In this document: positions 1 through 64,000 of the stretch, one piece after another | Layout: each line of letters opens with the position of its first letter | Position numbering within the stretch: position 1 is the first letter of the stretch | DNA from: Escherichia coli | GTDB lineage: Bacteria > Pseudomonadota > Gammaproteobacteria > Enterobacterales > Enterobacteriaceae | NCBI RefSeq assembly: GCF_017348835.2 | Contig: NZ_CP071375.1 | Direction: 5' to 3' (one strand) | Length of the DNA: 64,000 nucleotides | Notes under the pieces: generated by a model | What the model saw: only the letters and a program-made list of their open reading frames with translations | Told to the model about the DNA's origin: nothing | The model's database searches: none | Program-made: the position numbers and the translations under genes

Positions 1-1717
1 CCTGGCGGGTGGTGCGGAAAATACGCTGGCTTCTGTGCTCGACTGCACCGTCACGCCGATGGGCAGCCGTATGCTGAAACGCTGGCTGCATATGCCAGTG
101 CGCGATACCCGCGTGTTGCTTGAGCGCCAGCAAACTATTGGCGCATTGCAGGATTTCACCGCCGGGCTACAGCCGGTACTGCGTCAGGTCGGCGACCTGG
201 AACGTATTCTGGCACGTCTGGCTTTACGAACTGCTCGCCCACGCGATCTGGCCCGTATGCGCCACGCTTTCCAGCAACTGCCGGAGCTGCGTGCGCAGTT
301 AGAAACTGTCGCTAGTGCACCGGTACAGGCGCTACGTAAGAAGATGGGCGAGTTTGCCGAGCTGCGCGATCTGCTGGAGCGAGCAATCATCGACACACCG
401 CCGGTGCTGGTACGCGACGGTGGTGTTATCGCATCGGGCTATAACGAAGAGCTGGATGAGTGGCGCGCGCTGGCTGACGGCGCGACCGATTATCTGGAGC
501 GTCTGGAAGTCCGCGAGCGTGAACGTACCGGCCTGGACACGCTAAAAGTTGGCTTTAATGCGGTGCACGGCTACTACATTCAAATCAGCCGTGGGCAAAG
601 CCATCTGGCACCTATCAACTATATGCGTCGCCAGACGCTGAAAAACGCCGAGCGCTACATCATTCCAGAGCTAAAAGAGTACGAAGATAAAGTCCTCACT
701 TCAAAAGGCAAAGCACTGGCTCTGGAAAAACAGCTTTATGAAGAGCTGTTCGACCTGCTGTTGCCGCATCTGGAAGCGTTGCAACAGAGCGCGAGCGCGC
801 TGGCGGAACTCGACGTGCTGGTGAACCTGGCGGAACGGGCCTATACCCTGAACTACACCTGCCCGACCTTCATTGATAAACCGGGCATTCGCATTACCGA
901 AGGCCGCCATCCGGTGGTTGAACAGGTGCTGAACGAGCCATTTATCGCCAACCCGCTGAATCTGTCACCGCAGCGCCGGATGTTGATTATTACCGGTCCG
1001 AACATGGGCGGTAAAAGTACCTATATGCGCCAGACCGCACTGATTGCGCTGATGGCCTATATCGGCAGCTACGTACCGGCGCAAAAAGTCGAGATTGGCC
1101 CGATTGACCGTATCTTTACCCGCGTAGGGGCAGCGGATGATCTGGCTTCCGGGCGTTCAACCTTTATGGTGGAGATGACCGAAACCGCTAATATTCTGCA
1201 TAACGCCACCGAGTACAGTCTGGTGCTGATGGATGAGATTGGGCGCGGAACGTCCACTTACGATGGTCTGTCGCTGGCGTGGGCGTGCGCGGAAAATCTG
1301 GCGAATAAGATTAAGGCGTTGACGCTGTTTGCCACCCACTATTTCGAGCTGACCCAGTTACCGGAGAAAATGGAAGGCGTCGCCAACGTGCATCTCGATG
1401 CACTGGAGCACGGCGACACCATTGCCTTTATGCATAGCGTGCAGGATGGCGCGGCGAGCAAAAGCTACGGCCTGGCGGTTGCAGCTCTGGCCGGCGTGCC
1501 AAAAGAGGTTATTAAGCGCGCACGGCAAAAACTGCGTGAGCTGGAAAGCATTTCGCCGAACGCCGCCGCTACGCAAGTGGATGGTACGCAAATGTCTTTG
1601 CTGGCAGTGCCAGAAGAAACCTCGCCTGCGGTCGAGGCACTGGAAAACCTCGATCCGGATTCACTCACCCCGCGTCAGGCGCTGGAGTGGATTTATCGCT
1701 TGAAGAGTCTGGTATAA
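1..1717 (+). CDS. mutS: DNA mismatch repair protein MutS, C-terminal ~570 aa (5' end lies outside the window)
   Basis: Reading frame is open from position 2 ([29 protein letters not shown]...). Walker A motif GPNMGGKST and the MutS C-terminal dimerisation region are present; stop at 1715-1717. Confidence 0.95.
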
Positions 1718-1822
1718 TTATAATTCCCGGTAGAAAAATACTATCGGGAATATTATCTACAGCTGACGAATCAAATAAAAATACCCTGTATAATAGGAAA
1801 GCTTATTTTACAGGGTAAAACC

Positions 1823-2479
1823 ATGCCATCTACACGCTATCAAAAAATCAATGCCCATCACTATCGCCATATATGGGTCGTTGGTGATATTCATGGTGAA
1901 TATCAGTTATTACAATCCCGCTTACATCAACTCTCTTTTTTCCCCGAAACCGACTTACTTATTTCTGTCGGCGATAATATTGATCGTGGGCCGGAGAGTC
2001 TTAACGTCCTGCGCCTGCTAAACCAGCCCTGGTTTATCTCCGTTAAAGGCAACCACGAAGCAATGGCGCTGGATGCGTTCGCGACCGGCGATGGCAATAT
2101 GTGGCTTGCCAGCGGTGGTGACTGGTTTTTCGATTTAAATGATTCAGAGCAAAAAGAAGCTACAGATCTGTTGCTGAAATTCCATCACCTTCCACATATT
2201 ATTGAAATCACTAACGACAACATAAAATATGTCATCGCACATGCAGATTATCCGGGGAGTGAATATCTCTTTGGTAAAGAAATAGCGGAGAGCGAATTAC
2301 TCTGGCCTGTTGATCGTGTGCAGAAATCGCTTAATGGCGAGTTACAACAAATAAACGGCGCTGATTATTTTATATTTGGACATATGATGTTTGATAACAT
2401 TCAGACGTTCGCTAACCAGATTTATATTGATACCGGATCGCCGAAAAGCGGGCGGCTGTCATTTTATAAAATAAAGTAA
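1823..2479 (+). CDS. pphB: Serine/threonine protein phosphatase 2 (calcineurin-like metallophosphoesterase)
   Basis: 218 aa with the metallophosphatase motifs GDIHG, GDNIDRG and GNHE; lies immediately downstream of mutS as in E. coli. Confidence 0.85.
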   Translation: MPSTRYQKINAHHYRHIWVVGDIHGEYQLLQSRLHQLSFFPETDLLISVGDNIDRGPESLNVLRLLNQPWFISVKGNHEAMALDAFATGDGNMWLASGGDWFFDLNDSEQKEATDLLLKFHHLPHIIEITNDNIKYVIAHADYPGSEYLFGKEIAESELLWPVDRVQKSLNGELQQINGADYFIFGHMMFDNIQTFANQIYIDTGSPKSGRLSFYKIK

Positions 2480-2519
2480 TGAGGCCGGGTAAAGCAAAGC
2501 CACTACCCGGCACTTTTTA

Positions 2520-2756
2520 TTAGCGCTTACCTTCCGCCAGCAGCGGCGGGATGCTCGGCACCATTGGCGCGTCATCAATATCTTTCTGCGTCATGCGGAA
2601 CGCTTCGGGATAATGTTCGCGGCTGGTACGGCGCAGCGGTTCGGTATCGCGCCAGGTATAAAGGCAATGCTGGCACTGATATACCGTCCAGACATCTTTC
2701 ACCGGCGATTTCGCCATCACTTCAATCTGTTCATCGGCACAACGTGGACAAATCAT
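2520..2756 (-). CDS. Small subunit of a UbiD-type phenolic acid decarboxylase (BsdD/VdcD-like), Cys4 zinc-ribbon-like
   Basis: 78 aa with CPRC...CQHC; last gene of a three-gene minus-strand operon after the UbiX-like and UbiD-like genes (B-C-D order). Confidence 0.65.
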   Translation of the reverse strand: MICPRCADEQIEVMAKSPVKDVWTVYQCQHCLYTWRDTEPLRRTSREHYPEAFRMTQKDIDDAPMVPSIPPLLAEGKR

Positions 2757-2766
2757 CTTGTTCTCC

Positions 2767-4194
2767 TTATTTACGTGCGGCCAGCATAGCGGTCAGTTTT
2801 TCAGCCCAGGCTTTGGTTTCCGGCAAATCCACCACCGGCTGGCTGTAGTGACCACGGTTGTCCGGGGCGACAGGCGTGGTGGCGTCGATAATCAGCTTGT
2901 CGGTGATCCCCGCCTGGCTTGAGCCAGGGTCGAGTTCCAGCACGGACATATTCGGCAACTGCACCAAATCCCCTGCCGGATTTACTTTCGAGGAGAGCGC
3001 CCACATCACCTGCGGCAGGTTGAACGGGTCAACGTCTTCATCGACCATAATCACCATCTTTACGTAGCCCAGACCGTGCGGCGTGGTCATCGCACGCAGG
3101 CCCACCGCGCGGGCAAAGCCGCCGTAGCGTTTTTTGGTGGAGATAATCGCCAGCAGGCCGTGGGTGTACATGGCGTTTACCGCCTGCACTTCCGGGAACT
3201 CGGCTTTCAGTTGTTGATACAGCGGCACGCAGGTGGCAGGCCCCATCAGGTAGTCGATTTCGGTCCACGGCATGCCGAGGTACAGCGATTCGAAAATCGG
3301 CCTGGTGCGGTAAGAGACTTTATCGATGCGCACCACGGTCATGTTACGCCCGCCGGAGTAGTGTCCGGTAAACTCACCGAACGGCCCTTCGATTTCGCGT
3401 TTACGGCTTTCGATGACCCCTTCGAGGATCACTTCTGAACCCCACGGCACATCAAAACCGGTCAGCGGGGCGGTGGCGATCGGGTACGGGCTTTCACGCA
3501 GCGCGCCTGCCATTTCATACTCAGACTGATCGTATTTCAGCGGCGTGGCCCCCATCAGCGTGATGATCGGATCGTTACCGAGCGTGATCGCAATCGGCAG
3601 ATCTTCACCGCGCTCTTCTGCTTTATGCAGATGCAGGGCGATATCGTGCATCGGCACCGGTTGCAGGCCGAGCTTACGCTTGCCCTTCACTTCCATGCGG
3701 TAGATGCCGACGTTCTGCTTGCCGAAGTTATCCGGGTCGAGCGGATCGCGGGAAACCACGCAGGCTTTGTCGAGATAGAAACCGCCATCGCCATCGTTTA
3801 AACGAAACAGCGGCAGGATATCGAACAGGTTAATCTCGTCGCTATCAACGGTGTTCTGCGCCCAGGCAGGATTGGCGCGGCGCTCCGGGGCAATCGGGAA
3901 GTTATCCCAGCGGCGGATAAACTCATCAATCTGCTTTTTGACCGGGGTGTTTGGTGGCAGGCCAAGGGAAATCGCGTGGTTCTGCCAGGAACCGATGGTA
4001 TTCATCGCCACGCGGGCATCGGTAAAGCCGCGAATATTATCAAACCACAGCGCGGGCGCGCCGTCGCCGATACGCCCGGTGGCGTTAGCTGCTGCTGCCA
4101 GATCCGGTTCCGCGTTCACCTCTTCGCTGATTTTCAGTAACTGGCCGTGGTCATCAAGCGCCTGTAAAAAGCTGCGTAAATCATCAAATGCCAT
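2767..4194 (-). CDS. UbiD-family (prFMN-dependent) decarboxylase, BsdC/VdcC-like
   Basis: 475 aa with overall UbiD-family character; its start overlaps the stop of the upstream UbiX-like gene at 4194. Confidence 0.85.
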   Translation of the reverse strand: MAFDDLRSFLQALDDHGQLLKISEEVNAEPDLAAAANATGRIGDGAPALWFDNIRGFTDARVAMNTIGSWQNHAISLGLPPNTPVKKQIDEFIRRWDNFPIAPERRANPAWAQNTVDSDEINLFDILPLFRLNDGDGGFYLDKACVVSRDPLDPDNFGKQNVGIYRMEVKGKRKLGLQPVPMHDIALHLHKAEERGEDLPIAITLGNDPIITLMGATPLKYDQSEYEMAGALRESPYPIATAPLTGFDVPWGSEVILEGVIESRKREIEGPFGEFTGHYSGGRNMTVVRIDKVSYRTRPIFESLYLGMPWTEIDYLMGPATCVPLYQQLKAEFPEVQAVNAMYTHGLLAIISTKKRYGGFARAVGLRAMTTPHGLGYVKMVIMVDEDVDPFNLPQVMWALSSKVNPAGDLVQLPNMSVLELDPGSSQAGITDKLIIDATTPVAPDNRGHYSQPVVDLPETKAWAEKLTAMLAARK

Positions 4195-4787
4195 TATTCA
4201 TTCTCCTGAGAAAAATTCCGGGCCTGCGGCAATCCTTGCCAGCGCCTGGCGTGGGGATGTTCGAGGCCAAATTGATCCAGCACGCGGGCTACCACATGGT
4301 GGACAATGTCATCTACCGTTTCGGGATGGTTATAAAAGGCAGGCATCGGCGGCACCATCGCCACGCCCATGCGTGAAAGTGCGAGCATATTTTCGAGATG
4401 GATGGTGCTAAGCGGCATTTCACGCGGCACCAGCACCAGTTTGCGGCCTTCTTTGAGCACGACGTCCGCCGCGCGCCCTACCAGGCCATCAGCGTAACCA
4501 GCGCGGATACCGGCGAGCGTTTTCATACTGCACGGAATAACGATCATGCCGTCGGTACGAAAAGAACCTGAGGAGATGGTCGCCGCCTGATCCGCCGGTT
4601 TATGGCTGAAGTCAGCGAGGGCAGCAACATCGCGGGCGCTGTAAGGCGTTTCCAGTTCAATGGTGGTTTTCGCCCACTTCGACATCACCAGATGAGTCTC
4701 GACATTCGGCATCTCCCGCAGCGCTTGCAGTAATGCCACACCAAGAGGCGCACCGGTAGCCCCTGTCATCCCGACGATCAGTTTCAT
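4194..4787 (-). CDS. UbiX-family flavin prenyltransferase (Pad1/BsdB/VdcB-like)
   Basis: 197 aa, MKLIVGMTGATGA N-terminus and SGSF...IPCSMKTLAGI motifs typical of UbiX/Pad1. Confidence 0.85.
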   Translation of the reverse strand: MKLIVGMTGATGAPLGVALLQALREMPNVETHLVMSKWAKTTIELETPYSARDVAALADFSHKPADQAATISSGSFRTDGMIVIPCSMKTLAGIRAGYADGLVGRAADVVLKEGRKLVLVPREMPLSTIHLENMLALSRMGVAMVPPMPAFYNHPETVDDIVHHVVARVLDQFGLEHPHARRWQGLPQARNFSQENE

Positions 4788-4933
4788 TGCTTACTCTCTT
4801 AATTGTTCGTATACGAACGTTATTGTTAACATACTCCTTCATTTCCACAGCGGCAAGGATTGAAAAGTAACAACATCTTCTTCGTCACTAAAAAACCGCT
4901 ATGATAGCGACAGAGAATTAGCCCGGAGTTTAC

Positions 4934-5341
4934 ATGGCGTTACGAAAAAAAGCGTTCCATCAGTTACGACAGCTTTTTCAGCAGCACACGGCTCGCTGGC
5001 AGCACGAGTTACCTGACCTGACCAAACCACAGTATGCGGTGATGCGCGCCATTGCTGATAAGCCTGGTATCGAACAGGTGGCACTGATAGAAGCAGCAGT
5101 CAGCACCAAAGCAACGTTGGCAGAAATGTTGGCAAGAATGGAGAATCGTGGCTTAGTCAGACGTGAACATGATGTCGCTGACAAGCGGCGTCGCTTTGTC
5201 TGGCTGACTGCCGAAGGAGAAAAGATACTTGCTGCGGCGATACCGATTGGTGACAGCGTGGATGAGGAATTTTTGGGGCGTTTGAGTGTAGAAGAGCAGG
5301 AGCTGTTTATGCAGTTGGTGCGCAAGATGATGAGCACATAG
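4934..5341 (+). CDS. MarR/SlyA-family transcriptional regulator
   Basis: 135 aa with a winged-helix MarR-like core; divergent from the decarboxylase operon, suggesting it regulates it. Confidence 0.8.
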   Translation: MALRKKAFHQLRQLFQQHTARWQHELPDLTKPQYAVMRAIADKPGIEQVALIEAAVSTKATLAEMLARMENRGLVRREHDVADKRRRFVWLTAEGEKILAAAIPIGDSVDEEFLGRLSVEEQELFMQLVRKMMST

Positions 5342-5460
5342 AATGCTGATTGCCGGGTAGGACGCTGACGTGTCTTATCCAGGCGACAAAAACACAAGCT
5401 TCCCAAACAAAAGAAAAAGGCCAGCCTCGCTTGAGACTGGCCTTTCTGACAGATGCTTAC

Positions 5461-6453
5461 TTATTCGCGGAACAGCGCTTCGATATTCAGCCCCTGCGTT
5501 TGCAGGATTTCGCGCAAACGGCGCAGGCCTTCAACCTGAATCTGGCGAACACGTTCACGGGTGAGGCCAATTTCACGACCTACATCTTCCAGTGTTGCCG
5601 CTTCGTACCCCAGCAAACCGAATCGACGTGCCAGCACTTCACGCTGTTTGGCGTTCAGCTCGAACAGCCATTTGACGATGCTCTGCTTCATATCGTCATC
5701 TTGCGTGGTATCTTCCGGACCGTTCTCTTTTTCATCGGCCAGGATGTCCAGCAACGCTTTTTCGGAATCACCACCCAGCGGGGTGTCTACCGAGGTAATG
5801 CGCTCGTTAAGACGAAGCATACGGCTGACGTCATCAACTGGCTTATCCAGTTGCTCTGCGATCTCTTCCGCACTTGGTTCATGGTCCAGTTTATGGGACA
5901 ACTCGCGTGCGGTTCGCAGGTAAACGTTCAGCTCCTTTACGATGTGAATCGGCAAACGAATAGTACGGGTTTGGTTCATAATCGCCCGTTCAATCGTCTG
6001 GCGAATCCACCAGGTTGCATATGTTGAGAAGCGGAAACCACGTTCCGGGTCAAACTTCTCTACCGCGCGGATCAGCCCCAGGTTGCCCTCTTCGATAAGG
6101 TCCAGCAACGCCAGACCACGATTGCCATAACGGCGGGCAATTTTTACCACCAGACGCAAGTTACTCTCGATCATCCGGCGGCGAGAGGCGACATCTCCAC
6201 GCAGTGCGCGACGCGCAAAATAAACTTCTTCTTCGGCCGTTAACAGTGGTGAATAACCAATCTCACCAAGGTAAAGCTGAGTCGCGTCCAACACACGTTG
6301 TGTGGCTCCCTGCGATAACAGTTCCTCTTCGGCCAAATCGTTATCACTGGGTTCCTCTTCTACTAAGGCCTTTTCGTCAAAAACCTCAACTCCGTTCTCA
6401 TCAAATTCCGCATCTTCATTTAAATCATGAACTTTCAGCGTATTCTGACTCAT
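5461..6453 (-). CDS. rpoS: RNA polymerase sigma factor RpoS (sigma-S/sigma-38)
   Basis: 330 aa from [21 protein letters not shown]; the ORF-track start is 12 codons upstream of the conserved start. Codon 33 is Glu. Confidence 0.97.
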
Positions 6454-6515
6454 AAGGTGGCTCCTACCCGTGATCCCTTGACGGAACATTCAAGCAAAAG
6501 CCTGGTTCCGCCGAT

Positions 6516-7655
6516 TTATCGCTGCGGCAAATAACGCAGCGGGTTTACGGATTTCCCCTTGTAACGAATTTCAAAATGCAAGCGTGTTGAACTGGTTCCG
6601 GTGCTACCCATGGTTGCTATTTTTTGCCCCGCCTTCACTTCTTGTTGTTCCCGGACCAGCATTGTGTCGTTATGGGCGTAGGCACTCAGGTAATCATCAT
6701 TATGTTTGATGATAATCAGATTACCGTAGCCGCGCAGCGCGTTACCGGCATAAACAACGCGGCCATCTGCGGTCGCGATAATTGCCTGTCCTTTGCTGCC
6801 TGCGATATCAATCCCCTTGTTGCCCCCCTCAGAAGCGCCAAAGGTTTCGATCACTTTGCCCTCAGTCGGCCAGCGCCAGGTGGAGATAGGCGTACTGGTT
6901 GATGTACTGCTGACAGTCGGCTCGGTTGTGCTTGCTGTTGGTACCGTTACAGGCGCTGTGACCGTGGTCGCAGTTGGCTTGTTGTTCGGCAACATTTTGT
7001 TAGCACTCTGTTCACCCGAAGACTCAGAATACGTAATTGTCGGTTGCGACGCAACAGCAACGGTGGAATTTTGTGCAGGCTTGATCACAACTCCTTGCTC
7101 TGCTGCGTCGGCCTGGGTAATGGCATTTCCGCCAGTGATTGGCGTACCGGAAGCATTACCCACCTGCAAGGTCTGACCAACGTTCAGCGCGTATGGTGCC
7201 TGAATATTGTTGCGCTGAGCAAGGTCACGGAAATCGTTGCCAGTAATCCAGGCGATATAGAAAAGTGTGTCGCCTTTTTTCACGGTATAGGTACTGCCGC
7301 TATAACTGCCTTTCGGAATGTTCCCATACTGACGGTTGTAGACGATACGTCCGTTTTCCATCTGTACCGGCTGCTGAGCTACTGGCTGCACTGGCTGGAT
7401 TTGCGGTTGTTGAGTAGCCTGAATTTGTGGCTGCTGTACCGGCTGAATTTGCGGTTGCTGGGTTGTAGACGTCGTTCCCATTTTCGGCGGTGGCGTAATC
7501 AACATACCAGAATTGGTATTTGCTGGCGCATTGCCATTAACGGAGCTGACCGGTGCCGGTGGATTTGAAGTGTCAGAACAGCCTGCCAGCCATAGCGAAA
7601 CCAGTGACAAAGCCGCAATGCGGCGAACGGTGAATTTTGGGCTTCCCGCGCTCAT
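6516..7655 (-). CDS. nlpD: Murein hydrolase activator lipoprotein NlpD (LysM + M23 peptidase domains)
   Basis: Lipobox LAGC near the N-terminus, Q/P-rich repeat linker, LysM and LytM domains; directly upstream of rpoS. Confidence 0.95.
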
Positions 7656-7794
7656 TTATCCCCCAGGAAAAATTGGTTAATAACCAGTGACATAATTACC
7701 GTGCAAGGCACCATACTGAACACTGGAAAAGATGTTCACGATACGCTGACCTACGGCAAAATAACCAGGAAAAATCCAGGTATTTCCTCACGTT

Positions 7795-9156
<1,362 letters not shown>

Positions 9157-9176
<20 letters not shown>

Positions 9177-10206
9177 AATCACCTGTTGTGTTGATAAGTT
9201 CCCTGACAACGCTGGTTGCAAAACTACCCGCAGGAAGCCAGAAACGGATCTCTACGGTGACGTCATCCCACCAGTTCCAGCTTAATTGTTGCGGATACAG
9301 CAGCATCGCTCTGCGCGCGGCTTCAACTTTTTCGCGCACCAGTAAGGTTTGTAATTCAGTTTCTGCGGCGACCGCTGCTTGTTCGAATGCCAACGCTTCA
9401 CGCTGAGTTCCCCATTCGCCACTGCCCGGCAATGCGGCGGTTATCATCAGCTCTTTATCGTTGACGCGACGCTGTAATTCCGCCAGTTCTTCGGTGGTTG
9501 CGACAAACCAGCTACCACGTCCGGCTAATTGTAGCGCATCGCCGTCAACAACTTGATTAACGTCTGCTTTTTTGAGGCGCTCAGCAACAATCTGATTAAA
9601 CAACGCACTGCGGGCTGCCGACAACCAAAAACTCCGTTTATTGCGATCGCGCACCGGAGTATTGGTTTGCGCCCAGCGCAGCGCGCCCTGCAAGTTGCTA
9701 CCGCCAATCCCAAAACGTTGGGCACCGAAGTAGTTCGGTACACCTTTTACGCAAATATCGATCAGACGTTGTTCAACGTCATCGCGATTGCTCACTTCGC
9801 GCAGAACCAGGGTAAAGGCGTTTCCTTTCAGCGCCCCTAAACGCAGCTTGCGCTTGTGCCGCGCATACTCCAGCACCTGGCAGCCTTCCAGTTGAAAGGC
9901 GCTCAGATCGGGCATTTCCTTGCCCGGCACGCGAGCGCATAACCACTGTTCCGTAACAGCATGTTTGTCTTTTTGCCCAGCGAAGCTGACTTCACGGGCA
10001 TGAATTTTCAGGAATTTCGCCAGTGCATCCGCCACAAAACGGGTATTGCAGCCGTTTTTGAGGATTCTAACCAGAATATGCTCACCTTCACCATCAGGCT
10101 CAAAGCCCAAATCTTCCACCACCACAAAGTCTTCCGGATTGGCTTTCAGCAGCCCGGTGCCTTGCGGTTTACCGTGGAGGTAAGTGAGATTATCAAACTC
10201 AATCAT
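9157..10206 (-). CDS. truD: tRNA pseudouridine(13) synthase TruD
   Basis: 349 aa; conserved position in the surE-truD-ispF-ispD cluster. Confidence 0.93.
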
Positions 10207-10682
10207 TTTGTTGCCTTAATGAGTAGCGCCACCGCTTCACAGGCAATCCCTTCCCCACGTCCGGTAAATCCAAGTTTTTCCGTAGTAGTGGCTTTCACGT
10301 TAACATCATCCATATGGCAGCCGAGATCTTCGGCAATAAACACGCGCATTTGTGGAATGTGCGGCAACATCTTCGGTGCCTGAGCGATGATAGTGACATC
10401 GACGTTGCCAAGGGTATAACCCTTCGCCTGAATACGACGCCAGGCTTCGCGTAGCAGCTCGCGGCTGTCGGCACCTTTAAATGCCGGATCGGTATCCGGG
10501 AACAGTTTGCCGATATCCCCCAGCGCCGCCGCGCCAAGCAATGCATCGGTCAACGCATGGAGCGCCACGTCGCCATCAGAATGCGCCAGCAATCCTTTTT
10601 TGTAAGGAATGCGTACGCCACCAATGATAATTGGGCCTTCACCGCCAAAGGCGTGTACGTCAAAACCGTGTCCAATTCGCAT
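10203..10682 (-). CDS. ispF: 2-C-methyl-D-erythritol 2,4-cyclodiphosphate synthase
   Basis: 159 aa, [14 protein letters not shown]-terminus. Confidence 0.95.
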
Positions 10683-11392
10683 TATGTATTCTCCTGATGG
10701 ATGGTTCGGGTGAGGTAAAACTCGGCCAGTGCCAAATCTTCCGGGCGCGTGACTTTAATGTTATCCGCGCGGCCTTCGACCAACTGAGGATGGAATCCGC
10801 AATATTCCAGCGCCGAGGCTTCATCGGTAATGGTAGCGCCTTCATTTAGAGCGCGCGTCAGGCAGTCATGTAACAGCTCACGAGGGAAAAATTGCGGCGT
10901 CAGCGCGTGCCATAAGCCGTTGCGATCAACGGTATGAGCAATGGCATTTTTGCCCGGTTCGGCACGTTTCATAGTATCGCGCACTGGTGCGGCGAGGATC
11001 CCCCCCGTGCGGCTGGTTTCGCTCAACGCCAACAATCGCGCGAGGTCATCCTGATGCAGACAAGGACGAGCGGCGTCATGCACCAATACCCACTGCGCGT
11101 CGCCAGCGGCTTTCAGACCTGCCAGCACGGAATCGGCACGCTCATCACCGCCATCTACAACGGTGATTTGCGGATGATTCGCCAGAGGAAGTTGTGCAAA
11201 ACGGCTATCGCCAGGACTTATGGCAATGACGACACGTTTCACCCGGGGATGCGCCAGCAGCGCATGCACCGAGTGTTCAAGAATGGTTTGATTACCGATT
11301 GAGAGATATTGCTTAGGACATTCCGTTTGCATTCGACGGCCAAATCCGGCCGCCGGAACCACGGCGCAAACATCCAAATGAGTGGTTGCCAT
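10682..11392 (-). CDS. ispD: 2-C-methyl-D-erythritol 4-phosphate cytidylyltransferase
   Basis: 236 aa; [11 protein letters not shown] motif; stop overlaps the ispF start. Confidence 0.95.
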
Positions 11393-11410
11393 GTTAATTC
11401 CCGGGCTGAT

Positions 11411-11722
11411 TTATCGATTGTTTTGCCCCGCAGACTGTGCGCGCTTCGACGCGTCAGGTATCAGACGATAAAAAGTTTCGCCCGGCCTGGTCATGCTGAG
11501 TTCATTACGCGCACGCTCTTCGAGCGCCTCCTGGCCGCCATTGAGATCGTCAATTTCGGCAAAAAGTTGATCGTTTCGCGCTTTAAGTTTCGCGTTTGTA
11601 GCTTGCTGTGCCGCCACATCATCATTGACGCGGGTATAGTCATGTATACCGTTCTTACCGAACCACAGCGAATACTGTAGCCAGACCAGAATAGCCAGCA
11701 ACAGCAGCGTTAGTTTACCCAT
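11411..11722 (-). CDS. ftsB: Cell division protein FtsB
   Basis: 103 aa, N-terminal transmembrane helix followed by a coiled coil. Confidence 0.93.
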
Positions 11723-11915
11723 CCTGCCCCCTGAAAAACGGCATCATCATCCCATGCATCCGAAGACGACTCTACATCCTCTGTTGGGGATACCGCGACA
11801 ACGCGGGCAAATGTACCACATTTGTCCATTGTTACGTATACCCAGGGCGTGCAGAACATAATCTCATTATTAGTTACGGTTTGAATTATGAACAGAGGAG
11901 ACAAGAAAGTACAAA

Positions 11916-12239
11916 TTAGCCCAGTAGCCACATAAACAGTGCGCCAAACATAATGCCTACTGTCATCAGGGTGAAAACAATACTGTAGCGTAGCTTTCCG
12001 TCCATCAATGAATGCAGCGCAATCCCCACCACTACCGCGACGGGCATCAGCGCAAGAAAGAAAGGCCAGGTGTAGATAAAGAAGAACAGCGTGTTAGAGC
12101 CATAAATCAACATCGGCATCGCCAGCGCAAATAACCAGGAGATAAAACCGACCACGGCACCAGGCAGTGACCATGTGGTTTCTTCATCCTCAGTAAGGCT
12201 GTCGTTATTTGTTAGTGTAATGTTATGGCTATTACGCAT
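11916..12239 (-). CDS. ygbE: Inner membrane protein YgbE (DUF3561)
   Basis: 107 aa, hydrophobic; conserved position between ftsB and cysC. Confidence 0.8.
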   Translation of the reverse strand: MRNSHNITLTNNDSLTEDEETTWSLPGAVVGFISWLFALAMPMLIYGSNTLFFFIYTWPFFLALMPVAVVVGIALHSLMDGKLRYSIVFTLMTVGIMFGALFMWLLG

Positions 12240-12288
12240 ATTTGATCCTGTTACTTTGACGAACCGGGCATGGAAACCCGGTGGTGTC

Positions 12289-12894
12289 TCAGGATCTGAT
12301 AATATCGTTCTGTCTCAACAGATCTAATAATTGCTGTACCAAATTTGTTACTAATTGTTCACCATTGAGATGAATTTCTGCCGATTCAGGCGCTTCGTAA
12401 ACGGAATCTATTCCCGTAAAGTTGCGCAGTTCACCGGCACGCGCTTTCTTATATAAGCCTTTTGGATCGCGGGCTTCGCAAATCGCCAGCGGCGTATCGA
12501 CAAACACTTCGATAAAGCGCCCTTCTCCTACGCGTTCGCGAACCATCTGGCGTTCGGCGCGGTGTGGCGAGATAAATGCGGTCAGCACCACCAGTCCGGC
12601 TTCAACCATCAAATTCGCCACTTCACCGACGCGACGGATATTCTCTTTACGATCGGCATCGCTAAAACCGAGATCGCTGCATAATCCGTGGCGAACATTA
12701 TCGCCATCCAGCAGATACGTACTGACGCCGAGTTTATGTAACGTCTCCTCCAGCGCCCCGGCGACCGTTGATTTACCGGACCCGGAGAGGCCGGTAAACC
12801 ACAGCACTACACCACGATGACCGTGGTGTAGCTCGCGTTGTTGCACAGTGACCGGATGGCTATGCCAGACGACGTTTTCGTCATGCAGCGCCAT
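12289..12894 (-). CDS. cysC: Adenylyl-sulfate kinase
   Basis: 201 aa; P-loop GLSGSGKST. Confidence 0.95.
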
Positions 12895-14321
12895 TATTTA
12901 TCCCCCAGCAAATCGCGCGCGCCCCAGTGCGGAAAGTGGCGACGAACCAGGGCATTCAATTCCAGTTCGAATGCACTGAATTCAGATGGCGCAGCAGTTG
13001 CCTGGCTAACTGGCTCGTGCACCATACCGGCACCTACGGTCACATTGCTCAGGCGATCGATAAAAATCAGCCCACCGGTAACCGGGTTTTGCTGATAACG
13101 ATCTAACACCAGTGGCTCGTCAAAAGTGAGATCCACCAGGCCGATGCCGTTCAGCGGCAGGTTTTCAACTTCGCGTTGGGTAAGGTTATTAATATCAACC
13201 TGATAACGAATGCCATCAACACGAGCACGCGTCTTCTTACCGGCAATTTTGATGTCGTAACTCTGGCCCGGGGAAAGCGGCTGTTCCGCCATCCATACCA
13301 CATCCACCGACGCGCTCTGCACAGCTGGTAACGCTTCGTCTGCCGCCAGCAGCAGATCGCCACGGCTGATGTCGATCTCATCCGTCAGCACCAGGGTGAT
13401 CGCTTCTCCGGCAAAGGCTTCTTCGCGATCACCATCAAAAGTCACGATCCGCGCGACGTTTGATTCCACACCAGAGGGCAGCACTTTGACACGTTGCCCG
13501 ACTTCCACGCGACCGGATGCCAGCGTTCCGGCGTAGCCACGAAAATCGAGATTCGGGCGATTAACGTACTGCACCGGGAAGCGCATTGGCTGAGCATCCA
13601 CCACTCGCTGGATCTCCACGGTTTCCAGCACTTCGAGCAGTGTCGGACCGCTGTACCACGGCATACTTTCACTTTGCGAAGCCACGTTGTCACCTTCCAG
13701 TGCGGAGAGCGGCACAAAGCGGATATCCAGATTACCCGGCAGCTGCCCGGCAAAGGTCAGATAATCTTCACGAATACGGGTGAACGTCTCTTCACTGTAA
13801 TCCACCAGATCCATTTTGTTGATCGCCACGACCAGATGTTTGATCCCCAACAATGTGGAGATAAAACTGTGACGACGGGTTTGATCGAGCACGCCTTTAC
13901 GGGCATCGATCAGTAAAATCGCCAGTTCACATGTCGATGCGCCAGTCGCCATATTGCGGGTGTACTGCTCGTGTCCTGGGGTGTCGGCGATAATAAATTT
14001 ACGCTTCTCGGTAGAGAAATAGCGGTAGGCCACATCAATAGTGATGCCCTGTTCGCGCTCAGCTTGCAGGCCGTCCACCAGCAGTGCCAGATCCAGCTTT
14101 TCGCCCTGGGTGCCGTGACGTTTACTGTCGTTATGCAGCGATGAGAGCTGATCTTCGTAGATTTGGCGGGTATCGTGCAGCAGGCGACCAATCAGGGTAC
14201 TTTTGCCGTCATCGACGCTACCACAGGTCAGAAAACGCAGCAGGCTTTTATGTTGTTGCGCAATCATCCAGGCTTCGACGCCGCCTTCATTGGCGATTTG
14301 TTGTGCAAGTGCGGTGTTCAT
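12894..14321 (-). CDS. cysN: Sulfate adenylyltransferase subunit 1 (GTPase)
   Basis: 475 aa; GTP-binding motifs GSVDDGKST and DTPGH. Confidence 0.95.
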
Positions 14322-14322
14322 C

Positions 14323-15231
14323 TTAAAAATACCCCTGACGTTTTTTCAGCTCCATAGACCCCGCCTGGTCGCGGTCAATCACGCGGCCCTGACGTTCACT
14401 GGTGGTGGAAACCAGCATCTCTTCGATGATTTCCGGCAGTGTTTGTGCATTTGACTCCACCGCACCGGTCAGCGGCCAGCAGCCCAGCGTACGGAAACGC
14501 ACCATCCGTTTTTTAATCACTTCGCCCGGTTGCAGGTCGATACGGTTGTCATCAATCATCATCAACATACCGTCGCGTTCCAGAACCGGACGTTCCGCAG
14601 CGAGATACAGCGGCACAATGTCGATATTTTCCAGCCAGATGTATTGCCAGATATCCTGCTCGGTCCAGTTAGAGAGCGGGAAGACGCGGATGCTTTCGCC
14701 TTTGTTAATTTGCCCGTTGTAGTTGTGCCACAGCTCCGGGCGCTGATTTTTCGGATCCCAGCGATGGAAGCGGTCACGGAAAGAGTAGATTCGCTCTTTA
14801 GCGCGGGATTTCTCTTCGTCACGGCGCGCACCACCGAAGGCGGCATCAAAACCGTATTTGTTCAGCGCCTGTTTCAGGCCTTCAGTTTTCATAATATCGG
14901 TATGTTTCGCGCTGCCGTGCACGAATGGATTAATCCCCATCGCCACGCCTTCCGGGTTTTTATGCACCAGCAGCTCGCAGCCGTAGGCTTTCGCCGTACG
15001 ATCGCGGAACTCATACATCTCGCGGAATTTCCAGCCGGTATCGACATGCAGCAACGGGAAAGGCAGCGTACCTGGATAAAACGCCTTGCGCGCCAGATGC
15101 AGCATGACGCTGGAATCTTTACCGATAGAGTAGAGCATCACCGGATTTGAGAATTCTGCCGCCACCTCGCGAATAATGTGGATACTTTCCGCCTCCAGTT
15201 GCTGCAGGTGAGTAAGTCGTTTTTGATCCAT
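14323..15231 (-). CDS. cysD: Sulfate adenylyltransferase subunit 2
   Basis: 302 aa PAPS-reductase-like fold; cysD-cysN-cysC operon order. Confidence 0.95.
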
Positions 15232-15482
15232 AACCGTTCCTTTGCAATACCGCTATTTTCTTGCCATCAGATGTTTCGACTATAGGGAGCGTAAGAGAAC
15301 GAATGAAATTACCAATTAGAATGAGTAGTTCCTTAACGGAATAACGATTTGGCAAAGCTAATATCAAAAAGTGCTTAAGGCACCGGATTTCGGGCGTTTA
15401 GGAAGATTTGAAATTGTTTTAGCGCAGCGGCAGTTTCATACTATGGCGGTAAAAAAATTTGCATGGTATTTAAGGACTCACT

Positions 15483-16520
15483 ATGTTTTCCGCATTGCGC
15501 CACCGTACCGCTGCCCTGGCGCTCGGCGTATGCTTTATTCTCCCCGTACACGCCTCGTCACCTAAACCTGGCGATTTTGCTAATACTCAGGCACGACATA
15601 TTGCTACTTTCTTTCCGGGACGCATGACCGGAACTCCTGCAGAAATGTTATCTGCCGATTATATTCGCCAACAGTTTCAGCAAATGGGTTATCGCAGTGA
15701 TATTCGGACATTTAATAGTCGGTATATTTATACCGCCCGCGATAATCGTAAGAGCTGGCATAACGTGACAGGAAGTACGGTGATTGCCGCTCATGAAGGC
15801 AAAGCGCCGCAGCAGATCATCATTATGGCGCATCTGGATACTTACGCCCCGCTGAGCGATGCTGACGCCGATGCCAATCTCGGCGGGCTGACGTTACAAG
15901 GAATGGATGATAACGCCGCAGGTTTAGGTGTCATGCTGGAATTGGCAGAACGCCTGAAAAATACGCCTACCGAGTATGGTATTCGATTTGTGGCGACCAG
16001 CGGCGAAGAGGAAGGGAAATTAGGCGCTGAGAATTTACTCAAGCGGATGAGTGACACCGAAAAGAAAAATACGCTGCTGGTGATTAATCTCGATAACTTA
16101 ATTGTTGGCGATAAATTGTATTTCAACAGCGGTGTAAAAACCCCTGAAGCAGTAAGGAAATTAACGCGCGACAGGGCGCTGGCAATTGCGCGCAGTCATG
16201 GAATTGCCGCAACGACCAATCCGGGTTTGAATAAAAATTATCCGAAAGGCACTGGGTGTTGTAATGACGCAGAAATATTCGACAAAGCGGGCATTGCTGT
16301 ACTTTCGGTGGAAGCGACTAACTGGAATCTTGGGAATAAGGATGGTTATCAGCAACGCGCAAAAACAGCCGCATTCCCTGCGGGAAATAGCTGGCATGAT
16401 GTAAGGCTTGATAATCAACAGCATATTGATAAGGCACTTCCTGGAAGAATAGAACGTCGCTGCCGTGATGTTATGCGGATAATGCTACCACTGGTGAAGG
16501 AGCTGGCGAAGGCGTCTTGA
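15483..16520 (+). CDS. iap: Alkaline phosphatase isozyme conversion aminopeptidase (M28 family)
   Basis: 345 aa with signal peptide; conserved position next to the CRISPR array. Confidence 0.9.
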   Translation: MFSALRHRTAALALGVCFILPVHASSPKPGDFANTQARHIATFFPGRMTGTPAEMLSADYIRQQFQQMGYRSDIRTFNSRYIYTARDNRKSWHNVTGSTVIAAHEGKAPQQIIIMAHLDTYAPLSDADADANLGGLTLQGMDDNAAGLGVMLELAERLKNTPTEYGIRFVATSGEEEGKLGAENLLKRMSDTEKKNTLLVINLDNLIVGDKLYFNSGVKTPEAVRKLTRDRALAIARSHGIAATTNPGLNKNYPKGTGCCNDAEIFDKAGIAVLSVEATNWNLGNKDGYQQRAKTAAFPAGNSWHDVRLDNQQHIDKALPGRIERRCRDVMRIMLPLVKELAKAS

Positions 16521-16591
16521 TGGGTTTGAAAATGGGAGCTGGGAGTTCTACCGCAGGGGCGGGGAATTCTCAGTGATATCCATCATCGCAT

Positions 16592-16804
16592 CCAGTGCGC
16601 CCGGTTTATCCCCGCTGGCGCGGGGAACACTGCAGGTTTTTAGGGATAGTCACTGCAATACGCGGTTTATCCCCGCTGGCGCGGGGAACACGCAAGCCGC
16701 CCATTTGACGGTCACGCCAGTTACCGGTTTATCCCCGCTGGCGCGGGGAACACCCGGGATAGCCGATAACGATGGCGGCTCTGGGCGGTTTATCCCCGCT
16801 GGCG
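16592..16804 (-). CRISPR. CRISPR array 1 (cas-adjacent): 4 identical 29-bp repeats, 3 spacers
   Basis: Repeat CGGTTTATCCCCGCTGGCGCGGGGAACAC at 16592, 16653, 16715 and 16776. Spacers (plus strand): tgcaggtttttagggatagtcactgcaatacg (32), gcaagccgcccatttgacggtcacgccagttac (33), ccgggatagccgataacgatggcggctctggg (32). crRNA would be read from the minus strand. Confidence 0.92.
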
Positions 16805-16910
16805 CGGGGAACACACTAAGCATACATATCTGTTTTTAAACAAATTTATTCCACATCAACAATCTACCAACTAAATTCAAACATTTCCTTATTTTTAAAG
16901 AACACATAAC
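16805..16910 (-). promoter_or_regulatory. AT-rich CRISPR leader for array 1
   Basis: AT-rich ~105 bp between the cas2 remnant stop and the first repeat; shares caatctaccaac with the leader of the second array. Confidence 0.6.
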
Positions 16911-17237
<327 letters not shown>

Positions 17238-17241
<4 letters not shown>

Positions 17242-18806
17242 TCAGCAGCCTCCTGCTTTTTCTCCCTGGCGGCTTTAGCACTTTGCTTCTCCGCCGATGT
17301 TGTAAAATATTTCTTGCGCGCGGTCATGACGCGTTCCAAATCAACGGGCTCATAAGGATTGGTGAATACACGCTCGTCAAAATCCTGACGTGCGAATAAC
17401 CAAATTTCCTTTTGCCATTTGCCGAGTAATTCATCCGCATCCTGACCTTCTTCAATTTGGCGCACTAACCTCAGGAAGCGATGCTGAGTTTTGTTCCAGA
17501 AGTCGATATCCACAAAACTGAAATCACCCCTTGCACCTTTTGGATCGGAGAACCATGCTTCTTTCAATGCACTCCGTAACAGACTCAGAATCCGTGAAGC
17601 CGTTTGCGCAGCCAGCCGCAGCTTCGGTATCTGGCCTTCTTTTTTATTGAGCAATAGAGGGAAATGGTGTTCGTACCAACAGCGAACCTTCATATCTTCG
17701 AAATCATAACCAAATCCCCACAAGCCTATTTTTGTCTGCTTTAGATTGCTGGCATTGAAAAGCTTCACTACCTGTGCGGGGAGTTCAGTATTGTTTTTTG
17801 ATTTACCTTCCTCTATGAGGCCTAACCAGTCGCGCCAGATTAAACCACCTGGTTGTGGTTTAACTGAGTAAAACTCTCCTCCCTCTTTAAGCGGCATACG
17901 GTAAGGTGTTAGAGGATGCCTCCACATGACGTATTGCACCCCATTGTTTTTAAGTGCCATCAAGCTCAATAGAGCGCCGCTCTGACTACCGCAAATATCG
18001 CAGTTGCCAATTGAGGTTGTCTTAAAATCAATACGAATACGCCGAGGCATTCCCCAGTAGGCCTGAAGTTTATTGACTTGTTCATCGGTTATCACAGCAC
18101 CATCCAGTTCACTGGTACGCGTCGGTGCAAGCCAGGGAAAGACCAGGTCATCAAAGGTTTTTGGTAAAGGTAAATCGGCTTCATCCTGTGGCATTACGTT
18201 AAGCCACAGCTTGCGCCACAAAGGGGGTTGTGGATTGCCCTGATACTCCAGCAATTCTATAAGTGTGGTCAGCGGCCCCCCGCCACGTAACCCCGGATAG
18301 TAACCGCGTCCACCTTTGGGAGCATTCAGCTGGATTGAAAAAAGTGCTAAAGGCACACAATGCAGGCATATATGCTGAATTGTATCTCGCTTAATAAAAT
18401 GGTCTTTATTTCGTTCTTTTGTTTGTTTTCCTGGTATGTCAGGAAGAAGCGAAGCAATAGAACTAACCTTAACTCTTAATTCTTCGAAATCCTGCATAAA
18501 TGAAGGTGAATCTGGCCCGAACTGGAAAGCATGTTCTAATAACAGCAATGCTTCCCGTAGCTTTTCGGCTTCCAGTCCGTCTTCCCAGATATCATCCCAA
18601 CGACGATGATCTTTTGGCGCGAAGCTGGTTTGTAGTAACCCCAGCAAAAACTGCCAGGCCGCCCCCTGGAGATCTGCCCGCGGCGCAGCGATATCGACAA
18701 CATTTTCATCCGCCAGATCGACTGGCGCCAGTTTGCCTGTCGTTCCGTCTTTAAAACGAACGGGCAACCACGGGGTTGTCAGAAGTGAAAACGAGTTCAT
18801 ACGCAT
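17238..18806 (-). CDS. cse1: Type I-E Cascade large subunit Cse1 (CasA), apparently intact
   Basis: About 520 aa from MRMNSFSLLTTPWLPVR; GLRGGGPLTTL motif; directly downstream of cas3. The ORF-track start at 18860 is an upstream extension. Confidence 0.85.
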
Positions 18807-18889
18807 CCTCTCGTAAAAAAGACCATCCAGGTCGGTTATCCATCCTTTTCGGTGTATCAACTATTCAGAGAGTCTCTGTCGCAGGCATC

Positions 18890-21484
18890 TCAATCAACCT
18901 TGCCAATCAATCCCTCCCTGGCCGAATACCCGCAACTTTCGTCATCAGTGACTAAAATCACGTTTGCCATCTCCGGATCTTGCCGTTGTTCAACACACCA
19001 CTGCCTGAACGCTTCCCCTTCCAGTAAAGAAAATTCATCCCGATGTTTTTTCCACCAGCTTCGACGCACTCTGGCAACGCTCATTTCCCATGCGTGAGCA
19101 CCGCTGGCATAAGGCTTCACCACACCGTCAATACAGGTAGCCAGCCACAGGGAAACAGACTCTTCAGCCAGACGTGTCGACAGCTTTTCCGGGAGGTAAT
19201 CGTTGATATTGGCGGCATAGCCGGGCCTGAAGTTCAGCATAAACTTTTTAGCCATTGCGCGATCGCAGTAATATTTGCCCACTTGCTCCTGCTCGCTGCG
19301 GGCAAATCCTTCCGGCATTACCACGTCCTCACCGTAGACGGATTCAATAAGAAGCCGGGCTGCGTGTGGCATCTGAATAGCGCCTTGCTCACGCAATACT
19401 CGCTGCGTCAGCCAGATTCGCCCATGATCGGGGTAGACATATGCGCTGTTACGCATCGCACTGCCAAACCATTCGTCACCCGGAGAGTCGTCCCAGACGG
19501 GGGCCAGAATCAGCAATTCAGGAGGGGAACGCTCGTCTTTTCCATCACGCTTTAACTGACCATTAATATCGCGAATATGCCGTTGTAATCGCCCCGCTCG
19601 CTGGATCAGCAAATCAATGGGGGCCAGGTCGGAGATCATTTCGTCCAGGTCAATATCCACACTTTGCTCAATTACTTGTGTACAAACAATGACTTGAGAT
19701 GATCTTTTTAAACTACAATTTTTACCAAAGCGTGCCAGCGTTTCCGTTTCAATTCGCTGGCGATCGCTAAAAGCAAAGCGGCTATGAAAAAGTGAAAGGC
19801 TGGAAGCAGGAATGACGCCGCGGGCAAGTAACTGACGATAAACCTTAATAGCGTCATCGACAGAATTCCGGATCCAGGCGATGCATTTCCCCTGACTTAC
19901 CGCTGATTCGATACGCGCAATACATTCTTGTTCGCTATGAAGCCAACCCACGCTCACGCTACGCTCAACGTCTTTGCGCGTCGCTACCCGGTGCGAATGC
20001 ACATCGGATTTCGTGACATGCGTCAGCCAGGGGTAATCATCCTTTTCCAGGAACGGAGCTTCTTGCTGGCCCTCTGTGCCACGCGCAAAGGCGGCGACAA
20101 GTTTGTCGCGCTGCTGTTGAGATAACGTAGCAGAAAGCAAAATGACGCTGTTTCCGCCACGCACCTGTCGCTCAATCAACCCTTCAAGAATGTACGACAT
20201 GTAAGCGTCACAGGCGTGGATCTCATCAGCCAGCAGGATTTTGTTACTCAACCCCAGAAGCCGCAGATTATTATGTTTAAACGGCATCACTGCCATCATC
20301 GCCTGATCCAGCGTGCCGACGCCAATTTCAGCCAGTAAAGCCTTCTTGTTACTGTCGGCAAACCAGGCTGCACATCCTTGACTGAACGCTTGTTCATCCG
20401 GTTCTTCTGACCCGACTAAATCACCGGACCAGAGTGATTCATTAAAGCGTTCCATTAATGTACGGGCGCTGTGTGCCAGCACCAGGCTGGGGCGGGATTC
20501 TGGCGAAAAGAAAGCAAGCCAGGTTTTGACCAGCCGATCGTACATGGCATTGGCCGTTGCCATTGTTGGCAGGCCAAAAAACAAACCCTGTGCTTTCCTC
20601 GCAGCCATCAACCTGTGCGCCAGGATAAGCGCCGCTTCTGTTTTACCTGCGCCAGTCACGTCTTCCAGAATAAATAACTTTGGCCCTGGCTGGCTGATAT
20701 CCAGATCCAGCACCTTTTGCTGTAATGGTGTCGGGTGCTCAATAAAAGGAAACAGCGTATTAATTCCGGTGAAAGGTGCGGTTTCTGCTTTTGGAGGAAA
20801 GACGGTTAAGGCGTTTTGAGCCTGAACTAAAGTTTTCTGCCAGTAATCTTTAATATCCATTGGGTGTGCGACGCGTGGAAAAAATCGCGTTGACGAACCC
20901 GTCCAGTCTGCGAGTACGACTGTTGCAGAGATATACCAGGAAAGTTGTTTTAAAAGTTCAACGCCCTCGTCATCATCCCAGAATGTGGGAATCTCTATGA
21001 GCGGAAACAGTGCCTTGATTTCAAGGAGAAAATCTCGCGCGGCAGCTTTGTCTTCAGGCAGAAAATTATCCAGCTCATCAATACGGTCAGGTGGTCGACC
21101 ATGATGCCCGGTAGTTATGGACATCCACATCTCTATTACACGTGTAAGTTTACGAGAAGAGAGTGAAGATGAAGGAAGCAACTCCTCACATTCACTTAAA
21201 TAATAATTCCACAGCCAGTAACCCAGCGTTGAATGAGAGATCTTTTCGTAATTCTTTCTGGAACCTTCCGGAATCTTGAGTTCAGGGGCCAGGTAAAGTT
21301 GCTGAAAAGAGCGGGCAAATTTTCCAATATCGTGCCAGCACAACAACCAGGCGAAAAATTGAGCCGCCTGTTCCTTGTCAGAAATCCCTAATTGACGAAA
21401 ATAATCAGCCAGCCCGAAGCAATTTCTTTTAACCATTAAATAGCCCATCGCGGCCACATCCAGCGAATGCCAGCAAAGAAGGTG
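18890..21484 (-). pseudogene. cas3: cas3 (type I-E HD nuclease/helicase), codon 36 to stop; 5' end severed by IS629
   Basis: HD motif HDIGKF, Walker A TGAGKT, DExH box DEIHACD and helicase C-terminal region present. The frame is open upstream right up to the IS boundary at 21484 with no native start; the ORF-track start at 21457 is a GTG. Confidence 0.9.
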
Positions 21485-21538
21485 TGAACCGCCCCGGAAA
21501 TCCTGGAGACTAAACTCCCTGAGAAAGAGGTAAACAGG

Positions 21539-21865
21539 ATGACTAAAAATACTCGTTTTTCCCCCGAAGTCCGTCAGCGGGCGATTCGTATGGTTCTGGA
21601 AAGTCAGGATGAATATGACTCACAGTGGGCGGCAATTTGTTCCATTGCCCCAAAGATTGGCTGTACGCCGGAGACTCTGCGTGTCTGGGTTCGCCAGCAT
21701 GAGCGGGATACCGGGAGTGGTGATGGTGGACTCACCACCGCTGAACGTCAGCGTCTGAAAGAGCTGGAACGTGAAAATCGTGAACTGCGCCGCAGTAACG
21801 ATATCCTTCGCCAGGCTTCCGCTTATTTTGCGAAGGCGGAGTTCGACCGCCTCTGGAAAAAATAA
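21539..21865 (+). CDS. IS629-like OrfA (HTH transposase N-terminal protein)
   Basis: 108 aa, [22 protein letters not shown]..., HTH plus leucine zipper typical of IS3-family OrfA. Confidence 0.9.
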
Positions 21866-22752
21866 TGCCACTGCTGGATAAGCTGCGTGAGCAGTACGGG
21901 GTCGGACCGGTATGCAGCGAACTGCATATTGCCCCGTCAACGTATTACCATTGTCAGCAACAGCGACATCATCCGGATAAACGCAGTGCCCGTGCGCAGC
22001 ACGATGACTGGCTGAAGAAAGAGATACAGCGCGTATACGATGAAAATCACCAGGTATACGGTGTGCGTAAAGTCTGGCGTCAGTTGTTACGGGAAGGTAT
22101 CAGAGTGGCCAGATGCACTGTGGCACGTCTCATGGCAGTTATGGGACTTGCCGGTGTTCTCCGGGGTAAAAAGGTCCGCACTACCGTCAGCCGGAAAGCC
22201 GTTGCCGCATGCGACCGCGTAAACCGTCAGTTCGTGGCAGAACGTCCAGACCAGTTGTGGGTGGCTGATTTTACCTGGGTAAGCACATGGCAGGGCTTCG
22301 TTTATGTGGCGTTCATCATTGATGTGTTCGCCGGATACATCGTGGGATGGCAGGTCTCATCATCCATGGAAACAACATTCGTGCTGGATGCACTGGAGCA
22401 GGCGTTGTGGGCCCGTCGGCCGTCCGGCACAATCCATCACAGTGATAAAGGTTCTCAGTATGTATCGCTGGCCTACACGCAGCGGCTTAAGGAAGCCGGA
22501 TTACTGGCATCAACAGGGAGTACTGGCGACTCGTATGACAACGCGATGGCTGAGAGCATCAATGGTCTTTACAAAGCGGAGGTAATACACCGTAAGAGCT
22601 GGAAAAACCGGACAGAAGTGGAACTGGCCACACTAACGTGGGTGGACTGGTATAACAATCGACGATTGCTGGAAAGGCTGGGCCATATTCCTCCGGCAGA
22701 AGCAGAAAAAGCTTATTATGCTTCCATCGGAAATAATGATCTGGCAGCCTGA
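21865..22752 (+). CDS. IS629-like OrfB (DDE/rve integrase-core transposase)
   Basis: 295 aa rve domain; in the -1 frame relative to orfA, with an A6 run at the overlap. Confidence 0.9.
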   Translation: MPLLDKLREQYGVGPVCSELHIAPSTYYHCQQQRHHPDKRSARAQHDDWLKKEIQRVYDENHQVYGVRKVWRQLLREGIRVARCTVARLMAVMGLAGVLRGKKVRTTVSRKAVAACDRVNRQFVAERPDQLWVADFTWVSTWQGFVYVAFIIDVFAGYIVGWQVSSSMETTFVLDALEQALWARRPSGTIHHSDKGSQYVSLAYTQRLKEAGLLASTGSTGDSYDNAMAESINGLYKAEVIHRKSWKNRTEVELATLTWVDWYNNRRLLERLGHIPPAEAEKAYYASIGNNDLAA

Positions 22753-22794
22753 GTTCACAGATAAAACACTCTCCAGGAAACCCGGGGCGGTTCA

Positions 22795-22902
22795 GTGATA
22801 GTCGTCACCCCCTTCTTTCTCGTCGCGTCGGGTTTTTCCCCAGAAATCAAAGAAAGTCACAATATTTTTATCCTTCAGTAAACTTAAAGGATATTTACGC
22901 AT
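22795..22902 (-). pseudogene. cas3: cas3 5' fragment (first 35 codons) separated from the gene body by IS629
   Basis: Minus-strand translation from ATG 22902 gives MRKYPLSLLKDKNIVTFFDFWGKTRRDEGGDDYH, continuing in frame across the target duplication into ...LLCWHSLDVAAMGYLMV at 21484. Confidence 0.8.
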
Positions 22903-23094
22903 ATTTTAAAAATTATCTGTGATATATATCAGCCAATAAAACATTTATATTGTGAATAAATTTATGATTTTCATTTGAAATTCATAATAATAAATAGAGA
23001 CAATATATTCACATAAAAAATATAAATTTAAAAAAGGGTGCAGGAGACCAAACCATCACAATTCAATACGCGGGGTTTTACCCCCGCGTGGTGG

Positions 23095-23247
23095 CTACTT
23101 CTTCGATTCGTAAGCGAGAACAGCCTTAAACTCCATACCACGTTCCCTGATACTCAACTCACACAACGAGTCGCCTACCATCAGCGTGAATCCCAGTACT
23201 GTACAACACAGTACGATGATTGCCACAAGGGCATATTTTGTCAGCAT
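23095..23247 (-). CDS. Hok/Gef-family type I toxin (50 aa; below the ORF-track length cutoff)
   Basis: Minus-strand [53 protein letters not shown]: one transmembrane helix followed by the Hok signature SLCE...AYE. Confidence 0.7.
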
Positions 23248-23308
23248 GTCTGTGTAAGTTCACAGAGATATTGCAATTGCCTCCGGATAAGTAAGGGGAG
23301 ATTGCACT

Positions 23309-24739
23309 ATGCAAATGCAGCATCTGATGGTTGGCTATCCTAAGTACTACCAAACGGCCGATTATGCGTTGAGGCTTTCAGTGATGGCTGATATAGCAAC
23401 AATGAGAATGAAGGCTCTGCACTTCTGGGATAAACACGGTATTTCTGCAGCTTCTGAAGCCTTTGGCGTGTCCTGCCGCACGCTTTACTGGTGGCGTCAG
23501 TTACTGAACAAGGAAGGACCTGAGGGGCTAATCCCGCACAGTAAGGCACCTCTGGTGCGACGAAAAAAACACTGGCATCCCGATGTGCTGAAAGAGATTC
23601 GACGCCTCAGGACAGAGCTGCCGAACCTCGGTAAAGAGCAGATTTTTGTTCGCCTGAAGCCCTGGTGCGAACAGCGCTATCTGGCCTGTCCGAGTGTTTC
23701 CACCATCGGCAGAATGATCGCTGCCGCACATGATAAAATGCGGATGATACCTGTGCGTCTGGGATCGCGGGGGAAGGCACTGCTTGTCAAAAAGCGGTCT
23801 GCCAAACCCCGCAGGCCAAAGCACTACCGCCCGGTAAAGACAGGTGAGCTCATTGGGATGGACGCCATTGAGCTCAGAATGGGCGAACTGCGTCGCTATG
23901 TCATCACCATGATCGACGAATGCAGCAATTACGCGCTGGCTGTGCCGTCACTCAACAGTGATATCGTCAATCACTTCTTCAGCCGCGCAGCCCGGTTGTT
24001 CCCGGTCGGTATCAGCCAGATAATCACAGATAACGGAAAAGAGTTCCTGGGAAACTTCGACAAAACGCTGCAGGAAGCCGCTATCAAACACCTCTGGACC
24101 TATCCCTACACGCCAAAAATGAACGCTATCTGTGAACGTTTTAACCGGACGTTAAGAGAGCAGTTTATTGAATTTAATGAGATTTTACTCTTTGAAGATC
24201 TGGCGCTATTTAACCAGAAGCTGGCGGAATATCTGGTGCTGTATAACAGCAAAAGACCCCACAAGGCGCTCGCACTAATGACGCCCGTGGAATATATTTT
24301 AAAAGAGAATAAAAATTGCAATATGTGGTGGACCCATACAATGTCTTGCCTCCCTGCAAAGAAGAGACTAACATTCGAATTGCTTAGGTTCGAACGCTGG
24401 CCTCAGGTTGATAGAAATATCGCCTGGGGCTTTTGTCCATCTGGAACCTCGCGAATGCTTAACGCCAGACAGCCTCAAGCACCCGACGCCATTCTATACC
24501 TGATAATTCTTCCAGCGGCGTTCACGTTTAAAATCAGGAATGCTGCTCGCAAAATAAAAACGCCCCCATCATTTCTGACAGAGGCGTTTAATTTATCCGG
24601 CAATATTTACCCTTCGTGTAACCCACATTCCCTTTTTAAGCCAAAGAAACGCGTTTCTTCTTCCGCCATGCCAGGTTCCCATTTACGGGTTGTATGGGTA
24701 TCACCGACCGATAAATATCCTTCGTCCCATAATGGGTGA
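23309..24739 (+). mobile_element. rve-domain (DDE integrase-core) transposase ORF, IS481-like; probably a 3'-truncated IS remnant
   Basis: HTH near the N-terminus (FGVSCRTLYWWRQ), catalytic core with GMDAIE...TDNGKEF...CERFNRT, ending about YNSKRPHKALALMTPVEY near 24300. The ORF then runs ~140 low-complexity codons without a stop and overlaps the cysH 3' end. No terminal inverted repeats recognised. Confidence 0.5.
24553..24590 (-). terminator. Putative intrinsic terminator downstream of cysH
   Basis: Minus-strand hairpin AAACGCC...GGCGTTT followed by TTTTATTTT about 20 nt after the cysH stop; the loop is long, so the hairpin is weak. Confidence 0.4.
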
Positions 24740-25341
24740 TATTTCAGGCCATGCTTTTGCAGATACTGATATATCGTTCGGTTATCCCAATCGATAATCG
24801 GTAGCACTTTAAATACGCCACGCTGAATTGTCAGCACCGGTAAATTGGCGCGGCTGCCGGATTGTTCGCGGCGCAGGCCAGCAAACCACGTTTGCGCGTT
24901 AAGTTCTTTCAGCGCCCGGTTCATCGGTTCGACTTTGTTGATGTCATTGTACTTTTCAATGCCTTCAACGCCCTGCTCCCACAGTTTTCCGTAGCGTGCT
25001 TCCTGCCAGGCTGCGCTTTCGGTAGCACGGTACACTTTCAGGTTGAGCTTGAGTTTGTCCGTTAACTCGTCAATAAAGCGGTAGGTTTCCGGGAACAAGT
25101 AACCGGTATCGGTGAGGATCACTGGAATATCCGGGCGAATCTGATTCACCAGATGCAGGCTCACCGCCGCCTGAATGCCGAAGCTGGAAGAAAGCACATA
25201 TTCACCGGGCAGATTATCCAGCGCCCAGGCTACGCGGCCTTCAGCGTCCAGTTTTTCCAGTTGGGCGTTAGTTTCCGCCAGCGCCAGAATGCGATCTACC
25301 TTCGGCAGTTCGTTCAGGGCGTTTAGATCGAGTTTGGACAT
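24607..25341 (-). CDS. cysH: Phosphoadenosine phosphosulfate reductase
   Basis: 244 aa from [17 protein letters not shown]; the ORF-track start is 51 codons upstream. Confidence 0.95.
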
Positions 25342-25362
25342 AGATTCCTCACTGTTTGCCTT

Positions 25363-25398
25363 GCCTGATGCGACGCTCACGCGTCTTATCAGGCCTAC
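25363..25398. repeat. REP (repetitive extragenic palindromic) element between cysH and cysI
   Basis: GCCTGATGCGACGCTCACGCGTCTTATCAGGCCTAC. Confidence 0.6.
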
Positions 25399-25414
25399 AA
25401 GACCGGGCTGATGG

Positions 25415-27127
25415 TTAATCCCACAAATCGCGCGCCGGATCGAGCACCGGGCGAATGATGCCCGCACGCACCGTAAAGTCGCCGAAGCCTTCACCCGCTT
25501 CGCGCTCTTTCGCCCAGCGCCCTATCAGTTCATCAAGCGACGCCAGGATTTCCGGCTCGGTGATGTTTTCTTTATACATCCGTGGGATACGTGTCCCAAT
25601 ACGGTTGCCGCCAAGATGCAGGTTGTAGCGACCCGGCGCTTTACCCACCAGCCCCACTTCCGCCAGCATCGCGCGACCACAACCGTTCGGGCAGCCTGTT
25701 ACACGCATCACGATATGCTCATCGCTGACACCATGTTTCGCCATTAAATTATCGATGTTGTCGATAAAAGACGGCAGGAAACGCTCCGCTTCCGCCATCG
25801 CCAGCGGGCAAGTCGGGAATGACACGCAGGCCATTGAGTTTTCACGCTGCGGCGTGACGGCATTCATTAACCCGCTCTCTTTAGCGATCTTCTCGATCTT
25901 CGCTTTCTCGCTTTCCGGCACACCGGCGATGATCAGATTCTGGTTCGCCGTAATGCGGAAATCACCTTTGTGGATCTTCGCGATCTCCAGCAGGCCGGTT
26001 TTCAGCGGACGCCCCGGATAATCAAGGATGCGACCATTTTCGATAAACAGCGTCAGGTGCCAGTTATCATCAATGCCCTTAACCCAGCCAATACGATCTC
26101 CACGTCCGGTGAACTCATACGGACGGATCGGTTCAAATTTGATCCCCGCGCGACGTTCCACTTCCGCTTTAAATGTCTCAACACCCACGCGCTCCAGCGT
26201 GTATTTGGTTTTGGCATTTTTACGATCGGTACGGTTACCCCAATCGCGCTGAGTCGTCACGACGGCTTCCGCCACCGCCAGGGTATGCTCCAGCGGCAGA
26301 TAACCAAACTCGCTCGCCGTGCGGGCGTAGGTTTTCTTATTACCGTGTTCGATGGAAAGCCCGCCGCCCACCAGCAGGTTAAAGCCTACCAGCTTGCCGT
26401 TTTCGGCGATTGCCACGAAGTTCATGTCGTTGGCATGCAGATCGATATCGTTCTGCGGCGGGATCACTACCGTGGTTTTGAATTTACGCGGCAAATAAGT
26501 CTGACCGAGGATCGGTTCTTCATCGGTGGTGGCGACTTTTTCCTGATCGAGCCAGATCTCCGCATACGCGCGGGTACGCGGCAGCAGATGTTCAGAGATT
26601 TTCTTCGCCCATTCATACGCTTCCGCGTGTAGCTGCGACTCGTAAGGGTTCGAGGTACAGAGTACGTTACGGTTCATGTCGTTAGCGGTCGCCAGCGCAT
26701 CAAGACCGACTGAGTGCAGCATCTGGTGCACCGGTTTGACGTTCTTTTTCAGAATGCCGTGGAACTGAAACGTCTGGCGGTTGGTCAGGCGAATGCTGCC
26801 ATAGATGGTGTTTTCACCGGCAAATTTGTCGATCGCCTGCCACTGTTTAGTGGTAATCACCCCACCCGGCAGACGGCAGCGCAACAGCATCGCGTGGCGC
26901 GGCTCCAGCTTCTGTTCAGCACGTTCGGCGCGGATGTCGCGGTCATCCTGCTGATACATGCCGTGGAAGCGGATCAGCAGGAAGTTGTCGCCCTTAAAGC
27001 CGCCGGTCAGACCGTCGTTTAAATCTTCCGCAATGGTGCCGCGCAGGTAGTTGCTTTCAAGCTTCATGCGCTCGGCGTCTGTCAGTTTTCCTTCGACCAC
27101 TAAAGGCCCTGGATGTTTTTCGCTCAT
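25415..27127 (-). CDS. cysI: Sulfite reductase (NADPH) hemoprotein beta subunit
   Basis: 570 aa; siroheme/4Fe-4S cysteine motifs (CPNGC). Confidence 0.95.
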
Positions 27128-28926
27128 TAGTAGACATCTCGCTGATAACGGCGCTCTACGCGCAGCTCACTTAAAAATTCATCCGCCGCTTCGGTGTCCA
27201 TGCCACCAAATTCGGCAATCACTTCCAGAAGTGCCTGCTCAACGTCTTTCGCCATGCGATTAGCGTCGCCGCAGACATAAATGTGGGCACCGTCATTGAT
27301 CCAGCGCCACAGCTCCGCGCCCTGTTCGCGCAGTTTATCTTGTACGTAAACTTTTTCTTTTTGGTCGCGCGACCAGGCGAGATCGATCCGCGTCAGCACA
27401 CCCTCTTTGACGTAGCGCTGCCACTCCACCTGATACAGGAAGTCTTCCGTAAAATGCGGATTGCCAAAGAACAGCCAGTTTTTACCTGGCGCTTCGTCAG
27501 CGGCGCGTTGCTGCATAAAGGCGCGGAACGGCGCAATACCGGTGCCTGGGCCAATCATAATCACCGGGGTTTCCGGGTTAGCGGGCAGGCGGAAGTTATC
27601 GTTATGTTCGATAAATACGCGGACTTCGCCCTCTTCTTCCACGCGGTCCGCGAGGAAGCTGGAGGCACCACCAGCACGGGCGCGGCCTTCCACGTCGTAA
27701 CGCACCACACCAACGGTGACGTGTACTTCGTTCTCGACTTCCGCCTGCGAGGAGGCAATGGAATAGAGACGCGGCGTCAGCGGGCGCAGCAGATTAATTA
27801 GCGCTTCGGCATCAAGCTGTGCCGGGGAGAAACGCACCATGTCAACAATCGGCGTCGTCGCGGCGTAATGCTGTAACTTCGCTTTATCGCCCACCAGCGG
27901 CAGCAGTGTTTCACTGCGGGTAAGCGTGGCGTAATTCTCAACAATGTTGGCGGTGTTGACGGTCAGTTCGAAGTGCCACTGTAGCGCTTCGTTCAGAGGC
28001 AACGTTTTGCCCTCGACGGTGACAGGTTCATCGCCTTTCAGCCACAGCAGTTCGACAAGTTCTTTCACTAGTGCCGGATCGTTCTGATACCAGACACCCA
28101 GCGCGTCACCCGGCTGGTAACGCAGGCCCGAGTCACCTAAGTCAATTTCGATATGGCGAACGTCTTTTTCAGAGTTACGCCCGGTAATTTTCTGGTTAAC
28201 CGAAAGGCTCGCCACCAGCGGCGCGTCTTTGCTGTACGGGCTGGTGTGGATTTCATTTACCACGCCAGTAGCGACGGATTGCAAAGGTGCCGCGACAGGC
28301 GCACGCGATTTAAGCGCATCAACCACGCGGGCGCGCCACTCGCTGGCAGCAGCCTGGTATTCAACGTCGGCGTCGACACGGTCGAGCAGGCGTTCACCGC
28401 CCAGTTCCGCCAGCTTGCTGTCGAAATCTTTCCCGGACTGGCAGAAAAATTCATAAGAACTATCGCCGAGGCTAAACACGGCAAAAGCGGTATTTTCCAG
28501 CTTCGGCGCTTTTTTGGAGAACAGGAACTTATGCAGCGCGACGGCTTCTTCCGGCGGTTCCCCTTCTCCTTGCGTTGACGTCACCACGATAAGCAGTTTT
28601 TCGCTGGCGATTTGTTTGAATTTATAGTCGCCCGCGTTCACCAGCTTAACGTTCAGTTTTGCCGTCAATAAATCATCGCGTAATGCTTCAGCAACCCGGC
28701 GCGCATTGCCGGTTTGCGAAGCAGAGATAATAGTTATACCCGGCATTTCTGCGGCTGGCGCTGGCGTCGCTGCAAGCGCAGCAGGCTGCTGATTGAGCAC
28801 GCCCCAGAAATAGCCAGAAACCCAGGCAAGCTGGGTGGGAGTTAAATCGGTCGTGGCCGCCTGAAGGCGTGCCAGTTGCTCCGGGTTCAACGGAAGCAAC
28901 GCGGAAGGTGGGACCTGTGTCGTCAT
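27127..28926 (-). CDS. cysJ: Sulfite reductase (NADPH) flavoprotein alpha subunit
   Basis: 599 aa flavodoxin plus FAD/NADPH reductase domains; stop overlaps the cysI start. Confidence 0.95.
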
Positions 28927-29241
28927 GCGTCGTTATGTTCCAGTAAGCAAAGCTGTTTCTGCGCCCTGTCAGCGCCCATAAAACAGAAGAGAAGGTAAGG
29001 TTAACGGGGTGAACGGTGTGGATTAAAGACGGGATAGCGATAACTAATAACCAAATCGACTAACCTGTTTTAGCAATAGTCTTTAACAACAAAATAGATT
29101 AACCAACCTAATGAAAAACAAATGAATTTAGCCAATCATTAAGATAAATCAGCGATTTTGCGCAACAAAGTCGTTTTAGATAATGCGAAAAAACAGCCTT
29201 TCCGGTACTCTACGGCGGTTTTATCGTCCTGTAGAGAAATT

Positions 29242-29607
29242 ATGATGTCCACCACGTTATTTAAAGATTTCACCTTCGAAGCCGCTCACCGCTTACCACA
29301 CGTCCCGGAAGGGCATAAATGTGGTCGCCTGCACGGGCATTCCTTTATGGTGCGACTGGAAATTACCGGGGAAGTCGATCCGCATACGGGCTGGATTATC
29401 GATTTCGCTGAACTAAAAGCGGCGTTTAAGCCAACTTATGAGCGCCTCGATCACCATTATCTCAATGATATTCCAGGTCTGGAAAACCCAACTAGCGAAG
29501 TTTTAGCAAAATGGATTTGGGATCAGGTTAAACCCGTTGTGCCGCTGTTAAGTGCGGTGATGGTAAAAGAAACCTGCACCGCAGGGTGCATCTATCGCGG
29601 CGAATGA
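29242..29607 (+). CDS. queD: 6-carboxy-5,6,7,8-tetrahydropterin synthase
   Basis: 121 aa from [18 protein letters not shown]; CxxxHGH zinc motif. Confidence 0.9.
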
Positions 29608-29684
29608 TAAGAGTGTGTCGGCGGTCAATTTCCCTTAAGTAACGCTATGTTAGGGTGTTGTGTTCAGGATATCTGGGGCATGAC

Positions 29685-30956
29685 ATGGAAGACGACTGCG
29701 ACATTATTATTATTGGTGCCGGTATTGCAGGCACCGCTTGTGCGTTACGCTGCGCGCGAGCGGGTTTATCCGTTTTGTTACTGGAACGCGCTGAAATCCC
29801 CGGCAGCAAAAATCTTTCCGGCGGGCGGTTATATACCCATGCACTCGCGGAACTCCTCCCGCAATTTCATCTGACCGCGCCTCTTGAACGACGCATCACT
29901 CACGAAAGCCTTTCCCTGTTAACGCCGGATGGCGCAACGACGTTTTCCAGCTTACAGCCCGGCGGTGAATCCTGGAGTGTATTACGTGCACGGTTCGATC
30001 CGTGGCTGGTTGCCGAAGCCGAAAAAGAAGGTGTCGAATGCATCCCTGGTGCGACGGTGGATGCACTGTATGAAGAAAACGGCAGGGTGTGTGGTGTCAT
30101 TTGTGGTGACGATATTCTCCGCGCCCGTTATGTGGTGCTGGCAGAAGGTGCCAACAGCGTCCTGGCTGAACGTCACGAGTTAGTGACTCGTCCTGCTGGC
30201 GAAGCGATGGCGTTGGGGATCAAAGAAGTGCTGTCGCTGGAAACATCCGCTATTGAAGAACGTTTTCATCTGGAGAATAACGAAGGCGCAGCGTTGCTGT
30301 TCAGTGGCGGAATCTGTGATGACTTTCCCGGCGGCGCATTTCTTTATACTAATCAACAAACGCTCTCGTTAGGGATTGTTTGCCCGCTCTCTTCCCTTAC
30401 GCAAAGCCGTGTTCCGGCAAGCGAGCTGCTGACTCGCTTTAAAGCGCATCCGGCAGTGCGCCCGCTTATCAAAAACACGGAATCACTGGAGTATGGTGCG
30501 CATCTGGTGCCAGAAGGTGGCTTGCACAGTATGCCGGTACAATACGCCGGTAACGGCTGGCTGCTGGTGGGCGATGCGTTACGCAGTTGCGTCAATACCG
30601 GAATCTCCGTGCGCGGCATGGATATGGCGCTGACTGGCGCACAGGCGGCGGCACAAACGCTGATAAGCGCCTGCCAGCACCGCGAGCCGCAAAATCTGTT
30701 TCCGCTTTATCATCACAACGTAGAGCGCAGCCTGCTGTGGGATGTTCTACAGCGTTATCAGCATGTTCCGGCGCTTTTGCAACGCCCTGGCTGGTATCGG
30801 GCGTGGCCTGCGTTAATGCAGGATATTTCCCGCGATTTATGGGATCAGGGTGATAAACCTGTTCCACCGCTGCGCCAATTATTCTGGCGTCATTTACATC
30901 GTCACGGCCTGTGGCATCTGGCGGGCGATTTTATCAGGAGTCTGCGATGTCTGTAG
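29685..30956 (+). CDS. ygcN: FixC-like FAD-dependent oxidoreductase (ETF-quinone oxidoreductase family)
   Basis: Rossmann motif IIIIGAGIAGTACAL; start taken at MEDDCD. Confidence 0.85.
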   Translation: MEDDCDIIIIGAGIAGTACALRCARAGLSVLLLERAEIPGSKNLSGGRLYTHALAELLPQFHLTAPLERRITHESLSLLTPDGATTFSSLQPGGESWSVLRARFDPWLVAEAEKEGVECIPGATVDALYEENGRVCGVICGDDILRARYVVLAEGANSVLAERHELVTRPAGEAMALGIKEVLSLETSAIEERFHLENNEGAALLFSGGICDDFPGGAFLYTNQQTLSLGIVCPLSSLTQSRVPASELLTRFKAHPAVRPLIKNTESLEYGAHLVPEGGLHSMPVQYAGNGWLLVGDALRSCVNTGISVRGMDMALTGAQAAAQTLISACQHREPQNLFPLYHHNVERSLLWDVLQRYQHVPALLQRPGWYRAWPALMQDISRDLWDQGDKPVPPLRQLFWRHLHRHGLWHLAGDFIRSLRCL

Positions 30957-31207
30957 CCCGTAATCTCTGGCGCGTTGCTGATGCGCCACACATTGTTCCG
31001 GCTGACTCCGTTGAGCGCCAGACGGTACAACGGTTGATTAATGCCTGTCCGGCAGGTCTTTTTTCGCTCACACCGGAAGGTGACTTACGCGTTGATTATC
31101 ACGGCTGCCTGGAGTGTGGCACCTGCCGTCTGCTGTGCGACGAAAAAACACTACAACAGTGGCGCTATCCGCCTTCCGGATTCGGCATCACCTACCGCTT
31201 TGGATAA
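30947..31207 (+). CDS. ygcO: FixX-like ferredoxin
   Basis: 86 aa with CLECGTCRLLC cysteine cluster. Confidence 0.8.
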   Translation: MSVARNLWRVADAPHIVPADSVERQTVQRLINACPAGLFSLTPEGDLRVDYHGCLECGTCRLLCDEKTLQQWRYPPSGFGITYRFG

Positions 31208-31223
31208 ATAATAAGGATAATTT

Positions 31224-31799
31224 ATGCCCCTCTTACACCTGCTCCGCCAGAATCCGGTGATTGCTGCCGTTAAAGATAATGCCAGCCTGCAACTGGCAAT
31301 CGATTCTGAATGCCAATTTATTTCCGTGTTGTACGGCAATATCTGCACCATCAGTAATATCGTTAAAAAGATTAAGAACGCCGGGAAATATGCTTTTATT
31401 CATGTTGATTTGCTGGAAGGCGCGTCAAATAAAGAAGTCGTTATTCAGTTTTTGAAACTGGTGACCGAGGCGGACGGCATTATCAGTACCAAAGCCTCAA
31501 TGTTGAAAGCGGCAAGAGCGGAAGGTTTTTTCTGTATTCATCGCCTGTTTATTGTTGATTCGATTTCGTTTCACAACATTGATAAGCAAGTTGCGCAATC
31601 GAATCCGGATTGTATTGAGATCCTGCCAGGCTGCATGCCCAAAGTGCTGGGCTGGGTGACGGAAAAAATCCGCCAACCGCTGATTGCTGGCGGGCTGGTA
31701 TGCGATGAAGAAGATGCGCGTAATGCGATTAACGCGGGTGTCGTGGCGCTTTCCACCACGAATACCGGAGTCTGGACGTTAGCGAAAAAATTGCTTTGA
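31224..31799 (+). CDS. ygcP: GlpP-like (glycerol-3-phosphate responsive) antiterminator-family protein
   Basis: 191 aa; conserved position in the ygc cluster. Confidence 0.8.
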   Translation: MPLLHLLRQNPVIAAVKDNASLQLAIDSECQFISVLYGNICTISNIVKKIKNAGKYAFIHVDLLEGASNKEVVIQFLKLVTEADGIISTKASMLKAARAEGFFCIHRLFIVDSISFHNIDKQVAQSNPDCIEILPGCMPKVLGWVTEKIRQPLIAGGLVCDEEDARNAINAGVVALSTTNTGVWTLAKKLL

Positions 31800-31865
31800 C
31801 GGGATAATCGTAACCAATTGAATTTGGTTTGATTTGTAGGCCGCACGCCACATCCGACATTCAGC

Positions 31866-31902
31866 GCCTGATGCGACGCTTAACACGTCTTATCAGGCCT
31901 AC
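31866..31902. repeat. REP element between ygcP and ygcQ
   Basis: GCCTGATGCGACGCTTAACACGTCTTATCAGGCCTAC. Confidence 0.55.
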
Positions 31903-31946
31903 AGGTCCCCAGTCCAGAACCGTAGGCAGGATCATCCGGCAACACG

Positions 31947-32807
31947 TTATTGGCAATCTGCGTGAATGGTTGTCACCAGTGCCTCCAGCACCACTTTCCA
32001 GTCATCAACCACGCCAACATCTGCCTGTGAAAATACCGCTGCGCTGGCGTCATGATTAATCGCCACCACAAACTTGCTATTGCGTACGCCCGCCATTAAC
32101 GCTGCTGCGCCAGAAGCGCCAACAACAATACACACCTCAGGTGCCAGCAGATGTCCGGAAATACCAATCACTTTTTCAGCATCAACGCCACCGTTCATCA
32201 CTCGCGCCCGACTGTAGCCCACTTCGGCTCCCAGCTTTTCTGCCAGCATAGCGATTTCCTGGTTATCTGCCTCTCCGCCCTGCCCCACCACCAACACCCG
32301 TCTGGCCTCAGCTAATGGGTCGCGGGTAACATTTTTCAGGTTCTCTATGCTAACCAGCCAGTCCGGAAGCGCACCTGGGACTATGTTCAGTTGCTGCATA
32401 CCAGAGGGCAACGTGGCATTTTTATCTGCTCCCGCCTGGCGCGCCAGGGAAAGGCATAGCGGGCGTTTTTCTGTTTGCAGCGTCGCCGTTAGCGCATTTC
32501 CCCAGTGGGATTTGCGCACGCTTACGGTTGGAATATCTAACGAAGTCACCTGGCAGATGCTTGCACCATGTAAACGCCAGGCCAGCCGGGTCGACAGTTC
32601 ATCGCCAAACGTTCCCGGCGGAAAGAGAACAACGTCCGCAGGCGTTCGCTGCCACTGTTCCACCAGCGCATCCAGCACCTGTTCCACCACTACGGGCTGT
32701 GGTTCTATTTGCCAGTGCGCCAGGGTACAACCGCTGAAATCCTGCGCCGCCAGCCAGCCCGCTAATGCGGCATTCTCCTGATTTATTGTCACAATTGCGA
32801 TATTCAT
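31947..32807 (-). CDS. ygcQ: Electron transfer flavoprotein alpha-subunit-like (FixB-like)
   Basis: 286 aa from MNIAIVTINQ. Confidence 0.85.
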   Translation of the reverse strand: MNIAIVTINQENAALAGWLAAQDFSGCTLAHWQIEPQPVVVEQVLDALVEQWQRTPADVVLFPPGTFGDELSTRLAWRLHGASICQVTSLDIPTVSVRKSHWGNALTATLQTEKRPLCLSLARQAGADKNATLPSGMQQLNIVPGALPDWLVSIENLKNVTRDPLAEARRVLVVGQGGEADNQEIAMLAEKLGAEVGYSRARVMNGGVDAEKVIGISGHLLAPEVCIVVGASGAAALMAGVRNSKFVVAINHDASAAVFSQADVGVVDDWKVVLEALVTTIHADCQ

Positions 32808-33583
32808 GGCTGCATCCTTTGGCGTAAATAGTCCTGCCATAGCTTTTGCGCTTTTTCTGCTACCGTTTGCCCATCAATCAGCGTCGCTCCGCGTCGTTGC
32901 TCTGCTCTTGCCAGTTGCAGACACTGCATCGCTGGCAATTCGGCAGCAACAGTTTTACGGATAATTTCCGCTTTCCCCGCAGCCATTCGCTGGCGCATTC
33001 CCGGTACTGGCAAGGCCACTTCACCGCACTGACGCACGGCAATCACCGCAGGCAAGCGAATCCGACAACAGCGCAGCCCATGTTCAGTACGCTGTTCGAG
33101 GGTGATAAACGGCGCGTCGAGAGTGAAACGCTCCACCTGGGTGAAGCAGGGCCAGCCCAGCATTTCCGCCAGCAAAAATGGCGTTTGCCCATTCTGCCCT
33201 TCGCTGCTTTGGCAGCCGGTAATTATCAGATCCAGCGGATTCTGACGCTGCCATTCGGCAATATGGCGAGCGACAAATTCCGACGCAAAGCGCAGATCTG
33301 CCGCCGTCTCCAGCAATACAGCTTCCTCAAACCCAAGAGCCATGAGATAGCGCAGCCAGTGTAACGCCCGTTCATCCCCCATGCTCAACGCGGTTAAAGA
33401 CATCGGCGTACCGTTTTTTCTCTGCGCCAACAGCAGCGCGGCGGCAGCCTGTTCATCAGCACCGAGTAAACTTCGCAGTAGCGAAACATCCGGTCCGCTA
33501 TTACCCTGAGCCGCCGCCTGCCACTCTTTTTCCGCCAGCATTCCGGCATCCGGTTCGGCTTTAAACGCTAACAGAATGTTCAT
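32804..33583 (-). CDS. ygcR: Electron transfer flavoprotein beta-subunit-like (FixA-like)
   Basis: 259 aa; stop overlaps the ygcQ start. Confidence 0.85.
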   Translation of the reverse strand: MNILLAFKAEPDAGMLAEKEWQAAAQGNSGPDVSLLRSLLGADEQAAAALLLAQRKNGTPMSLTALSMGDERALHWLRYLMALGFEEAVLLETAADLRFASEFVARHIAEWQRQNPLDLIITGCQSSEGQNGQTPFLLAEMLGWPCFTQVERFTLDAPFITLEQRTEHGLRCCRIRLPAVIAVRQCGEVALPVPGMRQRMAAGKAEIIRKTVAAELPAMQCLQLARAEQRRGATLIDGQTVAEKAQKLWQDYLRQRMQP

Positions 33584-34898
33584 TCGCACCTCCTACATTT
33601 CCCGCCGCCACCAGCGGGAGTGCTTTGGTTTCTGGTGCCCATAGCCAGGTCACAACAAAACCAACCAACAACACTGCCGCCAGGAGCAATAAGGTGACTT
33701 GCATTCCCCACTGCGCCAGCACCCACGGCAGCAGGCCAGTACTTACCGCCGCCCCCAACCGACTCATGGCGGTGGCAAAACCGACGCCCAGCGAGCGAAT
33801 GTCAGTAGGAAAACTTTCCGCAGGCAAAATGCCCACCAGATTACTGACTGCCGAAATGGTGGTGCTGAAGAGAACAAAAAGCAGCAGCGTTAATGAACTG
33901 CCGGAAGGCAAACAGGCCATCACTACCAGCGTTGCCGCCAGCAGCAAAAAACTTCCCAGCAAAAATTTGCGATGTGCCAGCAGGTGCGTCAGAACTAATC
34001 CCAGCAGCGCGCCCACAATTAACAACGCATTAAGCATCAGGCTGGCAGTCAGCGCATCTTCCAGTCCAATAGTCTGGGCGATAGTTGGCAGCCAGGTATA
34101 AATCACAAACCATGGGATTACGAGGCAGACAAAGAAGACGCTGTTAAACGCCGTGCGCCGCCAGTAACGCGAAGAGAACAAGGTTTTGATGTGTTTATGG
34201 GTCGCCGTTACCACTTCATCGCCCAGTAAAACATGGGGACCAAAATAGCGATGCACGATAGCGTGAGCTTCTGCAAAACGCCCCTGGCGCAGTAGCCAGC
34301 GTGGCGATTCTGGCGTTCCCCAGCGTAATAACGTAATCAACAACGCGGGCAGAGCTGCCGATGCCAGCAGCCAGCGCCAGGCCTCCGGGCTTTCGCTAAT
34401 AAAGTGATGTCCGGCAATACTTGCCAGCACATAACCTACGGTCCACACCACGCTGAATGCGCCCAGCAAAATACCGCGATGGCGGCGCGGGGAAAATTCA
34501 GCCAGCAAGGTGTGACCAACTGAGTAATCGCCTCCCAGCCCAATGCCGATCAAAATGCGCAGCCCAATAAGATGCTCTGGCGTGGTGGCAAAAAATTGCA
34601 AGAACGAAGCGAGCGTAATCAGCAAAAAGCTGAAGGTGAAGATTTTTTGCCGACCAATATGGTCGGAGATCCACCCAAGAACCAGGCTGCCAAGAAACAA
34701 ACCAAGGAGCGCCGAGCCGCCGATCATTCCCGCCATAAACGGCGTCAGTTGCATGGCGGGCGTAAGCTGAATAATGGCGTAACCAATGACGCCGAGAACA
34801 TAACCGTCGGTCAGGTGTGCGCCGAAAGTGAGCGCAGCAATTCGACAGTGAAAACGGTTAAGCGGTAAATCATCCATTCGCACCGGTGAAGTGTTCAT
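33561..34898 (-). CDS. ygcS: MFS transporter (sugar/metabolite:H+ symporter family)
   Basis: 445 aa, 12 predicted transmembrane segments, MFS motif GWISDHIGRQK. Confidence 0.85.
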   Translation of the reverse strand: MNTSPVRMDDLPLNRFHCRIAALTFGAHLTDGYVLGVIGYAIIQLTPAMQLTPFMAGMIGGSALLGLFLGSLVLGWISDHIGRQKIFTFSFLLITLASFLQFFATTPEHLIGLRILIGIGLGGDYSVGHTLLAEFSPRRHRGILLGAFSVVWTVGYVLASIAGHHFISESPEAWRWLLASAALPALLITLLRWGTPESPRWLLRQGRFAEAHAIVHRYFGPHVLLGDEVVTATHKHIKTLFSSRYWRRTAFNSVFFVCLVIPWFVIYTWLPTIAQTIGLEDALTASLMLNALLIVGALLGLVLTHLLAHRKFLLGSFLLLAATLVVMACLPSGSSLTLLLFVLFSTTISAVSNLVGILPAESFPTDIRSLGVGFATAMSRLGAAVSTGLLPWVLAQWGMQVTLLLLAAVLLVGFVVTWLWAPETKALPLVAAGNVGGANEHSVSV

Positions 34899-34991
34899 CT
34901 TTACCCCTTCATTGTCCGGTAATAAGAACGGCTTCTCGCCTGAGAAGCCGAAAAGGCAACGCCCCATCATCGCGGAACGCTGCCTGACACA

Positions 34992-48306: not shown

Positions 48307-50541
48307 CTAACTCCCGTGCAACCGACGCGCGTCGATAACATCCGGCACCTGGTTGAGTTTACCCAGCACGCGACCCAGCACCTGCAGGTTGTAAATCTCA
48401 ATGGTCATGTCGATGGTCGCCAGTTGCTGTTTGGTGTCGCTACGGCTGGCAACGCCAAGCACGTTCACTTTCTCATTGGCGAGAATGGTCGTGATATCAC
48501 GTAACAACCCACTACGATCATTAGCCACCACGCGGACCACCAGCGAATATCCGGCGGAGTAGCTCTCGCCCCATACCGCGTCAACAATGCGTTCTGGCGC
48601 ATGGGAGCGCAGTTCCGCCAGTTGTTCGCAATCGGCGCGGTGTACTGAAATACCGCGCCCCTGGGTAATGAAGCCGACAATCTCATCTCCAGGAATCGGC
48701 TGGCAGCAACGCGCGATGTGGTGCATCAGGTTACCGACACCTTCAACCACCACACGACCGTTATCTTTACTGCGGTTTTGCGGCGTGTAACTTTTTTGCT
48801 GAAGTTGCTTCAGCGCGGCGGCGTCCTGCTCTTCGGCACTCGGCTTATTAAATTGCGATTGCAGGAAGTTCACCATCTGATTGAGACGGATATCCCCGCC
48901 ACCAATCGCCGCCAGCAACTCGTCGACATCATTGAAGTTGTAACGCGGCAGCAGATGTTTTTCTGCTTCTTTCAGGCTGATCCCCAGATGTTCCAGCTCG
49001 TCGTCAAGGATTTGCCGCCCAGCCAGAATGTTTTTGTCACGGTCCTGTTTACGGAACCAGGCGTGAATTTTCGAACGCCCACGGCTGGTTGTGACGTAAC
49101 CGAGGTTTGGGTTTAACCAGTCACGGCTGGGGTTCGGCTGTTTCTGGGTGATAATTTCAATCTGGTCGCCCATCTGCAGCTGGTAGGTGAACGGCACAAT
49201 GCGCCCGCCAATTTTTGCCCCGATGCAGCGGTGTCCGACATCACTGTGGATGTGGTAAGCGAAGTCCAGCGGCGTTGATCCCGCAGGCAAATCAACGACA
49301 TCACCTTTCGGCGTAAAGACATACACCCGGTCGTCAAACACCTGACTACGTACTTCGTCGAGCATTTCGCCGGAATCAGCCATCTCTTCCTGCCACGCAA
49401 TCAGTTTACGCAGCCAGGCAATCCGGTCTTCATGTCCCGAACGTGCGCCGCCAGCAGCCGCGCCCTCTTTATATTTCCAGTGCGCAGCAACACCCAACTC
49501 TGCATCTTCATGCATCTGTTTGGTGCGGATTTGGATCTCAACGGTTTTTCCACCCGGCCCCAGAACCACGGTATGAATAGACTGATAACCGTTTGGTTTC
49601 GGGTTAGCGACGTAATCGTCAAACTCATCCGGCAGGTGGCGATAGTGAGTGTGCACTATCCCCAGTGCGGCATAACAATCCTGTAAACGCTCGGCGACAA
49701 TACGTACCGCACGCACATCAAACAGCTCATCGAAGGCGAGGTTCTTTTTCTGCATTTTGCGCCAGATGCTGTAGATGTGTTTCGGACGACCATACACTTC
49801 AGCTTTAACGCCTTCAGCTTTCATCTCAGCGCGCAGATGACCGACAAACTCTTCGATATAGTGTTCGCGGTCGAGACGGCGTTCATGCAACAGTTTTGCG
49901 ATGCGTTTGTATTCGGTCGGGTGGAGATAACGGAAGCAGTAATCTTCCAGCTCCCATTTCAGTTGCCCAATCCCAAGACGGTTTGCCAACGGCGCGTAGA
50001 TATTGGTGCACTCTTTTGCCGCCAGTACGCGTTCATCTTCCGGCGCATCTTTTACTTCACGCAGATGAGCAATACGCTCCGCCAGTTTGATGACCACGCA
50101 GCGAAAATCATCGACCATCGCCAATAACATCCGGCGAACGTTATCGACCTGTTCGGAGGAAACAGAATCAGTGTGCGTCGCTTTCAGTTGGCGGATCGCC
50201 GCCATATCACGCACGCCGTGAATAAGGTTAACGACCGACTTACCGACGCTCTCACGCAGCACATCTTCGCTGACTACGTTGGCATCCGCCAGAGGGAAAA
50301 GCAGCGCCGCCCGCAGCGTGTCAATGTCCATACTTAATGTCGAGAGGATCTCCACCATCTCAACACCACGCCACAATAACAGACTGGCATCCGGATGCCC
50401 CTGCGTCTGTTGCAGACAATACGCCCAGGTTTCGGCTAAGCACTCACACGACTTCTGGCTGGTAATACCCAGACTTGCGATCCATTTTTCCGGATCAAAT
50501 TCACCAGCCTTATTGATATGTGCACTTCTTACCGCAACCAT
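48307..50541 (-). CDS. relA: GTP pyrophosphokinase ((p)ppGpp synthetase I)
   Basis: 744 aa with synthetase, TGS and ACT domains. Confidence 0.97.
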   Translation of the reverse strand: MVAVRSAHINKAGEFDPEKWIASLGITSQKSCECLAETWAYCLQQTQGHPDASLLLWRGVEMVEILSTLSMDIDTLRAALLFPLADANVVSEDVLRESVGKSVVNLIHGVRDMAAIRQLKATHTDSVSSEQVDNVRRMLLAMVDDFRCVVIKLAERIAHLREVKDAPEDERVLAAKECTNIYAPLANRLGIGQLKWELEDYCFRYLHPTEYKRIAKLLHERRLDREHYIEEFVGHLRAEMKAEGVKAEVYGRPKHIYSIWRKMQKKNLAFDELFDVRAVRIVAERLQDCYAALGIVHTHYRHLPDEFDDYVANPKPNGYQSIHTVVLGPGGKTVEIQIRTKQMHEDAELGVAAHWKYKEGAAAGGARSGHEDRIAWLRKLIAWQEEMADSGEMLDEVRSQVFDDRVYVFTPKGDVVDLPAGSTPLDFAYHIHSDVGHRCIGAKIGGRIVPFTYQLQMGDQIEIITQKQPNPSRDWLNPNLGYVTTSRGRSKIHAWFRKQDRDKNILAGRQILDDELEHLGISLKEAEKHLLPRYNFNDVDELLAAIGGGDIRLNQMVNFLQSQFNKPSAEEQDAAALKQLQQKSYTPQNRSKDNGRVVVEGVGNLMHHIARCCQPIPGDEIVGFITQGRGISVHRADCEQLAELRSHAPERIVDAVWGESYSAGYSLVVRVVANDRSGLLRDITTILANEKVNVLGVASRSDTKQQLATIDMTIEIYNLQVLGRVLGKLNQVPDVIDARRLHGS

Positions 50542-50588
50542 CGTCCTCTCCTTTAGGGACCAGACCTGCCGAAATCGGCAAATCGCAA

Positions 50589-51890
50589 CTATTTAACGCG
50601 CGAGAAAAGTACCATCGATTCCAGATGTCCCGTGTGTGGGAACATATCCAGCATCGCCAGTCGCGCAATGGTATATCCTGCTTTTAATAACGCTTCGCTA
50701 TCCCGAGCCAGCGTTGCAGGGTTACAGGATACATAAACTATACGAATAGGTTCCAGTTTTATAATTTGCTGCATAACACCTGCGGCACCTGCTCGCGCGG
50801 GGTCCAGCAACACTTTATCGAAGCCGTTTTTCGCCCACGGCTGCTTTGTGACATCTTCTTCAAGATTTTCGTGATAAAACGTTACATTCTGTAAGCCGTT
50901 AAGACGCGCATTCTGCTGGCCTTTTTCCACCAGCGCCGGAACACCTTCTACACCCACCACACTGGCAGCTTGTGTCGCCAATGGCAGTGTAAAGTTGCCC
51001 ATACCGCAGAACAGATCCAGTACGCGATCTTCAGGTTCCACATCCAGCCATTCCAACGCACGCGCTACCATTTTTTGGTTCACACCCGCATTAACCTGAA
51101 TAAAATCGCGCGGGCTAAAAGTTAAGCGCAACCCGTTTGAGTCATACCATGGCATCTCACCAGAGACGGTTTCGAGTATCTCACTATCGGGGGCAAGATA
51201 CAGATCCAGGCCTTCAGAATGCGAAAAGCGTTCCAGTTTTTCGCGATCTGCCGAACTTAGCGGTGCGGTATGGCGCAAAATCATCAGCGTGCCGCTGGTT
51301 GCCTGTACCAGTTCAACATGACCAAGATGGCGCATAGCTTGTAAGCTGCCCAGGCATGCCCTGACTTTGGGCAGCAATGCTTCAAGTTGGGGCACTAAAA
51401 TGGGGCATTGTTTAACGTCGACAATGTCACTGGAGCCCGCTTTGCGAAACCCCATCTGAAGTTGCTGTGTTTTCGGTAAGTAGTTCAGACTTAAACGCGC
51501 GCGACGGCGATAGCCCCAGGGAACATCGGCGATCACTTCAGAGACTTCGTGTTTCATTAATCGGGCAAGTGCCGCACTTTTGCTTCGCTGCTGTAAATCC
51601 ACGCTGGCGTGTTGTTGCTGACAGCCGCCGCATACGCCAAAATGAGGACAGCGTGGCGTTTCGCGTTCCGGGCTATCGCTTAACCGGCGTACGACTTTAG
51701 CGCGGGCATACTGTTTTTTATCTTCAGTAACAGTAACTTCCGCGTTTTCCTGCGGCAATAATCCGGGGATAAATAGCGTTTTGCCGTTATGTCGCGCCAC
51801 GCCCTGACCAAAAGAGTCGAGGTCGTTGACTGAAACGGTTATGATCTGACGCGTCGTCGTGCGTCGTTTTGCAGAGTAGAATTGCGCCAT
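50589..51890 (-). CDS. rlmD: 23S rRNA (uracil1939-C5)-methyltransferase RlmD
   Basis: 433 aa with TRAM domain, Fe-S cysteines and SAM methyltransferase domain. Confidence 0.93.
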
Positions 51891-51946
51891 TGGCGAGACT
51901 TTCTCAATTTAACAGTGTGACCTTAATTGTCCCATAACGGAACTCC

Positions 51947-54703
51947 ATGACCAACTACAGCCTGCGCGCACGCATGATGATTCTGATCCTGGCACCGACC
52001 GTCCTTATTGGTTTATTGCTGAGTATCTTTTTCGTCGTGCATCGCTATAACGACTTGCAGCGTCAACTGGAAGATGCCGGTGCCAGCATTATTGAGCCGC
52101 TTGCAGTTTCTACTGAATATGGCATGAGCCTGCAAAATCGCGAATCTATCGGTCAGTTAATAAGCGTACTGCATCGTCGCCATTCCGATATTGTTCGCGC
52201 GATTTCGGTTTATGATGAAAATAACCGACTCTTTGTCACCTCCAATTTTCATCTTGATCCCTCATCAATGCAGCTCGGCAGCAACGTGCCGTTTCCTCGC
52301 CAGCTCACTGTCACTCGTGACGGCGATATTATGATCCTCCGCACGCCGATTATTTCTGAGAGTTACTCCCCCGACGAATCGCCCAGTAGCGATGCCAAAA
52401 ATAGTCAAAATATGTTGGGATATATTGCGCTTGAGCTGGATCTTAAATCGGTTCGCTTGCAGCAATATAAAGAGATCTTTATTTCCAGCGTGATGATGCT
52501 GTTTTGTATCGGTATTGCGCTTATTTTTGGCTGGCGCTTAATGCGCGATGTAACCGGTCCGATTCGCAACATGGTGAATACCGTCGACCGCATCCGTCGC
52601 GGGCAACTCGACAGCCGGGTGGAAGGATTTATGCTCGGCGAGCTGGATATGCTGAAAAACGGTATCAACTCGATGGCAATGTCGCTGGCTGCTTATCACG
52701 AAGAGATGCAGCACAATATCGACCAGGCGACGTCCGATCTGCGTGAAACGCTGGAGCAGATGGAAATTCAGAACGTTGAGTTGGATCTGGCGAAAAAGCG
52801 CGCCCAGGAAGCGGCGCGTATTAAATCCGAGTTTCTGGCAAATATGTCACACGAGCTGCGTACACCACTGAATGGTGTTATTGGCTTTACCCGCCTGACG
52901 CTGAAAACAGAATTAACACCAACGCAGCGCGATCACCTGAATACGATTGAACGTTCGGCAAATAATTTGCTGGCAATTATTAATGATGTTCTCGACTTCT
53001 CGAAACTGGAAGCAGGTAAGCTGATTCTGGAAAGTATTCCATTCCCACTACGCAGCACGCTGGATGAAGTCGTTACTCTGCTGGCACATTCTTCTCACGA
53101 TAAAGGGTTGGAACTGACGCTCAATATTAAAAGCGACGTGCCTGATAACGTGATCGGCGACCCACTGCGATTACAGCAAATCATCACTAACCTGGTGGGG
53201 AATGCAATTAAATTCACCGAGAATGGCAACATTGATATTCTGGTAGAAAAACGTGCGCTGAGTAATACCAAAGTGCAGATTGAAGTGCAGATTCGGGATA
53301 CCGGCATTGGTATTCCTGAACGTGATCAATCGCGCTTATTCCAGGCCTTCCGACAGGCTGATGCCAGTATTTCCCGCCGTCATGGTGGCACCGGGCTGGG
53401 GCTGGTGATTACACAAAAACTGGTTAATGAAATGGGCGGCGATATTTCGTTCCATAGCCAGCCGAATCGCGGTTCAACTTTCTGGTTCCACATTAATCTC
53501 GATCTGAACCCGAACATTATTATTGAAGGGCCATCCACCCAGTGCCTCGCCGGTAAACGCCTGGCCTATGTCGAACCAAACTCCGCAGCAGCACAATGCA
53601 CGCTGGATATTTTAAGTGAAACGCCGCTGGAAGTGGTTTATAGCCCAACGTTCTCCGCGCTGCCTCCCGCGCATTACGACATGATGTTGTTAGGCATCGC
53701 GGTGACCTTCCGCGAGCCGTTAACAATGCAACATGAGCGATTAGCGAAAGCGGTATCGATGACCGATTTCCTGATGCTGGCACTTCCTTGCCATGCACAA
53801 GTCAATGCTGAAAAACTCAAGCAAGATGGTATCGGCGCGTGTCTGCTGAAACCATTAACACCTACGCGCCTGTTGCCTGCCCTGACGGAATTTTGTCATC
53901 ACAAACAAAACACGCTTTTGCCTGTAACCGATGAAAGTAAGCTGGCAATGACAGTCATGGCGGTTGATGACAACCCCGCTAACCTGAAACTTATCGGCGC
54001 ATTGCTGGAAGATATGGTGCAACATGTGGAACTTTGCGATAGCGGGCATCAGGCGGTTGAACGGGCGAAACAGATGCCGTTCGATTTGATCTTAATGGAT
54101 ATTCAAATGCCGGACATGGATGGCATTCGGGCCTGCGAACTCATCCACCAACTCCCCCATCAGCAACAAACGCCGGTTATCGCGGTAACGGCGCATGCAA
54201 TGGCCGGGCAAAAAGAGAAGCTGCTTGGCGCAGGGATGAGCGATTATCTGGCGAAACCGATTGAAGAAGAGCGATTGCATAATTTGTTGTTGCGCTACAA
54301 GCCTGGCAGCGGTATTTCGTCTCGCGTCGTGACGCCCGAAGTCAACGAAATTGTGGTGAACCCGAATGCGACCCTCGACTGGCAACTGGCACTACGCCAG
54401 GCAGCAGGAAAAACCGATTTAGCGCGCGATATGCTGCAAATGTTACTCGATTTCCTGCCTGAAGTTCGCAACAAAGTTGAGGAACAGCTGGTTGGAGAAA
54501 ACCCGGAAGGCCTGGTTGATTTGATTCATAAACTGCATGGCAGTTGCGGCTATAGCGGTGTGCCGCGTATGAAGAATCTCTGCCAACTGATCGAACAACA
54601 GCTACGTAGCGGTACTAAAGAAGAAGATTTGGAGCCGGAGCTGCTGGAACTGTTGGACGAGATGGATAATGTCGCGCGCGAAGCCAGCAAAATTCTCGGG
54701 TAA
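51947..54703 (+). CDS. barA: Hybrid sensor histidine kinase BarA (HAMP-HisKA-HATPase-REC-HPt)
   Basis: 918 aa; H-box SHELRTPLN, receiver domain and HPt domain. Confidence 0.95.
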
Positions 54704-54777
54704 CGGACGTCTTGTCGAGTAGCAATCGGCTTTTTATGACGCTGGTTTCAGATTGGTGACAAAGTGCCTGTGTTTAT

Positions 54778-54811
54778 GCCGGATGCGGCGTTAACGCCTT
54801 ATCCGGCCTAC
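54778..54811. repeat. REP element between barA and gudD
   Basis: GCCGGATGCGGCGTTAACGCCTTATCCGGCCTAC. Confidence 0.55.
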
Positions 54812-54934
54812 AAAACCAATTAAATTCAATGAATTAAAAAATGATGTAGACTTGATACATAGCACAACAGGCTATTTTGCGTTTAGCATCAGTCTCAAAC
54901 CGGCTCCAGATAGAGCCGGTTTTGGTTTTCTGTC

Positions 54935-56275
54935 TTAACGCACCATGCACGGGCGCTTGTTATCGAACGTCCAGCCAGGAATCAGATACTGCATTCCCAT
55001 CGCATCGTCACGCGCGCCAAGCCCGTGTTTCTGATACAGCTCATGGGCTTTCATCACTTGATCCATATCGATTTCTACACCCAGCCCCGGTTTTTCTGGC
55101 ACCTGTACCAGCCCGCCTTTGATCTCAAACGGTTCTTTGGTCAGGCGCTGATTGCCTTCCTGCCAAATCCAGTGCGTATCAATAGCAGTAATTTTACCCG
55201 GTGCAGCGGCGGCAACATGGGTAAACATCGCCAGGGAAATATCGAAGTGGTTGTTAGAGTGTGAACCCCAGGTCAGGCCAAATTCATGGCACATTTGCGC
55301 CACACGTACCGAACCTTGCATCGTCCAGAAATGCGGATCCGCCAGCGGGATATCAACGGATTGTAACGAGAGCGTATGGCCCATCTGCCGCCAGTCGGTG
55401 GCGATCATATTGGTTGCTGTCGGCAGGCCAGTCGCGCGACGGAACTCTGCCATCACTTCACGCCCGGAGAAACCTTGCTCCGCACCACACGGATCTTCTG
55501 CATAAGCCAGCGAACCTTTCAGGTATTTACCAATTTTAATCGCTTCGTTCAGCGACCAGGCACCGTTAGGATCGAGCGTAATACGCGCCTGCGGGAAGCG
55601 TTGCGCCAGTGCCACAATAGACTCGGCCTCTTCTTCCCCGGCCAGTACACCGCCTTTCAGTTTGAAATCGTTGAAGCCATATTTTTCATACGCCGCTTCC
55701 GCCAGGCGCACCACCGCATCCGGCGTCATCGCTTCTTCATGACGCAGGCGATACCAGTCGCATGAGTCATCCGGCTGGCTTTGATACGGCAGAGGTGTGG
55801 CTTTGCGATTACCGACGAAGAACAGATAACCGAGCATTTCGACTTCGCTACGCTGTTGACCATCGCCCAGCAGGGATGCCACGTTAACCCCCAGATGCTG
55901 CCCCAGCAGATCCAGCATTGCCGCTTCTATCCCGGTAACTACATGAATAGTGGTACGCAAATCAAATGTCTGCAAACCGCGCCCGCCGGCATCACGATCG
56001 GCAAAAGTATTACGCACCAGCGTCAGAACGTTTTTGTATTCACCCAGCGTTTTACCCACTACCAGCGGAATCGCATCTTCCAGCGTTTTACGGATTTTCT
56101 CGCCGCCGGGAATTTCCCCTACGCCAGTGTGACCAGAATTATCTTTGATAATCACAATATTACGCGTGAAGAACGGTGCGTGTGCACCACTCAGATTCAT
56201 CAGCATACTGTCATGGCCCGCCACCGGGATGACCTGCATTTCAGTAACAACAGGCGTCGTAAATTGAGAACTCAT
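54935..56275 (-). CDS. gudD: Glucarate dehydratase (enolase superfamily)
   Basis: 446 aa from [24 protein letters not shown]. Confidence 0.93.
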
Positions 56276-56295
56276 ATTTATGTCTTTTTTCAGAA

Positions 56296-57636
56296 TCAAT
56301 GACGGCCGAAAACGGGACGTTTACGGTCAAAGGTCCAGCCGGGGATCAGGTACTGCATCGGGCCTGCGTCGTTACGCGCACCGCCAGGCAGACGTTCATA
56401 GGCCTCATGTGCCTTTTGTACCTGTTCCCAGTCCAGTTCCACGCCCAGACCGGGCGCATCAGGAACGGCAATTTTTCCGTTTTTAATCTCCAGCGGATTT
56501 TTGGTCAGGCGACAGTCGCCCTCCTGCCAAATCCAGTGGGTATCGATAGCGGTAGGATTACCCGGTGCCGCCGCGCCCACATGGGTAAACATCGCCAGAG
56601 AGATATCGAAATGGTTATTAGAATGGCAGCCCCAGGTCAGCCCCCAGTCGTCGCAAAGCTGCGCCACACGGACTGCACCGGAAAGCGTCCAGAAGTGCGG
56701 ATCGGCAAGTGGAATATCTACCGCATTGAGCATCACCGCATGACCCATTTCGCGCCAGTTGGTGGCGATCATGTTAGTCGCGACGGGCAAGCCGGTCGCC
56801 CGCCGAAACTCCGCCATCACTTCACGTCCGGAGAAGCCCTGTTCTGCGCCGCATGGATCTTCGGCATAGGTAAGAACATCATTCAGCCCTTTGCACAGAG
56901 AAATGGCTTCATCAAGCAGCCATGCACCGTTGGGATCAACGGTAATCCGCGCATCCGGGAAGCGTTTCTTCAATGCACGAACAGTGTCGATTTCTTGCTC
57001 GCCAGGTAACACGCCGCCCTTAAGTTTGAAATCTTTAAAGCCGTAGCGATCCTGTGAGGCTTCCGCCAGACGCACAACGGCTTCGCTGTTCATCGCTTTC
57101 TGATGGCGCAACTGATACCACTCATGGTTGCCCGGCGTATTTTCCAGATAAGGAAGATCGGTTTTGGTCCGATCACCGATATAAAACAGATAACCGAGGA
57201 CGGTAATAGCATCGCGTTGTTTGCCTGGTCCTAATAGTTCGCAGACCGGAACATTCAGCGCCTTACCTAGCAGGTCAAGCAAGGCGGCTTCCAACGCCGC
57301 CACGGCATTAACGCGCAATTCAAAAGTCCAGGCTCCTTTACCGAAGGTATCAAAATCGGCGGCCTGATTACCTTTATGCACCTGCTGAACCACTTTATTC
57401 AGGCGCGCAACTTCCTGGCCCAGCACCATCGGAATAGCTTCGACCAGTGTTTGATAAATCACCTCTCCGCCCGGCGCTTCACCAATGCCGGTATGCCCGG
57501 CATTATCGGTGAGTACCACGATATTGCGGGTGAAGTATGCGTTATGCGCACCACCAATATTGAGCAACATGCTGTCATGTCCGGCGACCGGAATGACTTT
57601 CATATCAGTAATAACAGGACTGGATTGTGTCGTCAT
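56296..57636 (-). CDS. gudX: Glucarate dehydratase-related protein
   Basis: 446 aa paralogue of gudD immediately upstream. Confidence 0.9.
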
Positions 57637-57637
57637 C

Positions 57638-58448
57638 TTATTGCCCCGCGACAGGTTTCAGCTCGATACGCTTGATATCGCCCACCAGCACCAGGTAGCT
57701 CAGTACCGCGATTAAGGCATGAACACCAACATAAATCAGCGCCCCATTAAACGAGCCAGTCGTGCCAACGATATAACCAATTGCGATTGGCGTGACGATG
57801 CCAGAAATGTTACCGAACATGTTGAACAGGCCACCGGAAAGACCGCTGATCTCTTTTGGCGCGGTATCTGCCATTACTGCCCAACCCAGCGCCCCAATGC
57901 CCTTACCGAAGAAGGCCAGCGCCATAAAGCCGATGATCATCCACTCAACGTTGACGTAGTTGCAGAACACCATCACCATCGACAGCAACATGCCCATTAC
58001 GATCGGTGTTTTACGCGCAATGTTCAGCGATCCCGTGCGGCGCATCAGCCAGTCGGAAATAATCCCACCCAGCACACCACCGATAAAACCACAAACCGCC
58101 GGAACGGAAGCCACAAAGCCCGCTTTCAGAATCGACATCCCACGCGCCTGCACCAGATAAACCGGAAACCAGGTAATGAAAAAGTAAGTCAGGGCGTTGA
58201 TACAGTACTGACCGATATAAACGCCGATCATCATCCGTGACCCGAGCAGCTGTTTGATCTGCCCCCACTTCACGCTGAACGGCACTTTAACTTTGGTGTT
58301 TTGCTGATCCATATTGATCAGCGCGCCACCCGCGGCGATGTACTCCAGCTCTTTCTGATTTACCCCCGGATGTTGATTTGGCTCGTGGATGACTTTCAAC
58401 CAGATAAAGCTGATGACAATCCCCAGACCGCCCATAAAGAAGAAGACG
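57638..58448 (-). pseudogene. gudP: gudP 3' portion (C-terminal ~270 codons of the glucarate/galactarate MFS transporter), severed by IS629
   Basis: Frame reads ...(H)VFFFMGGLGIVISFIWLK... and is open upstream to the IS boundary at 58448. Confidence 0.9.
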
Positions 58449-58502
58449 TGAACCGCCCCGGAAATCCTGGAGACTAAACTCCCTGAGAAAGAGGTAAACA
58501 GG

Positions 58503-58829
58503 ATGACTAAAAATACTCGTTTTTCCCCCGAAGTCCGTCAGCGGGCGATTCGTATGGTTCTGGAAAGTCAGGATGAATATGACTCACAGTGGGCGGCAAT
58601 TTGTTCCATTGCCCCAAAGATTGGCTGTACGCCGGAGACTCTGCGTGTCTGGGTTCGCCAGCATGAGCGGGATACCGGGAGTGGTGATGGTGGACTCACC
58701 ACCGCTGAACGTCAGCGTCTGAAAGAGCTGGAACGTGAAAATCGTGAACTGCGCCGCAGTAACGATATCCTTCGCCAGGCTTCCGCTTATTTTGCGAAGG
58801 CGGAGTTCGACCGCCTCTGGAAAAAATAA
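58503..58829 (+). CDS. IS629-like OrfA
   Basis: Identical 108-aa product to copy 1 orfA. Confidence 0.9.
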
Positions 58830-59716
58830 TGCCACTGCTGGATAAGCTGCGTGAGCAGTACGGGGTCGGACCGGTATGCAGCGAACTGCATATTGCCCCG
58901 TCAACGTATTACCATTGTCAGCAACAGCGACATCATCCGGATAAACGCAGTGCCCGTGCGCAGCACGATGACTGGCTGAAGAAAGAGATACAGCGCGTAT
59001 ACGATGAAAATCACCAGGTATACGGTGTGCGTAAAGTCTGGCGTCAGTTGTTACGGGAAGGTATCAGAGTGGCCAGATGCACTGTGGCACGTCTCATGGC
59101 AGTTATGGGACTTGCCGGTGTTCTCCGGGGTAAAAAGGTCCGCACTACCGTCAGCCGGAAAGCCGTTGCCGCATGCGACCGCGTAAACCGTCAGTTCGTG
59201 GCAGAACGTCCAGACCAGTTGTGGGTGGCTGATTTTACCTGGGTAAGCACATGGCAGGGCTTCGTTTATGTGGCGTTCATCATTGATGTGTTCGCCGGAT
59301 ACATCGTGGGATGGCAGGTCTCATCATCCATGGAAACAACATTCGTGCTGGATGCACTGGAGCAGGCGTTGTGGGCCCGTCGGCCGTCCGGCACAATCCA
59401 TCACAGTGATAAAGGTTCTCAGTATGTATCGCTGGCCTACACGCAGCGGCTTAAGGAAGCCGGATTACTGGCATCAACAGGGAGTACTGGCGACTCGTAT
59501 GACAACGCGATGGCTGAGAGCATCAATGGTCTTTACAAAGCGGAGGTAATACACCGTAAGAGCTGGAAAAACCGTGCAGAAGTGGAACTGGCCACACTCA
59601 CGTGGGTGGACTGGTATAACAATCGACGATTGCTGGAAAGGCTGGGCCATATTCCTCCGGCAGAAGCAGAAAAAGCTTATTATGCTTCCATCGGAAATAA
59701 TGATCTGGCAGCCTGA
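58829..59716 (+). CDS. IS629-like OrfB (rve transposase)
   Basis: 295 aa; one substitution (T to A) relative to copy 1. Confidence 0.9.
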   Translation: MPLLDKLREQYGVGPVCSELHIAPSTYYHCQQQRHHPDKRSARAQHDDWLKKEIQRVYDENHQVYGVRKVWRQLLREGIRVARCTVARLMAVMGLAGVLRGKKVRTTVSRKAVAACDRVNRQFVAERPDQLWVADFTWVSTWQGFVYVAFIIDVFAGYIVGWQVSSSMETTFVLDALEQALWARRPSGTIHHSDKGSQYVSLAYTQRLKEAGLLASTGSTGDSYDNAMAESINGLYKAEVIHRKSWKNRAEVELATLTWVDWYNNRRLLERLGHIPPAEAEKAYYASIGNNDLAA

Positions 59717-59758
59717 GTTCACAGATAAAACACTCTCCAGGAAACCCGGGGCGGTTCA

Positions 59759-60304
59759 GACGTGTGACCAGCCCACTTCATGCGTCAGCCAGCCCATAAT
59801 CGGCGCGAAGATCACCGTTGCGAAGTATTGAGCGGAGTTAAAAATCGACACCGCCGTTCCCCTTTCCTGCGCCGGAAACCAGGCCGCAACAATGCGACTG
59901 TTGCCGGGGAAAGATGGCGCTTCAGCAAGCCCGACCAGGAAGCGCAGAGTAAACAGGGCAACGATAATGCCGAATCCACTAAAGATATCGACGAAGCCTT
60001 GCAGCAAGGTAAACATCGACCAGATAAAGATCGACCAGAAGTAGACGCGTTTTGAACCAAAACGATCCAGCAACCAACCACCAGGGATCTGCCCGATAAC
60101 ATAAGCCCATGAGAAGGCAGAGAACACATAGCCCATTCCCACGGGATCAAGGCCGATATCTTTGGCCATTTCCGAACCGGCAATAGAAAGCGTAGCGCGG
60201 TCGCCGTAGTTGAAGGATGTGACGATAAACAACATCACCACTATCCAGTAACGAGCATTCGTGCGTTTTTCCACACTGCTCGCAGCCTGACTTAAAGAAC
60301 TCAT
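59759..60304 (-). pseudogene. gudP: gudP 5' portion (N-terminal ~181 codons), terminated by a stop supplied by the IS end
   Basis: MSSLSQAASSVEKRTNARYWIVVM...THEVGWSHV then TGA formed by the IS629 terminal TCA (minus strand). Confidence 0.9.
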
Positions 60305-60738
60305 TGTTGCACTCCTGAAAATTCGCGTTAGCCACGCTCACTCTGGACTGCGACATCGCCAGGAAATCAGAGGTGACGTAGGGTGTTTTTTGCCGTTTTT
60401 ATAGGTCGTTCGCCGAATACGGCGCGTGTTTATATCTGGCAATAGCAGTATAAAAAGCGCGCCATAGCGGCTCACCGTGCAACAACACAACATTAATGCG
60501 TTCAATGAGGCCCGATTTTGGCATTAGCCCTGGACGGTGGAATCCACTTCACGGAAATGAAAACAAGAACAAGAAAGGAAGGGTTAAAACGAAGAAATAA
60601 AGAAGAGTATGAAATGGATCGCTTGACTCCAGGCAAACGCCAGTAAAAATCCGCGCTATGAAGCAGTTTTTACTGGCATTTGCCTGAAAAGATTCGATTC
60701 AGCACCGCTAAAACGACATTTACCGCTCGCTGAACATA

Positions 60739-61188
60739 TCAGGACAACAGCGTGCCCCACTGTTCGACCCACGGATTTGATTCCGTTTCCGGTTCCGGGT
60801 TCTCACTGGCGTCAATCAACAGCATTTCGCCAACCCGCTGAGCGCTCTGTTCCTGCAACAAGGCATCGAACTGTTTGCCGCCATTGCAGAAATTTACATA
60901 ACTGCTGTCGCCGAGCGCAATCACGCCATAACGCAGATTCGGCTGGAAGCCCAGACTATCTTTGATTCCCTGAAAGAGCGGCACAATGCTATCAGGAAGG
61001 TCGCCCTGCCCGGTCGTGGACGTAACCACCAGAACATACTTATCCTGATAGGGCAGCCAGTCGCTTAATTCAGGATCTTCAAATACCGTTGCTTTGTGGC
61101 CCTGTGCGGTCAGAATTGCTTCTGCTTCTTCCGCCACTAACAGCGAATTTCCGTACATGGTGCCGACAAAAATACCAATTTCCGCCAT
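60739..61188 (-). CDS. yqcA: Flavodoxin-like protein YqcA
   Basis: 149 aa; flavodoxin fold, [15 protein letters not shown]. Confidence 0.9.
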
Positions 61189-61205
61189 ACCGTTTTCTCC
61201 CTGGA

Positions 61206-61988
61206 TTAGGAACTTATCTCTCCATCCTGACCCGATGGCGCACTGAACTCAACCCTTTCATTTTCAGGAAGCAGACCCCGCCAGCCAAATTGTGATAACG
61301 CCTGCATCCAGGTGTCGTCCAGGCCCGCGTGAATAGTCAGCGGCTCGCCAGTAAAAGGATGCGTCAATGACAACTGACTGGCATGCAGCATTAAGCGCTG
61401 AAGGCCAAAATGCTCAGCACCGCTGCGATTCTGGCGTAAATCGCCATGTTTGCTATCGCCAATAATCGGATGACGCAAATGGGCAAGATGGCGACGGAGC
61501 TGGTGCTTGCGTCCGGTTTTCGGCTCCAGTTCCACCAGGCCGTAGCGCGTGGTCGGGTAACGTCCGGTCGCGACCGGCATTTCTACGGTCGCCAGACCGC
61601 GATAATGCGTCACTGCTGGCTGCGGGCCTTTATCTTCGCGGGCAAATTTATCAGCGATTTTGTCCAGTTCTTCCACCAGTGGATAATCCAGCACCGCTTC
61701 TTCCATCAACCAGCCGCGCACAATCGCATGGTAACGTTTCTGGATTTGGTGCTGTTCAAACTGTTGTGCCAGCAGCCGTCCGGCCTCGCTGGATAATCCC
61801 ATCAACAACACACCAGAAGTTGGTCGGTCCAGACGATGAGCAGTAAAAACATGCTGTCCTATCTGGTCACGCACGGTTTGCATGACCACTACTTTCTCGT
61901 CGCGATCCAGCCAGCTGCGGTGAACCAGCCAGCCGGAGGGTTTATTTACCGCAACCAGCCATTCATCCTGATAGAGTATTTCCAGCAT
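61206..61988 (-). CDS. truC: tRNA pseudouridine(65) synthase TruC
   Basis: 260 aa RluA-family; motif [12 protein letters not shown]. Confidence 0.93.
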
Positions 61989-62317
61989 TAGCTCGCATCA
62001 TCCGCAAAAAGAGCATCCAGTTTTTCCAACTCAGTCAGAATAAGCGCGCGTTGCGGATGGTCCGTCGCCAGCGCCATTTCATAATAGGGTGCAACGGCAA
62101 AAGCGCCCGGTAACGGCTGGTTGTTATCTAACAAATCGTGCATTCGTGGGATCAGCACCCACTGCAACCACTCCAGTGGTTCCATGGTGTCCATAAAGAA
62201 CGGTTGGGTACTGTTAAATTGATGCGGCTGGGGTTCATCGTTTCGCCAGTGCTGATGTTCACGCAGTAACGCTTCAAGCGCCTGCAACTGGAGACGAACG
62301 CGGTCATGAGTGGTCAT
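61988..62317 (-). CDS. yqcC: DUF446 protein YqcC
   Basis: 109 aa; stop overlaps the truC start. Confidence 0.85.
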   Translation of the reverse strand: MTTHDRVRLQLQALEALLREHQHWRNDEPQPHQFNSTQPFFMDTMEPLEWLQWVLIPRMHDLLDNNQPLPGAFAVAPYYEMALATDHPQRALILTELEKLDALFADDAS

Positions 62318-62360
62318 AAAGCAACCTCAATAAGAAAAACTGCCGCGAAGGATAGCAGGA

Positions 62361-62719
62361 ATAAAAAAAGGGAGCACTGTATTCACAGTGCTCCCGGTTC
62401 GTTTCGCAGCATTCCAGCTACTTTTGTTGCTCCCTGCTCATCCTTGACAACTTTTCCTCTGGCCTTGCGGCCAATCGTTCATCCTGAACTATTGCTTCCT
62501 GCTCACACCACCCCGATGTGATACTTCATCCTGAAGTGTCCCTGGCCTTCCTGACCCACCGAATCATCCTGACCGGTTCTCATTCTCCATCCTGGAGGTG
62601 TCCTTTAACGCGTCCTGCGTCATCCTCTTCGCTTCATCCAGAAGCCTTTCCCTGAAACACCATCCTGGTGTGTCCTTCAGAAGTGTCATCATCCTGATGT
62701 TCACTTCGTTGTCTGACTC
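62361..62719 (-). ncRNA. csrB: CsrB regulatory sRNA (CsrA-sequestering)
   Basis: Plus strand carries many ATCCTG/TCCTG units, i.e. CAGGA(U/A)G motifs on the minus strand. The 5' end matches GAGTCAGACAACGAAGTGAACATCAGGATG and the 3' end is a terminator hairpin. Confidence 0.85.
62362..62395 (-). terminator. csrB rho-independent terminator
   Basis: Perfect 10-bp stem GGGAGCACTG/CAGTGCTCCC, 6-nt loop, then U7 on the minus strand. Confidence 0.75.
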
Positions 62720-62901
62720 CCTGTCGACGAAGATAGAATCGTCTTTTTCGCGAAGTCTTACAAGGCGCTTACAGACAATGCCTTAAGGAAAATTTCATAT
62801 GAAAGTTAAGAATTAACAAGCAACATATTGATTTTAAATGAAAATAACGATTCTTATCTTTTTAAGTATTCGCTTATTTCCTGGCGATCTCCTACAGAGT
62901 C

Positions 62902-62919
62902 TGTAAGAGATCTCTCACA
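62902..62919. promoter_or_regulatory. UvrY (BarA/UvrY) binding inverted repeat upstream of csrB
   Basis: TGTAAGAGATCTCTCACA, near-palindrome centred about 190 bp upstream of the csrB 5' end. Confidence 0.6.
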
Positions 62920-62938
62920 ACCAGATGGGGTATTTGGA

Positions 62939-63484
62939 TTACAGAAGAGGCTTAAGTTGATTAAGGAATTCCGCAAGATTTGAGGCTAAATGCGTCCGTT
63001 TACGTGTTCCCAGCGTCTCTTTACACACTTCACCGGAGAGATTACACACCGAGATGACCTCTAACTCTTCTTCCAGCGTCGCGATAAATAGCGTGGGCGG
63101 CAGTTTTAGCCTTTTCTGAGTCACCAGATGACCAATCAGATTTTCCTGCACCCGACGGAAGTCGTCTTCACTCCAGGTTTGCAGCAATGTCAGTTTGATA
63201 TCGCCAAACTGCGCGTGCATATCCCCGGCAAACTGAGTCGTATAAAAGGTATGAATTGTGGGTTGTATCACAATATCAAAAGCGCGTTCAACCGCGTTTA
63301 CATTTTGTTCCCCGGTAAACGGCTGGGGTTGCCAGTATACGGCATCTTCAGTAGTTGAAATAATGCACGGTGAAGGAACGCCGTACAGTTCCTCACTTAA
63401 CGGCCAGCTTTTATGCTCTTCCTGCCACGCATCGCAGTAGCGTGCAGTAAAATCTTTCAGGGCTTGTGCGGTCAAATCGTCCAC
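62939..63484 (-). CDS. syd: SecY-interacting protein Syd
   Basis: 181 aa, [17 protein letters not shown]-terminus. Confidence 0.9.
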
Positions 63485-63551
63485 TAATTTCTCTCTTCAC
63501 TTAAACCAGATACACTTGTCGTTTAGTTTATCTGGTTTATGACGGTGAAAC

Positions 63552-64000
63552 ATGTCTTCTTATGCAAACCATCAGGCACTTGCGGGCCTGACTCTTGGAA
63601 AATCAACCGATTACCGGGATACCTATGACGCCAGCCTACTGCAAGGCGTTCCACGCAGCCTGAATCGCGACCCGCTGGGTCTGAAAGCGGATAACCTGTC
63701 TTTTCACGGTACGGATATCTGGACGCTGTATGAACTTTCCTGGCTGAATGCGAAAGGGTTGCCGCAGGTCGCTGTCGGTCATGTTGAACTTGATTACACC
63801 AGCGTAAATCTGATTGAGTCGAAGAGTTTTAAGCTCTATCTCAACAGTTTTAACCAGACGCGTTTTAATAACTGGGATGAGGTGCGCCAGACGCTGGAGC
63901 GCGACTTAAGCACTTGCGCTCAGGGTGAGGTTAGCGTGGCGTTATATCGTCTTGATGAACTGGAAGGCCAGCCGATAGGTCATTTCAATGGCACTTGCAT
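63552..64000 (+). CDS. queF: NADPH-dependent 7-cyano-7-deazaguanine reductase, N-terminal part (3' end outside the window)
   Basis: Starts [37 protein letters not shown]; the frame is open to the window end. Confidence 0.9.

Follow-up and report, generated by a model that had tools for sequence, protein, structure and literature searches.

The mutS-rpoS interval of an Escherichia coli chromosome carries an O157:H7-type hosA-vdcBCD module, very probably a 4-hydroxybenzoate-responsive phenolic-acid decarboxylase

The interval between mutS and rpoS in Escherichia coli is a documented polymorphic region, for which an O157/EHEC-1 pattern I has been described (Ewers et al., 2014, PMC4209514), and the copy considered here raises the question of which genes occupy it, what they are likely to do and whether they came to this place recently. 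A sequence-only reading of the window, the whole stretch of 64,000 nucleotides that was analysed, had described a three-gene prFMN-type module (UbiX-like, UbiD-like and small Cys4 subunit) between pphB and rpoS, together with a divergent MarR/SlyA-like regulator. Scores above curated cut-offs and matches to PDB entries bear out both parts of this description: the hosA-vdcBCD module of E. coli is present, set between pphB and rpoS, and its four open reading frames have exactly the limits that this reading gave them. The gene content, protein families, catalytic and zinc motifs, presence and conservation of the operator, population distribution and rpoS allele were all observed directly. We conclude that the segment is very probably the hosA-vdcBCD module of an O157:H7-type, pattern I mutS-rpoS interval, encoding a 4-hydroxybenzoate-responsive phenolic-acid decarboxylase. 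The features of the interval, from left to right, are as follows.

1823..2479, plus strand: pphB, protein-serine/threonine phosphatase 2, the left conserved flank (NCBIfam NF007425, 473 bits, cut-off 332)
2484..2518, between the pphB and vdcD stop codons: junction hairpin GCCGGGTA..TACCCGGC, then TTTTT, read directly
2520..2756, minus strand: vdcD, 78-aa Cys4 zinc-ribbon subunit (NCBIfam VdcD, 121 bits, cut-off 30)
2767..4194, minus strand: vdcC, 475-aa UbiD-family prFMN-dependent decarboxylase, predicted catalytic subunit (NCBIfam VdcC, 788 bits, cut-off 650)
4194..4787, minus strand: vdcB (pad1), 197-aa UbiX-family flavin prenyltransferase, the prFMN maker (NCBIfam VdcB, 312 bits, cut-off 290)
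4805..4818: predicted HosA operator GTTCGTATACGAAC, a perfect 14-bp palindrome with halves GTTCGTA and TACGAAC, 17 nt from the vdcB ATG (4787-4785)
4934..5341, plus strand: hosA, 135-aa MarR-family repressor, by homology probably sensing 4-hydroxybenzoate (PDB 8AGA, E=3e-82, 130/135 identical)
5351..5387: degenerate REP-like palindromic element, read from the sequence, between hosA and the rpoS terminator, marking the right-hand limit of the variable segment
5414..5447, minus strand: rpoS intrinsic terminator, a terminator-like site with 15 pairs
5461..6453, minus strand: rpoS, full length, 330 aa (NCBIfam RpoS, 605 bits)

The three decarboxylase genes are co-oriented on the minus strand in the order B-C-D (4787 to 4194, 4194 to 2767 and 2756 to 2520), with the vdcB stop codon overlapping the vdcC start by 1 nt and a gap of 10 nt between vdcC and vdcD, and each product exceeds the cut-off of its curated NCBI family, by scores that chance would not produce. 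The module also goes by the names pad1/yclC, kpdBCD and 'HAD'; EcdB and EcdD we take to be proteins of Enterobacter cloacae, and that name is therefore avoided for the E. coli module. VdcB is identical at 195 of 197 positions to Pad1 of E. coli O157:H7, crystallised as PDB 1SBZ; its score against the BagM/FevK model, 342 bits, is above its VdcB score, yet falls under the BagM/FevK cut-off of 420. The 475-aa protein belongs to the UbiD family, as had been proposed (TIGR00148, 418 bits), and residues 3-471 align with ShVdcC of Sedimentibacter hydroxybenzoicus (PDB 7AE4, 535 bits) at about 57% identity by a rough count from the alignment. The Glu-Arg-Glu catalytic loops are kept, NVGIYR at 161-166 and EGPFGE at 269-274, the latter aligning with E273/E278 of ShVdcC, with E274 opposite the catalytic E278. 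VdcD matches ShdD of the same structure (E=3e-11) and has cysteines at positions 3, 6, 28 and 31, in two CxxC knuckles, and a Pro-rich C-terminal tail, PMVPSIPPLL; in ShVdcD zinc is bound at the same four Cys positions (PMC8379154). By analogy, VdcD would be an allosteric activator bound to VdcC.

In VdcCD/ShdCD of S. hydroxybenzoicus, VdcBCD of Streptomyces sp. D7 and BsdBCD of Bacillus subtilis the B-C-D layout is the same, with a UbiD-type C subunit that has the Glu-Arg-Glu loops and a D subunit built as a Cys4 zinc ribbon with a Pro-rich tail. The regulator here is the MarR-type HosA, unlike that of B. subtilis, where the bsd regulator is the LysR-type BsdA. The Sedimentibacter and Bacillus enzymes catalyse the reversible, oxygen-sensitive decarboxylation of 4-hydroxybenzoate and vanillate and need both the C and the D subunit (PMC8379154), and from these enzymes, together with the ligand of HosA, we infer the substrate range of E. 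coli VdcBCD; a search of the open-access literature found no direct enzyme assay of the E. coli proteins.

Two other assignments of the enzyme have to be weighed. The UbiX and UbiD proteins of ubiquinone biosynthesis belong to the same two families and use the same prFMN chemistry, so that the module might be a spare UbiX/UbiD pair acting on membrane-bound 3-octaprenyl-4-hydroxybenzoate and not on free phenolic acids; the E. coli UbiD structures 2IDB and 5M1C match VdcC at 160 bits, and VdcB could plausibly supply UbiD with prFMN. We consider this extremely improbable, since VdcC reaches 172 bits against the UbiD equivalog NF008175, far under its cut-off of 788, yet 788 bits on the VdcC model. 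The module also has a VdcD partner, where UbiD has none, its substrate would be soluble, and its ligand-responsive repressor binds free 4-hydroxybenzoate according to published work. Alternatively, the enzyme could be a protocatechuate (AroY-type) or gallate (LpdBCD-type) decarboxylase and not one for 4-hydroxybenzoate and vanillate. AroY, which is not known to need a D subunit, is detectable among the structures matching VdcC (5O3M, 98 bits; 5NY5, 90 bits), but it is far less similar to it than ShVdcC is. AroY and LpdBCD are likewise UbiD-family aromatic acid decarboxylases needing a UbiX-type partner, and substrate ranges overlap within this enzyme class; the D subunit of the window, however, is a VdcD zinc ribbon, to which LpdD has no sequence similarity (PMC8379154). 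With 4-hydroxybenzoate published as the ligand of the cognate regulator, we regard a protocatechuate or gallate enzyme as highly improbable, and a VdcBCD-type decarboxylase of 4-hydroxybenzoate and vanillate is the assignment that we retain.

The regulator provides the link to 4-hydroxybenzoate. The hosA gene diverges from vdcB across a spacer of 146 bp, and its product differs from HosA of EPEC E2348/69, the protein of PDB 8AGA and one of several HosA structures solved, by five substitutions (K5, V82, I99, V119 and S134 in the window); residue 82 belongs to the wing and is variable among E. coli alleles (V/A/P/S). The HosA-HAD operon of uropathogenic UMN026 has the same regulator, an identical 14-bp operator and the divergent layout. 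Within the window GTTCGTATACGAAC has a single match, and the supplement of PMC6261655 gives an identical HosA binding-site probe, TTAATTGTTCGTATACGAACGTTATT. Five further E. coli loci and Salmonella have the operator in exact form, and Klebsiella and Chimaeribacter have variants of it that differ by 1-2 nt; its position is kept in Salmonella and in both of the latter genera. A consensus promoter scan returned 3 sites against 2.1 expected, among them a weak -10/-35 that overlaps the operator, unlike the arrangement in the literature, which places the HosA site downstream of the transcription start. HosA of UMN026 is reported to repress the operon, and 4-hydroxybenzoate to relieve this repression and release HosA from DNA (Roy & Ranjan, 2016, Biochemistry 55:1120); the published Kd for 4-hydroxybenzoate is 4.7 uM. 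HosA has already been exploited as a 4-hydroxybenzoate biosensor.

It has to be considered whether HosA is instead mainly a global or virulence regulator, concerned with motility in EPEC, whose adjacency to vdcBCD is incidental; EPEC hosA mutants are reported to have less flagellin. But the operator and the divergent pairing of marR with vdcB(C)D are kept in four genera, in Chimaeribacter on a plasmid; in NCBIfam HosA has its nearest relative in BagL/FevM, a MarR regulator that belongs to a different UbiX/UbiD cluster; and the published ligand of HosA is the substrate of the enzyme. An incidental adjacency is therefore very unlikely, and we treat HosA as the cognate regulator of the module.

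We suggest the following working model, in which the substrates, the requirement for VdcD, and repression and induction through HosA are carried over from near-identical or homologous published proteins. VdcB would prenylate reduced FMN to prFMN, and hexameric VdcC carrying oxidised prFMN would then remove CO2 in a reversible, oxygen-free reaction, converting 4-hydroxybenzoate to phenol and vanillate to guaiacol. The zinc ribbon of VdcD is expected to bind VdcC beside the Glu-Arg-Glu loops and to be required for activity. HosA dimers seated on the operator just upstream of vdcB would repress hosA as well as the operon, and would be freed from the DNA by 4-hydroxybenzoate. It is conceivable, though in our judgement quite improbable, that the main substrate of the module is 4-hydroxybenzoate made by the cell itself, which is the product of UbiC and a precursor of ubiquinone, and not dietary phenolic acids or parabens; no likelier is the accompanying idea that HosA, with its Kd of ~5 uM for this ligand, serves as a valve through which excess precursor is converted to phenol. 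Were this overflow role true, whether a strain has the module beside rpoS, lacks it or has a mosaic form of it would shape its ubiquinone precursor balance and its output of phenol in the gut.

The setting of the module is that of O157:H7. In the O157:H7 mutS-rpoS segment (pad1/yclC/slyA-like), the gene content, the gene order and the pphB-vdcD junction without ygbI-N are all the same as in the window, with 97.5% identity over 3.8 kb, and the layout in O157:H7 Z1814 equals that of the window. Pattern I is defined by the absence of ygbN (o454) and a short mutS-yclC distance (PMC4209514); in the window ygbI-N are missing and pphB directly adjoins the decarboxylase genes. The pphB gene itself has a strikingly low GC content of 42.5% and is annotated under the same name in strain PE164, which is 100% identical to the window. 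In the 40-bp spacer between pphB and vdcD, the hairpin at 2484..2518, a putative bidirectional terminator, is particular to the arrangement without ygbI-N; strains with ygbI-N have another hairpin, AAAAAGGTCCGATGGGCATCGGACCTTTT, ahead of vdcD, and their homology to the window begins at about 2508. At the other edge, homology to K-12 resumes exactly at the rpoS terminator, the K-12 match beginning at window position 5415, and the palindromic element just before it, which we take to be a REP, has a more canonical form in strain E47, CCGGATGCGACGCTATCGCGTCTTATCCAGACTAC. The variable segment, 2508-5414, measures ~2.9 kb, in agreement with the published size. Within it the window copy is a mosaic: 2508-3200 and 5008-5410 are O157-like, and 3300-4100 and the spacer between hosA and vdcB are nearer the E47/EPEC-type allele.

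The adjoining rpoS gene is full length with Glu at codon 33 (GAG, 6357-6355), as the sequence-only reading had it. RpoS is identical to that of K-12 MG1655 at 329 of 330 residues, the sole difference being E33 versus Q33, and its amino-acid sequence is shared at 100% identity with O157:H7 and E47; the loci of PE164, O157:H7 Z1814, E47 and MJ-T have the RpoS accession WP_000081550.1 in common. The rpoS gene is a wild-type, non-K-12 allele, and with it the window can be assigned to the O157/EHEC-1 'pattern I' type among E. coli chromosomes.

The distribution of the module accords with the earlier expectations that the interval is polymorphic, that the segment is not universally conserved and that K-12 carries a different gene set here. 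The module is present in 2,417 of the 5,426 complete E. coli genomes (44.5%), from hosts and sources of all kinds, and is absent from K-12, whose interval holds ygbI-ltnD-otnK-ygbL-ygbM-ygbN. The last expectation needs a refinement: strains E47 and MJ-T have the ygbI-N set and the module in tandem, and the two are not strict alternatives, many strains holding both in this way. The direct pphB-module junction seen in the window occurs in 801 of the 5,426 genomes, and ~1,600 genomes (2,417 minus 801) have the module without it. Identity of at least 99% over the whole module is found in 2/5,426 genomes, and the window is essentially identical to the pig isolate PE164.

These data bear on the suggestion, made in early papers and in a 2024 preprint, that pathogenic E. 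coli gained the segment recently by horizontal transfer, as an islet specific to pathogens. In favour of an islet one can cite the lack of the module in K-12, its GC content of 55-58% as against 51% for the whole window, the insertion wording of the literature, and VdcC proteins that are 96.6-97.5% identical between genera. The module is, however, found in E. coli from every kind of source, the adjoining mutS is itself already at 57% GC, and Salmonella and Klebsiella keep marR-vdcBCD at the identical mutS-rpoS interval. At synonymous sites, too, the module has diverged between genera much as the flanking core genes have. When E. coli is compared with Salmonella, third-codon identity comes to 0.45-0.76 in the module genes and 0.59-0.80 in the flanking core genes, and between genera it is 0.64-0.66 for vdcC and 0.53-0.60 for the core neighbours pcm and surE. 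Recent intergeneric transfer, a candidate prompted by the 97% protein identity of VdcC among E. coli, Salmonella and Klebsiella, is therefore unsupported and was discarded; purifying selection accounts for the high identity of the proteins. Carriage on plasmids in E. coli was likewise discarded, none of the 2,419 module places in E. coli being on a plasmid; the three E. coli matches in PLSDB are records of 4.8-4.9 Mb, in other words mislabelled chromosomes, and true (mega)plasmid copies occur in Pantoea, Rahnella and Chimaeribacter. We thus think a recent pathogen islet unlikely. An older foreign origin for vdcC may still apply, because its GC3 is 0.70 as against ~0.52 in neighbouring core genes. 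In the Enterobacteriaceae the module has long resided at this interval; many E. coli lineages, among them K-12, have lost or reshuffled it, and it recombines between lineages.

The polymorphism of the region, repression by HosA, induction by 4-hydroxybenzoate, the structures and PCR typing have all been published previously and are already known, and the checks that the sequence-only reading proposed are largely covered by this work. As a discovery, the locus carries little weight, being a textbook recombination-prone E. coli mosaic already used for PCR pathotyping. Its meaning lies elsewhere: the module is common, neither pathogen-specific nor E. coli-specific, and is kept at the same interval in other enterobacteria, which sets right the view, still met in some papers, that it was 'horizontally acquired by pathogens'.

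The ORF list agrees exactly with the sequence-only reading on where the genes of the mutS-rpoS interval lie.

Genes of the mutS-rpoS interval in the window (from the ORF list; vdcB, vdcC and vdcD also from NCBI curated models, hosA also from its match to PDB 8AGA)
35-1717, plus strand, mutS, 3' part
1823-2479, plus strand, pphB
2520-2756, minus strand, vdcD, 78 aa
2767-4194, minus strand, vdcC, 475 aa
4194-4787, minus strand, vdcB, 197 aa
4934-5341, plus strand, hosA, 135 aa
5461-6453, minus strand, rpoS; beyond it nlpD, pcm and surE

Because vdcB and vdcC overlap by one base and only 10 nt separate vdcC from vdcD, the three genes form one operon, from which hosA diverges across a 146-bp spacer. 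By sequence, the window belongs to an E. coli chromosome; 1700-5500 match the pig isolate PE164 at 100% identity, and 14221-64000 match the PE164 record at 99.99%.

By homology, the three operon proteins are subunits B, C and D of a non-oxidative hydroxyarylic acid decarboxylase. VdcB, VdcC and VdcD score 312, 788 and 121 bits against the corresponding NCBI curated models, all above the cut-offs (290, 650 and 30), in agreement with the UbiX/UbiD/small-subunit module proposed earlier, and the homology test of the proposed UbiD membership of the 475-aa VdcC returned TIGR00148 at 418 bits. We also considered VdcC as UbiD proper and rejected this (172 bits only, cut-off 788). VdcB is identical at 195 of 197 residues to a protein of O157:H7 crystallised as 'Pad1' (PDB 1SBZ). 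VdcC aligns from end to end with the Sedimentibacter VdcC/ShdC structure 7AE4 (535 bits), keeps the NVGxYR and EGPFGE loops, and has E274 as the aligned counterpart of the catalytic E278 of ShVdcC. VdcD matches ShdD, present in the same entry; its Cys 3, 6, 28 and 31 occupy the four zinc-ligand positions reported for ShVdcD, and both proteins have a Pro-rich tail. For the Sedimentibacter and Bacillus enzymes, both C and D are required and the substrate range has been shown (PMC8379154); from homology and the HosA ligand, we infer the same requirement and range for the E. coli copy.

The divergent MarR-family regulator is HosA by sequence, with 130 of 135 residues identical to 'Transcriptional regulator HosA' (PDB 8AGA), in keeping with the earlier call of a MarR regulator. 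Between hosA and vdcB, positions 4805-4818 form a perfect 14-bp palindrome, GTTCGTATACGAAC, separated from the vdcB ATG by 17 nt and found once in the 64-kb window. The sequence TTAATTGTTCGTATACGAACGTTATT, within a HosA binding-site probe (PMC6261655 supplement), is identical to window positions 4798-4823. According to Roy & Ranjan 2016, HosA of UPEC UMN026 represses its own gene and the decarboxylase operon, and is displaced by 4-hydroxybenzoate (4-HBA), which induces the operon; its Kd for 4-HBA is reported as 4.7 uM. The operator recurs without change in Salmonella and at five further E. coli loci, and at the equivalent place ahead of the first decarboxylase gene it reads GTTCGTACACGAAC in Klebsiella and GTTCGCACACGAAC on a Chimaeribacter plasmid. 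Thus, the regulator-operator pair is conserved across genera. HosA residue 82 (codon 5177-5179), in the HDxADKRRR wing motif, differs among the E. coli alleles compared (V in the window, A in O157:H7 and EPEC, P in E47, S in MJ-T), and hosA of the window and O157:H7 differ by six amino-acid changes and one third-position change, a replacement excess in very small numbers.

Most likely, the module as a whole works by a scheme in which VdcB would make prFMN and VdcC, with VdcD bound beside its catalytic loops, would decarboxylate 4-hydroxybenzoate to phenol and vanillate to guaiacol, in a reversible reaction that would not need oxygen. HosA would hold the operon off until substrate is present.

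The module occurs in 2,417 (44.5%) of 5,426 complete E. coli genomes, with at least 80% of it present in 2,380 of these, and all 2,419 copies are chromosomal; pphB directly adjoins the module, as in the window, in 801 genomes (14.8%). The comparison with reference genomes suggested by the sequence-only reading was run, and its polymorphic segment in a non-K-12 arrangement is borne out: K-12 MG1655 reads pphB-ygbI-ltnD-otnK-ygbL-ygbM-ygbN-rpoS and lacks the module, E47 and MJ-T have ygbI-N and then the module, and O157:H7 has the layout of the window. In the scheme of PMC4209514, the layout of the window is that of 'pattern I' (o454/ygbN-negative, O157:H7 and EHEC-1 group), K-12 has pattern II and EPEC pattern IV; a different insert occupies this region in group B2 (PMC4209514). 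At the K-12 junction, 8 bp lie where the module would be, between the ygbN and rpoS terminators. The window has a distinct hairpin (2484-2511) at its pphB-vdcD junction. It is homologous to module-bearing strains over 2.9 kb (about 2508-5414), the length reported for the O157:H7 segment. Some genomes show decay, with an IS3 inside vdcC in H44 and only a hosA remnant in H55.

The adjoining rpoS is intact, with 330 codons and GAG at codon 33 (6357-6355), confirming a full-length Glu33 allele. Residue 33, Glu versus Gln, is the sole difference from K-12 MG1655 RpoS, and the protein is identical to that of the O157:H7 and E47 loci; accession WP_000081550.1 is annotated in O157:H7, E47, PE164 and MJ-T.

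In Salmonella Senftenberg, marR-vdcBCD directly adjoins rpoS in the opposite orientation to that in E. coli (L006:7833-11712, that locus's own coordinates), with vdcD, not the MarR gene, adjoining the rpoS 3' end. This record, a 728-kb 'plasmid' by its label, contains the core chromosomal genes rpoS, nlpD, pcm, surE, ispDF and cysCN, and therefore looks like a mislabelled chromosome piece. In K. pneumoniae the module has the same orientation as in E. coli and lies between rpoS and mutS. A 251-kb Chimaeribacter arupi plasmid (L008:5327-7672, own coordinates) has marR-vdcC-vdcD without vdcB, and two operator-like palindromes in the spacer; its enzyme presumably obtains prFMN from a chromosomal UbiX.

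Identity between E. coli and Salmonella (protein; third-codon)
vdcC: 97.5%; 0.66
vdcB: 87%; 0.49
hosA: 79%; 0.45
pcm / surE, core neighbours: 94% / 92%; 0.60 / 0.59

These sequence identities are consistent with a long-resident module whose VdcC is under strong purifying selection. Recent intergeneric transfer of the module was considered and rejected, as the third-codon identities, set against those of pcm and surE, do not fit it. GC content (module 55-58%, with vdcC at 58%; mutS 57%; pphB 42.5%) is not decisive on the module's origin. In composition, pphB (1823-2479; GC3 0.43) is the gene that stands out from the rest of the interval, yet it is kept in nearly all E. coli, the flanks being matched in 5,416 of the 5,426 genomes.

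On sequence comparison, the window's module copy is a mosaic within E. coli. It differs from O157:H7 by 0-2 bases per 200 bp at 2508-3300 and 5008-5300; over 3300-4200 and 4700-5000 the differences rise to 8-22, and the copy is near the E47 type instead. Because the allele is mosaic, only two of the 5,426 genomes match it at 99% or more. In the right flank, the window's surE (8507-8906) differs by 15-28 bases per 200 bp from that of MJ-T and by 1-4 from those of O157:H7 and E47, a patch that looks like a short recombination import; the Gln/Pro-rich QQPQIQ repeat region of nlpD (7307-7606) is the most variable part of this flank in all three comparisons.

Elsewhere in the window, a type I-E CRISPR-Cas locus is degraded (about 16911-22752; coordinates carried over from the PE164 annotation, +/-1). 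It retains cas3 and casA, and a truncated casB runs straight into cas2e, so casB-cas1 has been deleted internally; the PE164-based annotation has no CRISPR array beside iap. Between queE and ygcE, the annotation has a small CRISPR array (about 40967-41301). An IS3-family element adjoins the cas3 start (ALIL pseudoknot 21820-21936), and a second, frameshifted copy of it, 99.6-99.8% identical (pseudoknot 58784-58900), breaks the glucarate/galactarate transporter gene gudP (about 57638-60303). Beside cysH, an integrase-core pseudogene of about 1 kb (about 23309-24337) lies between a hok/gef-family gene (about 23095-23247) and an Rfam sok antitoxin RNA match (24335-24484), which suggests a hok/sok locus split by an IS fragment. 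The annotation of the near-identical PE164 gives a frameshift in the MFS transporter gene yqcE (about 37620-38824), which lies near the queE-ygcE array, and a full-length CsrB sRNA lies at the window's far end (62360-62719, minus strand; Rfam RF00018, 383 bits).

The sequence-only reading was right in both observation and interpretation, and the tests it named had in large part been done before. Published work or curated databases already cover the variable region and how it is typed, the structures of Pad1 and HosA, the operator and ligand of HosA, and the mechanism of VdcCD. To these, the present analysis makes small additions: the module's frequencies in current complete genomes, a mosaic allele, conservation of the operator across genera, and evidence against recent intergeneric transfer.

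Follow-up and report, generated by a model that had tools for sequence, protein, structure and literature searches.

We found that the cas3 gene of Escherichia coli PE164 is split by a copy of IS629, and we put at roughly 95% the probability that this came about through a single recent transposition into a chromosome that already carried a deletion in the same cas operon, a reading that concerns one assembly. The interrupted gene lies in the window (the whole stretch of 64,000 nucleotides that was analyzed), of which positions 12085 to 32200, the 20.1 kb around cas3, are 100% identical to the PE164 chromosome, NZ_CP114128.1. The source of PE164 was a piglet with diarrhoea in Nanjing, and the strain is an O108:H9 aEPEC/ExPEC hybrid (PMC12233904); the paper on its genome does not refer to CRISPR or to IS elements.

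The gene order at the locus is cysDNC, iap, a CRISPR1 remnant, cas2′, cse2′, casA, the split cas3, hok, and cysHIJ. Compared with a full type I-E set (cas3, cse1, cse2, cas7, cas5, cas6e, cas1, and cas2 plus an array), only cse1 is intact in PE164: cas7, cas5, cas6e, and cas1 are missing, and truncated remnants of cse2 and cas2 form a fusion. The surviving cse1/casA gene (17238 to 18800, minus strand), recognized by TIGR02547 with 554 bits, is the sole remaining Cascade gene. The residual CRISPR1 array (16602 to 16814, plus strand) consists of 4 repeats and 3 spacers, and it is one of two arrays that persist in PE164, with 4 and 6 repeats.

The deletion left a scar at positions 16911 to 17241 on the minus strand, delimited by PGAP calls and by comparison with the intact operon of strain EC974. 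In this fusion, cse2 breaks off after ~36 codons and runs, at about 17137/17138, into a cas2 gene lacking its first ~21 codons, and ~3.87 kb is missing relative to EC974, including most of cse2, all of cas7, cas5, cas6e, and cas1, and the 5′ end of cas2. EC974, whose casA is 98.5% identical, served as the breakpoint reference in place of Res13-Sevr-PER07-33 (L004), whose casA is only 86% identical. The junction shows only 2 to 5 bp of imperfect microhomology. An IS-mediated origin of the deletion was considered and rejected, as no IS scar is present at the junction, and illegitimate recombination is favored.

A closely related genome, that of F2_81 (pig, Australia; NZ_CP043542.1), allowed the two lesions to be placed in order. 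It has the same deletion junction, 100% identical over 1201 nt, together with an intact cas3. Since F2_81 shares the deletion without the cas3 insertion, the two lesions are independent, in agreement with the original prediction of a simple transposition event unconnected with the cse2-cas2 deletion. By parsimony, with this one sister genome, the deletion would be the older lesion, and the IS629 insertion a later one, private to PE164. Because the Cascade and adaptation genes were then already gone, neither interference nor acquisition could have been possible before the insertion. The proposal that the system had been inactivated twice is thus literally correct, but the element struck an already dead system and its effect was functionally redundant.

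The inserted element is a complete IS629 of the IS3 family, 1310 bp long and occupying positions 21485 to 22794 on the plus strand, as delimited by its ends, inverted repeats, and nucleotide identity. It begins with TGAACCGCCCCGG... and ends with ...CCGGGGCGGTTCA, and its terminal inverted repeats (21485 to 21509 and 22770 to 22794) are imperfect, matching at 22 of 25 positions, with TG...CA ends. It encodes a two-ORF transposase of the IS3 type, directed opposite to cas3. orfA (21539 to 21865, plus strand; 108 aa) corresponds to the N-terminal part of NF033516 (transpos_IS3), and orfB (21865 to 22752, plus strand; 295 aa), the catalytic part of the transposase, matches the same model with 311.8 bits (cut-off, 160). 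orfB overlaps orfA in the −1 frame, the two are joined by a programmed frameshift in the PGAP annotation, and an ALIL pseudoknot (RF01497; 21820 to 21936, plus strand), a stimulator of frameshifting, lies at the overlap with a score of 120.3 bits (gathering score, 50).

At the nucleotide level, the element and the IS629 annotated in phage BP-4795 are 99.5% identical along all 1310 bases, while IS629 copies of O157 Stx2a phages are 98.3% identical to it. Many E. coli genomes have copies with 100% identity, and at least one such copy lies elsewhere in PE164 itself. Close relatives are labeled by PGAP either "IS3 family" or "IS1203 family." IS629 has 32 matching places in the chromosome of PE164 and 27 in that of F2_81. 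The window contains a second IS629 copy (58449 to 59758), in gudP, with a 4-bp duplication, GACG. Both PE164 and F2_81 carry this gudP insertion, and in F2_81 its sequence matches the PE164 cas3 copy at 100% identity. On these features, the cas3 copy is a bona fide and apparently intact IS629, and its intact ORFs and ends make it plausible that it is active in transposition.

The element is flanked on both sides by GTG on the plus strand, at 21482 to 21484 and at 22795 to 22797, whereas the empty site of F2_81 has a single copy. Read in the direction of cas3, the duplicated triplet is CAC and corresponds exactly to codon 36 (His36). A duplication of 3 bp fits the 3 to 4 bp reported for IS629, whose mobility is described in the same study (PMC3271280).

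Deleting positions 21485 to 22797 in silico, i.e., the element and one copy of the duplication, yielded one ORF of 899 codons, free of stops and frameshifts. The 803-nt sequence across the reconstructed junction agrees with the uninterrupted F2_81 site at 803 of 803 positions, and the encoded protein equals F2_81 Cas3 (WP_096220534.1) over all 899 residues. The two genomes share the same context and the same cse2-cas2 deletion; F2_81 lacks the element, and PE164 has 1313 additional bases. With the IS set aside, a comparison of 18.8 kb between the two strains showed 1 SNP and 2 small indels. These results bear out most of what the original prediction had said of the insertion itself. The element described there as IS629-like is confirmed by its identity to the BP-4795 copy, the match to the IS3 transposase model, and the ALIL element; both copies of the 3-bp GTG duplication were located; and the seamless rejoining of the two cas3 parts is borne out residue for residue. 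The expected single ORF was recovered, although with 899 codons rather than ~890. Of the observations that had been named as able to overturn the proposal, neither was made: the excision ORF runs through the junction without a stop or frameshift, and the F2_81 site shows that the IS ends are not native sequence.

In the reconstructed ORF, and only there, the two Cas3 domains are part of one complete polypeptide, with TIGR01596 (cas3_HD) matching residues 38 to 233 at 92 bits (cut-off, 43) and TIGR01587 (cas3_core) residues 306 to 676 at 227 bits (cut-off, 102). The protein is homologous to the type I-E Cas3 enzymes of solved structure 4Q2C and 4QQW (Thermobaculum terrenum and Thermobifida fusca). 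It scores below the cut-off of the K-12-type equivalog NF007248 (430 versus 569), which indicates a non-K-12 allele class. In the alignment, residues 19 to 23 (DFWGK) correspond to RFWAK of T. fusca Cas3, and H41 corresponds to H37, which in the T. fusca structure is the first of the metal-binding histidines in the HD site. The first HD-motif histidine thus follows five codons after the break, and the larger fragment lacks a conserved N-terminal segment.

That fragment, the cas3 body (18890 to 21484, minus strand), was delimited by ORF and frame analysis and comprises codons 36/37 to 899 plus the stop codon. It retains all HD-nuclease motifs and the helicase core, and it has no native start codon. 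The minus-strand frame from 18890 is open up to the element and for a further 46 codons inside it, the first in-frame stop being at 21622 to 21620. The open stretch inside the IS contains no ATG, GTG, or TTG, and only the codons ATT, CTG, ATA, and ATC are found there. The first canonical in-frame start of the body is GTG at 21457, followed by ATG at 21448, so that an uninterrupted Cas3 coding sequence with a start of its own is absent, the body having no canonical start before residue 45. On the far side of the element, ORF analysis and the RefSeq annotation both identified an orphan 5′ fragment of 36 codons (22795 to 22902, minus strand; MRKYPL...GGDDYH). The ORF from ATG 22902 reads MRKYPLSLLKDKNIVTFFDFWGKTRRDEKEGGDDYH and stops at a TGA that is the first triplet of the IS terminus on the minus strand; RefSeq lists it as a partial "hypothetical protein" pseudogene. 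The frame analysis agrees with the earlier description of a body without a native start whose frame stays open to the IS. For the 5′ fragment, the predicted start was right, while its length is 36 rather than 35 codons, and the N-terminal peptide given at the time had dropped the residues KE.

We propose that IS629, which as a member of the IS3 family moves by a copy-out/paste-in route, jumped between cas3 codons 36 and 37 and in doing so duplicated GTG. The identity between the F2_81 gudP copy and the cas3 copy fits a recent event of this kind that started from a resident IS629, in a lineage with about 30 matching places. The insertion separates the promoter, the start codon, and the first 36 codons, including the conserved FWGK, from the remainder of the gene. 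The 5′ fragment keeps the native promoter region and ends at the TGA of the IS terminus, and the body is left without a canonical start codon and probably without a promoter. With a body in this state and a 5′ fragment that is terminated, cas3 is a pseudogene, and we infer from the sequence that no Cas3 is made in PE164.

Most likely, the insertion was neutral, a further step in the decay of an already dead locus in a genome rich in IS629, and nothing that worked would have been abolished. The same transposition could instead have been selected, e.g., by relieving a cost of orphan Cas3 after the loss of Cascade. IS629/IS1203 insertions do occur in the cas locus of at least three other complete genomes (in cas3 of 13TMH22, in casA of EL361, and in casA of O103:H2 strain 129), and cas inactivation by an IS can be adaptive when CRISPR is toxic (PMC10359306). 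We nevertheless consider selection unlikely. The cas3 gene of F2_81 has stayed intact alongside the same deletion, PE164 alone among 5,426 genomes carries the insertion, targeting is impossible without Cascade, and the type I-E system of E. coli is reported to be silenced by H-NS under normal conditions (PMC10359306).

A different consequence of the insertion would follow if the body were expressed. RefSeq annotates LZG51_RS04920 (WP_410054725.1) as an intact Cas3′ protein of 886 aa that starts with ATT at 21550, inside the IS. In this scenario, the left end of the IS would supply both transcription and the ATT start, 22 IS-encoded residues would replace the first 36, and the N-terminally remodeled Cas3 would act as a stand-alone, Cascade-independent helicase-nuclease; a milder version would hold only that loss of the orphan Cas3 was selected once Cascade had been deleted. 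The frame is indeed open for 46 codons into the left end of the IS, PGAP annotates a non-pseudo protein, and every HD and helicase motif lies downstream of the break. Against it, the open stretch offers none of the three canonical start codons, the first ones available (GTG 21457 and ATG 21448) are reached only past the first HD histidine, the body lacks the conserved FWGK, and Cascade, the recruiter of Cas3, is deleted. A scan for promoter consensus sequences found 5 sites versus 3.0 ± 2.2 expected by chance, and those on the minus strand lie only upstream of the native cas3 start. Neither the IS nor its left end has a minus-strand site that could act as an outward promoter toward cas3, and no promoter-like site on this strand separates the break from the region of the native promoter; with a total so near chance, the scan says little about promoters here. 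Taken together, expression of a remodeled Cas3 is very unlikely, and the 886-aa Cas3′ coding sequence is best regarded as an annotation artifact that should be listed as a pseudogene.

It is highly improbable that the insertion was created by mis-assembly, i.e., that a multicopy IS629 with about 30 matching places was wrongly built into cas3. The abundance of IS629 in PE164 and the presence of the insertion in one assembly would allow for this. A mis-join, however, would not be expected to leave a perfect 3-bp duplication of a sequence that the empty site has once, whereas real transposition leaves just such a footprint. Both flanks are otherwise collinear with and identical to those of F2_81. 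In addition, NZ_CP114128.1 is the record of a finished circular chromosome. That the IS was ancestral at this site and was lost from F2_81 and others by precise excision, a formal possibility with nothing specific in its favor, has a negligible probability, given an uninterrupted site in 2,729 genomes of many lineages, the rarity of precise excision of an IS with one duplicate copy, and the 100% identity of the cas3 copy to other copies, which marks it as young. A recent transposition into cas3 of PE164 thus accounts best for the data.

We then placed this event among known insertions. Using the IS and both flanks as a query, near-full matches were obtained in 2 of 5,426 complete E. coli genomes, PE164 and 13TMH22 (NZ_CP019256.1), and PE164 is the only one with an insertion at this cas3 site. 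The cas3::IS1203 allele of 13TMH22 involves the same IS group, the same gene, and the same orientation relative to cas3, but its element lies near codon 540 instead of codon 36, and in 13TMH22 neither the array nor any other part of the cas operon is damaged. The 13TMH22 insertion is an independent event in another strain. In a literature search for IS629 with cas3, three papers name both, none of them in its title or abstract; the PE164 insertion site appears to be unreported and is one further instance of a known process.

The practical value of the finding is small and lies in correcting the RefSeq annotation of LZG51_RS04920. Moreover, among pig O108:H9-like E. coli, the insertion is a clean marker by which PCR could tell PE164 from its close relative F2_81. 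The locus also illustrates an ordered decay of CRISPR-Cas, in which the cas3 gene that a deletion of Cascade and adaptation genes had spared was then hit by an IS; cse1 and two short arrays are still present.

IS elements are documented to insert naturally into cas genes, those of type I-E systems among them, and removal of the IS together with one duplicate copy restores cas function (Sheng et al. 2023, Nat Commun, PMC10359306). The PE164 case resembles the one reported there: in both, a type I-E cas gene is broken by an IS that is flanked by a target duplication, and excision restores the gene. The two differ in their setting: the published insertion was proposed as an inactivating, selectable event, whereas the PE164 system was already disabled by deletion and the IS is a redundant second hit. 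Both the mobility of IS629 and the inactivation of cas genes by IS elements are established, and no new question is opened by this case. Compared with IS629/IS1203 elements of E. coli and Shigella, the PE164 cas3 copy is alike in its size, its ends, its −1 frameshift, its ALIL pseudoknot, and its 3-bp target duplication; it shows no substantial difference from them and represents one further copy at a new site.

Two candidate initiation codons were considered for cas3, the gene split by a complete IS629 copy at 21485-22794. One is the GTG at 22858-22860 (codon 15 in the ORF as annotated), which has an AAGGA ahead of it, plausibly spaced for a Shine-Dalgarno sequence. The other, the ATG at 22902, has no obvious Shine-Dalgarno sequence ahead of it, and the alignment to the NCBIfam Cas3 model begins only at residue 14 of the annotated ORF. 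These features suggested that the GTG may be the true cas3 start, in which case the orphan 5′ fragment would shrink from 36 codons to 22. Whichever start holds, the conclusion that cas3 is split by IS629 stands. RefSeq annotation of strain PE164 is problematic at two places here: the cas3 CDS (18890-21550) is stretched to an ATT start within IS629 and carries no pseudogene flag, and a "hypothetical protein" CDS (16650-16823) lies wholly inside the 4-repeat CRISPR1 remnant, which itself has no CRISPR annotation.

Comparison of the cas locus (17133-21484) with that of strain Res13-Sevr-PER07-33 showed that the PE164 locus is a mosaic. While the 5′ end of cas3 shares 99.9% identity with Res13-Sevr-PER07-33, the identity in casA falls to 86% with that strain but reaches 98.5% with EC974, a strain with an intact cas operon, and this discordance implies an earlier recombination inside the cas3-casA region. 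The orphan CRISPR2 array (40967-41301; 6 repeats of the variant ending in AACTC), located between queE and ygcE, has been kept despite loss of the cas genes required for its use. Elsewhere in the window, the PE164 annotation lists the MFS transporter gene yqcE (37620-38824) as a pseudogene with a frameshift.

A different element, an IS481-like sequence of about 1.09 kb with an integrase-core ORF (23252-24340), is accompanied by a 6-bp duplication (ATGTCT). It directly abuts the start codon of hok (23095-23247, minus strand), separating hok both from the sequence that lay upstream of it and from its antisense RNA, sok (24335-24484, minus strand; RF01794, 105 bits). This insertion is old, since it is common to E2348/69 and further strains from varied hosts. 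A 6-bp deletion inside the element is private to PE164, and an 8-bp deletion was found at its right junction in the sister strain F2_81.

A second IS629 copy (58449-59758) interrupts gudP, where it is flanked by a 4-bp duplication (GACG), and the insertion occupies the identical site in PE164 and F2_81. The PE164 gudP copy carries 3 substitutions and is marked as frameshifted by PGAP, and the F2_81 gudP copy is identical to the IS629 copy in PE164 cas3. Independent insertions of IS629 or IS1203 were also identified in the cas loci of other genomes, falling in cas3 of 13TMH22 and in casA of both EL361 and the O103:H2 strain 129.

Follow-up and report, generated by a model that had tools for sequence, protein, structure and literature searches.

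The main -1 frameshift signal of IS629 is very probably U_UUU_G with an ALIL pseudoknot, not the A-run at the orfA/orfB overlap

Introduction

At which point of the orfA/orfB overlap do ribosomes shift into the -1 frame to make the OrfAB transposase of IS629? The question is raised by a run of six A residues that ends orfA in an insertion element of the window, the whole stretch of 64,000 nucleotides of Escherichia coli DNA that was analysed here. A 2023 preprint (10.1101/2023.06.07.543989) reported that the IS1203v/IS629 transposase is OrfAB, produced via -1 frameshifting, and that an artificially fused OrfAB greatly exceeds the native arrangement in activity. Sharma et al. 2014 (PMC4066793) reported that tetramers without a stimulator are barely shifty in E. 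coli, that the order of efficiency with a pseudoknot is A_AAG >> U_UUC > U_UUU > C_CCY > A_AAA, and that U_UU[U,C] and A_AAG are the prevailing tetramers in elements of the IS1 and IS3 families; IS629, IS3411 and IS1203 are not mentioned in the supplements of that study. An ALIL (apical loop-internal loop) pseudoknot is used by at least 27 IS elements besides IS3411; its stem 1 lies close 3' of the shift site, and the partner stem-loop follows 44-104 nt further on (Atkins et al. 2016, PMC5009743). According to the summary in PMC5009743, the stimulation of -1 frameshifting by the ALIL of IS3411 was described by Mazauric et al. 2008 (J Biol Chem 283:20421, doi 10.1074/jbc.M802829200).

Results

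Two copies of IS629 in the window

The window contains two copies of the element, each 1310 bp long and on the plus strand. Copy 1 (21485-22794) interrupts cas3, 105 nt into the gene, and copy 2 (58449-59758) interrupts gudP. In copy 1, orfA (21539-21865, plus strand) encodes a 108-aa HTH_Tnp_1 DNA-binding protein ending in ...RLWKK, with the stop codon TAA at 21863-21865, and orfB (21865-22752, plus strand) starts with the ATG at 21865-21867 and encodes a 295-aa protein with HTH_21 and rve (DDE integrase core) domains. The domain matches were PF01527 on OrfA and PF13276 together with PF00665 on OrfB, and an HTH-containing orfA followed by a DDE-containing orfB in the -1 frame is the IS3 arrangement; the conceptual OrfAB fusion scored 367 bits on NCBIfam NF033516 transpos_IS3 (cut-off 160). 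Copy 2 differs from copy 1 by three substitutions, all of which are located in orfB (IS positions 1127, 1128 and 1151) and outside the frameshift signal.

Both copies are bounded by 25-bp imperfect terminal inverted repeats (22/25 identical) that read TGAACCG...CGGTTCA with TG...CA ends; imperfect repeats with such ends and a length within 1.2-1.5 kb are typical of the IS3 family. Target-site duplications of 3-4 bp, as expected for this family, were also present in both cases: a 3-bp GTG at 21482-21484 and 22795-22797 for copy 1 and a 4-bp GACG for copy 2. GTG and GACG each occur singly in the empty sites of other E. coli strains, the GTG site being that of an O157:H7 genome. These clean duplications indicate that both insertions were real transposition events and that the element moved in this lineage.

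The tested flanks of the window were 100% identical to the chromosome of E. coli PE164. Many E. coli genomes carry an exact duplicate of copy 1 (100% identity), and a match is present in 4261 of the 5426 complete genomes of this species. Members of the same 90% protein cluster carry the public names 'IS3-like element IS629 family transposase' and 'IS629 transposase OrfB', and the identification as IS629 rests on these names. Judged from its sequence, the element belongs to IS629 of the IS3 family (iso-IS1203/IS3411), with two copies within the window.

The A-run at the orfA/orfB junction

The junction at 21851-21867 reads CTC TGG AAA AAA TAA TG in the orfA frame. This confirmed a sequence-only reading of the locus, in which orfA was said to end with CTC TGG AAA AAA TAA and orfB to begin in the -1 frame with an ATG overlapping that stop; the stop and the start share one base in the overlap TAATG. 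The same reading had placed an identical arrangement in copy 2, and the same 17-mer is indeed found there at 58815-58831. The A6 run itself (21857-21862 in copy 1 and, identically, 58821-58826 in copy 2, both on the plus strand) encodes the two Lys residues at the end of orfA in frame 0 and is dual-coding, as it is part of Glu-Lys-Ile in frame -1. It is the sole run of six or more A residues in the element. The window has 0.5 runs of A6 or longer per kb, and approximately 0.03 of them would be expected in the 67-nt stretch in which both frames are open; the placement of the run is thus not trivially a matter of chance.

From this placement, the A6 run had been read as the programmed -1 site that makes the OrfAB transposase. 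In favor of this assignment, A_AAA is a recognized, though weak, slippery tetramer, it abuts the stop codon with the -1 frame open, the element contains no second A6 run, and A-rich heptamers are the commonest motif of the IS3 family (PMC4066793). However, in the orfA frame the run reads G_AAA_AAA, an imperfect heptamer that does not conform to X_XXZ_ZZN, and the only slippery unit within it is the tetramer A_AAA (21859-21862) directly next to the stop. The slip motif was accordingly real as a tetramer and overstated as a heptamer. A slip at A_AAA would give a 404-aa fusion reading ...LWKK/IMPLL... at the junction.

The same protein would arise if RNA polymerase added one A at the run, which would place orfB in frame (...WKKIMPLL...). 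In E. coli, transcriptional slippage is generally productive only on runs of roughly 8-9 residues or more. The run at this junction is only 6 nt long, and for this reason transcriptional slippage was rejected as the main mechanism; a conserved stimulator of ribosomal frameshifting, described below, is present instead. Transcriptional slippage on A/T runs is known to be used by IS elements (PMC3711429, PMC5009743), but we regard it as scarcely credible here.

The U_UUU_G site and the ALIL pseudoknot

The open -1 frame reaches back to 21799, 66 nt before the orfB ATG, and within the overlap we found exactly two slippery tetramers in the 0 frame, T_TTT at 21826 and A_AAA at 21859. The first belongs to the motif T_TTT_G (21826-21830 in copy 1 and, identically, 58790-58794 in copy 2, both on the plus strand), which is read as UAU UUU GCG in the 0 frame and lies 31 nt upstream of the A-run. 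A slip at T_TTT would also give a 404-aa fusion, which differs from the A-run fusion in 11 residues.

This motif is part of a match to the Rfam family RF01497, the ALIL pseudoknot, at 21820-21936 in copy 1 and at 58784-58900 in copy 2; the two matches are on the plus strand, are identical to each other and scored 120.3 bits each over the full length of the model (1-117), with a gathering threshold of 50. The consensus of the model opens with UAUUUUGC. The first stem-loop, SL1 (21835-21851, plus strand), reads GGCGG-AGUUCGA-CCGCC, and the second, SL2, occupies 21897-21936 on the same strand. The apical loop of SL1 (21841-21846, GUUCGA) is complementary to the internal loop of SL2 (21902-21907, UCGGAC), and these form the loop-loop helix of the pseudoknot (plus strand). 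U_UUU (21826-21829) is separated from SL1 (from 21835) by a spacer of 5 nt, and the -1 frame is open at this position, as in the slippery motif of an ALIL signal. A plain thermodynamic centroid fold recovered both SL1 and SL2. A weak snoRNA-like Rfam match inside orfB was set aside as a chance match (E = 0.92).

With respect to this structure, the A-run is located in the unpaired linker between SL1 and SL2, 5 nt past SL1 and 35 nt ahead of SL2. A ribosome decoding the run would already have unwound SL1 and would not have reached SL2, so no 3' stimulator stands at the usual distance. In the 38 nt directly 3' of the run (21863-21900), no stimulator was found (z = 0.08 against shuffles, with a centroid that contains no pairs), and there was no stimulatory structure at the 5-9 nt distance that characterizes signals of the IS911/IS150 type. 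The sequence-only reading had named a downstream stem-loop or pseudoknot as the feature to look for. Such a stimulator exists (120 bits, 21820-21936), but it is positioned for U_UUU, and no significant fold lies directly 3' of the A-run.

Conservation of the frameshift signal among relatives

We compared the junction with those of relatives at 80 loci from bacterial assemblies representing one genome per species, which were picked by OrfB protein similarity and were thus chosen blind to RNA and motifs. The position of orfA, orfB and the junction was located for each locus, which gave 51 distinct junctions in the -1 frame. A script that needed a 5-bp SL1 placed this stem in 39 of the 51 distinct junctions, with OrfB identities of 52-100%. 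T_TTY or T_TTT_TTY was present in the orfA frame upstream of SL1 in every one of these 39 junctions. The spacer to SL1 was 5 nt in 36 of them and 2 nt in the remaining three, which are the three with the stem GCGGG/CCCGC, and the -1 frame was open at the T-run in 38 of the 39. The script failed in 12 of the 51 junctions, eight of which show GCTTTTTTCGC and then GGCGGAGCTCGACCGC with a 4-bp stem. The others were L017, with TATTTTG and a mismatched stem; two Mixta copies (L008 and L012), in which the T-run is broken to TATTTGG; and L028, which is devoid of any T-run.

The A-run showed a different distribution. Of the 39 scored junctions, 13 have four or more A residues adjoining the stop, each of them from an element with at least 81% OrfB identity to IS629, and the run next to the stop was absent in every scored junction at 52-68% OrfB identity, where the pseudoknot and the T-run were kept. 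In the distant relatives, orfA ends with ...CCG AAG TGA or similar, and the TRATG stop/start overlap is usually still present.

Covariation was analyzed on a gapless alignment of 117 columns with 55 distinct sequences, again gathered through OrfB protein similarity and not through RNA, and the four ALIL helices, including the pseudoknot helix. Standard pairs were formed in 90.3% of the helix cells, compared with 34-43% when the partners were slid by 1-3 columns. Changes on both sides were seen in 12 of the 25 ALIL pairs, and in 500 shuffles no measure came up to its observed value. The loop-loop helix was paired at 98.2% across the 55 sequences, with CG<->UA exchanges (37/17 sequences) and GC/AU/CG exchanges, which is the covariation expected of an ALIL pseudoknot. 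Across the group, selection thus acts on the ALIL structure and on its constant distance from the T-run, and the A-run is specific to one lineage.

These results bear directly on the A6 run as the main site. All relatives below 81% OrfB identity are missing the run and keep the pseudoknot and the T-run, and in the element itself the nearest stem-loop downstream of the run, SL2, is 35 nt off and SL1 has already melted. Together with the imperfect heptamer and the z-score given above, this makes the A6 run a very improbable main site. The kind of event that had been proposed was nevertheless correct, as this is an IS3-family element that RefSeq annotates with a 'programmed frameshift'; its place was mistaken or incomplete, the conserved signal being U_UUU_G plus the ALIL pseudoknot 31 nt upstream.

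The A-run within the IS629 subgroup

Within the IS629 subgroup, 13 of the 15 distinct junctions retain the A-run. The exceptions are L004, in which the run is interrupted (GGATAAAA), and L069, which reads AAAAAG. In addition, the IS629-like L020 has a -1-frame stop between U_UUU and the A-run, which means that a fusion in L020 is possible only via the A-run. The two Mixta copies keep the A-run and have no ATG at the junction.

One explanation adds the A-run to the U_UUU site as a second one: ribosomes that missed U_UUU would slip at A_AAA with UAA in the A site, giving a second 404-aa isoform at a low level and with a possibly regulatory role. The presence of exactly two in-frame slippery tetramers in the overlap, the 13 of 15 retained runs and the restriction of L020 to the A-run are consistent with such a pair of sites. 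TTTTG and AAAAT are said to have been named in earlier work on IS629 as two -1 signals that give two fusion products. The title of Chen & Hu 2006 (doi 10.1074/jbc.M602437200), "Two frameshift products...IS629", is likewise consistent with two in-frame tetramers in the overlap. However, unstimulated tetramers hardly exceed background in E. coli, with A_AAA the weakest among those that respond to a stimulator (PMC4066793), and the A-run site is not conserved outside the IS629 subgroup. The conservation of the run is also uninformative, because either third-position A change alters the protein in the -1 frame. We consider the chance of a second site at the A-run to be slightly short of even.

On the same ground, the retention of AAA AAA in the IS629 subgroup was rejected as a sign of selection for slipperiness: third-position changes are non-synonymous in the -1 frame. 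AAA is also the preferred Lys codon in E. coli, which is a further reason against reading this retention as selection.

Alternatively, the A-run may have no role in recoding. It would then be two Lys codons of OrfA, dual-coded with Glu-Lys-Ile, and an A-rich spacer from a weak GGA Shine-Dalgarno-like triplet to the orfB AUG, with OrfB made by termination-reinitiation at UAAUG. The preference for AAA as the Lys codon fits this explanation, as does the recurrence of the TRATG overlap in many relatives that have no A-run. OrfB of IS629 is also reportedly produced and lowers transposition (PMC5771124, citing Chen & Hu). In contrast, the title of Chen & Hu 2006 implies two frameshift products, and the Mixta copies keep the A-run even though the junction ATG is missing. 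We judge the odds for and against an A-run that plays no part in recoding to be evenly balanced.

Public annotation and fusion proteins

In RefSeq, the identical element is labelled 'IS3 family transposase, programmed frameshift', also at this very locus of E. coli PE164, and its CDS is joined from two pieces. The annotation also contains a feature named 'AL1L pseudoknot' with coordinates equivalent to 21820-21936. By exact sequence look-up, the fusion with the T_TTT junction was found as an NCBI protein on 71 contigs, and the fusion with the A6 junction was absent from a collection of 15 billion proteins. This absence from the public databases is a further point against the A6 run as the main site. 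The database fusion shows where the curated model places the slip; the PGAP junction is model-based and constitutes no experimental proof.

We also observed that, in automated labelling, one of the two equivalent copies was called a 'frameshifted' pseudogene.

Discussion

The anatomy of the overlap, the Rfam match, the covariation, the conservation and the annotation were all observed directly here, and beyond these we infer the slip at U_UUU and its efficiency. Very probably, the region is the recoding region of IS629, in which the main -1 slip occurs at U_UUU_G under stimulation by the ALIL pseudoknot and the A6 run is not the main site. Most ribosomes on orfA would terminate at UAA (21863-21865), yielding the 108-aa OrfA. 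A minority would slip by -1, with tRNA-Phe re-pairing from UUU at 21827-21829 to UUU at 21826-21828, and this slip would be provoked by the ALIL pseudoknot that starts 5 nt downstream. The shifted ribosomes would then read UGC GAA GGC GGA GUU CGA CCG CCU CUG GAA AAA AUA AUG and continue into orfB, so that the A-run is read as Glu-Lys-Ile (GAA AAA AUA). The predicted product is the 404-aa OrfAB transposase, which combines the HTH, HTH_21 and DDE core regions. OrfB alone can probably be produced by reinitiation at UAAUG. The A6 run would be at most a weak, unstimulated second site, in which A_AAA beside the stop acts as a 'shifty stop' and gives an isoform with 11 different residues.

Some points stand against this assignment to U_UUU with the ALIL pseudoknot. 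U_UUU is only a moderately efficient tetramer, the L020 fusion is possible through the A-run only, and nearly every member of the IS629 subgroup still has the A-run. A_AAA-UAA might be a true second site of the IS629 lineage within the ALIL linker, with its use set by the efficiency of termination and not by RNA structure and with the second isoform modulating the transposase. We put this forward tentatively and tend to doubt it. If true, it would be little new beyond a recent add-on to an older, conserved U_UUY plus ALIL signal, and it was apparently proposed in 2006 (Chen & Hu).

The locus illustrates that an obvious A-run at the stop/start overlap of an IS3-family element need not be the slip site. 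What is conserved in the IS629/IS51-like group is a short upstream U-run together with a long-range kissing pseudoknot. The choice of slip site alters the predicted OrfAB by 11 residues as well as the labelling of the copies by pipelines. IS629 is also of applied interest as a driver of genome diversity in E. coli O157:H7 and Shigella, and in the window it splits cas3 and gudP.

Among known systems, the closest is the ALIL signal of IS629/IS1203/IS3411 (RF01497). The element is identical, the match is full-length at 120 bits, and the RefSeq annotation stands at the same coordinates; no difference was detectable, and the two copies in the window differ from each other only by the three orfB substitutions. 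The arrangement as a whole has been described before and is annotated as a matter of routine. The IS911/IS150 signal, an A_AAA_AAG heptamer with a downstream stem-loop or pseudoknot, is the model behind the assignment of the slip to the A-run. IS629 follows the same family logic: orfB lies in the -1 frame relative to orfA, and the transposase is an OrfAB fusion. In contrast, the junction described here has G_AAA_AAA followed by the stop, with no structure 5-9 nt further on, and its functional motif would be a U_UUU tetramer with a stimulator of another class. IS3 uses an A_AAG tetramer with a classical H-type pseudoknot and makes OrfB by AUGA translational coupling. The overall logic of IS3 and IS629 is similar, namely single-tRNA slippage on a pseudoknot-stimulated tetramer and a stop/start overlap that permits separate synthesis of OrfB, although the components are not the same: IS629 has U_UUU in place of A_AAG, an apical loop-internal loop kissing structure of approximately 100 nt in place of a compact pseudoknot, and UAAUG in place of AUGA.

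Insertion sites and annotation of the two IS629 copies

RefSeq labels the two IS629 copies differently; copy 1 (21539-22752) is annotated as a 'programmed frameshift', and copy 2 (58503-59716) as a 'frameshifted' pseudogene. Upon comparison of the two copies, we found that the recoding region was identical and that the ORFs were intact in both, the sole differences being three substitutions in orfB. Judged from these sequences, the unequal labels look like an annotation inconsistency rather than biology.

Each copy interrupts a gene. Copy 1 (21485-22794) lies within type I-E cas3 (18890-22902, minus strand), 105 nt from the start of the gene, and has generated a target duplication of 3 bp, GTG. 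In RefSeq, an 886-residue Cas3' starts at approximately 21550 on the minus strand, inside copy 1, and an orphan N-terminal cas3 fragment of 36 codons is called at 22795-22902; the 886-residue product would be a predicted chimeric Cas3. Copy 2 (58449-59758; region 57800-60300) splits gudP, the glucarate/galactarate transporter gene, and is flanked by a 4-bp duplication, GACG, which is present only once at the matching point of intact gudP in other strains.

Neighboring RNA loci

A Hok/Gef toxin ORF (23095-23247, minus strand) and the sok antitoxin RNA (24335-24484, minus strand; Rfam match, 105 bits) are separated by approximately 1 kb, and this gap is occupied by an 'integrase core domain' pseudogene called by RefSeq on the plus strand (23309-24337). 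The hok/sok locus (23095-24484) looks to have been broken up by another mobile element. The small RNA CsrB was found at 62360-62719 on the minus strand as a full-length Rfam match (383 bits).

Related elements in other genomes

Among the loci retrieved by OrfB similarity, four (L002, L003, L004 and L006) were IS629 copies with 95-98% identity on short contigs, whose recorded sources are Clostridia MAGs, Terrisporobacter mayombei and Acinetobacter idrijaensis; their placement likely reflects contamination with enterobacterial DNA or mis-binning.

In the IS629-like copy of a Martelella alba contig (L020:1156-1272), the apical loop of SL1 carries a C-to-T substitution, as a result of which the -1 frame contains a UGA stop after T_TTT and before the A-run. 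The substitution also reduces the loop-loop helix to four Watson-Crick pairs and two G-U wobbles. As read from this sequence, a fusion would be possible only through a slip at the A-run. This copy may simply be decaying, or it may hint at a usable A-run route.

Mixta mediterraneensis carries at least 12 copies (L008-L018 and L023) of a related element with 83-85% identity. The T_TTT site, SL1 and the A6 run are all retained in this element, with the T-run or SL1 mutated in a few copies (TATTTGG, GGGGG). The orfA stop is TAG, and the orfB ATG is absent at the junction in these copies; OrfB would be predicted to be expressed there mainly as the OrfAB fusion.

Follow-up and report, generated by a model that had tools for sequence, protein, structure and literature searches.

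A chromosomal hokX/sokX locus of Escherichia coli split by an IS481-family element, and the probable target choice of that element

A 50-codon open reading frame (ORF) of Escherichia coli is, judged by its sequence, hokX of the chromosomal hokX/sokX type I toxin-antitoxin locus, which lies between cysH and cas3 or iap. In the DNA analysed here (64,000 nucleotides of contig NZ_CP071375.1, assembly GCF_017348835.2; "the window") this locus is divided by an insertion sequence (IS) of the IS481 family. We hold with considerable confidence to the overall reading that a known hokX gene lies in an IS-split locus, with a silent toxin, an orphan SokX and an insertion position that is not random. Gene, locus and manner of disruption were all known before; the target preference of the IS481 subgroup may be the only part that is new. 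The features used below are as follows.

21485 to 22794, plus strand: IS3-family element interrupting cas3 (1,310 bp, 3-bp duplication, ALIL frameshift pseudoknot)
22795 to 22902, minus strand: first 36 codons of cas3, detached; they set the original cas3 start at 22902
23030 to 23094, minus strand: predicted hokX 3' UTR, with a stem-loop at about 23068-23089 after the stop, an fbi-like segment at 23036-23049 and a U-tract
23095 to 23247, minus strand: hokX ORF, 50 amino acids plus TAG; Pfam HOK_GEF; RefSeq WP_000956458.1
23246 to 23251, no strand assigned: target-site duplication, copy 1, ATGTCT (plus strand; AGACAT when read along hok), sharing the "AT" of the hok start codon
23252 to 24340, plus strand: IS481-family insertion sequence, 1,089 bp, 75% identical to ISKpn28
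23309 to 24739, plus strand: transposase ORF (rve/IS481-type), beginning 61 nt beyond the hok ATG
24341 to 24346, no strand assigned: target-site duplication, copy 2, ATGTCT
24341 to 24484, minus strand: displaced hokX mRNA leader, with the 5' end GGGUGCUUGAGG (tac-like), leader hairpins, the SokX target and the Shine-Dalgarno sequence (SD)
24346 to 24374, plus strand: putative sokX promoter, with -35 TTGCCT at 24346-24351, a 17-nt spacer and -10 TAACAT at 24369-24374
24382 to 24440, plus strand: sokX antisense RNA gene, 57/59 identical to K-12 b4701 and complementary to hok mRNA nt 45-103
24384 to 24440, minus strand: mok-like leader ORF, with SD GAGG and its ATG at mRNA nt 45; 18 codons in the window allele

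The frame at 23095..23247 (minus strand) runs from ATG to TAG and its 50 codons specify a Hok/Gef peptide. Read from the sequence, the peptide has a hydrophobic helix at about residues 5-24 and then a conserved SLCE...AYES tail. This is the layout of the Hok/Gef family: about 50 amino acids, one N-terminal hydrophobic helix and a Cys-containing C-terminal segment SLCE...AYE. The Pfam model HOK_GEF (PF01848) is matched over its full length (model positions 1-42 of 42, residues 5-46, E = 6.3e-10), and in NCBIfam the Hok models alone give a match. The NCBIfam scores lie below the curated cut-offs, with 53 against 89 bits for the HokA equivalog NF007290 and 39.5 against 73 bits for the Hok subfamily NF007279, so that HokX is not HokA, nor a member of the PRK09738 subfamily model. 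RefSeq names WP_000956458.1 just "Hok/Gef family protein". A database search yields 318 relatives at E <= 1e-3, and PF01848 is present in all but two of the 120 listed. The closest named paralogues are HokE-type proteins: HokE of K-12 and proteins labelled HokE or HokG in Klebsiella, Enterobacter and Citrobacter are 78-92% identical to HokX over 50 amino acids. Their genes occupy other chromosomal locations, whereas hokX is a distinct locus by cysH. Identity to an R1-type plasmid Hok is 44% over 41 amino acids, with SLCE and LAYES conserved.

All intact loci examined, whatever their lineage and neighbours, have this protein in the same place. The accession WP_000956458.1 recurs in this place in MB15, O157:H7 86-24, 2017-19-1CC, UPEC 536, Ecol_867, FDAARGOS_1288 and E2348/69. 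Window positions 20501-25600 are 100% identical to strain PE164, in which the ORF is annotated as this same protein. Thus HokX is strictly conserved across the E. coli lineages examined, and given this conservation and the homology to Hok toxins it is plausible that HokX would be lethal if expressed. A literature search for experiments on HokX, toxicity included, found none.

It might be argued that the frame is open by chance, or that it belongs to another small-toxin family such as Ldr, Ibs, TisB or ShoB. Indeed it has only 50 codons and scores below the NCBIfam curated cut-offs, and ORFs of at least 20 amino acids are abundant nearby (84 in 5 kb); with short ORFs so common, 50 open codons are by themselves little evidence of a gene. 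Against this stand the full-length Pfam match, the restriction of NCBIfam matches to Hok models, the strict conservation of the protein among E. coli lineages and a hok-leader covariance match in cis, above its gathering threshold (see below). That hokX is a real gene follows from the full-length Pfam match, the recurrence of one RefSeq protein across lineages and the 318 relatives. We regard the probability of a chance frame or a non-Hok family as negligible; the leader covariance match, the Pfam match and the PF01848-carrying relatives effectively refute both.

The gene order around the locus is cas3 (minus strand), the IS3-family element, the cas3 5' fragment, hok (minus), the IS481-family element, cysH (minus) and cysI (minus). 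Strain MB15, compared by BLAST, served as the reference for the uninterrupted locus. The initial annotation had described an unlisted gene for a 50-amino-acid Hok-family toxin, about 190 bp upstream of the original cas3 start and with an intact ORF. The family assignment is confirmed by the PF01848 match, the accession and the relatives, and no profile of another family claims the peptide in NCBIfam. From the hok stop to the original cas3 ATG we count 192 bp here and 193 bp in MB15, in agreement with the stated distance, and the protein encoded is the same as in uninterrupted loci. "Unlisted" holds for the ORF track with its 60-amino-acid cut-off, but not for RefSeq, which already lists WP_000956458.1.

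The inserted element has the tips GTGTAAG... and ...CCCATACA and an 11-bp inverted-repeat core, ATATTGCAATT, located 17-27 nt from each tip. As a side observation, the core contains TTGCAA; a possible relevance of this to the recognition of TTG, a trinucleotide considered below, is speculation. The window copy is 99.5% identical to plasmid copies annotated as "IS481 family transposase" and differs from the 1,095-bp copies by an in-frame deletion of 6 bp (2 amino acids in the transposase). Its transposase scores 212.5 bits against the NCBIfam model NF033577 (transpos_IS481; cut-off 224), this copy having both the 2-amino-acid deletion and a read-out tail, and intact 1,095-bp copies carry the RefSeq name "IS481 family transposase". 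In every copy examined, the intact plasmid copy included, the transposase ORF has no stop inside the IS and terminates in target DNA. Consequently, in the window it runs out of the right end for 133 further codons, across sokX and the hok leader.

The insertion can be traced to the nucleotide. Window positions 22795-23251 and 24341-25600 map by BLAST to MB15 1496-1953 and 1948-3207, which are contiguous with a 6-bp overlap, and when the IS and one copy of the duplication are deleted in silico, 623 nt remain that are collinear with the 624-nt intact locus. Perfect 6-bp duplications are found at hokX here and in 13 independent contexts of the IS group (among the matches listed). The insertion point lies 4 nt upstream of the hok ATG, between the hok SD and the ATG. 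The native SD, GGAGG at 24349-24353, is thereby on the far side of the IS. The sequence now preceding the ORF, ...ACTTACACAGAC-ATG, is IS-derived and has no SD; a search for an SD-like sequence within 15 nt of the hokX ATG found none.

On this far side the hok leader is readily recognized. The Rfam model RF01794 ("sok"), which spans the hok mRNA leader from its 5' end through the hok AUG, matches over its entire length (1-157 of 157) at 24335-24484 on the minus strand, the strand of the hok ORF, with 105 bits against a gathering threshold of 59. On the opposite strand lies the counterpart of sokX, annotated in the K-12 reference as a 59-nt RNA (b4701), for which a terminator-like hairpin of -22.7 kcal/mol is predicted. 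The position of its putative promoter was derived from the annotated 5' end of K-12 sokX, 7 nt downstream of the -10 element; the -35 element begins 5 nt from the IS end.

The mok-like frame is variable. Its start at nt 45 coincides with the edge of the region complementary to SokX. The frame extends over 34 codons in MB15, K-12 and UPEC536, up to a TGA overlapping the hok ATG (ATGCTGA). A TAA or TAG closes it after 18 codons in the window, where a TAA lies 42 nt before the hok ATG, and in five other examined alleles. A frame of 12 codons starting with ATG or GTG at nt 111 always ends at the TGA that overlaps the hok ATG. Because the mok-like frame is polymorphic, the R1 model of mok-hok coupling may not apply unchanged. 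The hokX locus might have been functionally altered before the IS arrived.

These results also clarify the surroundings as first described. The initial annotation had placed the start of a transposase ORF on the opposite strand of the 5' side, as is indeed the case from 23309 (plus strand). It had taken the regulatory side, where mok, Sok and tac would lie, to be occupied; the IS does occupy it, but these elements are not lost: they stand intact at 24341-24484, displaced 1.09 kb upstream. The proposal to look for them in 23248-23500 was misdirected, as that stretch is IS DNA and its lone Rfam match is a meaningless sub-threshold snoRNA. The suggested picture of a nearby IS holds insofar as the element adjoins the ORF, but in fact it cuts right between SD and ATG and its duplication includes the "AT" of the start codon. 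The question raised there, whether a hok mRNA-like structure is present at all, is answered by the RF01794 leader together with the predicted closure of the mRNA ends.

This closure emerges when the IS-free hokX mRNA is reconstructed from 24484 to 23030 (360 nt), with the 5' end set by position 1 of the Rfam model. The reconstructed RNA has a minimum free energy (MFE) of -130.6 kcal/mol against -110.0 +/- 5.5 for shuffled sequences (z = -3.74). In both the MFE and the centroid folds, nt 1-6 and 9-14 are predicted to pair with nt 349-354 and 341-346, so that the 5' end is joined to the fbi-like segment. Such 5'-3' closure is the defining trait of inactive full-length hok mRNAs in the R1 paradigm. 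The 3' border of the module can be placed at about 23030, because homology among genomes that differ in the downstream neighbour (cas3 in either orientation, or iap) stops directly after CCCTTTTTT, with the terminal CCCUUUUUU. By analogy with R1 hok/sok, the uninterrupted locus would produce an mRNA of about 360 nt that is held translationally inert by pairing of its two ends. Trimming at the 3' end would then lead to refolding and make the mok-like frame, and next hok, translatable, and the 59-nt antisense SokX would pair with the leader and block translation.

Compared with the plasmid system, hokX/sokX shares a Hok-family toxin, a leader matching the Rfam model, an antisense RNA to this leader, a predicted closure of the tac/fbi type and a Sok promoter that overlaps the hok SD region. 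It differs in being chromosomal and interrupted and in the limited identity of the toxin (44% over 41 amino acids). Moreover, the mok of R1 is a long frame overlapping hok, whereas the mok-like frame of hokX is short and polymorphic.

In the window, then, insertion of an IS481-family element 4 nt before the hok ATG, accompanied by a 6-bp target duplication, has left two parts. The hokX ORF keeps its predicted 3' UTR; its promoter, whole leader and SD are gone. The second part, 1,089 bp away, holds the predicted hok promoter and leader and the sokX gene with its putative promoter, all intact. Promoter, leader and toxin ORF are thus no longer contiguous, with the IS lying between the leader with its SD and the ATG, and the locus is a disrupted member of the hok/sok group. 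Since the ORF is separated from promoter, leader and SD, hokX is probably silent. SokX would be an orphan antitoxin, and the split locus would functionally resemble that of K-12, where sokX alone remains.

The alternative is that hokX is still expressed, either from an outward promoter in the left end of the IS or by read-through from the hok promoter, in which case the toxin would be deregulated rather than silenced. The ORF and the 3' UTR are intact and the protein is the same as in uninterrupted loci, and IS481-family elements are known in Bordetella to drive neighbouring genes. At hokD and at R1-type sites, furthermore, the 6 bp duplicated by the IS are the SD itself (AGGAGA), so that those hok ORFs keep an SD after insertion. 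At hokX, by contrast, the SD is left beyond the IS, and the 15 nt before the ATG contain nothing SD-like. A transcript started at the hok promoter could in principle extend through the 1.1-kb IS, though the ORF would still lack an SD. A consensus promoter scan, which is insensitive, found no outward promoter on the minus strand of the IS left end; this negative is weak, as the same scan also missed the sokX promoter. A further argument against a deregulated toxin is that unregulated Hok would be lethal, yet the allele is stably maintained in 35 complete genomes of several lineages. On balance expression of the toxin appears very improbable, and a silent hokX is the reading we adopt.

The identical hokX-IS481 junction is present in 35 of 5,426 complete E. 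coli genomes, including EPEC E2348/69 and O103:H2 strains, and the leader/sokX segment in 5,425 of the 5,426. E2348/69 shares the duplication but has a 1,095-bp IS copy, another flanking haplotype and iap instead of cas3 as the neighbour. The locus itself has been named hokX/sokX before (PMC7232551, PMC12736100), and the locus in the window agrees with it in position (the cysH-iap/cas3 region), in the protein WP_000956458.1 and in the antisense RNA; what sets the window apart is the IS481-family element lodged between SD and ATG. A "hok/sokX" module beside cysH is reported for 90% of uropathogenic strains, with K-12 keeping sokX only (PMC12736100).

The gene was first named in E. coli B, whose hokX is likewise IS-inactivated (PMC7232551) and carries the variant WP_000956460.1. 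In an E. coli B derivative the IS4-family element IS421 lies about 190 bp downstream of the hokX ORF; given this downstream placement, the inactivation in E. coli B is a separate event. K-12 has no hokX ORF; homology breaks off at ...AGACATG, no more than 1 nt from where the IS sits in the window. Next in the K-12 sequence comes TGTAT, identical to the initial 5 nt of the IS right end. A BLAST search for an IS remnant in K-12 at this point gave no significant match (best 10 nt, E = 0.35), for which reason we treat TGTAT as coincidental or unexplained and not as an IS scar.

According to Pedersen and Gerdes (1999), as cited in PMC7232551, hokA, hokC and hokE of K-12 are IS-inactivated. The resemblance to chromosomal hok loci silenced by an IS, already suggested in the initial annotation, therefore stands, with these K-12 loci and hokX of E. 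coli B as counterparts (PMC7232551). As in the window, the IS at hokA, hokC and hokE is close to the toxin frame but outside it, leaving the ORF intact. Those elements, however, are IS150 and IS186, whereas the element in the window belongs to the IS481 group, and this group, unlike those elements, recurs at exactly the same nucleotide distance from the Sok -35 element in several hok paralogues. The related ISKpn28 (75% nucleotide identity) is located directly upstream of hokG on IncHI5 plasmids, described as "insertion of ISKpn28 upstream of hokG" (PMC6339943), and it has been found co-localised with FlmC (PMC12248084). The ISKpn28/hokG cases were reported as single plasmid features, with no claim about target preference. 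The window element is distinct from ISKpn28 and represents an E. coli subgroup, of 1,089 bp here with the 6-bp in-frame deletion. In the literature searched, which did not cover ISfinder, single instances were all that we found, and no general rule of target preference for this IS group.

Such a rule can be read from the insertion sites. The IS is found upstream of hokD on two chromosomes, and ISKpn28 upstream of an R1-like hok on one plasmid, with TCTCCT duplicated in these insertions, corresponding to the hok SD AGGAGA. At hokX, hokD and the R1-like plasmid hok the IS end is followed by N5-TTGCCT, although the duplications differ, and at a plasmid site unrelated to hok the right end is followed by N5-TTGCC. 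We therefore scanned for the pattern of the IS right end, which yielded at least 120 metagenome loci and 41 loci from a viral collection. Together with individually inspected copies and the window these amount to 172 IS ends, or 57 contexts at 80% flank identity. Species-representative genomes, scanned likewise for this right end, gave 2 matches only and were uninformative; both lie on contigs of metagenome-assembled genomes from taxa (a sponge symbiont and a Lachnospiraceae bacterium) that differ from the enterobacterial hosts of the other copies.

Among the matches listed, TTG occupies positions +6 to +8 in 29 of the 57 contexts and no other offset from 1 to 20 in more than 2 (binomial P of about 4e-37). 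For contexts with a perfect 6-bp duplication the count is 12 of 13, again among the matches listed. The TTG is always on the right flank, the side towards which the transposase reads, and on none of the 23 left flanks (among the matches listed); by this measure insertions in reversed orientation number 0 of 23. In 11 of the 23 listed contexts with a usable left flank, the IS left end is separated by just 1-14 nt from the start of a Hok-family ORF, and these ORFs comprise HokX, HokD-like, HokA-like and R1-like forms and one divergent form. In four of the representative hok contexts that were scanned, matches to the Rfam hok leader abut the IS right end. Another frequent target is the region directly upstream of the STnc100 sRNA gene. 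We also considered that TTG is chosen since TTGA provides the transposase with a TGA stop at codon 3, and rejected this: TTGA occurs in only 9 of the 29 contexts and most have TTGC.

A lone case in the opposite orientation concerns a Klebsiella relative labelled "hokG", in which Hok is preceded, in the same reading frame, by C-terminal residues from a related transposase. Here the IS right end abuts the GAT-ATG of hok, 1 nt off the E. coli site, beside mutS; the locus lies at a contig end.

The statistics support well a nucleotide-precise and orientation-specific preference of the IS481 subgroup for -35-like elements, notably those of Sok promoters. Because the IS group integrates in fixed orientation 5 bp upstream of -35-like TTG hexamers, the nucleotide position of the IS at hokX is probably not random, and the -35 element of the Sok promoter in hok loci is probably among the commonest targets of the group. 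Somewhat less firmly, we lean towards the view that the E. coli/Klebsiella subgroup to which ISKpn28 and the window element belong is promoter-seeking: it would insert in one orientation, with the transposase outward, 5 bp before a -35-like TTG, with Sok promoters as favourite targets, so that hok is cut off and Sok is spared.

The same distribution could, in contrast, reflect selection only, if insertion were random and the survivors were those that inactivate hok and spare Sok. Other IS families (IS150, IS186, IS421) also adjoin chromosomal hok genes (PMC7232551), and this occurrence of several families at hok genes argues for some selective or permissive component. Selection alone, however, would tolerate insertions at many sites, be it within the ORF, further downstream or at any point of the leader upstream of Sok; what is observed at hokX, hokD and the R1-like hok is an IS end exactly 5 nt before the -35 TTG. 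It would also have to account for targets outside hok. When the ten hok-type flanks are excluded, TTG is still at +6 to +8 in 19 of 47 contexts among the matches listed (P of about 2e-22). In 9 of these 19 a -10-like TAnnnT follows at a spacing of 16-18 nt, against a mean of 1.1 and a maximum of 3 at control offsets, and the upstream region of the STnc100 sRNA gene is itself among the N5-TTG targets. Finally, the orientation is invariant in the TTG contexts, with 0 of 23 left flanks showing the motif. We therefore consider selection alone an unlikely explanation and prefer target choice by the IS481 subgroup.

Summarizing, the hokX case recovers a known small toxin gene that an ORF cut-off of 60 amino acids hides. 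An annotation of this locus should group the hokX ORF (23095-23247) with the leader and sokX (24341-24484) and should regard the long "transposase" frame reaching 24739 as read-out into sokX. In the strain of the window hokX would be a disabled remnant accompanied by an orphan antitoxin RNA. If the proposed targeting is true, the association between IS and hok would, for the IS481 subgroup, which is common in enterobacteria, be a matter of target choice and not of selection alone, and would help to explain why hok loci so frequently have IS neighbours. The subgroup would then systematically disarm hok killer systems on plasmids and chromosomes alike, and would give resistance plasmids a natural route by which to lose post-segregational killing. 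Such an element would, in addition, be a tractable system in which to study promoter-directed target selection by a DDE transposase.

A comparison of the de-replicated flanks of the ISKpn28-group element, the IS481-family insertion found just upstream of the hokX toxin ORF, shows a preferred target. A TTG -35-like hexamer lies exactly 5 bp beyond the end of the element in 29 of the 57 contexts (de-replicated at 80% flank identity), and this N5-TTG spacing occurs in 12 of the 13 contexts with a perfect 6-bp duplication. The element has a single orientation relative to the hexamer, and a -10-like TAnnnT is often present 16 to 18 nt past the TTG. Hok genes of various paralogues account for 11 of the 23 contexts having a left flank. 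The material surveyed consisted of the window copy (23252-24340) with its right flank (24341-24374) and of loci L004, L010, L015-L017 and L020-L180.

The commonest target other than hok lies directly upstream of the STnc100 sRNA gene (L143 5016-5222; Rfam RF02076, 108 bits), which starts 12 nt past the end of the element; small-RNA genes other than those of hok loci are thus also preceded by it. A copy with 93% identity and a different left tip is seen in the galF-yegH region of some E. coli (L013, L014). It is flanked by yegH and by a galF that is Klebsiella-like, the arrangement recurs in many genomes, and TTG is absent from positions +6 to +8 next to this copy.

Two reading frames in the window's hokX locus:

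23309-24739, plus strand, transposase ORF with its stop codon outside the element, in target DNA
24384-24440, minus strand, mok-like leader ORF, with alleles compared in L002-L009

The transposase ORF lacks a stop codon within the element in every copy examined and terminates in target DNA; in the window it continues for 133 extra codons through sokX, the antisense RNA gene, and the hok leader. Against the 1,095-bp copies, the one in the window is also shorter by 6 bp, lost in frame (LALA to LA). On a Klebsiella pneumoniae contig, adjoining mutS (L011 1-250), a related element is reversed and lies 3 nt ahead of a hok ATG, so that the stop-less transposase frame runs in frame into Hok. The resulting 72-aa transposase-Hok fusion (P0102) is annotated as 'hokG'. 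Only one side of the element is covered here, as the contig ends on the other.

The mok-like leader ORF varies in length among E. coli alleles. It comprises 34 codons in MB15 (a strain with an uninterrupted hokX locus), K-12 and UPEC536, where its TGA stop overlaps the hok ATG, and 18 codons, ending in TAA or TAG, in the window, O157:H7, E2348/69 and others. The polymorphic bases sit in a hairpin loop inside the SokX target. In one E. coli allele, an 81-aa protein present on 424 contigs (P0006), the leader frame MDKSPRRYFYQPEAYVRTQTIRMLVSSLQG and HokX form one continuous reading frame; a short deletion between SD and ATG appears to have joined them.

K-12 (L003) carries sokX and lacks hokX. 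Its homology to hokX-bearing strains stops at ...AGACATG, at most 1 nt from the insertion point of the element:

L003 276-290 of the cysH-cas3 spacer, minus strand, K-12 homology break

The next 5 nt in K-12, TGTAT, equal the tip of the right end of the element, and no significant remnant of the element was found. This agreement may be a coincidence, or it may have been left behind when hokX and the cas3 upstream region were replaced in an IS-associated event.

On the cas3 side of hokX a second insertion is present:

21485-22794, IS3-family element of 1,310 bp with a 3-bp duplication
21820-21936, ALIL frameshift pseudoknot of this element
22795-22902, detached 5' part of cas3

Since the element splits the gene after codon 36, this strain probably has an inactive type I-E cas3. 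The cysH-cysI spacer contains a REP-like palindrome (25362-25394), whose match to naRNA4 is sub-threshold (33.6 bits against a gathering cutoff of 59.5).

The situation differs in an E. coli B derivative (L182 1045-2502). Here the hokX ORF, encoding the variant WP_000956460.1, is contiguous with its own leader, whereas IS421 (IS4-family) lies about 190 bp downstream of the ORF, near the expected 3' end of the mRNA, with a small CRISPR array and iap beyond it. The IS421 insertion of E. coli B is a separate route to the IS-associated state of hokX reported in the literature.

Follow-up and report, generated by a model that had tools for sequence, protein, structure and literature searches.

Interruption of the Escherichia coli glucarate transporter gene gudP by an IS629 copy flanked by a 4-bp target duplication

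Results

The split gudP gene and its restoration in silico

In this work, a window of 64,000 nucleotides of Escherichia coli DNA (contig NZ_CP071375.1) was analysed, and all positions below refer to it. The sequence between 57400 and 60600, read together with the list of open reading frames, contains gudP on the minus strand in two collinear pieces, with an element on the plus strand between them. As delimited by excision and by comparison with K-12, the 5′ fragment (59759–60304, minus strand) holds codons 1–182, and the 3′ fragment (57638–58444, minus strand) holds codons 183–450 and the stop codon. The open reading frame of the 5′ fragment including its stop spans 59756–60304 and encodes 182 aa. 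An earlier count of 181 codons for this piece has to be corrected, because 59759–60304 amounts to 546 nt and thus to 182 codons. V182 has its codon inside the duplicated GACG, and directly after it the reading frame meets a TGA contributed by the IS terminus (59756–59758). The unique C-terminal part of the gene comprises residues 183–450 (268 codons, 57641–58444), followed by the stop. Upstream of the gene, the regulatory region (60305–60704, minus strand) shows 0 differences from K-12 in 400 nt.

The element is directly abutted on both sides by a copy of GACG, the left one at 58445–58448 and the right one at 59759–59762. K-12 gudP carries a single GACG at the empty site; the repeat therefore arose by duplication of a 4-bp target and is no coincidental match, in agreement with the original prediction. 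That prediction also held that removal of the element with one GACG would restore the frame. When the excision was run, deletion of 58449–59762 gave a continuous open reading frame of 1353 nt, encoding 450 aa plus the stop and containing ...HEVGWSHVFFFMGGLGIV.... Excision of the IS alone, or of the IS with 3 nt, left the gene out of frame with six stops in each case; only the IS plus 4 nt restored gudP.

The restored protein is identical to GudP of K-12 MG1655 (b2789) at 449 of 450 residues, with K212Q as the sole change and 20 differences at the nucleotide level. It scores 538.6 bits against TIGR00893, for which the curated cut-off is 395. The interrupted gene had already been named as gudP, and both results bear this out. 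GudP is a galactarate/glucarate transporter of the anion:cation symporter family within the MFS. Orthology to b2789 rests on sequence and on synteny, the order gudP–gudX–gudD lying beside barA and yqcA. Furthermore, the restored GudP could be aligned over its full length with the D-galactonate transporter DgoT, the structure of which is solved (6e9n; E = 7.5e-110), and in this alignment the break immediately precedes the hydrophobic stretch VFFFMGGLGIVISFIW. This would place the break where transmembrane helix 6 of the 12-helix MFS fold begins, as far as the DgoT alignment can tell. Since 1314 bp have been inserted behind codon 182, the gene lacks a continuous open reading frame for a 12-helix transporter and is a pseudogene. 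Translation of the C-terminal fragment from an in-frame ATG at 58435 (265-aa open reading frame) was considered and rejected, since no Shine-Dalgarno sequence lies upstream, and half of an MFS transporter is not expected to be functional.

The inserted element

The element occupies 58449–59758 on the plus strand (1310 bp) and belongs to the IS3 family, with the left inverted repeat at 58449–58473 and the right one at 59734–59758. Its ends read TGAACCGCCCCGG... and ...CCGGGGCGGTTCA; the terminal inverted repeats agree at 22 of 25 positions, and the termini are of the TG...CA form. On the plus strand, orfA (58503–58829, 108 aa) ends at a slippery run of six A (58821–58826), and orfB (58829–59716, 295 aa), which encodes the rve integrase/DDE core, follows in the −1 frame relative to orfA. 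The overlap is covered by a full-length match to the ALIL frameshift-stimulating pseudoknot (Rfam RF01497; 58784–58900, plus strand; 120.3 bits against a gathering score of 50, E = 9.7e-32), and PGAP labels an identical IS copy with a "programmed frameshift". The OrfB protein reaches 312.6 bits against the NCBIfam IS3 transposase model NF033516 (cut-off 160) and contains the Pfam domains rve (4.8e-25) and HTH_21.

The element matches the IS629 copy annotated in phage BP-4795 with 99.3% identity (9 differences) and the copies in O157 Stx2a phages with 98.4% identity. Isoforms were taken to share more than about 95% nucleotide identity, the comparison being made with annotated phage copies in place of the ISfinder type sequence. 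The target duplication of IS629 is reported as 3–4 bp (PMC3271280), and the reference phage copies are flanked by 3-bp duplications. In length and ends, orfA–orfB −1 frameshift, rve domain, a duplication of 3–4 bp and isoform-level identity, the element is an IS629, so the earlier description as IS629-like is confirmed by the identity to the annotated phage copy and by the NF033516 score. Since orfA, orfB, the frameshift signal and the inverted repeats are all intact, this copy can probably still transpose.

The downstream genes gudX and gudD

The gene gudX for the glucarate dehydratase-related protein (56296–57636, minus strand) has its start codon 1 nt past the gudP stop, and gudD for D-glucarate dehydratase (54935–56275, minus strand) starts 20 nt past the gudX stop. 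As originally predicted, both genes are intact. GudX is full length, differs from the K-12 protein by 7 substitutions and has no internal stop, and GudD is identical to its K-12 counterpart in amino acid sequence, with 898.7 bits against TIGR03247 (cut-off 828.7). The three genes gudP, gudX and gudD reportedly form one transcription unit under a promoter activated by CdaR, and the gene spacing agrees with this. Gaps of 1 and 20 nt leave no space for promoters of gudX and gudD themselves, so a polar effect of the insertion on both genes is plausible. Inside the IS, the search for intrinsic terminators on the minus strand gave six weak matches compared with 4.0 ± 1.9 in shuffled sequence, and no strong terminator was evident.

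Distribution of the allele

In a search of complete E. coli genomes for a place covering at least 80% of 57638–60304, 3 of 5426 genomes qualified, one of them being WP7-S17-ESBL-04, which has a different insertion in the operon (see below). The gudP::IS629 allele with identical junctions is found in two of the 5426, namely PE164, a pig isolate from China, and F2_81, isolated from a pig rectal swab in Australia. The window differs from these two genomes at 4–6 positions over 12–25 kb. In both, the RefSeq (PGAP) annotation shows gudP as two pseudogene halves and, with them, an IS3-family transposase with an ALIL feature; the 5′ piece is labelled "GudP, incomplete, missing C-terminus" and the 3′ piece "GudP, incomplete, missing N-terminus". 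PE164 has been described as an O108:H9 porcine hybrid aEPEC/ExPEC (PMC12233904), in a paper that mentions neither glucarate nor insertion sequences. No paper on gudP together with IS629, nor on gudPXD, was found in the literature search.

A second IS629 copy and other features of the window

Another IS629 copy lies at 21485–22794 (plus strand) inside the 5′ end of cas3, in the same orientation as the gudP copy and with a 3-bp duplication (GTG). Only 3 differences separate the two copies (99.77% identity). PE164 has the cas3 copy and F2_81 lacks it, so the insertion in gudP is the older event in the lineage, and the younger cas3 copy suggests recent transposition activity. Compared with the same copy in PE164 and F2_81, the gudP IS of the window differs at 59575, 59576 and 59599 (TG...C vs GA...A; A250T in OrfB), and at these three positions the cas3 copy of the window has the PE164 alleles. 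The clustered differences could stem from gene conversion over a short tract, with another IS copy as donor, or from a mixing of repeats in the assembly consensus. In PE164 the gudP IS has lost 1 nt at the counterpart of 59132, and its transposase is therefore annotated as "frameshifted"; the window copy is intact.

The two copies stand in direct orientation about 35.7 kb apart and bracket eno, pyrG, relA, mazEFG, barA and gudDX. Recombination between them would remove the essential genes eno and pyrG, so cells with that deletion are not expected to be viable.

The type I-E cas operon itself is decayed. Its genes (16911–21457) include casA (17238–18800) and, after it, what is left of casB, fused next to cas2e (about 16911–17241), and the stretch from casB to cas1 appears to be deleted, judging from the PE164 annotation. 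By the same annotation, a Hok/Gef family toxin gene and a truncated integrase-core pseudogene (an IS remnant) lie beside the IS629 copy between cysH and cas3 (about 23095–24337), and a CRISPR array is located between ygcE and queE (about 40967–41301). Because the cas operon is decayed, this array is probably an orphan. A second transporter pseudogene of the window is the MFS gene yqcE, which is split into open reading frames at 37620–38267 and 38294–38824 and is recorded as frameshifted in the PE164 RefSeq annotation.

Discussion

Inactivation of gudP and the predicted phenotype

Simple insertional inactivation of gudP by IS629 is very probably the right explanation of this locus, and no evidence contradicting it was found. 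We propose that IS629 inserted after codon 182 and generated the 4-bp duplication typical of this element. The event would have taken place in an ancestor of a porcine, aEPEC-like E. coli lineage of type O108:H9, of which PE164 and F2_81 are the closest complete genomes. The N-terminal product ends at once at the TGA of the IS end, and the C-terminal part of gudP is left with neither a promoter nor a Shine-Dalgarno sequence. The nucleotide sequence thus shows that a functional full-length GudP cannot be formed. Transcripts from the unchanged CdaR-dependent promoter are expected to run into the IS antisense to the transposase genes. Their translation would cease at codon 183, and some 2.1 kb of untranslated RNA would lie between that point and gudX (1310 nt of IS and about 0.8 kb of gudP). 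Rho-dependent polarity classically arises under such conditions and should strongly lower the expression of gudX and gudD.

It would mean that growth on D-glucarate is absent or very poor. In the Keio collection, the gudP knockout abolished glucarate fermentation, and the garP knockout merely attenuated galactarate use (PMC11775122). On the other hand, growth on galactarate should be retained via garP, garD and garLRK, because garP, garD and garL are intact in PE164; statements of this kind on the rest of the genome are extrapolated from the relatives PE164 and F2_81, which differ slightly from the source of the window. Among the E. coli genomes with a match to garP, the gene is present in 5423 of 5425. 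Since a separate transporter and dehydratase (GarP and GarD) serve galactarate, growth on this substrate would say little about the gudP locus. GarP is itself annotated as a transporter of galactarate, glucarate and glycerate, and some glucarate might enter through it if gudD were still expressed.

Other readings of the locus

Of the alternatives, a reversible off-switch survives best, yet we regard it as unlikely. According to it, precise excision of the element, promoted by the IS-excision enhancer (IEE), restores gudP in subclones that are then selected by glucarate. IEE promotes the excision of IS629 and occurs patchily in EPEC, EHEC and ETEC (PMC9943667), and in STEC O121:H19 lactose use is regained when IEE excises IS600 from lacZ (PMC9397093). 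The closest genome is of the aEPEC type and has 26–35 places that match the IS629-containing query, and the exact loss of the IS with one copy of the repeat would give an intact gudP. However, identical junctions have been kept in isolates from China and Australia, which suggests stable inheritance and not frequent switching. A more far-reaching version, in which the switch is selectable and glucarate use is regained on the oxidised sugars of the inflamed gut, or in which the loss of glucarate use is itself adaptive, is quite improbable.

It is unlikely that gudX and gudD are expressed from an outward promoter of the IS, in a constitutive or transposase-linked manner independent of CdaR and glucarate. 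Outward or hybrid promoters in IS elements of several families can activate adjacent genes, and the original prediction had raised the possibility that the IS drives gudX and gudD. In this case, however, the transposase genes and their promoter are on the plus strand and point away from gudX and gudD. A standard promoter scan of the minus strand between 57300 and 60700 found no sigma-70-like site. In a relaxed scan, which accepted 8 or more matches out of 12, the left end of the IS likewise had no promoter-like site directed towards gudX. The only two weak matches of the relaxed scan are both in native gudP at 58419–58370, which equals the background rate. Furthermore, the untranslated 3′ fragment of gudP, about 0.8 kb long, would still separate the IS from gudX.

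A repeat misplaced during assembly is hardly credible: IS629 is multicopy in the lineage and the three clustered differences of the window copy may reflect repeat mixing in the consensus, but both junctions are base-perfect, K-12 has only one copy of the 4-bp sequence that is duplicated here, and two complete genomes that were assembled independently and come from different countries share these junctions.

Significance for the lineage

The insertional inactivation of gudP is thus an ordinary lineage-specific disruption, already on record in the public annotations of PE164 and F2_81, the closest genomes, and it involves no new mechanism or family. Its use lies in the prediction that one lineage of E. 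coli from pigs is glucarate-negative and galactarate-positive. In addition, the gudP::IS629 junction is a clean clonal marker, being confined to the two complete genomes named above, and the 32-mer spanning the right junction gave 0 matches in the metagenome contigs searched. The use of glucarate and galactarate aids the growth of Enterobacteriaceae in the inflamed or antibiotic-treated gut (background of PMC11775122), so a virulent pig strain in which the glucarate arm would have been lost naturally is of modest interest to those who study that lineage. Beyond strain characterisation, the relevance of the finding is small.

Comparison with known systems

The case resembles lacZ::IS600 of STEC O121:H19, the cause of delayed lactose utilisation, in that an element of the IS3 family likewise interrupts a catabolic gene of a pathogenic E. 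coli and is inherited clonally (PMC9397093). For lacZ::IS600 the reversibility by IEE was demonstrated by experiment, whereas gudP::IS629 is known here from its sequence alone. The element shares with IS629/IS1203 of Shigella and EHEC the length of 1310 bp, the TG...CA ends, the orfA/orfB arrangement with the A6 run and ALIL, the rve domain and the 3–4 bp duplication; the difference is one of isoform level only (9–21 nt). An element of the same group hits the same operon in E. coli WP7-S17-ESBL-04 (NZ_AP022177.1), an unrelated strain in which an independent IS1203, an IS629 isoform, splits gudX (2070–4723 of that sequence). There, the transposase is likewise antisense to the gud genes, but gudP is intact, and the strain is of another lineage with about 97.7% identity in the flanks. 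The closest counterparts are PE164 (NZ_CP114128.1, LZG51_RS04755–RS04765) and F2_81 (NZ_CP043542.1, CPH39_RS04940–RS04950). Both share with the window the insertion site, the orientation, the 4-bp duplication and the flanking genes, and the surrounding 12–25 kb are at least 99.97% identical, F2_81 differing from the window in its lack of the second IS629 in cas3.

Follow-up and report, generated by a model that had tools for sequence, protein, structure and literature searches.

Does the unannotated gap between yqcC and syd in an Escherichia coli chromosome encode CsrB, a non-coding RNA that works as a sponge for CsrA, and are the sites and the sensor kinase that control csrB intact around it? 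The question was put to a window of 64,000 nucleotides (the whole stretch of DNA analysed; contig NZ_CP071375.1 of assembly GCF_017348835.2). An earlier reading made from the letters alone had called a minus-strand csrB gene here, together with an upstream UvrY-binding repeat and a nearby barA. The gene order is relA, rlmD, barA, gudD, gudX, gudP, yqcA, truC, yqcC, the unannotated gap, syd and queF. The coordinates of the features discussed are given in Table 1.

Table 1. Positions of features in the window, with the basis of each assignment or a remark.
Feature	Position	Strand	Basis or remark
IS629 element, second copy	21485..22794		5 differences from the copy in gudP over 1,320 aligned bp
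sok antitoxin RNA	24335..24484	-	Rfam, 105 bits
barA, tripartite sensor kinase phosphorylating UvrY, intact, 918 aa	51947..54703	+	K-12 identity
IS629/IS1203 element, 1,310 bp, 4-bp target duplication GACG	58449..59758		Splits gudP (57638..60304)
csrB, 369-nt non-coding RNA, predicted CsrA sponge, 22 GGA	62360..62728	-	Rfam RF00018 and K-12 alignment
csrB intrinsic terminator	62363..62395	-	Terminator scan and inverted-repeat search
Core promoter region (inferred assignment)	62729..62773	-	Identity to K-12, hexamer positions
Putative IHF site AATCAATATGTTG, -105..-93	62821..62833	-	Pattern match to WATCAANNNNTTR
Auxiliary partial UvrY half-site TGTAGGAGA, -168..-160	62888..62896	-	Position and PMC4682653
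18-nt inverted repeat TGTGAGAGATCTCTTACA, UvrY-P binding site (upstream activating sequence)	62902..62919	-	Identity to the published footprint

Identity of the RNA between yqcC and syd

The whole window was scanned with Rfam. A single CsrB match (RF00018) was obtained, at 62360..62719 on the minus strand, with a score of 382.9 bits against a gathering score of 71, an E value of 2.2e-111, model positions 1-356 of 356 covered and zero non-canonical pairs flagged. Alignment with csrB of K-12 (b4408) gives the full 369-nt gene, 367 of the 369 positions being identical (99.5%). In K-12 MG1655 the yqcC-syd gap likewise holds csrB, which is annotated there as an ncRNA. The two loci share length, location, strand, the count of 22 GGA, the terminator and the layout of the upstream control region, and 619 of the 623 positions of the intergenic region are identical. 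A protein-coding reading of the region was rejected, since no ORF of at least 80 aa was found within 62318..62938.

A csrB locus was found in 5,425 of 5,426 complete E. coli genomes (identity of at least 95%), and the csrB region is 100% identical in PE164 and F2_81, the chromosomes of two E. coli from pigs. PE164 is the nearest genome, with 99.998% identity over window positions 131..50121 and 99.96% over 50099..64000. In the RefSeq/PGAP annotation of PE164 the csrB feature is absent from the yqcC-syd gap (L001 12219..12839, equivalent to 62318..62938 of the window). Among the top E. coli matches listed, none has a csrB feature annotated under the match, whereas K-12 does.

The RNA contains 22 GGA, 14 AGGA, 8 CAGGA[UA]G and 9 CAGGA[UAC]G motifs. 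Dinucleotide shuffles of csrB gave 15.3±2.5 GGA, with 22 or more in 15 of 2000 shuffles, and 0.30±0.54 CAGGA[UAC]G, with nine or more in 0 of 2000. csrB is also the most GGA-dense 369-nt stretch on both strands of the window, for which the mean is 4.9 GGA. The literature gives E. coli CsrB a length of 369 nt, 22 GGA and CAGGA(U/A/C)G as its typical site (PMC5027483). The sequence-only reading had named inconsistent motif counts as a refutation; the GGA count equals the published number, and its picture of an RNA packed with CAGGA(U/A)G motifs holds. All eleven GGA-bearing hairpins of the Rfam consensus structure form in csrB. In the minimum free energy fold (-119.9 kcal/mol; z = -4.3 against 100 shuffles), nine GGA lie wholly inside hairpin loops and 17 are fully unpaired. 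From the near-identity to an experimentally studied RNA (PMC5027483), we infer that the csrB transcript binds and sequesters multiple CsrA dimers.

The stem of the terminator (62385-62395 / 62370-62380; GGGAGCACUGU/ACAGUGCUCCC) is perfect over 11 bp and encloses a 4-nt loop, GAAU, and U7 follows (62363-62369). A perfect 10-bp stem with U7 had been described; the pairing and the U7 are as stated and the length was a small miscount. In K-12 the stem contains a G.U wobble at RNA position 340, which G340A turns into an A-U pair here, and for this reason the stem was seen as perfect. The other difference from K-12 within the RNA, C52A, affects the flank of GGA #3.

CsrC and CsrB are both GGA-repeat RNAs and belong to one Rfam clan (CL00106), and the RNA could be another Csr/Rsm member of that clan, for example CsrC, or a decayed copy, instead of a functional csrB. 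CsrB is the best family in the clan competition, however, and wins it over the full model; the 369-nt length, the yqcC-syd position and the 99.5% identity to K-12 csrB also contradict such an origin. C52A and G340A are common in E. coli, being present in 41% and 33% of genomes (exact 61-mers in 2,220 of 5,424 and 1,763 of 5,419), and both equal the Rfam consensus base. The Rfam scan, the K-12 locus and the alignment effectively refute this alternative, to which we give a negligible probability. By its similarity to the K-12 gene, 62360..62728 on the minus strand is almost certainly the intact, orthologous csrB of the E. coli chromosome. The earlier call of a csrB RNA on this strand was right to within 1 nt in its coordinates, and the covariance-model scan suggested with it gave a score more than five times the threshold and so no refutation.

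The UvrY-binding repeat

The upstream repeat, TGTAAGAGATCTCTCACA as written in the window, is TGTGAGAGATCTCTTACA when read on the csrB strand, where it occupies -191 to -174 relative to the csrB 5' end (centre -182.5). Even a search tolerating two mismatches gave no further match to TGTAAGAGATCTCTCACA in the window, and 0 matches were expected (100 shuffles). DNase I footprinting and ChIP-exo had located the UvrY-P site in an 18-nt repeat whose centre falls at -183/-182 (Zere et al., 2015; PMC4682653). In that study the repeat was protected from DNase I by phosphorylated UvrY only, and in vivo crosslinking of UvrY at the csrB repeat depended on barA. The sequence found here is letter-for-letter identical to the footprinted site, and it has the upstream activating sequence of the UvrY/SirA/GacA system (TGTRAGN6CTYACA; PMC4682653) without any difference. 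A near-palindrome about 190 bp upstream had been matched to the BarA/UvrY-dependent site; the footprint sequence bears out the match, and the distance is that of the distal edge of the repeat, not of its centre. The same publication reports, 5 bp downstream from the repeat, a TGTAGGAGA that is conserved in part, and then a putative IHF site before the promoter. The auxiliary half-site here is also 5 bp downstream of the inverted repeat, and TGTRAGAGATC-like sequences occupy its place in Klebsiella, Pantoea, Erwinia, Edwardsiella and Rouxiella.

The palindrome starts only 20 nt past the syd stop codon, a position that would also suit a syd terminator or a chance repeat unrelated to csrB. As RNA, however, it would be a 9+9 palindrome with neither a loop nor a U-run after it, and the terminator scan reports none there. 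The identity to the UvrY-P footprint, and the presence of the palindrome beside Csr-type RNAs across Enterobacterales, Vibrionaceae and Shewanella, also argue against an unrelated element. We regard that explanation as effectively refuted, with virtually no probability left to it, and retain the assignment as the UvrY-P binding site of csrB.

For the comparison across species, the exact 18-mer was scanned in one genome per species, which covered at least 120 loci (Enterobacterales, Vibrionaceae, Shewanella and others). A block of at least 12 GGA per 300 nt, starting 100-240 nt away, is flanked by 115 of the 121 exact copies. The orientation of the repeat relative to the sRNA is that of E. coli in 85 cases and flipped in 30, and a fixed orientation was rejected on this count. 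Rfam CsrB was confirmed in nine of the 14 18-mer loci tested, and in the eight Enterobacterales loci with an Rfam match the gap from the repeat to the start of the CsrB model is 164-183 nt (183 nt here). Despite their GGA-dense blocks, the locus of Shewanella gelidimarina (L030) and that on chromosome 2 of Vibrio breoganii (L008) gave no CsrB call in Rfam. The 18-mer stands without a GGA-dense block in L032 (Hahellaceae), L075 (Kangiellaceae) and L077 (Pseudomonadales), which suggests chance matches or other targets.

As a separate observation, Csr-type GGA-rich RNAs of Vibrio, Photobacterium, Shewanella and many Enterobacterales are preceded by the exact 18-mer, of which a single genome often carries several copies (L004-L123).

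Promoter and putative IHF site

In the putative core promoter region, 62758-62763 holds a -35-like TTGTAA, and the hexamer TGTAAG occurs twice, at -45..-40 and at -34..-29. A promoter-proximal UvrY crosslinking region has been mapped to -56..+25 (PMC4682653), and it includes the csrB core promoter. The core promoter, the UvrY repeat and the auxiliary half-site are all identical to K-12. No promoter emerged from a search of 62250..63000 for the sigma-70 consensus. Given that the sequence there is the same as in K-12, this result is taken to be consistent with a weak, activator-dependent csrB promoter and not as evidence against transcription.

The TGTAAG hexamers were considered as a conserved second UvrY contact, which would account for the published crosslink close to the promoter, and this was rejected: TGTAAG is present at that offset in just 39 of 116 loci. 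The printed examples that have it are relatives of E. coli (Citrobacter, Klebsiella, Rouxiella and Edwardsiella), and it is absent at that offset from the printed examples of Pantoea, Erwinia, Dickeya, Vibrio and Shewanella. TGTAAG overlaps the -35-like TTGTAA and is most simply read as the -35 element.

Between the UvrY repeat and the promoter, AATCAATATGTTG is an exact match to the IHF consensus WATCAANNNNTTR. In the published work the putative IHF site lies between two UvrY crosslinking regions and csrB expression is IHF-dependent, with the CsrB level falling about 10-fold without IHF (PMC4682653). Two substitutions relative to the K-12 csrB upstream region fall here, -99 A>T (window 62827) and -92 A>C (window 62820), and they are the sole differences from the UvrY/SirA/GacA system. 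The IHF consensus has N at -99 and stops just short of -92, so that its core is still matched. The combination of -99T and -92C was found in two of 5,426 complete E. coli genomes, PE164 and F2_81 only, and at most 17 of 5,425 genomes are within one mismatch of the 156-nt upstream region. These two rare substitutions are the only unusual point of the csrB locus.

It could be argued from them that csrB regulation is altered in this lineage, the substitutions shifting IHF-assisted activation so that the level of the circuit differs. Such a shift would fit the rarity of the changes, their restriction to the same two pig isolates that share the IS insertion in gudP (gudP::IS629), and the size of the published IHF effect. 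The fully matched core, the location of both changes at or beyond its non-specified positions, and the agreement with K-12 of the repeat, half-site and core promoter speak against it, and we consider altered regulation improbable. Judged from the sequence, a functional effect of the two substitutions is possible but not indicated, because the IHF core consensus is kept.

Linkage to barA, insertion elements and the Csr circuit

BarA of the window is 100% identical in amino-acid sequence to BarA of K-12, and barA is annotated in PE164. The stop codon of barA is 7,656 bp from the csrB 3' end, compared with 6,342 bp in K-12, and the distance from barA to the palindrome is 8.2 kb; the sequence-only figure of 8 kb from barA is fair for either measure. 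The K-12 arrangement barA-gudDXP-yqcA-truC-yqcC-csrB-syd is reproduced in gene order, in orientations and in the BarA protein. It differs in that gudP is split here by an IS and the barA-csrB gap is longer, the IS in gudP accounting for the extra 1,314 bp. This element lies 2.6 kb from csrB and shares 99.3% identity with the phage BP-4795 element that bears the annotation IS629; E. coli genomes have related copies under the name IS1203. The IS activity that had been reported nearby is real. Among the 5,426 complete E. coli genomes, the gudP/IS629 junction is confined to two, the pig isolates PE164 and F2_81. A 201-bp query across this junction matches at least 31 places in PE164, of which nearly all are IS copies.

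Several side observations were made elsewhere in the window. The second IS629 copy borders cas3 on its 5' side, where the annotated start of the gene falls inside the IS end. The type I-E cas operon of PE164 is degraded (about 16.9-21.5 kb), with casA and a 105-nt casB fragment followed by cas2e; the genes between casB and cas2e are missing in the PE164 annotation. A putative CRISPR array lies at about 40967..41301, by queE and apart from the degraded cas operon (coordinates transferred from the PE164 annotation). Between cysH and the IS629/cas3 region, the sok RNA has a Hok/Gef ORF and a partial integrase as its neighbours, and 24335..24484 is part of a chromosomal hok/sok locus.

The linkage of barA and csrB was compared by fetching the flanks of csrB at loci L046, L088, L011, L018, L060, L013 and L083. 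A barA orthologue is near csrB in E. albertii (1.7 kb, the gud operon being absent between them), Enterobacter, Cedecea and Pantoea (9.4 kb). In these taxa and in E. coli the two genes are convergent and 1.7 to 9.4 kb apart, and the distance varies with the inserted gene content. Since barA is near csrB in several genera, the linkage predates E. coli. That it is under selection, and not a historical accident, we regard as very improbable. We know of no evidence for a functional barA-csrB linkage, because UvrY acts in trans, and a search of the literature on barA-csrB synteny returned nothing relevant. If the linkage were selected, it could prevent recombination or transfer from separating the sensor from its main output gene, and the IS629 in gudP and the rare IHF-site substitutions would be a lineage-specific change to that module.

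The elements found can be arranged along the published pathway. BarA, encoded 7.7 kb away, would pass phosphate to UvrY, and UvrY-P would bind the 18-nt inverted repeat at -191..-174. With the DNA bent by IHF at about -100, UvrY-P would activate the weak csrB promoter. The 369-nt transcript, ending at the 11-bp/U7 intrinsic terminator, would expose about 22 GGA, mostly in hairpin loops or single-stranded spacers, and these motifs would bind many CsrA dimers and titrate CsrA off its mRNA targets. In this scheme UvrY-P binding, the dependence on BarA and IHF, and CsrA sequestration are taken from published K-12 experiments. The present analysis shows which gene this is, what motifs it contains, how its RNA is predicted to fold, what the UvrY site is and where it lies, that barA is intact, and that the repeat is linked to Csr RNAs across species; no evidence against the csrB/UvrY explanation was found in it. 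Dependence of csrB transcription on BarA-phosphorylated UvrY, as published for K-12 (PMC4682653), may be expected here by analogy. The sequence-only reading had gone further and held the Csr circuit to be preserved. This is right for barA and csrB, which are intact, and overreaches for the circuit as a whole, because uvrY, csrA, csrC and csrD are encoded outside the window.

Taken together, csrB, the UvrY-binding repeat and barA form an already known, ordinary E. coli locus in which nothing is new. They are textbook parts of the Csr system, essentially identical to those of K-12, and their importance beyond annotation is small. The value of the finding is that a csrB call made from the sequence alone was validated and that a csrB feature is missing from the RefSeq/PGAP annotation of PE164. 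The IS629 that inactivates gudP and the IHF-site substitutions are of local interest as lineage markers, with a possible small effect on csrB expression.
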